IMG/VR virus record: IMGVR_UViG_3300032250_000069
Location: 1 to 32,503 of that record
DNA length: 32,503 bases
Origin: a virus
Lineage: Duplodnaviria > Caudoviricetes
Direction: 5' to 3' (one strand)
Part shown: piece by piece, positions 1 through 32,503 of the stretch
How the letters are laid out: every line of letters starts with the position of its first letter
Numbering within the stretch: position 1 is the stretch's first letter
Made by a program: the position numbers and the translations under genes
Notes under the pieces: generated by a model
Seen by the model: the letters and a program-made list of their open reading frames with translations, nothing else
Told to the model about the DNA's origin: nothing
Databases searched by the model: none

Positions 1-1
1 A

Positions 2-1444
2 CCTACAGGTACGTTACCAGATAGAGTCAAAGCTAAACCGGGCACTACTATTCCGGCTAAAACATATAGTGGTGAGCTAGTAGAAAATGGCATAACGGCG
101 ACACTTGGGGATTCATATCTTCTTCCAACTAACCCGGGTAATATTTTACCTAAGGGCGAATTGATGCCTACAGCCCAACAGCAGACAGCTCAACAGCAGA
201 CAGCACAGAACATTAACCCGTTTGCGGCTGCACAACGAAAAGTCGAAAGTGGTAATAACGCTACCGCAGTAAGCCCTAAGGGTGCTACCGGTATTATGCA
301 GGTTATGCCTGACACTGCTATGGACCCCGGCTTTGGTGTGCCGAACATCTTTGATTTTGCTGCTGGCATGGGCTACACAGTTAAAGGTCGTACCGCAAAA
401 GAAGCTAAGGCTTTGCTAAATAACCCAGAAATTGGTGGTGCGTTTGGTGATATGTATATGAACGCAATGATTCAAAACTACGGTGGTAACACTACCTACG
501 CCTTGGCTGCATACAACATGGGTCCAAAAGCTACTGACAAGTGGATTGCTGCTGGTGCTGACATTAATAAATTACCTAAAGAAACACGGGATTATATACC
601 TAGAGTAGAAGCTGCGTTCGGTAAGCAAACACAACCATCTGTTATTAAAGATGTCCCAATCACAGCTGATGGTACGATTGTTAAAACTGCTGATGCAAAA
701 CCACCAACTATAGCACAGCAAAAGAAAGTGACTGACTTCTATTTATCAAATCCTAATGCAGTTAGTGGCGATATGCAACGTGCCTTGCGTCAACGTGACC
801 AATTAGTACAACTTGCAGGTATGTATCAACGAGCAGGCATTGGTGATAAATTTGTAGAGTTAAGTACAAAGATTACGGAGCTTGACGAAGGTATGTATTA
901 CCTCCAAGGTATGGATGGTTTGCAACAGTTATCGTACTTTAATAACCCGCTCAAATTAAATGCTGTAGTAAGTCATTTTGCTGGTGGTCCTATTGAATTT
1001 GTACCACGTACTGATGGACTCTACGATATGATGTCTGGACAGAATATGATACGGGAAGGTATAACTGTGGCAGATGTCGGAGTTATTGCTAGAAGCGCAT
1101 TTGATAAAGGATTTGTACAGCAGACTACAGCCATGAACGCCAAGGTTGAGGAGAAACGACTTGAGTCAATGATTAAACGTGAAGAAGACGTATCCAAAAT
1201 AATGGCTGAAACTATTAAGGATTCTATTATCAAGAATATCGAGGGCGGGTATAATTTACGGCAGGAAGTACTTAAAACTCCTGACTACGAAGCTAAACCT
1301 TACGGCGACCAACAGCATATTATAATCACTCCGCGTGTAGGTAGACCGTATCTACTTAATATTGAGGGAGTAACTCAAGAGGTTGATGGTATTAAGGTGA
1401 AAGACTACACAGCATCAAGTATACTTGGCTTACCAACCAGATAA
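2..1444 (+). CDS. Virion-associated lytic transglycosylase (SLT domain) / internal virion protein, 5'-truncated
   Basis: SLT motifs ESGNNATAVSPKGATGIMQVMPDTA and ALAAYNMGP. The frame is open from base 2 (PTGTLPDRVKAK...), so the real start lies upstream of the window rather than at 161. Confidence 0.85.
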   Translation, partial: PTGTLPDRVKAKPGTTIPAKTYSGELVENGITATLGDSYLLPTNPGNILPKGELMPTAQQQTAQQQTAQNINPFAAAQRKVESGNNATAVSPKGATGIMQVMPDTAMDPGFGVPNIFDFAAGMGYTVKGRTAKEAKALLNNPEIGGAFGDMYMNAMIQNYGGNTTYALAAYNMGPKATDKWIAAGADINKLPKETRDYIPRVEAAFGKQTQPSVIKDVPITADGTIVKTADAKPPTIAQQKKVTDFYLSNPNAVSGDMQRALRQRDQLVQLAGMYQRAGIGDKFVELSTKITELDEGMYYLQGMDGLQQLSYFNNPLKLNAVVSHFAGGPIEFVPRTDGLYDMMSGQNMIREGITVADVGVIARSAFDKGFVQQTTAMNAKVEEKRLESMIKREEDVSKIMAETIKDSIIKNIEGGYNLRQEVLKTPDYEAKPYGDQQHIIITPRVGRPYLLNIEGVTQEVDGIKVKDYTASSILGLPTR

Positions 1445-1461
1445 TATGTTAGGATAGGATT

Positions 1462-4400
1462 ATGGCTCTACTAGGTGCGTCATTCGCAAACCCATATTTA
1501 ATTGATGCAAAGGTAGGGGTTACAGCAAACCCATACGAAACAGCAACCCCTGCAACTGGTATCGGTTCCGGGGGTTTATCCCCATCTATGGCTGACTTTG
1601 CAGCGTTAGGTGAAAGCCTAATAAAACCATCGCAGTTCACTATGCCTGAAATGAAACAGGTTGACAAAGTATGGCTCAACCCAACATCTAAACAAGTATA
1701 CGTAAATGGTTTGACCTTTGATGCAGATGACGCATCTTCGGCTTTGCAATCAGAACAGTATCTAGCTGGTCCAGCTCAGGGTGCACCTGAGGGTGCTGGT
1801 TGGACTCCAATAAGTGAGTCATCATATGGTCAGTACCTAAACTCTATCCGTAATCCAAGTCTAGGGCGACTAGCCTCTAAGAACTTTGGTATTGGTGTCG
1901 ATAATATGCAGCTGCTTGCAGGCAGAGGTCTGCAACTATTAGGTGCTGAACAAACTGGACAAGCAATAGTTGACCAACAAGCTCGTGATATACAGAAGTC
2001 TGCACCGTTTGTCCGTGAGTTTTCTAACATTGACTCAGGTGGTGATGCTGTCGATTGGTTCGTGGCTAACTTAGCCCAACAGGGTCCTAACTTACTTGAG
2101 TCAATAGCTGTTGGTGTCGCTGGCTTTGGTGCTGGTACTGCGGTGGGTGGTCCTCTTGCTGGTCTGTCTGCTGGTGTCGCTGGGATATTAGGTAAGGCTG
2201 CAACCAAACAAGCTATTCTGGCTGCGGCTAAGAAGAAGGCTGCGGGCGAAGCTCTTAATGCTGCTGAAAATAAAATACTACGTACTGCTGCCGGTACTGC
2301 TGGTGCTGTAGCTGCGTCTTATGGTAGTAATATTGCCACTGGTGCTGCTGATATTTATGGTGAGATGCGTGAGCAGGGTGTAACTGCTGATGATGATGGT
2401 GCTAGACTCTCGGCACTTGCTGGGTCTCTTCCATACGCTGCACTTGAATCCTTATCTGAATTTGTATTGGCATCTCGACTCTTTGGTGGTATTAAAGGAA
2501 CAGGTAGAGACCTAGCTTCTATCAAAGGTAAAACAGCATTAGGTACAGGTGTTAAACGCTCTGGTGAATTACTAAAACGCTTCGGTGTTGGTGCTGCTGT
2601 TGGCGGTACACTTGAAGGTACGACTGAAGCTGGTCAAGAAGGTATTGTACTTGGATTGTCGGGTCAAGATTTAACAAGTCCAGAATCCCAAAAACGATTC
2701 CTAGAATCCTTTGCAGCTGGCTTTGGTGTTGGTGGTACATTGGGAGGTATAGCTAACCTACGTAGAGGTAAAACACCAGTAGGCGACACGCCTATTAACT
2801 TACTGAACCGAGAGCAACCAGCAGAATTAAGTACAGCTCTTACTGTTGTACCTCAATCAGAAACAGGTGTACCCACTGGTAATGTCACTACTGGTGGTAT
2901 GATGGGTCGCCCAGAATTTATTACTGGTCCTGATGGAACAACTAGAGCTTCACGCCCAAGCGATACAATCTATGTAGGCGGAGCCGCACCGGGTCAATTC
3001 GGACAACAAGGTGTATTAGATATATTCGGACCTGAAGGTGCAACTGTTGCAGAATTGCAACAGCGCAGTACGCTTGAGAACCCGATTGGTATTCCATACT
3101 TAGGTGAACAGCCAGCTAATATTCCGGGCCAAGGTCAGTTACAGTTTTCAGCTCCGGCTCCTGCGCCTACCCCAGTAAATACACCAGCTACACAAATGCA
3201 ACAGGCAATGCAACAAGCTGAGATTGCTAGGGCAATCGAACAGCAACAACTTCTACAAGAGCAACAACGTCAAGCAGACCTTGACCGCCTAAGTATTGTA
3301 GCTAGTAACCAACGTCAGTTAGATTTAATACAGCCTGAGCTTGCACCTGCACCTGCACCTTCATTACCTATGCGTCAAACTCGTGCACCAGACCCACAAC
3401 AGCTACAATTATTTGGTCGTGGTCAAGCACCGAAGCCTTCAATGCGTGAGCGTGTTCGCCTTGGTATTCCTGCACCTCAACAAGAAGCACCTATTACATC
3501 GGCACCTAAAGTTGATTTACGTAGGGGTAAACAGACGTCATTATTCACCCAAGAGGGTGAGCCGACCATAGCTGCTTTGCGTTCTGCTGGTGCTAAGAGT
3601 CCAGTCCGTAGTATCCCAGAGGTAGGTGGCAGTCAGATACCACCAACAGGACAAACAGTTACACCTACTACTATTGCAGCTGCGGTTGCCAAGAAGGGTA
3701 CAGCTGCTAAACTTAAGGCAAAGGAAAAGAAAAATGCCGTTCAAGAGCCAAGCACAACGCAAGTGGATGTACGCAAACAATCCGGAACTAGCGAAGGAGT
3801 ACGAAAGCAAGACGCCAAGCTCCGCAAAACTACCGGAGAGGGCAAAAAAACCACGCAAGAAGAGCAAGGAACAAGTGTACAAGATGTAACCTCCGCAGTA
3901 CCAGAACAAGTCACCACTTGGGACAGACAAAATAGAAGTGGTCGTAATGAAGAATGGCAAGCTGGTGCTGCCGAATCGAACCCCGCATTTAGAGCAGTTG
4001 ATGCTGACTTTATTCCAGCCCATGGTATGGCTAAAGTATCTACCTTAACCCAAGCATATAACGATTTAGTAAATCTATTAACCAATGGTATTGACCCTAA
4101 TAGAACATTATTTACGGCAGGGTTAACTGCTCAAGCAGGGGTTGGAGCGGCAACGGGTACAGCAGGTGGATACGCTTATAGAGATGGACCGTTTATACTT
4201 ACGTTTAGACAAGGAACAAAAGGACAACCAACGCTAGCTGACCTCATCGGAGTCTTAGTAAACCCAGCGAACTCAGAATTAGTATCAATACTTCAGGAGC
4301 AATTCCCTAATATAATGGTTCGGGATTATAATAATGTTGCTGATATTGTAGATAATTCAAAGCTGCCAACACCACCAACAACACCTAAACCTACAGGTAA

Positions 4401-7400
4401 AGATGTTCTAAAGAAAAAGACTACAGTTGAAACAACTAAGGCTACAGGTAAAGATACCTTAAAGCGAAAGCCTAAGATTGTAAATGTTCGCCGTGTTACT
4501 GGCGGTAATGTAGCACCTGAAAAGGTTCGTGACATTGGTTTCCACTTTGGTACAGCGACACAAGTAGCTGACATAAAGAAGTCAATAACTAATCCACGTG
4601 AAGTACAAGTAGATATTGATACTAGCAATTTACTTAGATTATCTGAGCCTGAGTTCGGTGGATGGGCTAACCCTGTATCTGTATTAGCTGTACTGGATGC
4701 CGCTAATATTACTGTACCTGATGCAGTACGTAACTTTGTAAACGGTATAGCTGTATCTGATAAACCAATTATGCGAGGTAAGGAAATACCTACAGCGCAA
4801 CGAGCTGCGTTAGATGCACTTGCTAAAGCGGTGGAATCTAAAGGCTACGCTGGTATTGTTTACGAGAATAAGTTTGAAGGTAATAAGACTGAAGATAGTT
4901 ATATCCTATTTAATATGCCTAGCGATACTAAGCCAGTAGCTCAGGTTTCAGTATCGGAAGTACCAAAGACAGGACTGGCAGCGTTAGTAGCTCAGGTTAC
5001 AGCTCCGCCACAGCCGAAAGAAAAGAAGTCAGGTGAAGTATCTGAAACAACTCTAGATTCCCAGCAAATACTTGAGGATGCCATTGAGACAGTAGAAACT
5101 ACTAAGTCGGCAGTGAGGTACGCAGATGCTATGCGTGAAATTGTTGACGTGTATGTAACCGAAACAAATCAAGCGACCAAGTTGTTCAAGACAGCCAATG
5201 AGTTCCTGTTCGGTACAGAGTCTATTCCCGTAACTGAGTTTGTTAAAGCCCTACAATCATTTGCACTTACGATGCCTAGAATCAACCCACGCTCGCGCTT
5301 GTACAAGTTGCTTAACGATTACAATTTGTTGGATGACTCAGCAATTAAATTACGTGTATCTACTAAGAAGGATGAGGAAGATGTTACCACAGGTGCGAAG
5401 GTAGATGAAACACCTGAGGAAATTGACCGTGTAGCTGTGCAGTTAGCAAACCTAATTAACAATCGTGACGGTGAGTTTGACCGTAAAGCTTTAGCCCGTA
5501 AAGCGGAAGCCTTATACAAACAAGTTGAGGATACATCATTTGCTGTTGGTTCTCGTGGGTCTATCGAAGATTTCTTTAATAACGGTAAGCCAATCGTGGT
5601 ACAGAAACCGGGTACTAACTTCTATGTATTGTCTAGCGTTGAAGAAGCTAAACTATCACGCGAAGAATTTGCTAAGGCTCATGCAGCTGCCCGTAAAGAG
5701 CTCCGTGATTTAGAGCTTGAAGCCGCCGAAGAAGACCAACGAACTGCGCTTGAGTTAAAGTTCCAACAGGAATCCGGAATCCGTGAGGATGACAACATGC
5801 TAGGTGGATTAGCCAACTACTACCGTGCTGATGAGAAACCAAGTCAGCCGATGAAGGCAGGGGCACTACGCTTGTTAGCTAACAAGTTTATATCCAAGCT
5901 ATCACGTAAACCAAAGTTACATGTGTTCCAGAATCTGGAAGATATGCGTAGAACAAATCCCAAGTTGTTTAGAGAAGCTGCTGCTGCGCGTCAGGCTGGT
6001 GACTTTGAAGCAGTTAACGCTGCTGGTATGGCATGGGGTAACACTGTCGTCTTATTCGCTGACAATATTAACGGTGAGCAACACGCTAACTTTGTAATGG
6101 CTCATGAGATTCTGGGTCACGTAGGTTTCCGTGGTCTATTCAGTGACACAGAGCTGAACAAAATCTTACAGACAATCGCAGACTCAGACATACAAGTTAA
6201 CAACGCAGCTACAATTTTATCTGAAGCTCAAAATATTCCATTCCTAGAAGCAGTAGAAGAAGTTCTATCTGACCGAGCAGCTGCTATCGACTCATCTACC
6301 ATGATGAGATTCTGGACATGGATGAAAAACCAACTGAACAAACTAGGATTTAAGTTTAATGATGACGCAGCAAGGTACTTAGTCAGTCTATCACGCAAGT
6401 ATGTGCGTCAAGGTGTGGGTCGCAGTGAGGTCAACGTAAAAACTCTCTTGCAGGAAGCGGCTACAATGCGAGAACTCGAGCGGTCTGATGTTGAGGTATT
6501 AAGGTTTGCCCAACTCGCGCCACAGGGCCAGCAAACAGCAGCCATGAACGCCATGAACCAAAACGTAACTTCGACAGGTGGTTTAGAAGGTATTTTAAAC
6601 TGGTTAAACAATAGCGATACAAAAACTGCTGACTTGCGCCGTAAATATGATGGCACAAAAATAAATACCAAAGATACTATGAAGAATTTCTTTGGGTTAC
6701 TACGCACTCAAGATGATATGGCTCGTGATAGTAAAGGTTCGGCACTTATATTTGGTCTTACTCAGCGTAAAGGTGAGATGCAACAGAAACTAAAAACCAA
6801 ATATGCAAAACTTACACAGCTTGCACACGAAGCTAAGTTCATGATGTTCGGTACAGGACCTGAGCCATTGGAATCACAACAGGCTGGACAGTTACTAGCC
6901 CTTGGTTCTTTAGCTAAAGCCAACCAGTTCACAGACTCACAACTTCAAGATAGATTTGAAGCACCGATTGCATACTCTACAGACCTAGGGCAGATTATTA
7001 TAAACTCAGATGCGTTTGAGTCGCTATCCAAGGCAGGTACTATGACTGTCGAAGATTTCAAAAAAGGTTTCGATGTACAGCTAGGCTTTACAGAGAAGCC
7101 TATGACACCAGAACATAAGACAAAATTAGAAACTGACCGTGACCAAGAAGTTGCTTTGATAGAAGCCCGTAAGAAGCGTGACCTCGAACGTATCCAACGT
7201 AAGATTGCTGATACTACTGATACAAAAATAAAAACATCACTACAAGATACATACAATAAAGCCGAAGATAAGTTTGATGCTATGCTCCGTAGTACTAAGG
7301 CGAACTATAAAACTCAGATTGATAGTCCTACATATAACGCCCCTAACTACGTTAACACTAAAGACATGGCAGAGTACGCATGGACTAAAGATATGACCAA

Positions 7401-10350
7401 GGACAGCATCCAGTACAAAATGTACTTGCAGTTCCGTGAAGCTATCAATGAGAGCCAGATGGATGTGCTCACTGCTAAATATGCTGGTGCTATGTACGAG
7501 CAAGAAAGTATACTTAATCGTGGTATTGACCGAGCATTTACTAAATCCCTAACGGAAGCTGAACGCCGCCTAGTTACTGCTGTGTCGGATGAGTATGACC
7601 GTATTGCTTTGAAAGATTCATCATACGAGAACAACCGATTCAAAATTAATGAGGTGTCTCAAGCTGATGCCGTAGATTTTGTTGAGAAACGTTTCGCTCG
7701 TTCATTTTATAACGACAATGCGCTTAATGATTTTGCATCTACATTGCCGAACTACACGCCTGACGAAGTCAAAGCACTGGTTAATAGTATGCGTAGAAAA
7801 TTACGTGTCAAGATAAACCCTACTGAAGACCCTGCTAGTAAGTCATCCATCTGGGACTTGGCATACTCTATGGAAGAACGTAGCACGTTTACTATCTCAT
7901 TAAACGATGACTCCCTGTATGCCAAACGAAGTATTGCTGGTGGCTATGCCCCCCTATCTCGCCGAGGTAAATTCCAAGTTCGTGTGCAAGCATACACCAT
8001 CGACTCGAATGGTAATGAGGAACCAGTCAAGCTACATCAAGGTCAGCAAGACTCACTACCACTATTCATGACTGAGAAAAAAGACGAGTCCATTGGATAC
8101 GCAGAAGAATTAAACGGGCTACTTACAGGTCAGTACTCTATGCGTGATGCCAACAACCGTGTATCTCCAGTGTACTTGAAAGCACTTGTCAGTGATGTGG
8201 AAACTACCCCTGCACTCGTAGACATCATGCACTATGATGATGTTATGTATGCTCTAAGTCGTTTGGGTGTGCAGATGCCAGTGGCTGACCGTGAGATTCT
8301 GATTAAGAAAGTAACTGCACAGAACTCAAGAGCACGTTCAAACTTACAGCGTGGTGGTGTACCGGGTTGGGATAAAGATGTTGTACGTAGTTCATCTGCG
8401 TTCCTTGAGCAGCAGGCTTATGTTGCAGCTAACAAAACATTCCGCCATCAATTCGATGGTGTACTAGAAAATAACCGTAACTGGTTTGGTGACCGTGACA
8501 AACTGGCAGAACTCAAAGCAAAATGGGAAGCTGCTACAGGCCCAGCTAAAGAACTAGCTGCACGTGAGTACTACCAAGAGAAATACTACTTCGGTAAAGC
8601 CAATGAGAAGGTCGGTGACACTAACGTATTACGTGCCAACTTCTATAAAGAACGTGCTAAGTCACAGCTAGATTGGCAAGACTCTACTGGTGATGTTGTG
8701 TTTGCTGATGACTTCTGGAACAACAATCAGTTCTCACTGAGCGCACGTACTTGGGCAGCGGTATCACAACTCGGTGGTTCTATTGCCACTGGTATTACTC
8801 AGATGCTATCACTACCAACCAACTCATGGGCGTATCTATCTGGATACAACCCTGAGAATAACTTCGGTCTTGGTCTTGGTGCTGGTCGTGCTGGTGCTTT
8901 ACTTACCAAGTTCGCAGTATCTGCGGCTAATCCGAAGTACATCAGTATAGATTTCTTAGATGCACAACTTGCAGAACTCGCACGTACTGGAGCCAATGAA
9001 AGTAAAGACGGTCTTACAGCCAACGAGTTACGATTCCTAAAAGATTTAACCGAAGAACAACGCCTTGATGCAGCACAGTTTAATGCACTGACTGGCACAG
9101 TCCGTGGGCGTAAAAGCCTTATGGGTAACCCAACCTTCCAGAAGTTTGTTCAGACATGGATGTTCCCATTCAGTTACTCGGAACAGTTTAACCGCCGTGT
9201 TACCGTACTGGCTGCATACCGTGGTGAGTATGAACGTCAGATTGCTGCTGGTAAAGATATTGAAGAGGCTGACATAAATGCACGTAACGCAGCAGATAAA
9301 GCTCTTGATGCTACGCAAGGTGACTACTCACAATACAACCGCCCAGCGTTCTTCCGTGGTGGTCTAATGTCATTTGTCTATATGTACAAGCAGTATCCAA
9401 TTATCATGTTGCAACTATTCAAGAACATGGACCGTAAAGGGCAAATCATTATGCTTGGGTCTCTGATACTACTGTCTGGTTTACGTGGTCTGCCGGGTGC
9501 TGATGACATACTTGATATGATTGATGGGTTGATGCAACGCTTAGGATTACAGTTTGCCTCAGTAGAGAAAGAGTTTACTAGACTTACACGAGATGCGCTT
9601 GGTCCAGAGTTAGGTGCCGCGCTTACCCCAGTCATGATGCGTGGTCTACTGGATGCAACCACTGGCTGGTCATTCTCAAACCACTTAGGTCTGGGTGATA
9701 TAGTTCCGGGAACTGCATTGTTTAAACCATCTGCTTCTGCACAAGAGAAGCTACGTGAAGTCGAGAACTTAGCGGGTGCACCTACATCATTTATGCTTGG
9801 TGTGTTTGACTGGGCATCTGGTACTGTACCAGCAGTGATTACAGGTAGGCAACCACTCAGCAAGATACTTACAGATGCACCAGTTAGAGCATTGAAGAAC
9901 GCCTCTGAAGCGTGGAAGTACGCTAGTACAGGTGCAATCCTAGATAGCAAAGGCTATGTGGTGTCCCAAGATGCTGCGGCATGGGAGATTCTAGGTAAGG
10001 CAATAGGCTTCTACCCAAGTCGTGCACAGGTACAAATGGATTGGATGATGGCTGATGACCAAGAAGAAAGATACGGTCAGATGATTAGAAGTGAAGCTAT
10101 CCGCGAAGCAGTAGCAGCCAGATTAAATGGTGACAACGATAGACTTGCGAGCGTACAAGAATATGTTCGTGACTGGAACACCGATGTTAAAGGTACTCGT
10201 CTTGAGATTAGAAACTTTACCGGTGGTGTATCTAAAGCATACAGAGAAGCTGCGAAACCACTAGCAGCTAGGGCACTCAAGTCATCTGCTAGGTCAGGTA
10301 GACAAGAGGCCGAAGAACTTGCTGCTCTGTATGGGTTTGAAGTTCGCTAA
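1462..10350 (+). CDS. Giant (2962 aa) polyvalent internal virion / DNA-ejection protein with ART-like, zincin-like and PLxRFG-like regions
   Basis: SD (AGGA) before the ATG. Gly/Ala-rich hydrophobic N-terminus; HEILGHVG zincin-like motif (~6103); YAPLSRRGKF PLxRFG-like motif (~7945); SEQFNR and QGDYSQYNRP C-terminal motifs. Last gene of the virion module, next to the SLT gene. Confidence 0.8.
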   Translation: MALLGASFANPYLIDAKVGVTANPYETATPATGIGSGGLSPSMADFAALGESLIKPSQFTMPEMKQVDKVWLNPTSKQVYVNGLTFDADDASSALQSEQYLAGPAQGAPEGAGWTPISESSYGQYLNSIRNPSLGRLASKNFGIGVDNMQLLAGRGLQLLGAEQTGQAIVDQQARDIQKSAPFVREFSNIDSGGDAVDWFVANLAQQGPNLLESIAVGVAGFGAGTAVGGPLAGLSAGVAGILGKAATKQAILAAAKKKAAGEALNAAENKILRTAAGTAGAVAASYGSNIATGAADIYGEMREQGVTADDDGARLSALAGSLPYAALESLSEFVLASRLFGGIKGTGRDLASIKGKTALGTGVKRSGELLKRFGVGAAVGGTLEGTTEAGQEGIVLGLSGQDLTSPESQKRFLESFAAGFGVGGTLGGIANLRRGKTPVGDTPINLLNREQPAELSTALTVVPQSETGVPTGNVTTGGMMGRPEFITGPDGTTRASRPSDTIYVGGAAPGQFGQQGVLDIFGPEGATVAELQQRSTLENPIGIPYLGEQPANIPGQGQLQFSAPAPAPTPVNTPATQMQQAMQQAEIARAIEQQQLLQEQQRQADLDRLSIVASNQRQLDLIQPELAPAPAPSLPMRQTRAPDPQQLQLFGRGQAPKPSMRERVRLGIPAPQQEAPITSAPKVDLRRGKQTSLFTQEGEPTIAALRSAGAKSPVRSIPEVGGSQIPPTGQTVTPTTIAAAVAKKGTAAKLKAKEKKNAVQEPSTTQVDVRKQSGTSEGVRKQDAKLRKTTGEGKKTTQEEQGTSVQDVTSAVPEQVTTWDRQNRSGRNEEWQAGAAESNPAFRAVDADFIPAHGMAKVSTLTQAYNDLVNLLTNGIDPNRTLFTAGLTAQAGVGAATGTAGGYAYRDGPFILTFRQGTKGQPTLADLIGVLVNPANSELVSILQEQFPNIMVRDYNNVADIVDNSKLPTPPTTPKPTGKDVLKKKTTVETTKATGKDTLKRKPKIVNVRRVTGGNVAPEKVRDIGFHFGTATQVADIKKSITNPREVQVDIDTSNLLRLSEPEFGGWANPVSVLAVLDAANITVPDAVRNFVNGIAVSDKPIMRGKEIPTAQRAALDALAKAVESKGYAGIVYENKFEGNKTEDSYILFNMPSDTKPVAQVSVSEVPKTGLAALVAQVTAPPQPKEKKSGEVSETTLDSQQILEDAIETVETTKSAVRYADAMREIVDVYVTETNQATKLFKTANEFLFGTESIPVTEFVKALQSFALTMPRINPRSRLYKLLNDYNLLDDSAIKLRVSTKKDEEDVTTGAKVDETPEEIDRVAVQLANLINNRDGEFDRKALARKAEALYKQVEDTSFAVGSRGSIEDFFNNGKPIVVQKPGTNFYVLSSVEEAKLSREEFAKAHAAARKELRDLELEAAEEDQRTALELKFQQESGIREDDNMLGGLANYYRADEKPSQPMKAGALRLLANKFISKLSRKPKLHVFQNLEDMRRTNPKLFREAAAARQAGDFEAVNAAGMAWGNTVVLFADNINGEQHANFVMAHEILGHVGFRGLFSDTELNKILQTIADSDIQVNNAATILSEAQNIPFLEAVEEVLSDRAAAIDSSTMMRFWTWMKNQLNKLGFKFNDDAARYLVSLSRKYVRQGVGRSEVNVKTLLQEAATMRELERSDVEVLRFAQLAPQGQQTAAMNAMNQNVTSTGGLEGILNWLNNSDTKTADLRRKYDGTKINTKDTMKNFFGLLRTQDDMARDSKGSALIFGLTQRKGEMQQKLKTKYAKLTQLAHEAKFMMFGTGPEPLESQQAGQLLALGSLAKANQFTDSQLQDRFEAPIAYSTDLGQIIINSDAFESLSKAGTMTVEDFKKGFDVQLGFTEKPMTPEHKTKLETDRDQEVALIEARKKRDLERIQRKIADTTDTKIKTSLQDTYNKAEDKFDAMLRSTKANYKTQIDSPTYNAPNYVNTKDMAEYAWTKDMTKDSIQYKMYLQFREAINESQMDVLTAKYAGAMYEQESILNRGIDRAFTKSLTEAERRLVTAVSDEYDRIALKDSSYENNRFKINEVSQADAVDFVEKRFARSFYNDNALNDFASTLPNYTPDEVKALVNSMRRKLRVKINPTEDPASKSSIWDLAYSMEERSTFTISLNDDSLYAKRSIAGGYAPLSRRGKFQVRVQAYTIDSNGNEEPVKLHQGQQDSLPLFMTEKKDESIGYAEELNGLLTGQYSMRDANNRVSPVYLKALVSDVETTPALVDIMHYDDVMYALSRLGVQMPVADREILIKKVTAQNSRARSNLQRGGVPGWDKDVVRSSSAFLEQQAYVAANKTFRHQFDGVLENNRNWFGDRDKLAELKAKWEAATGPAKELAAREYYQEKYYFGKANEKVGDTNVLRANFYKERAKSQLDWQDSTGDVVFADDFWNNNQFSLSARTWAAVSQLGGSIATGITQMLSLPTNSWAYLSGYNPENNFGLGLGAGRAGALLTKFAVSAANPKYISIDFLDAQLAELARTGANESKDGLTANELRFLKDLTEEQRLDAAQFNALTGTVRGRKSLMGNPTFQKFVQTWMFPFSYSEQFNRRVTVLAAYRGEYERQIAAGKDIEEADINARNAADKALDATQGDYSQYNRPAFFRGGLMSFVYMYKQYPIIMLQLFKNMDRKGQIIMLGSLILLSGLRGLPGADDILDMIDGLMQRLGLQFASVEKEFTRLTRDALGPELGAALTPVMMRGLLDATTGWSFSNHLGLGDIVPGTALFKPSASAQEKLREVENLAGAPTSFMLGVFDWASGTVPAVITGRQPLSKILTDAPVRALKNASEAWKYASTGAILDSKGYVVSQDAAAWEILGKAIGFYPSRAQVQMDWMMADDQEERYGQMIRSEAIREAVAARLNGDNDRLASVQEYVRDWNTDVKGTRLEIRNFTGGVSKAYREAAKPLAARALKSSARSGRQEAEELAALYGFEVR
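3734..3889 (+). CDS. Nested +1-frame small basic protein (51 aa, MPFKSQAQRKWMYANNPELAKEYESKTP...)
   Basis: AAGGA at 3721-3725, 8 nt before the ATG at 3734. The sequence resembles small MPFKSxAQRxWMYAN proteins I recall from phages (not searched). Confidence 0.55.
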   Translation: MPFKSQAQRKWMYANNPELAKEYESKTPSSAKLPERAKKPRKKSKEQVYKM

Positions 10351-13214
10351 CTAACTGCTCGCATGTGACCTAAACTTAAATCGCCTACTGATTGCTCGGC
10401 ATCATCTAAGATACCTTGTAGTCGTGGGTGGTTTAGGTTTACGCCTATAACATAACACTGTGGTATCTTAATACCAACATCTTTACCGAAGTAAGCCTTC
10501 TGAGATTTCGGAGTTGCCATAATATTTTCAGCTTCAAACTCATTAAGAAATCCTTTGTAGTCTATACCACGTTTAGCTAACCAACGTCTAAGTTTAGTAC
10601 GCTCAATCATCACAGTACCACTGGTAAACTTACTATCAAACGTCTTGCGGAACAAGTCATAGCGTACTGTAATCTCTGCAATGTACGGTCTTGTGCTATC
10701 CTTCATAGGCTTCTGACCATCAGTGTGCATAACTATTAGAGCCGCATCCATATGCTCATTTATAAACTCACCTATCAGGTCGAATGAATCCACACGATTG
10801 GCTAATGCGTTTTTCTTAATGCCTACTAATTCTTCCAGTGCCCACTCGGTTGCATCCTCAACTTCGTATTGAACAAGTCCAAAGTCTTTAGCTAGCCTAT
10901 TACCTAAGTCTGCTAGCACTACGCCAACTTCCCAGAACCGTTCGTTACCTGAGAACACAGCACCATATCTAGTAGGGAACTCAGCGATAGCATGTTGAAC
11001 CATAGCTTTAACTCTGTCCTCACCCAGTTCCATTACTTTCTGGATGAACTCAACACCAGCCCAACCGTAGTTGTGCATTAGGAACATATACATCTGACGC
11101 CCAACTGCTGTACCCTTACTCAATAGTGGATGCACTGGCATGAAGAACTCAAGTAGTCGAGCAAGCTGTGCATCTGAGGCACTACCACCAGCGTAAAGCA
11201 TACTCTGTATAGATTTGTTTGTGGATAATGTAGCTGTAGTCTGGAACTCTCGAGCTGCTTTTTCTTCAGCCGCTCTACCCAACCTACCTTTATCCTTACC
11301 CTGCGTTACCCAGTACAACATGTCACCTATCTCATCGGCATCCATCATTGTAGTTTCATCAATCGTCATGGGTAGATTGCCATGAGTAGATAGTCTTGCA
11401 AACATACTGTTCTGTGTAAACTTACCACCGAAGTGTAACTGGTCTGGGTTGCCCCACACTGACTGCATCATCAACTGTCCAAGTGTTTTACCTGCACCAG
11501 TTTCACCGTAGATAGATAGTGTTAGACCTTTAATACCTGTCATCTTAAGTAATGGTGTAGCAAAACTAAAGCCCAACAAGAACTTGTGGGGTATCATCTT
11601 AGCAGTTTCTAAAACCTTGGTGAACTTAACCCACTCGTCACGTGAACCTGCTGTACCGTACATCTGGTCACCAACTTTAGCTATTGATGATGCTAGGTTA
11701 ACTGACTCTTTGGATACAGTACCATCAGGTAGGCGGCGAAGTAATGTGTTACCAATAATAAACTGATTGTATCCATCCTTCCAACCCATAGACGAATACA
11801 GGTTAGTAAGACCACGCCTCTGTTTTAATTCTTCCATGTATGAACGTAATAACATTTGAAAATTCTTTGTCTTAGATGCTGACTCAAGCACGATACCTTG
11901 GTCTGCAATCGTAGTGCCAAACTCACTACTGTTATCAACAAGATGGGCTTGTCTTAATACTAACTCAGTCCATCCTACGTGCGCTCTGTTCCACATATAT
12001 CGTACAACTTCATACCCTAAACTCTCATCCTTACCATAACCAACTGGGTATATATCAAATGAGCATACTGGTATTTCATTATCATCAATCTTAACTACTA
12101 TACTTCCTGCCGTAGTACGCTTGAACATCCGTGGCATAGGTACATCAGATACAATGGGGTCGAACTTCGCAGCTTCAGACTCCGCTTCGACATAGGAAAC
12201 ACCTAGTATTGCTGGACTGGTAATCTTATCCTTAAACTTACAGCCCTTACATAATCCTGTATTAAGTTCTGAGAATCGCTTACATGTTGTAGGTCCTGAT
12301 ACCTTATCCTTCCATTGGATAATCTTTTCTGTCGTAGCTTGTGCATCAAAACTTGGGTGTCCTTCGCTCCAAGATATAGCAACTTGTTCTGGGTTCTCAC
12401 AGAACGCAGCAATACCCATCAAGGCATACCACAATGGCTCTTGTACAAGTGTACTATCTGCTCGGTTGTCTACGGCATAATGCACTTGAGCACAGGATGT
12501 ATAGATTTTATCTGGGCGTGATGGATTAAACTCCACCTTAACTGCCAAAGCATCCAACAACGAGCTGCTGGATGTTGTGCGCTGGCTCACCGCGTGAGCC
12601 TTAGGAATAACTGTATGCTTCTCAAGTATAGAACGCAAGTAGTCGAGTGGTACATCTGGTGCATCCACTAACAGTTTAACAATGTTACCGTTCTTGTTAT
12701 TCGTAGTACCAATAGGTCGTAAGATACGTGCTGCATCCCCTGTCACAGCAGGGTCAATCATAAAACCATTGTTCAAAGCTAGTGCCTTCACTGCTTCTGC
12801 TAGAGGCTTCCACGTATCGTAGTCTACTGCTTCATCTAATATCCAGTACACATGCAGACCGCCACCAGAAAAGACGACCATAGGCTTCGGCATACCGAAG
12901 TCAGATACGAATTTACCTAGTGCAATAAGTCCTTCTTTGTACGATAGATACGGTTTATTCTCACCACAATCTATATCCAGAGCAATCACTCGGATGCTAC
13001 TAACGAACTCTTGCTTCCGCTTCTTGTCATTATATGCAGCTATAGCATAGTATGTTGTGTTTCCCCTAGCATCTAGTGCAAGGGCTACCTTTGCAAGTTC
13101 ATCCACTGAGGTAAAGAATCCATGCTTAGGTGCAGGATGGTCTTTCGTAAAGCTGGCTACACACAATAGCCCCTCAGATGGGAGTACTCGCCGAAAAAAA
13201 TCCAGCGTGTTCAT
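10347..13214 (-). CDS. Primase-helicase: AEP/RepB-like primase + Cys cluster + DUF927-type P-loop helicase
   Basis: IALDIDCG and VFSGGGLHVYW primase motifs, C...CKGC cluster, Walker A GETGAGKT, Walker B MTIDE. Confidence 0.85.
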   Translation of the reverse strand: MNTLDFFRRVLPSEGLLCVASFTKDHPAPKHGFFTSVDELAKVALALDARGNTTYYAIAAYNDKKRKQEFVSSIRVIALDIDCGENKPYLSYKEGLIALGKFVSDFGMPKPMVVFSGGGLHVYWILDEAVDYDTWKPLAEAVKALALNNGFMIDPAVTGDAARILRPIGTTNNKNGNIVKLLVDAPDVPLDYLRSILEKHTVIPKAHAVSQRTTSSSSLLDALAVKVEFNPSRPDKIYTSCAQVHYAVDNRADSTLVQEPLWYALMGIAAFCENPEQVAISWSEGHPSFDAQATTEKIIQWKDKVSGPTTCKRFSELNTGLCKGCKFKDKITSPAILGVSYVEAESEAAKFDPIVSDVPMPRMFKRTTAGSIVVKIDDNEIPVCSFDIYPVGYGKDESLGYEVVRYMWNRAHVGWTELVLRQAHLVDNSSEFGTTIADQGIVLESASKTKNFQMLLRSYMEELKQRRGLTNLYSSMGWKDGYNQFIIGNTLLRRLPDGTVSKESVNLASSIAKVGDQMYGTAGSRDEWVKFTKVLETAKMIPHKFLLGFSFATPLLKMTGIKGLTLSIYGETGAGKTLGQLMMQSVWGNPDQLHFGGKFTQNSMFARLSTHGNLPMTIDETTMMDADEIGDMLYWVTQGKDKGRLGRAAEEKAAREFQTTATLSTNKSIQSMLYAGGSASDAQLARLLEFFMPVHPLLSKGTAVGRQMYMFLMHNYGWAGVEFIQKVMELGEDRVKAMVQHAIAEFPTRYGAVFSGNERFWEVGVVLADLGNRLAKDFGLVQYEVEDATEWALEELVGIKKNALANRVDSFDLIGEFINEHMDAALIVMHTDGQKPMKDSTRPYIAEITVRYDLFRKTFDSKFTSGTVMIERTKLRRWLAKRGIDYKGFLNEFEAENIMATPKSQKAYFGKDVGIKIPQCYVIGVNLNHPRLQGILDDAEQSVGDLSLGHMRAVS

Positions 13215-13232
13215 ATATTCCCCGTATCAATA

Positions 13233-13252
13233 TGAGGGGCATAAGCCCCTCA
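13233..13252 (-). promoter_or_regulatory. Intergenic hairpin TGAGGGGC-N4-GCCCCTCA
   Basis: Perfect 8-bp stem upstream of the primase RBS; the same core stem occurs at 25327-25344. Confidence 0.5.
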
Positions 13253-13257
13253 CTCCA

Positions 13258-13548
13258 TCAGTTAAACCGCTTTAGCACTTCGTCTAATTTGGCTCGTCTA
13301 GTTTCCGTGTCCAGAATTATAACATCTGGTGTCGGCCACTTATCTTCTACCATGATAGCTAAAAGATTTTTTAAAACAAGTTTAATTTTTCCTACATACT
13401 TATCCTCAGGTACTCTGCCCTGAATCCATCGGTAGTATGTCATCCTTGTCACACCCAGCAACTCCGACATATCCTGTCGGCGAAGCATCATGTGTTTACG
13501 AAGTGCCTCTACTTTAGAAAAGTCGATGGCATTAAGCATCATCAGCAC
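13258..13548 (-). CDS. Cro/CI-type HTH DNA-binding protein (start probably 13539 or 13542)
   Basis: LRKHMMLRRQDMSELLGVTRMTYYRWIQG fits an XRE HTH; overlaps the stop of the upstream gene. Confidence 0.75.
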   Translation of the reverse strand: MLMMLNAIDFSKVEALRKHMMLRRQDMSELLGVTRMTYYRWIQGRVPEDKYVGKIKLVLKNLLAIMVEDKWPTPDVIILDTETRRAKLDEVLKRFN

Positions 13549-14482
13549 CTACCGAACCGACTAATGCAGCAATCTCGTCAGCCAATGTAGATGCAGATGG
13601 AACTTCAGCTGGGGCAGCTACCACTTCTTTCTCTACTGGTGCTTTTTGTACAGCTGGGGCAGCAGCTGGTTTGTTACCGAAACCTTTAGTCACTGGTGCT
13701 GGTTCTACTACTGGGGCTGCTACTGATACACTTGGTTTAGCAACTGGTGCTGGGATATGAACTGCTGGTGCACTACCACGTGCTTCGCCAGTAATTTCTT
13801 TAACTTCATTAGAACCGAATAGCTTATCAACTGCTGCTTGTGTATCCTCATCTAAGAAACCATTGAAGCTAAACATTAGTTTTGGGAATGAAGCATTGGT
13901 ATCAAATGAAATCTTAGTGCGTACAATTTCTGGTGGGATACCACGTACTGAAAGTTCTTTATGGAACTTGCTCAATCCTTGTAGTGCTGCTGGTGTAACT
14001 TGCAACTGGTAGATAGAACCTTCTGGGTCATCAGCCGCTACAATAGCCAGAGTCTTCTGGTCTGAACATGCCTTGATTTCTTTACCTTGTGGAGTAACAC
14101 GTGAACCCCAAGCATTTTGTGGACATGAAGCACACAAATCATTCTGTGGATTGGTAGCTTGTGCGTCTGGTGTCTTACCATTATGTGAGAAGCAGTCAGG
14201 TCCTGAAGGCTCTGCGTCTGGTGTCCACTGTTTAGCATACCAAGTCTTGGTAATGTTAGGGTTAGCACCTACGATTACTACATCCAATGACATAGAATCT
14301 AATACAGTTTCTACACCATCTTCTACAATACGGAAGCGACTACCCTTGATAGAGATGCGAGCATGGCTTTCACCACTTGACAAGCCACTAGATAGGGCTG
14401 TACTTAATGCTGTTGTTGCCCCAATACGTGCTGCTACGTGTGCTGGGATTTGAATGTTTGCTAATGTTAAATTTGTACTCAT
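13532..14482 (-). CDS. Phage ssDNA-binding / recombination-associated protein with Cys motif (putative)
   Basis: PDCFS, CASCPQNAWGS and KAC motifs, Ala/Pro-rich linker, acidic tail; sits in the replication module; SD GGAG. Confidence 0.6.
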   Translation of the reverse strand: MSTNLTLANIQIPAHVAARIGATTALSTALSSGLSSGESHARISIKGSRFRIVEDGVETVLDSMSLDVVIVGANPNITKTWYAKQWTPDAEPSGPDCFSHNGKTPDAQATNPQNDLCASCPQNAWGSRVTPQGKEIKACSDQKTLAIVAADDPEGSIYQLQVTPAALQGLSKFHKELSVRGIPPEIVRTKISFDTNASFPKLMFSFNGFLDEDTQAAVDKLFGSNEVKEITGEARGSAPAVHIPAPVAKPSVSVAAPVVEPAPVTKGFGNKPAAAPAVQKAPVEKEVVAAPAEVPSASTLADEIAALVGSVGADDA

Positions 14483-14496
14483 AATATACTCCGTTG

Positions 14497-14814
14497 TTAA
14501 TAAGTTCTGGTTACCCGTTGAATTCCTGCTTTGATTTGGTCACTGCTACTTATAGCTGTGATGTTCATCTTTTCTTTTACTGCTCCTGTAATTATTGCTT
14601 CTGTTATATCCTCACCTGTCTTACAGTACACAGGCATTTCATTACGCTTTATTACTACAAACCCATTAGCAATCTGATATATGCTGTGGCTTGGTGCCGA
14701 GCTATATATTGCGTCATGTAGGTCTGGCCCCCCTGTGAAGTTAGCAGTCATTGGCGTCTGCATAATCTCACGCACAACCCGTTTAATGTACGAACGTATC
14801 ATTCTACTCCTCAA
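14497..14814 (-). CDS. Hypothetical protein
   Basis: Fills the gap in a tightly packed operon; exact start uncertain. Confidence 0.55.
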   Translation of the reverse strand: MRSRMIRSYIKRVVREIMQTPMTANFTGGPDLHDAIYSSAPSHSIYQIANGFVVIKRNEMPVYCKTGEDITEAIITGAVKEKMNITAISSSDQIKAGIQRVTRTY

Positions 14815-15211
14815 CTTTCTTTGTGGGTTTACGAATGTTAACTTCTAGCTTAGTACCATAGTTAACCCCCGGCGGTACAGTCTTTGAGTTCTCTATATAT
14901 CCACGAACGGCAACCTTACTTATACGCTTCTCGAGCATATCGTATGCTTCGTTATCACGAATATATTTGAGTACTGCATCCCAGTCTGCAACATTGGCAT
15001 AGTCCACCGTGGTTAAGAACGCTGTACCATGATTAGTTTTAAACGAGGTAACGCCTTGTGCATCAGCTTGTTCTTTAATCCAAGCCTCAATCTTTTCCAT
15101 CTGTGTCTTTACTTCATCCACCTCAGCTTTAACTTTTGCTTCGATGGCATCCTTCTTAGCTCGTAGCTTCATATACGTAGCTACTACTACATCTACCGAT
15201 AGTTGTGTCAT
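14804..15211 (-). CDS. Conserved phage replication-module protein (N-terminal coiled coil)
   Basis: Coiled coil followed by SFKTNHGT, DWDAV and VPPGV; SD AGGTG; lies between the helicase and SSB-like genes. Confidence 0.7.
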   Translation of the reverse strand: MTQLSVDVVVATYMKLRAKKDAIEAKVKAEVDEVKTQMEKIEAWIKEQADAQGVTSFKTNHGTAFLTTVDYANVADWDAVLKYIRDNEAYDMLEKRISKVAVRGYIENSKTVPPGVNYGTKLEVNIRKPTKKVEE

Positions 15212-15215
15212 AGTG

Positions 15216-16766
15216 TCACCTATTTGATTCCGATTGAATTACATCAAGAAGCAGTCCCTGTAATTTCTGTTTGTTCTTGAGCCGCTCATACATCTTGTAC
15301 TCTAGTTCTGTCGACTCAATGTGGATTACATTTGATACATGCTTCTTACCTATTCGCTCAATGCGACCATTTGCCTGAACATACTGCTCGTTACTTGTTA
15401 CAGGACCATACCAGATTATTGTTGATGCACTGGTAAGGGTTAGGCCATGAGCCATTGTGCCCGGGTGGGCTATTAGAACTCGTGGGTCTTTCTCATGTTG
15501 AAAGTTCTGAAATATCTCATTGCGTTTGTTCGCAGATACCTCACCATTCACAACACTAACTGACCAATGCTTCGACAACTCACGCTCTAACATATGCAAA
15601 GTACCTGTCAATGGTACAAATACAATTACTTTTTCACCTGCTTCTTCTATTACCTCCTTAACTAAGTTAACTCTTGGTGTGCAATCCAACTCAATGTTCT
15701 CACCCTCATCACCATACACCACGCCACAAGCAATCTGTATTAGCTTCTGTACTTTGACTGCTTCATTAGCGGCAGTGATAGCCCCCGCTGCAAGTTCAGT
15801 AGAAAAATGTTTTAGCATTTGAGCATAGTGTTTCTTCTGCTCTGTTGTCATAGCAACCTGCCGTGTCTGTATCACAGTGTCGGGCAAGTCAAAACATTCA
15901 TCTCGTGTGTACCTCACTGATGGCTGTAAAATATGTTTGACAATGTCTACAGCTTCTGGGCGTGGTACAAACTTCCACTGTCCTATCTTCATCATCACCT
16001 GTTCTCTGAATGATGTGAATGTTCTAGTACAATGTGGGCTATTAACTAACCTTGCCAATGCCCAAGCATCAGTCGGGTCATTAGGTGTTGGTGTCCCAGT
16101 CATCAACCACAAACGTGCTGCTGGATTCTGGTCCATGAACTTACGGAATACTTTAAACCTTTGTGTAGATGCGTTACGTAACACTGCTGCTTCATCCACA
16201 ATAACTAAATCAAACATACCCTTTGCTTCATCAGAAACAATATTAAATCCATCATGGTTAATAATATAAAAATCAACATCAGTCTGTAACAACTTTATCC
16301 TACGTGCCGCAGTACCATGCAGTACAACAAACTTACGATTAGGAAAGCCTTTGAATACTGCATCCCCCCATACTCGTTCTAATGTAGATAGTGGTGAGAG
16401 TATCAATACTTTTTTAATCTGCTTTGTACGTAGTAGATAGTCAGCTGCCCACAATGCCGACTGCGTTTTACCTGTACCAATCTCATTAAGAACTAAACCT
16501 TTAAAGTTTGTTGTCAGGAAAGCCGCTGTCTGTTTCTGGTGGTCGTATGGCTTGTATGTTCCGGGCCAATCGTAGTAGTATAGTATTGGTGATGGTGCTT
16601 TGATACCAAGATTGTTCAGGACTTTAACTTCATCCATCTCATGAGGTACAGTGACTAGCTCAATACCTCTGACCTTAATAATCTTAGCCGTTGGTATACT
16701 CTCAAGCACCCTCGCAGGGTGATTAAGTTTAAGGGCAAGTGTTCTTGCCTTCTCGATTACTAGCAT
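15216..16766 (-). CDS. SNF2-like superfamily 2 helicase
   Basis: NEIGTGKT (motif I), IVDEAA (II), MTGTP (III), HGLTLT (V), QANGRIERIG (VI). Confidence 0.9.
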   Translation of the reverse strand: MLVIEKARTLALKLNHPARVLESIPTAKIIKVRGIELVTVPHEMDEVKVLNNLGIKAPSPILYYYDWPGTYKPYDHQKQTAAFLTTNFKGLVLNEIGTGKTQSALWAADYLLRTKQIKKVLILSPLSTLERVWGDAVFKGFPNRKFVVLHGTAARRIKLLQTDVDFYIINHDGFNIVSDEAKGMFDLVIVDEAAVLRNASTQRFKVFRKFMDQNPAARLWLMTGTPTPNDPTDAWALARLVNSPHCTRTFTSFREQVMMKIGQWKFVPRPEAVDIVKHILQPSVRYTRDECFDLPDTVIQTRQVAMTTEQKKHYAQMLKHFSTELAAGAITAANEAVKVQKLIQIACGVVYGDEGENIELDCTPRVNLVKEVIEEAGEKVIVFVPLTGTLHMLERELSKHWSVSVVNGEVSANKRNEIFQNFQHEKDPRVLIAHPGTMAHGLTLTSASTIIWYGPVTSNEQYVQANGRIERIGKKHVSNVIHIESTELEYKMYERLKNKQKLQGLLLDVIQSESNR

Positions 16767-16774
16767 GTGTCACC

Positions 16775-17068
16775 TCAATATGTTATTAGTTTTTCAAGAA
16801 CTGCTAGTGTATCGTTATCGTATACAACCATCCACGCACCGCCAGCATCTTGAATCTCTTTACCCCGTATAGTCTGTAGTTCAGTAGGCTTTTTAGTTTT
16901 ATCTGCCTTACATTCAACACCTACAAACCTGCCCCTAACTATAGCAATCAAGTCTGGTATACCAGATTTACCAAAGCCATTGTTAGCTGGCATGAAGTAC
17001 CACACTTGGTACTTCTTAAACAACTCTACTACTTTTTTCTTTACCTTACCTTCAGGCGTATTGCTCAT
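16775..17068 (-). CDS. VRR-NUC domain nuclease / Holliday junction resolvase
   Basis: TPEGKVK, GIPDL, GVECKA, PTELQ: a PD-(D/E)XK pattern. Confidence 0.85.
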   Translation of the reverse strand: MSNTPEGKVKKKVVELFKKYQVWYFMPANNGFGKSGIPDLIAIVRGRFVGVECKADKTKKPTELQTIRGKEIQDAGGAWMVVYDNDTLAVLEKLITY

Positions 17069-17095
17069 AATACTCTCCGGTTACATCCGTGTCAA
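17067..17095 (-). promoter_or_regulatory. Sigma70-like promoter TTGACA-17-TATTAT
   Basis: -35 at 17095-17090 and -10 at 17072-17067, overlapping the VRR-NUC ATG; TGTAACC lies in the spacer. Confidence 0.55.
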
Positions 17096-17097
17096 CT

Positions 17098-17757
17098 CTA
17101 AAGTTTAGCAAAATCACAATCATGTCTAGCTGGGCAGTATCGGCATAGTCCACTAGGTCTAGCAGGCCATACATCATGCTCTAAAGCTTTCTCTATTCGG
17201 TTTACACGTGTAATAATTTCAGTCCATAGTTCATTGGCTTGTGTTCTGCTATACGTTTCCGTATCCATCTTGTTATCTTTCAGCCACACCAGTGAAGTCT
17301 TTACTCGTACTACATCAGGGAAATGTTTGAATACTTGAACTGCAAATATCTGCATCTGAAAGAAGTCTGGCTTACGCTTACCAGTTTTCCAATCCATAAC
17401 CACAGCATCAGCACCATTGACAACTAGAATATCTAGCTTACTTCTAAACCAAGCATCATCATCCCACCACCCAGTCGGATGTAAGTCTGGATTTAGAACT
17501 AATTCTTTCTCTATATGTAGCTCTCCTGTGCTGGCAATCTGTTCGACCGCCTTGCACAATGGTTCGTAATGTGAAACTTCTTGTGGTAACTCCGTGTTTT
17601 CTTTCAGCCTATCTTCTAAGAACTTGTGGATACGTTCACCATTCATACTGGCTTCACCACCAGTATCCACTATGTCCTTGACTATGCGCTGTCTCATGTA
17701 TCTATACGGGCAATTCTCAAACAACTTGATGCTTGAATACGAGTGTGATAGTTTCAT
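17098..17757 (-). CDS. Cas4-like PD-(D/E)XK exonuclease
   Basis: HSYSSIKLFENCP, KLD...DWKTGK, QMQIF, CRYCP...C (1+3 Cys arrangement). Confidence 0.85.
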   Translation of the reverse strand: MKLSHSYSSIKLFENCPYRYMRQRIVKDIVDTGGEASMNGERIHKFLEDRLKENTELPQEVSHYEPLCKAVEQIASTGELHIEKELVLNPDLHPTGWWDDDAWFRSKLDILVVNGADAVVMDWKTGKRKPDFFQMQIFAVQVFKHFPDVVRVKTSLVWLKDNKMDTETYSRTQANELWTEIITRVNRIEKALEHDVWPARPSGLCRYCPARHDCDFAKL

Positions 17758-17897
17758 ATATTGTATTCACGAAGTGTTAATTCGTGTCCTGTTTATTTAA
17801 GCTGCTAGTGTACACCTAATAGTTTATTTTTTGTCTTGCATCTATACTAAAAGAATAGTTTTGCATGTAAAAATAAACCATTTATTACAGACAAACT

Positions 17898-19760
17898 TTA
17901 TGTATCCCCATAGTTATCAGCCATACCGCTTTCACAAGCGACAGGTAAATCAGGTGCCCATTTTGGGCACATAGACATACACTTCTCAACATATTGTTGT
18001 GCGTTATCCGCATCAGCAGCAGGAGCTGAAATGATTAGCTCGTCATGTACTTGGAATAAGACTGGGTACTTCTGTCCTACAACTATCATCTGCTCACCTA
18101 CTACAATCCTAGCTAACGCTTGCACTACGTTCTCTGTTGCTTTACCACCGTAGATTTTTGTCCAGCTAATCGTGTCGTCTGCTACACCATTTAGTACACG
18201 TTCCTTTAACATCTTACGATACTGCCTAGGGTCTGCAATGTACACAAAGCTGTTCTCATTATTTAATCTTAGCGCAGGGTATCGTATATAAAAACCATTA
18301 GGTAATCGTATACCTTCCTCATCATAGCTTACGTTCTTAGCTATCAATCCACTCTGTCTGTTTGCAATACACTTAATAGCATGGTTCATCAATGCCCATA
18401 ACGATACAATCTTATGGTTCTTAGTCCTGTATAGCTGCACTATACGCTGTGCTTCCTCAAGCGTTACAATAACATTCACGCCTGCCTGCCCAATCTCTAA
18501 GGTGCGTCTGAATTTCTCAGCCCCCATGCCATAACCCAATCCTAAGATACAAGTCTTACCTACAAATCGTTCTACCTTATCGGACTTAGTAATCTTCCTA
18601 CCATATACTTCACTGGCAAACTCAGAGTATACATCACGACCTTCCGCAAATGCCTGTACTAAATCATTCTGTCCAGCCAACCAAGCAACTGTCCGAGCCT
18701 CAATCTGTGACGAGTCACATGATATTAGTACGTGTCCTTCCTCTGCTCGTATCGCCCTGCGGATAGTGTTATCCCCCCTACTAGGTAGGTTCTGTAGGTT
18801 CATGCCATCACCACCACTAAATCTACCAGTGTGTGCGCCATAGTAATTAAGTAAGATAGGTAACTTACCTCGCTTAGATACACCAATCAAGGACTGTGTT
18901 CTGGTTTCCTCAAGCGTAGACTTAACCCCCAAGCGAGCAGCAACCACCGATTGTACTTTCTCATCAGGGTGGTCTTGTAGTTCTTCCATACCTTTATCTG
19001 TTTTACCAAACGCATAGGTTTCTTTACCTGTACGTAAAGATGTTTTCATTGGTGGCTCAACACCAAGTGAACGTAACACAGCTGCAAACTTGTTGTTGGA
19101 CATGAGTTCGTCTTTGCCTACATGGATACTATCAAGCAACGCTTCCTTACGAGCTATAACATTTGCAAGGTGGGTGCTAAGTAGTCCTTCATCCAACACG
19201 ATACGAGGCTCAGTATACATACGTAGTGTGCGGTCTATGATTAATAATTCTGATACAGGAAAATCAACCTTCAACTTGTTGAACAATGCGTATGTAATAT
19301 CCACATCATTACAGCAATACTCTGCGTACCTATTTAAAGATGCGAGGTCGAAGTCTGCCCTGCGTTTACCAAGTGCGTTCTCTACTTCAGTACCTTTGGC
19401 ATTTAGTTTGTAGTGCGTAGCCAGTGCCGCCAAGCTACCACCCACTGTTAATGAGTGCTTGGGTCGTGCCATTGATAGTGTATCCAACCATAGCTTCGGT
19501 TTAATATTGTAGTGCCACGATAGAATAGCACCATCAAAAGCTGTGTGATGACACAAGATAGCCTTGTCAGTATAGTCAATAGAATTTAAGAACTGCCCTA
19601 CTCTATCACCGCTGTACCAATCGGTCTGCCCATCATCAATCTTAATACCAACACCAATAACTTCAAAGCGAGGGTCACGTATGTACGCCTCAGTCGTCAT
19701 CTTTTTTAGGGAATAGTCTTTGTCATAGTAAGTTTCAAAGTCAATCGTAACTATGCCCAT
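17898..19760 (-). CDS. polA: Phage DNA polymerase family A with 3'-5' exonuclease
   Basis: IDFETY (Exo I), TGRFS and NLQNLP, DSSQIEAR (motif A), KTCILGLGYG (motif B), QVHDEL (motif C). Confidence 0.95.
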   Translation of the reverse strand: MGIVTIDFETYYDKDYSLKKMTTEAYIRDPRFEVIGVGIKIDDGQTDWYSGDRVGQFLNSIDYTDKAILCHHTAFDGAILSWHYNIKPKLWLDTLSMARPKHSLTVGGSLAALATHYKLNAKGTEVENALGKRRADFDLASLNRYAEYCCNDVDITYALFNKLKVDFPVSELLIIDRTLRMYTEPRIVLDEGLLSTHLANVIARKEALLDSIHVGKDELMSNNKFAAVLRSLGVEPPMKTSLRTGKETYAFGKTDKGMEELQDHPDEKVQSVVAARLGVKSTLEETRTQSLIGVSKRGKLPILLNYYGAHTGRFSGGDGMNLQNLPSRGDNTIRRAIRAEEGHVLISCDSSQIEARTVAWLAGQNDLVQAFAEGRDVYSEFASEVYGRKITKSDKVERFVGKTCILGLGYGMGAEKFRRTLEIGQAGVNVIVTLEEAQRIVQLYRTKNHKIVSLWALMNHAIKCIANRQSGLIAKNVSYDEEGIRLPNGFYIRYPALRLNNENSFVYIADPRQYRKMLKERVLNGVADDTISWTKIYGGKATENVVQALARIVVGEQMIVVGQKYPVLFQVHDELIISAPAADADNAQQYVEKCMSMCPKWAPDLPVACESGMADNYGDT

Positions 19761-20017
19761 AGAACTTCTTCTCTTGCATCTAACTCAGCTTGAAGTTCAT
19801 CTAATATTTCAACCAGTCTAGTAAGATGATGATGCGCCTTACGTATATCCTCATCACCCCCCTTCATACGCTCACGTGCCAAGTATCCTATTGCTGTATT
19901 CTTGTGGTAACCACGTAGTTCTTCCAATGTAGACCACGATTCCATTGCAGTCCATGGTTGTATACCCAAATCATGGTAGTGAGAACCACCAACTTGTTGG
20001 TCTTTAGCTTTACTCAT
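19751..20017 (-). CDS. DUF3310-family protein (T7 gp1.7-like putative nucleotide kinase)
   Basis: QVGGSHY, Y..R...KGG.EDIRKA motifs. Confidence 0.75.
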   Translation of the reverse strand: MSKAKDQQVGGSHYHDLGIQPWTAMESWSTLEELRGYHKNTAIGYLARERMKGGDEDIRKAHHHLTRLVEILDELQAELDAREEVLWA

Positions 20018-20250
20018 TGCATACTCCTTTGTCTTCTATCAGTCCAATCTTTAGTACAGTGCTCATTGCACCACCGTTTATCTTTACCACCTGCTACCAA
20101 TTCATTACCATCATCATCAACAAAAGGCTCTTGACAATTCAAGCACATACCTATTGGTTCAACCTCACGCTTAGGCGCACCTCTAAACTTACGCCTTACT
20201 TCGGCTTCTATGTCAAGCCTATCTTGGGTTAAATCTGCTTCGTCACTCAT
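20014..20250 (-). CDS. TraR/DksA-like zinc-finger protein
   Basis: MSDEAD acidic N-terminus; CLNC and WCNEHC. The ATG at 20250 overlaps the end of the upstream ORF. Confidence 0.65.
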   Translation of the reverse strand: MSDEADLTQDRLDIEAEVRRKFRGAPKREVEPIGMCLNCQEPFVDDDGNELVAGGKDKRWCNEHCTKDWTDRRQRSMQ

Positions 20251-20407
20251 CACAATCATCCTTATCTTCAACAGTAGGTCTATCAGCTTTCTTAATGTAT
20301 TTGTTTTTCTTACGTTGGTTCTCTAATGCTATACGTTTCTCCTCACGTTCCTTTTCGTTTAGTTCTGCAACAACCATAAGTTGTTGTACTATGATGCTGA
20401 AGTCCAT
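20243..20407 (-). CDS. Hypothetical 54-aa charged protein (not in ORF track)
   Basis: MDFSIIVQQLMVVAELNEKEREEK...DDCDE; GAGG SD; fills the gap and overlaps the TraR-like start. Confidence 0.6.
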   Translation of the reverse strand: MDFSIIVQQLMVVAELNEKEREEKRIALENQRKKNKYIKKADRPTVEDKDDCDE

Positions 20408-20408
20408 G

Positions 20409-20831
20409 CTAGACCTCGACCTTATAAAATTTTACGTACGACCAGTCAACATCAACGGCTTTCTTTATTGGATTAACTAATGTCCACGTCTCGATAGTTA
20501 CCATTTCGTCATCAGCTACTGGGCATGTATGGCTACCATCATGCTTGCACCATCCATACCCTAACCCATCATTACCATTAGTGCCTACTATGTCCATACG
20601 TTTTTCATTCCATTCATCACTTGCACTCATATACAATCCTTTCAATCTACCAAGTTGACCTTTCAATCTACGAAGCTCACGCTCTAACACATGTTCTGTC
20701 TTGTACGACTGATTATTTTTTATACGATATACTATCCAAAGACTAACGCCCTCATCAATAGCAACTACTTTAGGGCGTTGTCCTGCGGATAACTTACTGC
20801 GTATACGTATTACAGTATCATAATCTATCAT
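20409..20831 (-). CDS. Hypothetical protein with N-terminal HTH-like region; possible internal start at 20630
   Basis: PKVVAIDEGVSLWIVYRIK is HTH-like; ATGA overlap with the upstream gene. Confidence 0.6.
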   Translation of the reverse strand: MIDYDTVIRIRSKLSAGQRPKVVAIDEGVSLWIVYRIKNNQSYKTEHVLERELRRLKGQLGRLKGLYMSASDEWNEKRMDIVGTNGNDGLGYGWCKHDGSHTCPVADDEMVTIETWTLVNPIKKAVDVDWSYVKFYKVEV

Positions 20832-21622
20832 CCAAATACTCCAAAGCGTCTACGTAATTCACGACTGTAAGTACTCTGTAAATTTTTGGCTGTTTTTAGT
20901 AACTGTGCAACAAGTTGTGGCGTAGTTGAATTTAGCCATCCATACCTTTCTGATTGTGCAATACCTTTAAGTAGTACTACGGGTATGTTACCAGTATCAA
21001 TAGCATTAACCCATATAGACATCCATTCTTCTGAACCCCAGTCAGGTTGTTCCCATCTACCTGCACCTCTTCGTTCTCTTTGTATTTGCTCAACTACAGT
21101 ATTGCATACACCTATCCTAGCACGTACTTGTAGTGCTTTGTTATAGGCTTTGATTTTACGTAACCATATCTTACGCTTCTCTGGTACAACAGTACTAATC
21201 TCTGATACCCTTGGGTTCATACAAGTGTTAGTGTTAAGGTCAAACTTTATACCTTTATATATCTCATACTTCGGACTAGCATCTAGCTTTTCTGATATGT
21301 CTTTCCAGTATCCACTAAATGTATTCTCATCTATTAGCCGTACCTCATACACCCCTGTCGACCTACGTGTCCAGTGAAATGGTAGGTGTCTGTGCAAAGC
21401 TTGCGCTAATGTAACCGCATGAGACCTAGCTTCATGCCCATTACAAACAATCTCCAACGTGTTGTCAGGTCTGAATACAAACATTTCTATACCATATACA
21501 TTTACCACAAGAGAATCATCTGAGTGTTTATACATACGTGCCCAGTTAGTAATAGGCTTACCCTTATCAGGCCAACGTGCTGTGTTAAATGCTGTTAGTG
21601 CTTCGCTGTATGACTTAATCAT
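20828..21622 (-). CDS. Hypothetical protein
   Basis: 264-aa ORF, AAGGA SD, operon packing. Confidence 0.75.
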   Translation of the reverse strand: MIKSYSEALTAFNTARWPDKGKPITNWARMYKHSDDSLVVNVYGIEMFVFRPDNTLEIVCNGHEARSHAVTLAQALHRHLPFHWTRRSTGVYEVRLIDENTFSGYWKDISEKLDASPKYEIYKGIKFDLNTNTCMNPRVSEISTVVPEKRKIWLRKIKAYNKALQVRARIGVCNTVVEQIQRERRGAGRWEQPDWGSEEWMSIWVNAIDTGNIPVVLLKGIAQSERYGWLNSTTPQLVAQLLKTAKNLQSTYSRELRRRFGVFG

Positions 21623-21637
21623 TTCATATCCTTTATG

Positions 21638-21859
21638 TTATTTAACTATCTCAACTTCTGCTTCAGTCTCAAGCCAGACTTTAGCACCACATGACAAGGG
21701 TTTATCAGGACTGTATACAATCTTAGAGCTACCTTTGATAAGCACCTCGTGTGCATAGGTGTTAGACTTATATGTCTTAACAGTAAGAACAGGTTCGCTT
21801 GTATTGTTCTTACTGTTAGCTTTGATTACGTGTTGGTTCACGTGTATATAAGTTTTCAT
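21638..21859 (-). CDS. Conserved small phage protein
   Basis: IHVNQHVI and PDKPLSCGAKVWLET motifs recalled from phage hypothetical proteins. Confidence 0.7.
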   Translation of the reverse strand: MKTYIHVNQHVIKANSKNNTSEPVLTVKTYKSNTYAHEVLIKGSSKIVYSPDKPLSCGAKVWLETEAEVEIVK

Positions 21860-21861
21860 GA

Positions 21862-22485
21862 CTACTTAGTTAGCTTGTGCATGACTACAATAGTTGTCAG
21901 CTTAGTCAAGTCCATGTCCATAACAACTTCATTCTTAACACGCTCAGTAACTAGCTTGTGTCTTGCTTGGGTAGCCTCAGGTAGCAAGTCCCACAATGGA
22001 GGCCATGCTTTTAGTGCAGGTGCAAGGGTAGGATACGTATTAATAATCTTCTCAACTGCTTTTACAAAGTCCTCACATTCATTATCTATCTGTCTTACTT
22101 TTGCTATATGACCATAGATTTCACTAGCTACATCACCCCATTGGTTGTCATCAGTTATCGATAGCTCACTGCGCCATGAATTTTGACTGATAAGTAAGTT
22201 TTGTGGGTTTTGTCGTGGGAATTTGTAGTCACGTGCCAGTTTAAACCTGAGTGATACATCAGATGTACCGAACTTAGTCACCAATATTTCACTTCGCATA
22301 TCAAAGAACTCATTAGGTAATGCGTTCATGTGTGGCATGTACTGTGCATACGCTCGATTGTAAATGGTATCGAACCATTCATTCTTTACCGCTAAATTTA
22401 ATCTATCTTTCTTGACTAGAAATATATTTCTAGCGATAGATATTATGTTGTTCTGTAATTCTTTACGGAATTTTACTGTTGCCAT
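21862..22485 (-). CDS. Nmad5-like protein (putative)
   Basis: C-terminal TLAPALKAWPPLWDLLPE after a helical segment; GAGGAG SD. Confidence 0.5.
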   Translation of the reverse strand: MATVKFRKELQNNIISIARNIFLVKKDRLNLAVKNEWFDTIYNRAYAQYMPHMNALPNEFFDMRSEILVTKFGTSDVSLRFKLARDYKFPRQNPQNLLISQNSWRSELSITDDNQWGDVASEIYGHIAKVRQIDNECEDFVKAVEKIINTYPTLAPALKAWPPLWDLLPEATQARHKLVTERVKNEVVMDMDLTKLTTIVVMHKLTK

Positions 22486-22490
22486 CTGTA

Positions 22491-23084
22491 TTACTCCTCA
22501 TTGTCATCGTTGTTAATGTGCCAGTCATTGGCTACTATTGTTTCTGCTACTGCTTCATTACTAACTAAGTAGTCATAGGTATCACTAAGTCTGCTATATA
22601 GTTCGCCCATACTATCTTTTAAAAACTCAATAGCTTCTGCTTCAAACTTACCAACTTCCTTGTCTAGTTCCTCATCCATTATGCGGATTATATTTTCATG
22701 AAACTCTGTTGGTGCTGATACCACCTGCCAAAATGGTTCAACCTCATACTCCCAACAAATACTATTTGAATGGTAGTAGTGCCCTCTGTGTTCTATCTTT
22801 AAACTTATAGAGCCACCATTACGTACAAGATTATTCATCATGGGATAACCCTGAAAGTTATTGAGGAATGTTTCGCTGTCCTCAACTCTACCCTCAAAGC
22901 AAGCACCATCACCTTGAGACCAAAAGCCACTGAAGTATATGTTATCAACACGCACCCCAATGGCTTTCATATCCTCAATAAATGCTTGGTACACATCATC
23001 ATACCAATCACAATAATCTACATTACATTCTCTGTATTTTTCTATCAGAGCTTCGCTTACTAATGCTAACGCTGTTGCCATCAA
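22491..23084 (-). CDS. Acidic conserved protein with SGFWSQGDGA motif
   Basis: DWYD and IYFSGFWSQGDGACFEG; D/E-rich; GGAGG SD. Confidence 0.7.
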   Translation of the reverse strand: MMATALALVSEALIEKYRECNVDYCDWYDDVYQAFIEDMKAIGVRVDNIYFSGFWSQGDGACFEGRVEDSETFLNNFQGYPMMNNLVRNGGSISLKIEHRGHYYHSNSICWEYEVEPFWQVVSAPTEFHENIIRIMDEELDKEVGKFEAEAIEFLKDSMGELYSRLSDTYDYLVSNEAVAETIVANDWHINNDDNEE

Positions 23085-23235
23085 GTGTTACCTCCGCATG
23101 TTTAGTTGCTATATCAGTTAGAAGTCGAGACACACAAATCCTAAATTTCCTATGCTTCTCTGATACCTCATACAATTTCCACAAAAGTACAAGGTATCCA
23201 GTAATAACTATTGCCGCTACATCATAACTATTCAT
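23023..23235 (-). CDS. Small membrane protein
   Basis: AAGGAG SD; hydrophobic segment VAAIVITGYLVLLW; overlaps the next gene by ~60 nt. Confidence 0.55.
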   Translation of the reverse strand: MNSYDVAAIVITGYLVLLWKLYEVSEKHRKFRICVSRLLTDIATKHAEVTLDGNSVSISKRSSDRKIQRM

Positions 23236-23245
23236 ACGTTCTCCT

Positions 23246-24385
23246 TTACATCATTACGACTTCACCCCATGGGGCTTGGTCTGAATGGTTAGATACCCAT
23301 AGTACTGGGTAGTCAGGCTCATCACCAAAATCATTACAACACAAGTCTGTCAGTACGATACAGGCTACTGGCTCAATGTTGTTGTCAGTTATGTACTTGA
23401 AGATAGGACTGAAAGCTGTACCGCCACCACCATGTGGTGAAATTACTACATCTTCATCACGGGTAAACTTATCGTAGTGTGATACCTCGCTATCAAAGTA
23501 CACTACATGAATTGCTAGTGGGTTACATTCATCTTTGCTTGACTGTACTTCAGCGGCAAACTGATTGATAGTATCTTGGTCAATAGAACCTGAGCAGTCT
23601 ACGGCAAACAGTATCTCACCCATTGCTTCACCACTCACACTGGGCAAGTACAATCCTTGTGATACGAAACGTCTATTGAACCTAGCAAATGAACGCTCAT
23701 CATTACGTGCTTTGGATATAAATCTACGCAACACATCACGCCAATCTACCTTAGGTGCAAGCACAGACTCAACCAGTCGTGCCATGTTAGCTGACAACTG
23801 ACCCATCATCTTAGCAGCTTGAGCTGCTTGTGCTACACGTACTTTCCATTCAGCTTGTTGTTGTGCTTGGTCGGCAGGTGTACCACCACTATCTTCACAG
23901 TCATCCATTGGGTCATTACCCTCATCATTATCAGGCAAGATGTTGTAGATACCGTCTGTTGTACCACCACCTGCATCATAGATTGCTTTGTTAAGCAAGC
24001 CACCTTGAGGCATCTTACCAATGTTCTCATCACTCAGTAGCTGATTGATTACGTAGTCACCTGCTTGGTTAAACTTACGATGGTTGCGCCCTCGTATACG
24101 TGTTGGATGTTCAAGCATAGGATGGAAGCACTCATGTGCAATCACAAACTTACGTTCCTCATCAGTCTTGTCAGCCATAAACCATGGGTTGTATCGTATC
24201 TCATGCCCATTAGTTGCCGCTGTCTTAATGGTATAGTCCAACTTAACTGGTAGGTTAAGCGCAATGTTACCAATGAAAGCGTGTTCAAGTACCAGTGAGG
24301 TACGTGCCTTAGCCATGCTACGTATTAGCTTGGCTTCCTCATCAGGTGTCATCATTTTAATTTCTTCTTGTGGTGCGAGTTGCAT
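23246..24385 (-). CDS. DUF2201-type metallopeptidase-like + vWA domain protein
   Basis: TAATNG, AHECFH (HExxH), DYVIN; MIDAS DCSGS, GGGGT, LTD. Confidence 0.9.
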   Translation of the reverse strand: MQLAPQEEIKMMTPDEEAKLIRSMAKARTSLVLEHAFIGNIALNLPVKLDYTIKTAATNGHEIRYNPWFMADKTDEERKFVIAHECFHPMLEHPTRIRGRNHRKFNQAGDYVINQLLSDENIGKMPQGGLLNKAIYDAGGGTTDGIYNILPDNDEGNDPMDDCEDSGGTPADQAQQQAEWKVRVAQAAQAAKMMGQLSANMARLVESVLAPKVDWRDVLRRFISKARNDERSFARFNRRFVSQGLYLPSVSGEAMGEILFAVDCSGSIDQDTINQFAAEVQSSKDECNPLAIHVVYFDSEVSHYDKFTRDEDVVISPHGGGGTAFSPIFKYITDNNIEPVACIVLTDLCCNDFGDEPDYPVLWVSNHSDQAPWGEVVMM

Positions 24386-24462
24386 TATTTAATCCTCCAT
24401 AATAACCAATAACAAATCATGCCAGTAATGTAACCAGCAATAAAATCCCAATTCAATTCCAT
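24385..24462 (-). CDS. 25-aa hydrophobic peptide MELNWDFIAGYITGMICYWLLWRIK (not in ORF track)
   Basis: TAATG stop/start overlap at both ends; GGGAG SD. Confidence 0.6.
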   Translation of the reverse strand: MELNWDFIAGYITGMICYWLLWRIK

Positions 24463-25310
24463 TACGCTACTCCCATAAACGATTTCATTTTATCCATGAT
24501 AGCCTTAGCTTCATCAGCAGTATCACGGCGCAAGTCTGGGTCATTTCTCAATGCCTCAGGATGTTTAAACAACTTAGCTTCAACTTGTTGTCGCATCTGT
24601 TCCAAGTGTGGGTCATCAGCAAAGTTCAGTCGTGGCAACAGTGCACATAACTCACGGGTATTTTCTACCAAGCTATCACGGAAGATAGCACTAGGGTCAG
24701 CGAGCTTCTCAGCCATGTTCTTAACACGTTCATACAGTCTATTCCATGCTTCGTTCATAGCTGTAGCTTGTGCTGTCTTAACACGTGCCTCAACATCTTG
24801 TTGGATACGTGACAGTTCATCACTTGCAATCTGCACACGGAAGTCTGTTGCAGGTACAGGGAATATTGCCATGTCCATCTTGAACTTAGCCTTAATCTCA
24901 TCAACTGTTGGATAGTCAGCCTCACTATACATACTACCTAGCAAGCGTTTAGCATCAGACTTAAGCCTAGGGTAGTCCCATACAAAGCGGTTAACCAACA
25001 ACTCCCATTCAGATTTTTCCTTACGGAACTCAGTCATAAAGCGTAGGTAGTTAGCTGTCGGTAGCATCATAGTACCCTCGATACCCCATGGCAGTGTGTT
25101 CTCATAAAACTTACCGCGAATGTGAGTAGTCTTCTTATGTACGTTATCCAACATATCATTCATTGGTAACAGCGACTTGTTGTAGCGACCAACACCACTG
25201 GCTACACCATTGGCACTGGCTACTTCTTGTGTTACTTTCTTGTCATACTTACGTGCAGTCCATTGAGATACTGACATCTGCACAAGTAATGCTCGGTCAT
25301 TAAGGTTCAT
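24462..25310 (-). CDS. DUF3150-like helical protein of the AAA-vWA module
   Basis: TLPW, YP and F motif pattern; AGGAGG SD; lies between the AAA and vWA genes. Confidence 0.6.
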   Translation of the reverse strand: MNLNDRALLVQMSVSQWTARKYDKKVTQEVASANGVASGVGRYNKSLLPMNDMLDNVHKKTTHIRGKFYENTLPWGIEGTMMLPTANYLRFMTEFRKEKSEWELLVNRFVWDYPRLKSDAKRLLGSMYSEADYPTVDEIKAKFKMDMAIFPVPATDFRVQIASDELSRIQQDVEARVKTAQATAMNEAWNRLYERVKNMAEKLADPSAIFRDSLVENTRELCALLPRLNFADDPHLEQMRQQVEAKLFKHPEALRNDPDLRRDTADEAKAIMDKMKSFMGVA

Positions 25311-25326
25311 AACATCCTCCTAAAGA

Positions 25327-25344
25327 GAGGGGCATGTGCCCCTC
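25327..25344 (-). promoter_or_regulatory. Intergenic hairpin GAGGGGC-N4-GCCCCTC
   Basis: Perfect 7-bp stem just 5' of the AGGAGG SD; same stem as at 13234-13251. Confidence 0.5.
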
Positions 25345-25350
25345 AGTTGA

Positions 25351-26337
25351 TTAAAATAGTACGTCTTGGTGTGCCATAGCCCACTTCGTAAACGCTTGAG
25401 TGTTAGTCAAGTCAGGGTTCTTACGTGCCGCATAGCTAATTGACAGTACACTAAACTCAGCGGGCATACGTTCTGCATAGGTAGTAACTCTGTCAAAGTT
25501 GTTTTCAGTTGCACGTTCAGCAATCGCACCACTCAAGGCATACAATGTTGCAGGGTCTGTTGGTACGTCTGCTGTCTTAGGGTTAAGCAAGATTGCATCA
25601 GGGTTAGGTAGCTTACGGAAGATACGCATAAAGCCAACAAACTCTGCCGCAGCACCCTCACCTACTGCACCCTTAAAGCACTCATACTCTGCTTCAGTTG
25701 GTACTGTACCTAGTACATCACTAACACCCTCAACCCATGAACGAGGTGTAGCGTTCTGGTCTCGTTGTGCATCGAAGTCATGTAACAGGTTAGGTCTGAA
25801 GCGGATAAAGCTAACAACCTCTGGTCGTACACCATGCTCAATAGCCCATGTAGTCCAGTCGTCAAGGTGTGTCTCAAGCTCAAGCACAGTCTCACGGTTA
25901 CGTAGATGGCTTAGTACACGATTAGCACCTGCTCTATCAGACTGTCGGTTACCTGTTGATACCACCATCCAACCATCAGGCATTGGGATACCATGCAATG
26001 TTCGTGCTTGGCAGATGTTGGCTAGTACCTTTTGCAAGTCAGGGTTAGCTTGGTTACGGTCATCAAACAACAAGATGCCACGTTCAGGTGCTTTGCCTTT
26101 GACTGGAAACCAATCAGGTATACGGTACGTTAAGCCTTGTTCACCATGTGGGAACATAATACCGAAGTCTTCTACCAACATAGTTGGCATGTGACGCTCA
26201 ACAACAGGTACGTCTAGCTCATGACCTACCTCATGCACCACTGTTGTCTTACCACCACCGGGACTACCCTCGATACATACTGTACGTTGGATTGGATAGA
26301 GTGACTTCAGTGTATCTTTCAATAGTGTGGCTCGCAT
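25351..26337 (-). CDS. MoxR/CbbQ-like AAA+ ATPase
   Basis: Walker A GSPGGGKT, Walker B ILLFDD, sensor-1 TGN, LRNR arginine finger, TPRSW sensor-2. Confidence 0.9.
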   Translation of the reverse strand: MRATLLKDTLKSLYPIQRTVCIEGSPGGGKTTVVHEVGHELDVPVVERHMPTMLVEDFGIMFPHGEQGLTYRIPDWFPVKGKAPERGILLFDDRNQANPDLQKVLANICQARTLHGIPMPDGWMVVSTGNRQSDRAGANRVLSHLRNRETVLELETHLDDWTTWAIEHGVRPEVVSFIRFRPNLLHDFDAQRDQNATPRSWVEGVSDVLGTVPTEAEYECFKGAVGEGAAAEFVGFMRIFRKLPNPDAILLNPKTADVPTDPATLYALSGAIAERATENNFDRVTTYAERMPAEFSVLSISYAARKNPDLTNTQAFTKWAMAHQDVLF

Positions 26338-26516
26338 TACTTTTCTCCTTTGTAGAGTTTATGGTCACTGCCTAGTGTGACGAAGTATGTATTCTCGTCA
26401 GTCGTTAGTGTTGAGCGGTACTGACGTGCCGCTTCCTTGCTTGAGAAGTAGACAACTTGGTTGTTGTCATCCTTTACCAGTTTATAATTAACATCACGCA
26501 GTGCGAATAGCTTCAT
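26337..26516 (-). CDS. Hypothetical 59-aa protein (not in ORF track)
   Basis: MKLFALRDVNYKLVKDD...LGSDHKLYKGEK; TAAGGA SD; TAATG coupling to the AAA gene. Confidence 0.7.
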   Translation of the reverse strand: MKLFALRDVNYKLVKDDNNQVVYFSSKEAARQYRSTLTTDENTYFVTLGSDHKLYKGEK

Positions 26517-26530
26517 TTGTTTTCCTTAAG

Positions 26531-26887
26531 TTAGTAATTACGTAACACCTCAATGGTGTTGTTGTCACGGTTAATCATGGTTGTTACTGAACCCAAACCC
26601 CACGTTCTTATAGCCCAACTGCATATGGAACTACGTATTGACTCGACTGGTAAGTCGTTGAATGGTATTGCTACCACATTGCCAATAGCTAACTTCTTCA
26701 TAGCAGACTCGTACACTTTGAGGCAACTACCCCTCGGTACTCTGGCTACTCGTTTGTGTTGTATTACTGCAAGGTCACCATACTCCAGTTTGTTGTCACC
26801 ATCTGGTATGACTATCTTGAACTGAGCGTTAAGCCCTTTAAGTAAACCTAGGAACTTATCCAGTTCCCGTTGTTGAATCGACATCAT
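26531..26887 (-). CDS. Hypothetical protein
   Basis: GGAGG SD, 118 aa. Confidence 0.7.
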   Translation of the reverse strand: MMSIQQRELDKFLGLLKGLNAQFKIVIPDGDNKLEYGDLAVIQHKRVARVPRGSCLKVYESAMKKLAIGNVVAIPFNDLPVESIRSSICSWAIRTWGLGSVTTMINRDNNTIEVLRNY

Positions 26888-26920
26888 TGTGCTACCTCCG
26901 TCATAGTTAAGTTACGTTAT

Positions 26921-26961
26921 CGGTACAAGTACCGTGCTAGTACTCTCATTGAAAGCACTAG
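26921..26961 (-). other. Tandem intergenic hairpins (candidate structured RNA or processing site)
   Basis: CUAGUGCUUUC-AAU-GAGAGUACUAG (two G-U pairs on the - strand), then CGGUA-CUUG-UACCG. Confidence 0.5.
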
Positions 26962-26972
26962 ACCAGTCTGCA

Positions 26973-27251
26973 CTAGATTCGTATACCAAAGCGTTTCTTG
27001 TAGATATAACTTCTAGCCTGTTCGTACAGTTCTTTGTACGTATAATCATCTGACAAATCCAGTATTGCAGTTAGCTCATCTAACACTGCTAACACCTCAT
27101 CACTTACTGCCTTGTTATTTAGATTTTTTGCTACGTCATCAATTATCTTTGAGATAGTGCTATCAGATAACACCTCACCGCTATACTCCCTAACTACTTC
27201 ACCAGATGGTGTCCTCACTACAAAAAACATATCTACGCTAAAATCTTCCAT
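26973..27251 (-). CDS. Hypothetical protein
   Basis: TAATG overlap with the upstream gene; AGGGGG SD. Confidence 0.65.
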   Translation of the reverse strand: MEDFSVDMFFVVRTPSGEVVREYSGEVLSDSTISKIIDDVAKNLNNKAVSDEVLAVLDELTAILDLSDDYTYKELYEQARSYIYKKRFGIRI

Positions 27252-27463
27252 TATTTCATTCCCCCTTTGTGTGAACTGTTTAACCCAACTAATAACTGCA
27301 TGTCTGTAACCACGATGTAGTTACTCTTGGGTAGTGGTACGATTGTATGTCTTACTGCTTTAGCTTGCTTGTCACCACATGCTAGACAAGTGCTATAACC
27401 CAACTTCCAACGTGCTGTCAGCACATGGTCACCACACTTGTTACATAAGTTCTTCCATTCCAT
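27251..27463 (-). CDS. Small zinc-ribbon protein
   Basis: CNKC and CLAC; PLPKSNY. Confidence 0.75.
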   Translation of the reverse strand: MEWKNLCNKCGDHVLTARWKLGYSTCLACGDKQAKAVRHTIVPLPKSNYIVVTDMQLLVGLNSSHKGGMK

Positions 27464-27471
27464 AAGTCAAA

Positions 27472-27496
27472 AGGCAGTATTGCTACTGCCTCCTCC
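27472..27496 (-). repeat. SD-hairpin element family A, copy 1 (GGAGG AGGCAGTA-GCAA-TACTGCCT)
   Basis: Identical 25-mer at 27771-27795; 8 nt from the hairpin to the ATG at 27463. Confidence 0.9.
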
Positions 27497-27504
27497 GTAG
27501 TTGT

Positions 27505-27762
27505 TTATATCACACTGAACGTGTCATCATCCTCATAAAACCAGCTAGTGTAAGTGTAGATGCTACCCTCAACACTAAAGTACTGACCATGCACAGTTTC
27601 GCTATCTTCCTCAAGCCCCACTTCCTCAAGGCTCAAGAACTCAACACAGTCCTCCCAGTGCATCTGGTCAACTAGGTCTAACTCATCAGCAACATACTGA
27701 TGGTAGGGTACATTTGCTTCTGCTACTACTTCAACTACTTCCTCATAAAAATCAGGGTACAT
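27505..27762 (-). CDS. Highly acidic 85-aa early protein (start revised to 27762)
   Basis: ATG 8 nt after the SD-hairpin element; 23 D/E and no K or R. Confidence 0.7.
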   Translation of the reverse strand: MYPDFYEEVVEVVAEANVPYHQYVADELDLVDQMHWEDCVEFLSLEEVGLEEDSETVHGQYFSVEGSIYTYTSWFYEDDDTFSVI

Positions 27763-27770
27763 AAGTTCAT

Positions 27771-27795
27771 AGGCAGTATTGCTACTGCCTCCTCC
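27771..27795 (-). repeat. SD-hairpin element family A, copy 2
   Basis: Identical to 27472-27496; 8 nt to the ATG at 27762. Confidence 0.9.
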
Positions 27796-27808
27796 ATGGT
27801 TAATGATA

Positions 27809-28075
27809 TTAAAACAACTTCTTCTTCTCAACAGTACCTGCTAAAGTACCTTCGACAAACTGCAAACCCTTAAGGTCGTCACACTTAAGGTACAAAGCAC
27901 CACCTGCTTGTGGTGGCACAGATGCTCTGATTGTTTCATTGGACTTAACAGACGATGTAACCTTTTGTACTGTTAACCCACTGAACGTACCGTTCTCATT
28001 CACCTTTGAGGCTGTAACCTCAATGTAAAACGTAATTGGTTTGATTGACTTCTTCAATGTAGCTGTAATAGCCAT
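27809..28075 (-). CDS. Early protein, paralog 1 (VNENGTFSG...EKKKLF)
   Basis: AGGAG SD; clear paralog of 29294..29557. Confidence 0.8.
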   Translation of the reverse strand: MAITATLKKSIKPITFYIEVTASKVNENGTFSGLTVQKVTSSVKSNETIRASVPPQAGGALYLKCDDLKGLQFVEGTLAGTVEKKKLF

Positions 28076-28143
28076 AATAACTACTCCTAAAGTGATAAAT
28101 AAAATAAATATAATAACAACCTGACTAGGTCAGGTCAGGTTTC

Positions 28144-28171
28144 AGATTAGCACGGACTCGAAATCCGACAA
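28144..28171 (-). promoter_or_regulatory. Early promoter 1: TTGTCG-16-TAATCT with extended -10 TGn
   Basis: Same layout as 29617-29644 (ACTTTTTGTC...AATCTGAAA), upstream of the paralogous gene. Confidence 0.6.
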
Positions 28172-28181
28172 AAAGTTTAAA

Positions 28182-28194
28182 AATCAACGACTTA
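28182..28194 (+). promoter_or_regulatory. IHF-consensus site
   Basis: AATCAACGACTTA matches WATCAANNNNTTR; lies between the promoter and the repeat region. Confidence 0.45.
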
Positions 28195-28249
28195 GCGAGG
28201 CTCGCCTTACAAAAACAAATACTTGTATGTATTTGAGTATGGTTTTGGG

Positions 28250-28700
28250 TTATGTAACCGCATGTATTTGTATAATGTAACCACGATATAGCACATAAGC
28301 CAACAATCTACAAAAAGTCAGTAGTTTATCAGCGATATAATGTAACCTTTAAATTTAGATTATTGTAACCTCCTTGCTAGGCTTGGGTTGTAGAGGCAAT
28401 AATCTAAATAATCTAATAATCTGCGCCTTAAATTGTAAAACAGGGGGGTGTTGTGTTGTTAGATGGTTACATGCCCACATCAATGTAACCTGTAATAAAA
28501 ATTTACTGTCTGGTGTGTGTTAAATAATGATAGATTATTAGATTATTTAGATTATTTATATATATATATACTGGAACCCGCACCAATGCTAGTGGTTACG
28601 TTTAGTAATTTAATCTGTGGTATGTAACCGCCATAGATTGCATAGATTATTGCTTAGATTGTTATAAAACGTAACCGATACAGTATAAAAACGTAACCAC
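28250..28700. repeat. Iteron-rich non-coding region, putative replication origin
   Basis: 10 GTAACC/GGTTAC copies; perfect 25-bp inverted repeat at 28398-28422 and 28532-28556; (TA)n run at 28557-28570. Confidence 0.6.
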
Positions 28701-28786
28701 CCCATGCGATATAGTGATATGTGTCGCTGTTGAAGGCTGCACCCCCCGGCGTATGGTTGGTAAAAACTTAAACAAAAAATAAGAAC

Positions 28787-28813
28787 AAAAGAAAACCCGG
28801 CTTTCGCCGGGCT
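28787..28813 (-). terminator. Rho-independent terminator
   Basis: AGCCCGGC-GAAA-GCCGGGTT followed by TTCTTTT on the - strand. Confidence 0.85.
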
Positions 28814-28827
28814 GGTTGTTCAGTAGA

Positions 28828-28855
28828 CAGACTAGGTTTCCCTAGCCTGCTCCTT
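28828..28855 (-). repeat. SD-hairpin element family B, copy 3 (no gene follows)
   Basis: AAGGAG CAGGCTAGG-GAAA-CCTAGTCTG; the single change gives a G-U pair; the terminator follows. Confidence 0.85.
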
Positions 28856-28862
28856 GTTAGTT

Positions 28863-29009
28863 TTAATTCAGTGGTATTACGTTGATGTCAGTGCACTTAC
28901 ATACCCATAACTTAAATCTTGCTTTAAGTAGTCCTAGGTATCCGACTGCTATGGTTCTATCAGTTGTATCTATTGCTGTTGTGTACATCACTAAGAATTT
29001 AGTTTTCAT
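28863..29009 (-). CDS. Hypothetical 48-aa protein (not in ORF track)
   Basis: MKTKFLVMYTTAIDTT...NVIPLN; ATG 7 nt after a family B element; stop just before the next element. Confidence 0.6.
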   Translation of the reverse strand: MKTKFLVMYTTAIDTTDRTIAVGYLGLLKARFKLWVCKCTDINVIPLN

Positions 29010-29016
29010 TTTAAGT

Positions 29017-29044
29017 CAGGCTAGGTTTCCCTAGCCTGTTCCTT
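29017..29044 (-). repeat. SD-hairpin element family B, copy 2
   Basis: AAGGAA CAGGCTAGG-GAAA-CCTAGCCTG ACTTAAA ATG. Confidence 0.9.
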
Positions 29045-29056
29045 GTTGGTTAAAAT

Positions 29057-29248
29057 TTACTGCGAAAATGTTTGCATCATTGACGAAAACATTTTCATGC
29101 ACTTAATTTCTATTTCCCGCGTTTCCTCTGCTGATAGTATTGGCTCAACATACGGGCGGGAGCTCCTTTCTCTCCAACGGGCGAACAGAGCTTCCTTCTC
29201 TGCCGCTTTCGCGGCTATTTCCTCTGGTGTAAGTTCAAAATAAAACAT
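29057..29248 (-). CDS. Hypothetical 63-aa protein
   Basis: ATG 7 nt after a family B element; bounded by elements on both sides. Confidence 0.65.
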   Translation of the reverse strand: MFYFELTPEEIAAKAAEKEALFARWRERSSRPYVEPILSAEETREIEIKCMKMFSSMMQTFSQ

Positions 29249-29255
29249 TTTATGA

Positions 29256-29281
29256 CAGGCTAGGTTTCCCTAGCCTGCTCC
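29256..29281 (-). repeat. SD-hairpin element family B, copy 1
   Basis: GGAG CAGGCTAGG-GAAA-CCTAGCCTG TCATAAA ATG. Confidence 0.9.
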
Positions 29282-29293
29282 GTTTAGTTTAGA

Positions 29294-29557
29294 TTAGAAC
29301 AACTTTTTCTTTTCAGTTGTCGGTTTAGTTTCGTTACTTTCGAGGATTGTTATCCCGTCCAGTGACGTAGTCTTAAAGTAGACTGCACCGCCTGCCATTG
29401 GTGGCACGCTAGTCATGAAAGCGCATCCTTTCGGCTGTTTCACAATCTTGGCAGTGATGCCAGAGAATGTGCCGTTTTCATTGACTCGAGTGGCTGTAAC
29501 TTCCAGAGTGAAAGTGACAGGTGCAATCGACCTCTTAACAGTGGCTTGATTAGCCAT
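29294..29557 (-). CDS. Early protein, paralog 2 (VNENGTFSG...EKKKLF)
   Basis: AGGAG SD; paralog of 27809..28075. Confidence 0.8.
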   Translation of the reverse strand: MANQATVKRSIAPVTFTLEVTATRVNENGTFSGITAKIVKQPKGCAFMTSVPPMAGGAVYFKTTSLDGITILESNETKPTTEKKKLF

Positions 29558-29616
29558 AATGTTTCTCCTAATGTTGTTAAAGAACTTTTGTTTCAGTGCT
29601 GTATCAGCACAATTTC

Positions 29617-29644
29617 AGATTGCCACAAATTAAAAAAATGACAA
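29617..29644 (-). promoter_or_regulatory. Early promoter 2: TTGTCA-16-CAATCT with extended -10 TGn
   Basis: Same conserved blocks and spacing as 28144-28171. Confidence 0.6.
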
Positions 29645-29827
29645 AAAGTGCCTATTTTATGGTGCTTTGCCAGCAGCTTGCCAGCAACTTGTGATGTTAT
29701 TTTCGTTGATGAAACCTTGCTCAAGGGGGGGTCACATGGACTCGCTAGCGCGCAGCCCCCCTAGTGTAGTAAACCGCTTAAAGCAAGACCTCCTAAAACC
29801 ATCGGTTACACTCACGTAACCATATGC

Positions 29828-29856
29828 TTGACAAAATTCGCGGCATCTACTAAGCT
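29828..29856 (+). promoter_or_regulatory. Sigma70-like promoter TTGACA-17-TAAGCT
   Basis: Directly upstream of the terS-like gene; preceded by the palindrome GGTTAC-N6-GTAACC at 29804-29821. Confidence 0.55.
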
Positions 29857-29866
29857 CATGCTCACT

Positions 29867-30361
29867 ATGGATACATTACCGTTAAAACATACCAAGTGGT
29901 CTGACCGTCTAGCGTTTGACATTGCCCTCACACTTGAGGGTAGCGGAGAAACCCTGACCGAAGTAACCATACGACACAACATATCAACCCTAGAAATCCT
30001 GCAATTCAATCGAGACCCCGTGTTTCTTAAGCGCGTGGAATCATATCGTGAGGAAATCAGGGAGAAAGGGTTGACATTCCGGCTAAAAGCCCGGGCCCAA
30101 TCGGAAGAACTACTCACAACATCTTGGATGTTAATCCATGACCCGGGGGTAAGTGCCGCAGTTAAGGCTGACCTAATCAAATCCACAGTGAAATGGGCTG
30201 GGCTTGAGCCGAAATCCAATGAAAATGATGGAAGTGCAGGGGCTGGTGGAGTTAAAATCACCATAAATTTGGGTGGTCAGCAGGTGGAGACTGCCATAAT
30301 TGAACACCAAACCCCAGAGCTGGAGGAAAAAGATGTCACTAGCACCGAATATTATGAGTAA
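29867..30361 (+). CDS. Putative terminase small subunit (start uncertain: 29858 or 29867)
   Basis: HTH-like N-terminus, helical core and GVKITINLG C-terminal strand; first gene of the terL operon. Confidence 0.55.
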   Translation: MDTLPLKHTKWSDRLAFDIALTLEGSGETLTEVTIRHNISTLEILQFNRDPVFLKRVESYREEIREKGLTFRLKARAQSEELLTTSWMLIHDPGVSAAVKADLIKSTVKWAGLEPKSNENDGSAGAGGVKITINLGGQQVETAIIEHQTPELEEKDVTSTEYYE

Positions 30362-30530
30362 ATTTGAGGAAACGTACGATGGATTCAAGGTTGCACGCAT
30401 AGCCAACTCAGTAGAAGCATACAATTTGGAGCTTATACTCAAAGAGAACAACATTTCATACCACACTCGCATACACAAACACAAGAAACGTGGGCGAGAG
30501 TTCGTTATAACGCTACTTGAGGTAGCATAA
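30333..30530 (+). CDS. Hypothetical protein
   Basis: GGAGG SD before the ATG at 30333; abuts the next ATG. Confidence 0.6.
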   Translation: MSLAPNIMSKFEETYDGFKVARIANSVEAYNLELILKENNISYHTRIHKHKKRGREFVITLLEVA

Positions 30531-30704
30531 ATGAAACGCAGAGTGTGGTCACATGTGGTTCCGGTCGAAGATACGTGGGACCACTACCTAGATGGGCGGG
30601 ATTGTTGGTGCGAACCTGATTATGATGAGGAAAATGAGGTAGTTTTACACTACAGCATGGATATGCGGGAGTTTTTTGACGTATTACCAAGGACAGTACA
30701 CTAA
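30531..30704 (+). CDS. 57-aa His/Cys-motif protein (not in ORF track)
   Basis: HVVPVED..DH, CWCEP and HYSMDMRE motifs; GAGG SD; TAATG coupling to terL. Confidence 0.7.
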   Translation: MKRRVWSHVVPVEDTWDHYLDGRDCWCEPDYDEENEVVLHYSMDMREFFDVLPRTVH

Positions 30705-32092
30705 TGGCACTAGAAATTAACTACACACCACCCCCAACTGGGGCTAAGTTCATGCAGAGTGACGCAAAAATGCGTGTACTGATGGGTCCGGTAGGGTCAG
30801 GCAAGTCTGTAACCTCATCATTTGAGATTGTGCGCCGAGCATCCATGCAGAAACCCAACCAGCAGGGGATACGCAAGACACGGGCAGCGATTGTGCGGGA
30901 AACTGCTAGGCAGTTGCAGGATACGACCATCAAAACGTTCTTAGACTGGTTCCCGCCGGGGCAATGTGGGCAGTATATGCGTACGACCAAGACATATTTC
31001 TTCAAACTCGGGGATGTGGAGTGCGAGATTATGTTCCGTGCACTGGATGACGCTGATGACGTGGCTAACTTGAACTCACTGGAGCTTACGTTTGCATGGT
31101 TCAACGAGTGTAGGGATATTCACCCTGACATTATGGATGCGATGTCTAAGCGTATTGGACGTTTTCCGTCTGCGAAAGATGGTGGTCCGTCTTGGCATGG
31201 GATGTGGGGCGACACTAACCCCCCGACTATGGATACATGGTGGTATTACCAGATGGAAGGGCTTGACCCTAAAGACGGAGTGTCTGCTAACAACAACGGA
31301 TGGAAAGTATACAAGCAGCCGTCAGGTAGAAGTCCACAAGCAGAGAACGTTGAGAATTTACCAGAAGGATACTACGATACACAGGGTCGTAGTGAGGAGT
31401 ATGTCCGAGTATACATTGATGGTGAGTACGGGTTGTCCTCAGCAGGTATGCCGGTGTATAAATATTTCAGAACAGATTACCACATGGCCAAGGAACGGTT
31501 ACGATTTATTCATAACGGTATAAGACCTGTCATTGTTGGTATGGACTTAGGGCTAACACCGGCGGCGGTTATCGGACAGCAGGACCCGCGAGGTCGGGCA
31601 CTGGTACTTGGTGAGTGCGTTAGCTTCGACATGGGTGTGCAACGGTTTATGCGGACAATGTTGAAACCACTGCTGTATGAGAAGTTCGGTGGAGCACCAG
31701 TGCTTATTGTTACTGACCCGGCCGGTACTCAGCGAGCACAGACCGATGAACGCAGTGCGGTAGACATTATCAAGGCTGAGGGGTTCAAGGTTATACCGGC
31801 TAAGACGAACAGTGTGGCAGCACGGATTAATGCGGTCGATGATTTCCTAATGCGGCAAGTGGATGGAGACCCAGCATTTTTACTTGACCCCGGCTGCACG
31901 CAGCTAAAAGCTGCTATGATGGGGGGTTACCGGTATAAGCCCAAAGGTGATGGTGAGATTGATAAGAACAAACATTCGCACGTAGCTGAGGCGTTGCAGT
32001 ACCTGATGTTACATATAGGCGTTGTAGGTGATGGAGCAGGACGAGTGCAAAAACGTGAGGTAAAACGTATTGCATCTACAGGATGGACTTGA
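30704..32092 (+). CDS. terL: Terminase large subunit
   Basis: Walker A GPVGSGKS, Walker B AWFNE, DTNPP coupling motif, nuclease motifs GMDLG, DPAG and SHVAEALQY. Confidence 0.92.
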   Translation: MALEINYTPPPTGAKFMQSDAKMRVLMGPVGSGKSVTSSFEIVRRASMQKPNQQGIRKTRAAIVRETARQLQDTTIKTFLDWFPPGQCGQYMRTTKTYFFKLGDVECEIMFRALDDADDVANLNSLELTFAWFNECRDIHPDIMDAMSKRIGRFPSAKDGGPSWHGMWGDTNPPTMDTWWYYQMEGLDPKDGVSANNNGWKVYKQPSGRSPQAENVENLPEGYYDTQGRSEEYVRVYIDGEYGLSSAGMPVYKYFRTDYHMAKERLRFIHNGIRPVIVGMDLGLTPAAVIGQQDPRGRALVLGECVSFDMGVQRFMRTMLKPLLYEKFGGAPVLIVTDPAGTQRAQTDERSAVDIIKAEGFKVIPAKTNSVAARINAVDDFLMRQVDGDPAFLLDPGCTQLKAAMMGGYRYKPKGDGEIDKNKHSHVAEALQYLMLHIGVVGDGAGRVQKREVKRIASTGWT

Positions 32093-32104
32093 TATACTAT
32101 GCCT

Positions 32105-32174
32105 GTGTCATCAATACGGTTCCCCCGTACTCCTCCAGCCCTAGTGATTTTTGTAATCACTGGGGTTCTTTTTT
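32105..32174 (+). ncRNA. Candidate ~70-nt small RNA with an exposed anti-SD (CUCCUCC)
   Basis: TTGCAT-17-TATACT (32070-32098) upstream, then hairpin TACGG-TTCCC-CCGTA, CTCCTCC and a terminator. Ends are inferred. Confidence 0.4.
32137..32174 (+). terminator. Rho-independent terminator after terL
   Basis: AGCCCTAGTGATT-TTTGT-AATCACTGGGGTT followed by CTTTTTT. Confidence 0.75.
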
Positions 32175-32241
32175 ATTTTAATTTCCTATATACTTCTTGA
32201 CAATACCGTACTACAATATGTTCTAGTCAGGGAGAAAGTAT

Positions 32242-32493
32242 ATGAAAAGTTGCACAAAACCGTACACAGTTACTTCTACGAACTCTAAAATGAATACCGC
32301 GTCTAAAGCTAAAGCTGGTAAAGGCTATAGCAACGGTGGCTATGTCATGCAGCCTGAGGACTACGTGGATGAAGAATCTAAAGAAGCAGCTAAGAATAGG
32401 GCTCGTGATGCCCAAATCAAAGCTGATTATGAGATGGTAAAAAAGATGTACCCACCTAAACCCAAGAAAGAAACGAAAGAAAAGAAAAGGTAG
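32242..32493 (+). CDS. Small basic hypothetical protein
   Basis: GGGAG SD; Lys-rich; YSNGGYV motif. Confidence 0.6.
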   Translation: MKSCTKPYTVTSTNSKMNTASKAKAGKGYSNGGYVMQPEDYVDEESKEAAKNRARDAQIKADYEMVKKMYPPKPKKETKEKKR

Positions 32494-32503
32494 ATAACCA
32501 TGG

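Follow-up and report, generated by a model that had tools for sequence, protein, structure and literature searches.

We find that the low-complexity linker of a giant phage gene carries, in its +1 frame, a second and far smaller gene that is conserved in sequence yet unannotated, and that, judging from its substitution pattern and family, is almost certainly real and translated. The DNA analyzed here (the window, a stretch of 32,503 nucleotides) is a phage record of 32.5 kb whose genes include those for a terminase, a DNA polymerase and a primase/helicase. The explanation that we prefer, with a probability of roughly 0.58, is that the nested gene is a pre-existing, exchangeable cassette with its own ribosome-binding site and ATG, encoding a basic internal head protein that binds DNA. 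According to this explanation, a small phage gene that already existed would have landed in the +1 frame of the giant gene's linker, and its translation likely starts from its own ribosome-binding site and ATG. Internal initiation on the late mRNA would yield the small protein alongside the giant ejection protein; in the head, a predicted two-helix core would serve for docking, with the Lys/Arg tail neutralizing DNA. Nesting likely works because the A/G-rich codons for Lys, Arg and Glu, when read one base back, give a hydrophilic and dispensable linker. The positions of the features are collected in Table 1.

Table 1. Features of the giant gene and its nested cassette (window coordinates).
Feature	Position	Strand	Basis or remarks
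Host giant gene, 2962 aa	1462..10350	+	phrog_11358 match, E 5.5e-43
Low-complexity linker with cassette	3019..3951	+	host residues about 520-830; a relative lacks about 47 codons
Shine-Dalgarno-like AAGGA of nested gene	3721..3725	+	sequence
Nested gene, MPFKS-type family	3734..3889	+	+1 frame, 51 aa, 6.1 kDa, pI 10.1
Conserved core, codons 1-34	3734..3835	+	alignment; predicted helices 6-15 and 17-26
Variable Lys/Arg-rich tail	3836..3886	+	low-confidence prediction, pLDDT 51-59 over residues 41-51

The C-terminus of the host protein is matched by giant structural/PLxRFG proteins from two Pseudomonas phages, F116 and H66, and in a complete close relative the giant gene comes after those for portal, major head, tail, an internal virion protein and an SLT protein (lytic transglycosylase), in that order. 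A position behind those virion genes is the usual place of podoviral ejection proteins, and the host is likely the last and largest ejection or internal virion protein of a podovirus-type phage. A Pfam search of the host protein gave no match; other nested hosts match ART-PolyVal or DarB-like profiles. The hydrophobic fraction is 0.13 in the overlap, 0.20 in the linker and 0.31 over host residues 1450-2962. Directly upstream of the giant gene lies a 5'-truncated gene with a transglycosylase SLT domain (window 2-1444), and in the close relative another small basic ORF follows the major head gene (L273:13201-13488). Further into the host, an HExxH motif (HEILGH, residue 1548, window 6103-6117) falls in a region that is conserved across orthologues and possibly forms a metallopeptidase domain. 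Compared with two relatives (L081 and L085), the host has about 250 extra residues directly behind the cassette (residues ~836-1161, window ~3970-4945), part of which we take to resemble the ADP-ribosyltransferase motifs of polyvalent proteins; Pfam gave no match there, and another host (L059) matches ART-PolyVal.

A preliminary description of this DNA had proposed that AAGGA, eight nucleotides and an ATG open a 51-codon ORF, and we reproduce these coordinates (3721-3889): the 51 codons are in the +1 frame relative to the 2962-codon ORF at 1462-10350, the spacing from AAGGA to the ATG (3734-3736) is 8 nt, and the ORF closes with TAA at 3889. The peptide given there is right in sequence but stops at residue 43 of 51; across the overlap the host frame, called a low-complexity linker, indeed reads NAVQEPSTTQVDVRKQ. 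The nested peptide contains neither Cys nor a hydrophobic stretch. A Pfam search with it found no match, and no profile match to DUF6496 or phrog_2423 was obtained; phrog_1375, for which no curated cut-off exists, is matched weakly (E 3.5e-4, 21.9 bits), as it is by many homologues of the peptide. A promoter-like site at 3686-3713 was rejected, being at chance level (2 found, 1.0 expected), absent from aligned relatives and altered in a contig about 91% identical to the window.

An open +1 frame alone is weak evidence for a nested gene, because one also arises in 723 of 2000 recodings that alter the host segment only synonymously and leave the host protein intact; 286 of the 2000 have an open frame together with an ATG or GTG. 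This commonness of open frames is what would speak for the ORF as an accidental by-product of a conserved motif in the host linker, a reading to which we give practically no credence: it is refuted by substitutions that follow the +1 frame (below), the gene also occurs in stand-alone form, and the host segment tolerates deletion or replacement. It is the family match, not openness, that exceeds chance. The family profile, which includes the query, gives the real peptide 84.4 bits, whereas none of the 2000 recodings exceeds 32.2 bits. Of the 71 candidates from a homology search with the peptide, 62 reach E<=0.01, the best of them 1.9e-12.

Selection was assessed by comparing substitutions over the first 34 nested codons in ten chosen pairs, which are not independent of one another. 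Nine of the pairs differ in the overlap, and in all nine the most variable site is host codon position 1, which is the wobble position of the peptide, whereas host codon position 3 is the most variable in every flank of the ten pairs. Between the window and L081, for example, changes at host codon positions 1/2/3 number 6/1/1 inside the overlap and 89/48/213 upstream. Read in this way, the overlap is under purifying selection on its +1 frame. The ~91%-identical contig keeps the SD, start, frame and stop (26 of its 32 differences are listed), with no listed change in codons 1-22 of the nested ORF; the changes within the ORF are distributed 4/1/4 over the codon positions, amounting to 4 peptide and 5 host changes, and show no clean flip. 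The host-equivalent frame is interrupted by a stop in 23 of 24 stand-alone cores and in none of 14 unbiased nested carriers, and therefore the open host frame of nested copies is itself maintained. Together with the predominance of third-position changes on either side of the overlap, this marks the host frame as a true coding sequence that continues across it.

The start of the nested gene is similarly marked. Within this host family, 22 of 24 nested starts have an SD match of at least 5 nt, compared with 69 of 1947 other ATG or GTG codons in the same frame, and the starts alternate between ATG and GTG behind the retained SD. Across all distinct nested starts such a match is found at only 11 of 58, and the others have A-rich leaders. 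The SD is seldom used by Bacteroidota. An A-rich leader also precedes the nested copy in a Flavobacterium phage (Elemovirus), in which the one record checked, that of vB_FspP_elemoB_14-3B, contains an unannotated 42-aa +1 copy at about codon 1220 of the ~3694-aa gp20; a related peptide is matched in 68 cultured Flavobacterium phage records.

The preliminary description had offered, as an alternative, that ribosomes leave the host frame at an A-rich run. Such a programmed +1 frameshift would produce a giant-protein isoform of ~810 aa with a basic tail, and the +1 frame is in fact free of stops for 36 codons upstream of the nested ATG in the window and in L081, next to an SD-like sequence of the kind that can stimulate +1 shifts. 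However, this upstream extension is not kept in relatives, and the longest A-run ranges from 2 to 6 across 24 relatives, leaving no conserved slippery run. Of 58 distinct nested copies, 37 have an in-frame stop at most six codons upstream of the start, and in 8 the stop directly precedes the start. Stand-alone homologues, moreover, begin with the same Met-Pro as the nested peptide, and the starts alternate between ATG and GTG as described. We therefore consider a frameshift very improbable.

The family to which the nested gene belongs is widespread, comprising 4137 clusters at 50% identity and giving a match in 491 of 599 viral stretches; it is also found in actinophages, cyanophages and fusion proteins. 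Among the first 80 viral loci, 42 peptides lie in an ORF of at least 700 codons, 5 in one of 250-700 codons and 33 are not nested, and a second scan of 79 loci gave 32 giant-nested, 5 mid-nested and 42 not nested, with no +2 case. After deduplication the 126 copies divide into 56 giant-nested, 9 mid-nested (65/126 nested in total) and 61 alone, the loci of these scans having been fetched with the peptide itself, so that the counts show range and not frequency. Stand-alone small genes of MPFKS type, mentioned in the preliminary description, thus exist in number. Unannotated stand-alone copies were also seen in the cultured phages S-CBS2 and P-RSP2 and in C75C1 (L107:4001, L108:4001 and L104:6001). 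Among 149 newly listed profile hits, 83 exceed 90 residues, nearly all with the module at the N-terminus, and the fused partners include enzyme-like domains (cupin, ParB-like, AAA). At L116:10001 the module opens a 1152-aa ORF that has no Pfam or PHROG match. No description of the family or of the arrangement was found in the literature outside subscription journals and bioRxiv supplements.

The nested copies are not confined to one host. With the cassette masked, the hosts fall into six groups unlinked by BLAST, two of which share phrog_11358 and are probably remote kin, and at least three kinds can be told apart: the giant type of the window, a second giant type and a ~400-aa gene. In this last kind the small gene sits near the N-terminus of the host, in the interval from the portal to a virion structural gene (L187:9820-11046, L148:6508-7704), a position from which the ~400-aa gene is probably a scaffold. 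Nesting in a terminase gene (L151/L153), which makes up one of the six groups, is ambiguous, as the terminase start may be further downstream; these two loci and L062 were kept in the scan counts but left out as host kinds. In three loci (L124, L125, L141) the small gene stands directly behind a giant gene whose homologues hold the nested copy. Nested copies do occur in relatives of the giant gene, in line with the proposal of the preliminary description that a nested frame would explain the linker motif NAVQE..V.V; the NAVQE/DAIQE motif recurs in giant phage proteins because it is the shadow of a hidden nested gene.

How the cassette is held in its host is best seen in an unbiased set of 20 host orthologues fetched with host residues 1-453 only, of which 3 were too short and 17 informative, some of the latter being near-copies. 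The family is present in the +1 frame in 9/17, at host codon 670-901 and with an ATG or GTG start. An unrelated basic gene (MPLK-type, phrog_2423) occupies the +1 frame at the same site in 5/17 (codon 790-833), likewise with an SD and an ATG or GTG; this replacement cassette matches phrog_2423 in 4/4 cases, and DUF6496 below the cut-off in 2/4. The remaining 3/17 hold neither cassette, their records being 52-77% complete, and therefore the cassette is not universally needed. Two comparisons capture the exchange directly. L100 and L193 agree almost completely as far as the SD and GTG-CC, share no relationship within the cassette and resume their similarity beyond its stop. L085, one of the three orthologues with neither cassette and with a host 75-85% identical to that of the window, has lost ~141 nt (~47 codons) in frame, including SD, start and core, and retains the last codons and the TAA of the nested gene. 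Immediately before the cassette, host residues ~817-885 of L184 are MORN repeats, and a stretch of L084 looks similar; the slot is therefore also a hotspot for other inserts.

On a host tree of 25 N-termini, the well-supported branches force at least 4 changes of the MPFKS label and at least 3 of the other label; of the 22 branches 7 are left open, and the long one leading to L199 is not reliable. Over this same tree, with its 7/22 open branches, the cassette labels are no more clustered than in shuffles. The two families were never found together in one locus among the loci scanned. A search of whole records found no MPFKS copy in 5/5 records, a search made with no positive control, and the second family in only 1/5; the giant-gene regions fetched from F116 and Y7 contain a cassette of neither family. 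We also rejected the idea that the host arose when two genes flanking the small gene fused, as the loci examined include no host in two separate parts with the peptide in the middle. The simplest reading of these sequences is that old small genes were inserted into, and homologously exchanged within, a dispensable hydrophilic linker.

These results bear on the claim, made in the preliminary description, of a real overprinted gene. The nested gene is real, but the direction of overprinting is reversed: of the two partners it is the small gene that is widespread, and the residues of the host frame arise as its by-product. De novo overprinting of the host gene, followed by escape as stand-alone copies, would agree with the large nested share of the distinct sampled copies. 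It is, however, not the pattern that the sequences suggest: the distribution of the nested frame is not narrower than that of the host, the family being far wider than any one host type in its clusters, actinophages, cyanophages and fusions. The gene is also nested in unrelated hosts, and the alternative cassette is mostly stand-alone (72/80 loci). We accordingly see hardly any room for de novo birth, and retain insertion of a pre-existing cassette as our reading.

What the small protein does is less firmly drawn from its features. The family alignment contains five invariant residues (M1, S5, Q8, A20 and L33), and the AlphaFold2 model (mean pLDDT 81, 87-94 over residues 1-30) predicts two short helices followed by a loose basic tail. 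No solved structural relative was found by PDB profile search, Foldseek or VIA; the ESM Atlas returned unnamed clusters only, with DUF3008 at 0.82 as no more than a lead. A search of predicted viral structures led to a 60-aa protein of Barnyard. Its identification as the gp4 capsid accessory protein proved wrong; the 60-aa homologue is gp9, which scores 31.4 bits on the family profile and shares the core motif. Patience gp10 scores only 11.6 bits and is linked through Barnyard gp9 (E 3e-6 among 486 actinophage records). Both proteins are encoded directly behind portal-position genes, and in both phages a run of very basic small genes lies behind such a gene (Barnyard L105:2120-2468, Patience L106:3882-4945). 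In the available part of the Patience study, gp10 is given as a virion protein in Table 1 (PMC4324244), with stringent spectra numbering 1 in particles, and 4 and 2 in infected cells (PMC4324244, Table S1). This distant homologue is thus expressed. The same available part gives 30-33 stringent particle spectra each for Patience gp11, gp12 and gp111 (PMC4324244).

Stand-alone copies of the family lie at most two genes from a portal or terminase gene in eight loci (L005, L019, L033, L036, L039, L047, L049, L072); most other stand-alone neighbors are unannotated (84 proteins scanned). In fused proteins, the motif K-x-A follows the module in 53/71 cases (76 occurrences, against 34.4 +/- 4.7 in shuffles), and it is not enriched further along (74 vs 86); K-x-A may represent a head-protease site. 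Taken as a whole, we infer with somewhat better than even odds that the nested peptide is an internal head protein binding packaged DNA. More tentatively, and with the odds against it, the disordered linkers of giant ejection and scaffold proteins in phages could be a general landing slot for small basic head peptides that can stand in for one another, and the MPFKS module a portable head-targeting or DNA-binding tag that is cleaved at K-x-A when fused. If true, fused MPFKS modules would carry unrelated passengers into the capsid.

Two other roles for a real gene have to be weighed. The protein could act in the infected cell, for instance by helping the giant protein to fold or assemble, or by regulating through binding to nucleic acids or ribosomes. 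The small gene keeps its link with the giant gene, whether within it or as the next gene behind it; some proteins fused to the module resemble enzymes, and the Patience gp10 spectra tabulated in the available part of that study are more numerous in cells than in particles (PMC4324244). On the other hand, an unrelated family can replace the peptide and unrelated host genes carry it, which argues against one specific partner, and its neighbors are often head genes; we regard a role in the cell as unlikely. Alternatively, the protein could dock onto the capsid or portal as an accessory that stabilizes the shell, as Patience and Adjutor gp4 do. The compact, conserved two-helix core that is predicted and the frequent adjacency of portal genes would suit such a role, as would an unmodelled small helix under the Patience three-fold axes, as described in the available text of PMC11965321. 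However, neither Adjutor gp4 (2.1 bits) nor Barnyard gp3 proved similar, and Patience gp4 was absent from the reported matches. The family is also found in both podoviruses and siphoviruses, phages that likely differ greatly in their capsid proteins, and we hold shell docking to be decidedly improbable. An internal head protein binding DNA therefore remains the role that we favor.

Nested genes are usually read as de novo overprints or as fixed pairs, and here an old family moves among four states: stand-alone, adjacent, nested and fused. A nested slot that exchanges two unrelated genes offers a natural series for the birth of overlaps by insertion. The unannotated copies in the Elemovirus, S-CBS2, P-RSP2 and C75C1 records amount to a systematic annotation gap, and the cultured Elemovirus carrier makes the function directly testable.

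Among known systems, the T4 internal proteins are small basic head proteins with a capsid-targeting N-terminus. The MPFKS family may be analogous to them, being small and basic and having, in fused forms, an N-terminal module followed by a candidate protease site. Barnyard gp9 and Patience gp10 (phrog_1375, a weak match) are likewise small and basic, and the former has the core motif; unlike the window copy, they are stand-alone genes. Nested phage genes as such are already an established kind. In lambda Rz/Rz1, as in the window, a small phage gene lies wholly inside another in the +1 frame and is often missed (PMC6139136); the available text of the Rz/Rz1 survey reports embedded and separated layouts and 196 o-spanins missed by annotation, and describes no family that mixes embedded with overlapped or separated members (PMC6139136). 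Rz and Rz1 are, according to that text, lysis proteins of one complex (PMC6139136), whereas the MPFKS family occurs nested, stand-alone and fused, in a host of ~3000 aa, with no Cys for a lipobox and in a slot that also takes an unrelated gene. Similar to phiX174 E within D, as presented in the accessible part of PMC8227390, the overlap is internal and the partner frame is rich in disorder, but the MPFKS nested frame is widespread and its pattern fits insertion and not de novo birth. The embedded ORFs of Patience are also nested on the same strand behind a strong RBS and were shown to be translated (PMC4324244); in the available part of that study they lack close relatives in the databases, and their conservation is ambiguous or absent (PMC4324244), whereas the ORF in the window is under clear selection. 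As far as the available parts of these sources go, it is the mixture of states and the swappable slot that set the MPFKS family apart from Rz/Rz1, phiX174 and Patience.

Follow-up and report, generated by a model that had tools for sequence, protein, structure and literature searches.

The locus described here raises the question of how translation starts at a series of small phage genes in which a hairpin stands between the Shine-Dalgarno (SD) sequence and the start codon. The window, that is, the whole 32,503-nt stretch that was analyzed (positions 1 to 32,503 of the Caudoviricetes virus record IMGVR_UViG_3300032250_000069), contains five SD-hairpin elements, all on the minus strand, and every one of them was recovered where the earlier note had placed it. 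Three have a 9-bp stem and a GAAA loop: B1 (29281-29256), with the SD GGAG (29281-29278) and 7 nt to the ATG at 29248; B2 (29044-29017), with AAGGA and 7 nt to the ATG at 29009; and B3 (28855-28828), an orphan copy with AAGGAG and no ATG, whose stem contains one G-U pair, as had been noted for the single stem substitution. A1 (27795-27771) consists of GGAGG, an 8-bp stem with a GCAA loop, and 8 nt to the ATG at 27762; A2 (27496-27472) is a near-exact copy with an 8-bp stem, a GCAA loop, and 8 nt to the ATG at 27463, and its stem can be extended into its own SD through G-U and A-U pairs. B3 lies directly 5′ of an intrinsic-terminator-like hairpin with a U-rich tail (28813-28794, minus strand), which closes the first of two gene cassettes and is conserved in relatives; it retains its SD and stem though it has no gene.

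The genes concerned, likewise on the minus strand, are small and mostly unfamiliar. Cassette 1 opens with an 87-aa gene (29294..29557) that has an ordinary SD and encodes a protein ending in KKKLF, and cassette 2 with its 88-aa paralogue (27809..28075), 53% identical and also with an ordinary SD. For the 87-aa protein, neither Pfam nor PHROG gave a family and Atlas gave no usable match; a Foldseek search with its AlphaFold model (pLDDT 81, pTM 0.57) found nothing at an E-value of 0.001 or below, and the best VIA Z was 2.4. B1 serves a 63-aa ORF (29057..29248), which is only putative as a gene because no homologue was found, and B2 a 48-aa gene (28863..29009) whose homologues in three related phages (L179, L180, and L148) have their start ATG placed 5-6 nt 3′ of a hairpin. 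In cassette 2, A1 serves an 85-aa acidic gene (27505..27762) and A2 a 70-aa Cys-rich gene (27251..27463) with an in-frame stop 3 nt 5′ of its ATG. Homologue searches with the 63-aa and 85-aa proteins returned self-matches only, and relatives of the 85-aa protein were recovered by tblastn on related loci. A close cultured relative was not found: the terminase is 44% identical to that of Pseudomonas phage Rollin, and the best figure for the ATPase is about 30%.

The elements are not expected by chance. Six GNRA-capped stems of at least 8 bp are found on the minus strand of the window, namely the five elements and the terminator-like hairpin, and none on the plus strand, against a mean of 0.03 and a maximum of 1 in 200 dinucleotide shuffles; the full SD-stem-ATG motif occurs four times in the window and never in 200 such shuffles. 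An Rfam search of positions 26000-31000 gave three weak matches, all far below the gathering score. The A and B copies had been described as two unrelated sequence families, a division that is unsupported because their alignment is gap-free and the outer AGGC/GCCT pairs are common to both, the differences being four inner pairs, all of them compensated. A and B are thus probably one family, judging from this alignment.

The geometry of the four gene-bearing copies is nearly uniform. From the 3′ end of the SD to the ATG there are 29 nt in B1, 30 in B2, and 28 in both A1 and A2, so the 28-29 nt of the earlier note holds for B1, A1, and A2, and B2 exceeds it when counted from AAGGA. As aligned SD spacing, the linear distance is 27 nt in all four. 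If the stem is counted as zero, the spacing becomes 5, 5, 7, and 7 nt, inside the 3-8 nt found in 20 of 25 ordinary genes of the window, and the claim that looping out the hairpin restores canonical spacing is borne out. So is the claim that the short spacer has no other SD: anti-SD pairing was not found at -20 to -4 of any of the four ATGs, whereas 22 of the 25 other genes have it at -4 kcal/mol or better (three of these ordinary genes have no SD). The stems are predicted to fold with pair probabilities of 0.98-1.00 and energies of -11.6 to -16.6 kcal/mol; folding z-scores are -4.0 to -4.8 in four elements but just -1.1 in A1, for which 26 of 200 shuffles fold equally well. In A2 and B3, the predicted fold pairs part of the SD with the 3′ tail. 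For the gene served by A1, an in-frame TTG lying 69 nt upstream and having an AGGT of its own is an alternative start; the genes served by B1, B2, and A2 have no alternative SD or start.

Our reading is that the elements are probably split ribosome-binding sites of the T4 gene 25/38 type, derived from a junction hairpin. The folded hairpin would bridge SD and start codon and so give a normal spacing of 5-7 nt. Counting against this are the 63-aa ORF with no homologue, the TTG and weak z-score of A1, and the geneless B3. Covariation, the geometry in sister phages, the mutual exclusion of SD positions, and the scan controls described below favor it; what did not stand is the proposal that the phage uses this architecture systematically for early genes. 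"Systematically" is too wide, because only four genes use it, 22 of the other 25 have an ordinary SD, and sister phages keep an ordinary junction; as for early genes, the layout elsewhere is often found after capsid genes.

At equivalent junctions, relatives carry a hairpin that follows the stop codon of the upstream gene and in most cases precedes the SD. The SD-first layout marks one clade of three phages, the window, L179, and L180 (support 100/99), which lies among 32 tree rows with hairpin-then-SD junctions only. One further row, L217, was automatically labeled in the tree as a split site; it proved on inspection to be a repeat with a 5-nt loop and a 3-nt spacer, and was not counted. The two sister phages each retain one ordinary junction, and in them the split geometry is constant. 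Homologues of the 85-aa gene have the order hairpin, SD, ATG, and those of the 70-aa gene in sister phages have an ordinary SD, so that each of these two genes occurs with the SD in either position. In sister phages the same element is also found ahead of unrelated genes, and the genes lying between elements vary. Among 11 hand-picked related rows, two-sided changes were seen at all nine stem pairs and 98% of 99 cells pair, compared with at most 51.5% in slid alignment controls.

To assess the wider distribution of the layout, IMG/VR was scanned with a pattern in which SD, loop core, and ATG were fixed in advance. Stems of at least 7 bp were present in 47 of 120 matches, and 43 of the 120 open a frame of at least 50 codons 6-10 nt 3′ of the stem. 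An ATC control yielded 13 such stems and three opening frames, and a GCGG control 11 stems and 7/120 opening frames. None of 24 distinct scan elements has an SD inside the spacer. The layout is frequent after major capsid genes of unrelated phages and also follows SSB and RecT genes. Bacterial genomes, of which 2 of 64 parts were scanned, gave strong stems in 6 of 121 matches and long frames in three, proportions far below those of viral contigs. The gene 5/6 junction of HK97 has the same order as the window elements, with a stop, GGAGG, a GAAA-capped stem, a 9-nt spacer, and ATG, and no linear SD; unlike them, it lies in a late structural operon and has a U-rich tail. Its SD is predicted to be partly paired. 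The hairpin (5192-5213 in GenBank AF069529) is annotated just as a putative terminator, and the PDB chain of Gp6 begins at the Met that follows it. Neither repeated split sites nor split sites after capsid genes were found in a literature search that included few subscription-only papers. Gp6 dosage is reportedly treated by Cardarelli et al. in PNAS in 2011, a paper that may discuss the HK97 hairpin.

Intercistronic hairpins can serve as partial intrinsic terminators after capsid genes, as in the T7 T-phi type, or as barriers to 3′ exonucleases. The elements could accordingly be only RNA 3′-end stabilizers or weak terminators, with SD-less starts from an A/U-rich spacer and the "SD" a by-product of a G-rich stem. 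This is the strongest of the alternatives, though we consider it unlikely. Hairpins do occur irrespective of SD position, in 67 distinct cases with a downstream SD and at all 13 post-capsid junctions sampled (chosen by protein), two of which have no SD; together with the three SD-less ordinary genes of the window, the annotation of the HK97 hairpin, and the geneless B3, this fits such a role. Moreover, G-rich stem ends could mimic an SD, since the SDs of A2 and HK97 are predicted to be partly paired and GAGG overlaps the stem by 1-3 nt in 11 of the 24 distinct scan elements. Against this role, in a set of 145 distinct junction hairpins an upstream SD lying outside the stem was found at 10 of 13 junctions with a short SD-less spacer (13 that are not independent, nine coming from three sister genomes, with 3/13 below the SD threshold), but at only 2 of the 67 that have a downstream SD and in 4 of the 63 hairpins with no ATG. 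Upstream and downstream SD positions are nearly mutually exclusive. The fall from 43/120 to 7/120 in the GCGG control and the clustering of spacers at 5-10 nt likewise argue against a by-product. Like the T7 T-phi type, the window has GC-rich hairpins right after a likely highly expressed gene; unlike it, the copies mostly have no U tract, and the hairpin would lie within the ribosome-binding site of the next gene instead of in front of it. The 8-nt tails contain 2 (B1), 2 (B2), 3 (B3), 3 (A1), and 5 (A2) U, only A2 reaching the terminator threshold of at least 5, versus a median of 6 for hairpins with no ATG; a terminator scan of the minus strand listed none of the five. B2 was flagged on the plus strand as a possible antisense terminator, but no converging transcript is to be expected from the gene layout.

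A quite improbable alternative is translational coupling, in which the ribosome that ends the upstream gene melts the hairpin and re-initiates, making the hairpin a gate rather than a bridge. A stop codon does precede every element, at 13-18 nt in the window (the B1 stem begins 16 nt 3′ of it), at 5-6 nt in L001, L002, and L013, and within 30 nt in 43/43 of the frame-opening IMG/VR elements. Across the clade, however, the stem begins anywhere between 5 and 23 nt after the stop, and its distance to the ATG stays at 6-8 nt; a melted hairpin would leave the SD at its linear aligned distance from the ATG, and the narrow stem-to-ATG spacing and the SD abutting the stem would have no explanation. 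ATG-initiated mini-ORFs running through the hairpin were also considered and rejected, with an ATG before the SD in A1, L001, L002, and HK97-like cases; they are absent from A2 and the B copies and are conserved in neither presence nor frame.

Still less probable is a phage-protein operator, in which binding of, for instance, the duplicated 87/88-aa protein to the hairpin would switch translation of the early followers. Near-identical hairpins repeated 3′ of a duplicated small gene in both cassettes are in keeping with this proposal, which the earlier note had raised. It is unsupported because stem sequences and loops vary freely: all nine pairs vary, loops at equivalent junctions are GCAA, GAAA, TTCG, GAGA, or GCGA, and no bulge or invariant motif beyond GNRA was seen, nor is the layout limited to GNRA loops (with UUCG loops, 4 of 120) or to early genes, given its place after capsid genes of unrelated phages. 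In E. coli thrS the hairpin is 5′ of the SD. The thrS site is reported to be a split ribosome-binding site whose hairpin acts as an operator (Sacerdot, 1998, cited in PMC3936740); as there, the ribosome would tolerate a folded hairpin in its binding site, but here, unlike in the protein-bound thrS operator, the hairpin lies between SD and AUG and has no conserved recognition sequence. Evasion of SD-targeting RNAs, the other role suggested in the earlier note, is likewise unsupported. The least credible alternative is a role at the DNA level, either as hairpin promoters for an N4-like virion RNA polymerase, to which a 2962-aa protein of unassigned function encoded by the phage (no Pfam or PDB match, in a genome known in part) might point, or as recombination-point repeats for cassette swapping, consistent with the element preceding unrelated sister-phage genes, because the loops of N4 promoters are 3 nt long, 90 of 95 distinct cases have the GNRA loop on the coding strand, B3 tolerates a G-U pair on the RNA strand, the SD and ATG geometry is fixed, and recombination may account for spread but not for geometry.

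The closest precedents for split ribosome-binding sites are T4 genes 38 and 25, the only cases described in the literature that we searched. Their hairpins shorten the SD-AUG spacing from 22 to 5 nt and from 27 to 11 nt, respectively, and the gene 25 site, which likewise lies between two cistrons, originated within a single phage clade (PMC3014915, PMC7297116). The window elements resemble the T4 sites in having an over-distant SD with an intervening hairpin that would restore the spacing. They differ from T4 in being a repeated portable unit, with five copies and unrelated downstream genes, in their probable derivation from a junction hairpin, one that in most relatives is followed by an ordinary SD, and in a layout that recurs after capsid genes in unrelated phages. 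The origin is assumed to be convergent with that of the T4 hairpins.

A stepwise origin of the split ribosome-binding sites would fit these comparisons. The hairpin would predate the split site, because at these junctions most relatives also have it, but there the SD comes after the stem. Its original role was likely protection of the upstream mRNA 3′ end, or insulation or pausing, rather than termination, since the tails are mostly too U-poor. In the window clade, the SD may then have moved 5′ of the stem, plausibly when a GGAG or GAGG at the base of the stem was freed by loss of the sequence it paired with; of the downstream-SD hairpins, 26 of 67 have an SD-like motif at this position, compared with 3 of 62 hairpins with no ATG. 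The resulting unit of 25-28 nt would later have been copied in front of unrelated small genes. The net effect is likely a step-down in expression, from an abundant first gene to weaker followers, because in other phages this layout comes after the genes for capsid, SSB, and RecT, upstream abundance being judged from gene identity or position.

More tentatively, and with slightly less than even confidence, SD-hairpin-start junctions may be a general, repeatedly evolved phage device that sets protein stoichiometry. The hairpin behind a highly expressed gene would be taken into the ribosome-binding site of the following gene, so that a single junction of 30-40 nt would cap the mRNA of the first and meter the protein of the second. 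At least two dozen distinct versions would then exist, including the HK97 capsid-to-gp6 junction, and many annotated terminators would be parts of ribosome-binding sites. If the split-site reading holds, such sites would be common wherever a phage junction leads from an abundant to a scarce protein, their evolution could be traced as the SD flipping across a pre-existing hairpin, and they would be tractable in the laboratory phage HK97 (gene 6, in E. coli K-12). Ribosome-binding-site calculators and gene callers, which score such hairpins as inhibitory or as terminators, would misjudge these starts, and the variety of stems, loops, and spacers already present in nature would provide a test set for the size of structure that the 30S initiation complex can accommodate.

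The five hairpin elements, all on the - strand, lie exactly where the earlier note placed them, at 29281-29256 (B1), 29044-29017 (B2), 28855-28828 (B3), 27795-27771 (A1), and 27496-27472 (A2), and the feature is real. All but the orphan B3 precede a gene: a 63-aa frame for B1 and genes of 48, 85, and 70 aa for B2, A1, and A2. GNRA stems of at least 8 bp occur six times on the - strand of the window and never on the + strand, namely as the five elements and a terminator-like hairpin (28813-28794), whereas 200 dinucleotide shuffles gave a mean of 0.03 such stems and the full Shine-Dalgarno (SD)-stem-ATG motif 0 times. Predicted stem pairing probabilities are 0.98-1.00; A1 folding in context was matched by 26 of 200 shuffles, and the SDs of A2 and B3 are predicted to be partially paired. 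Anti-SD pairing at -20 to -4 is absent from the four gene-bearing copies, bearing out the claim that their short spacers hold no other SD, and is present in 22 of 25 other window genes examined. Each of the four has an aligned SD spacing of 27 nt, which becomes 5, 5, 7, and 7 nt with the stem counted as zero, compared with 3-8 nt in 20 of the 25 other genes; looping out the hairpin would thus restore canonical spacing, as had been proposed. The B1, B2, and A2 genes have an in-frame stop 21, 6, and 3 nt upstream and no other start, and the A1 gene has an alternative in-frame TTG 69 nt upstream, with AGGT. B3 would most simply be a junction that remained after its gene was lost.

The description of A and B as two unrelated sequence families is not supported, since they align gap-free with outer AGGC/GCCT pairs common to both, and they appear to form one family. 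In an alignment of 11 hand-picked rows (five from the window and six from relatives, after omission of two 8-bp variants placed out of register by the aligner and one near-duplicate), two-sided changes occur at all nine stem pairs and 98% of cells pair, against at most 51.5% in slid-register controls; the rows are akin, so their shuffle counts cannot be read as probabilities.

The window comes from an uncultured tailed phage, with PHROG matches to DNA polymerase, helicase, primase, AAA ATPase, and large terminase; no close cultured relative was found, the terminase and ATPase identities being 44% and about 30%. The split sites are located in two short leftward cassettes, whose position suggests early genes, each headed by one of two paralogues (87 or 88 aa, 53% identical; 29294-29557 and 27809-28075) with an ordinary SD. 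This duplicated protein is beta-rich, has 77 homologues, and matched no family or fold; the sister phages L179 and L180 keep both copies, each behind a similar promoter-like stretch. The 85-aa protein (27505-27762), with 23 Asp/Glu and zero Lys/Arg, is a candidate for DNA mimicry or an anti-defence role. Between the cassettes, an AT-rich, non-coding stretch (28160-28820) contains a perfect 25-bp inverted repeat (28398-28422/28532-28556), GGTTAC/GTAACC hexamers in clusters, and a GC-rich box 3′ of the terminator, conserved in L040 and L041, and is a candidate for an origin of replication or a packaging region. Close to the end of the 92-aa gene, a hairpin (26911-26970) has a counterpart in locus L002 (5401), which suggests a further conserved element. 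In a 2962-aa protein (1462-10350), a phrog_11358 match is confined to the C-terminus, and Pfam and PDB searches gave no match.

Of 95 distinct GNRA hairpins at loci fetched with the 87-aa protein, 90 lie on the coding strand, mostly just 3′ of a stop codon. Among 145 distinct junction hairpins in the window and loci L001-L258, 67 are followed by an ordinary SD, 63 are without an ATG, 13 have an ATG 5-9 nt past the stem and an SD-less spacer, and two have a distant ATG without an SD. An SD directly 5′ of the stem (-4 kcal/mol or better) accompanies 10 of the 13 short-spacer hairpins (nine of these 13 come from three sister genomes only), as compared with 2/67 and 4/63 of the downstream-SD and no-ATG classes; a short-spacer junction of another lineage (L013) passes this threshold, and three (L029, L031, L148) fall below it. 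An ATPase tree of 36 rows (the window and the 35 of 80 loci whose protein was unique and that had a junction hairpin no more than 6 kb away) unites the window, L179, and L180 with support of 100/99, and the 32 rows around this clade, under midpoint rooting only, have solely hairpin-then-SD junctions. The junction hairpin appears to predate the split site. L217, automatically labelled split in this tree, failed closer inspection; upstream of its ATPase gene are two pairs of repeated, intergenic 5-nt-loop hairpins (3397, 3778, 4913, 4939). In the early regions of L010 and L011, a palindromic repeat whose 7-bp arms flank a 3-nt centre recurs at scattered positions (e.g., L010:2390, 3527, 5561) and is a candidate operator.

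The same genes switch between layouts: in homologues of the 85-aa gene, the hairpin is followed by a U-rich stretch, then GGAG and the ATG, and neither sister phage has a hairpin before its 70-aa gene, which is served by an ordinary SD. There, an A element instead precedes an unrelated 120-127-aa gene, and the unit is thus portable. GGAG, GAGG, or AGGA stands at the base of the 5′ arm in 26/67 downstream-SD versus 3/62 no-ATG hairpins, and the SD-first form likely arose as 3′ pairing partners and the downstream SD were lost, exposing this motif. The median U count in the 8-nt tail is 2-3 for internal junction hairpins and 6 for no-ATG hairpins, so the internal ones are mostly not intrinsic terminators and may be a 3′-end barrier or insulator.

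Scanning 18 of 64 parts of IMG/VR for GAGG, a 3-pair GAAA core, and ATG recovered 120 loci with bimodal stem lengths, 47 (28 distinct) with stems of at least 7 bp and 43 (24 distinct) with a frame of at least 50 codons opening 6-10 nt past the stem. An upstream stop lies within 30 nt of all 43. Replacing ATG by ATC gave 13 and 3 of 120 instead, and replacing GAGG by GCGG gave 11 and 7 of 120, where several still had an SD-like motif upstream. The spacer holds an SD in none of the 24 distinct frame-opening elements; 19 have an SD outside the stem, and in 11 the GAGG and the stem share 1-3 nt. A UUCG-loop variant, run without a control, gave 10 strong stems and four frame-opening loci per 120, and bacterial genomes six and three per 121. 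Nine of 20 upstream ORF fragments submitted matched major head families (phrog_10, 1328, 514), one SSB, and one RecT; downstream matches include head-tail adaptor Ad1, tail tubular, and pilot proteins. One phrog_514 major head/pilot-protein junction (L318:295-336) combines a long SD with a GAAA hairpin of 7 bp and a spacer of 10 nt; if L318 is a microvirus, the split layout would reach ssDNA phages.

The HK97 gene 5/gene 6 junction (L860:393-435; AF069529, 5185-5219) makes up one of the scan families; it has the split layout, no linear SD, and an SD predicted to pair partially with the U tract, and GenBank annotates its hairpin as a putative terminator. The Gp6 chain of PDB 3JVO begins at the same Met as the split-site start; this recombinant construct mirrors the annotation and is no proof of initiation in vivo. 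Junctions were also chosen by protein, avoiding selection on hairpins (15 of 26 matches of one search, two of another, and HK97). A hairpin is present at 13 of 13 junctions 3′ of the capsid gene, eight with a downstream SD (one judged by eye), two split (HK97 and Serratia phage OS31), one ambiguous, and two without an SD; the five after other genes are plain abutting or overlapping genes. The hairpin is general and the SD-first form a recurrent minority, in agreement with the family loci.

Judged on sequence features, all but one of which agree with the T4 type (the lack of an alternative start is clear for B1, B2, and A2 only), the elements probably act as split ribosome-binding sites with the stem folded and bulged out. 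The 30S subunit would pair with the SD 5′ of the hairpin, and the AUG would thereby be brought to the P site, as in T4 genes 38 and 25. The upstream message would still profit from the hairpin, and the follower gene would receive a moderate rate, adjustable through the extent to which the stem invades the SD (A2, HK97). That the hairpin is a stabiliser or terminator and initiation SD-independent is unlikely. Coupling through re-initiation is a distinctly slimmer prospect, and a protein operator is slightly less probable again. A DNA-level element is very unlikely.

According to PMC3014915, looping reduces SD spacing from 22 to 5 nt in T4 gene 38 and from 27 to 11 nt in gene 25, stem mutations lower initiation, and the arrangement is restricted to close T-even phages. 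Both genes are the examples named for split sites in PMC7297116, the E. coli thrS operator within a split site, cited in PMC3936740, is a comparison case, and passages of PMC10914365 held nothing relevant. The literature searched, which lacked most subscription papers, yielded no description of split sites that are repeated or follow capsid genes. The HK97 hairpin may reportedly have been treated already by Cardarelli in 2011. The chief import of the split sites would be a traceable SD flip and the spread to capsid junctions, for which HK97 allows a direct test.
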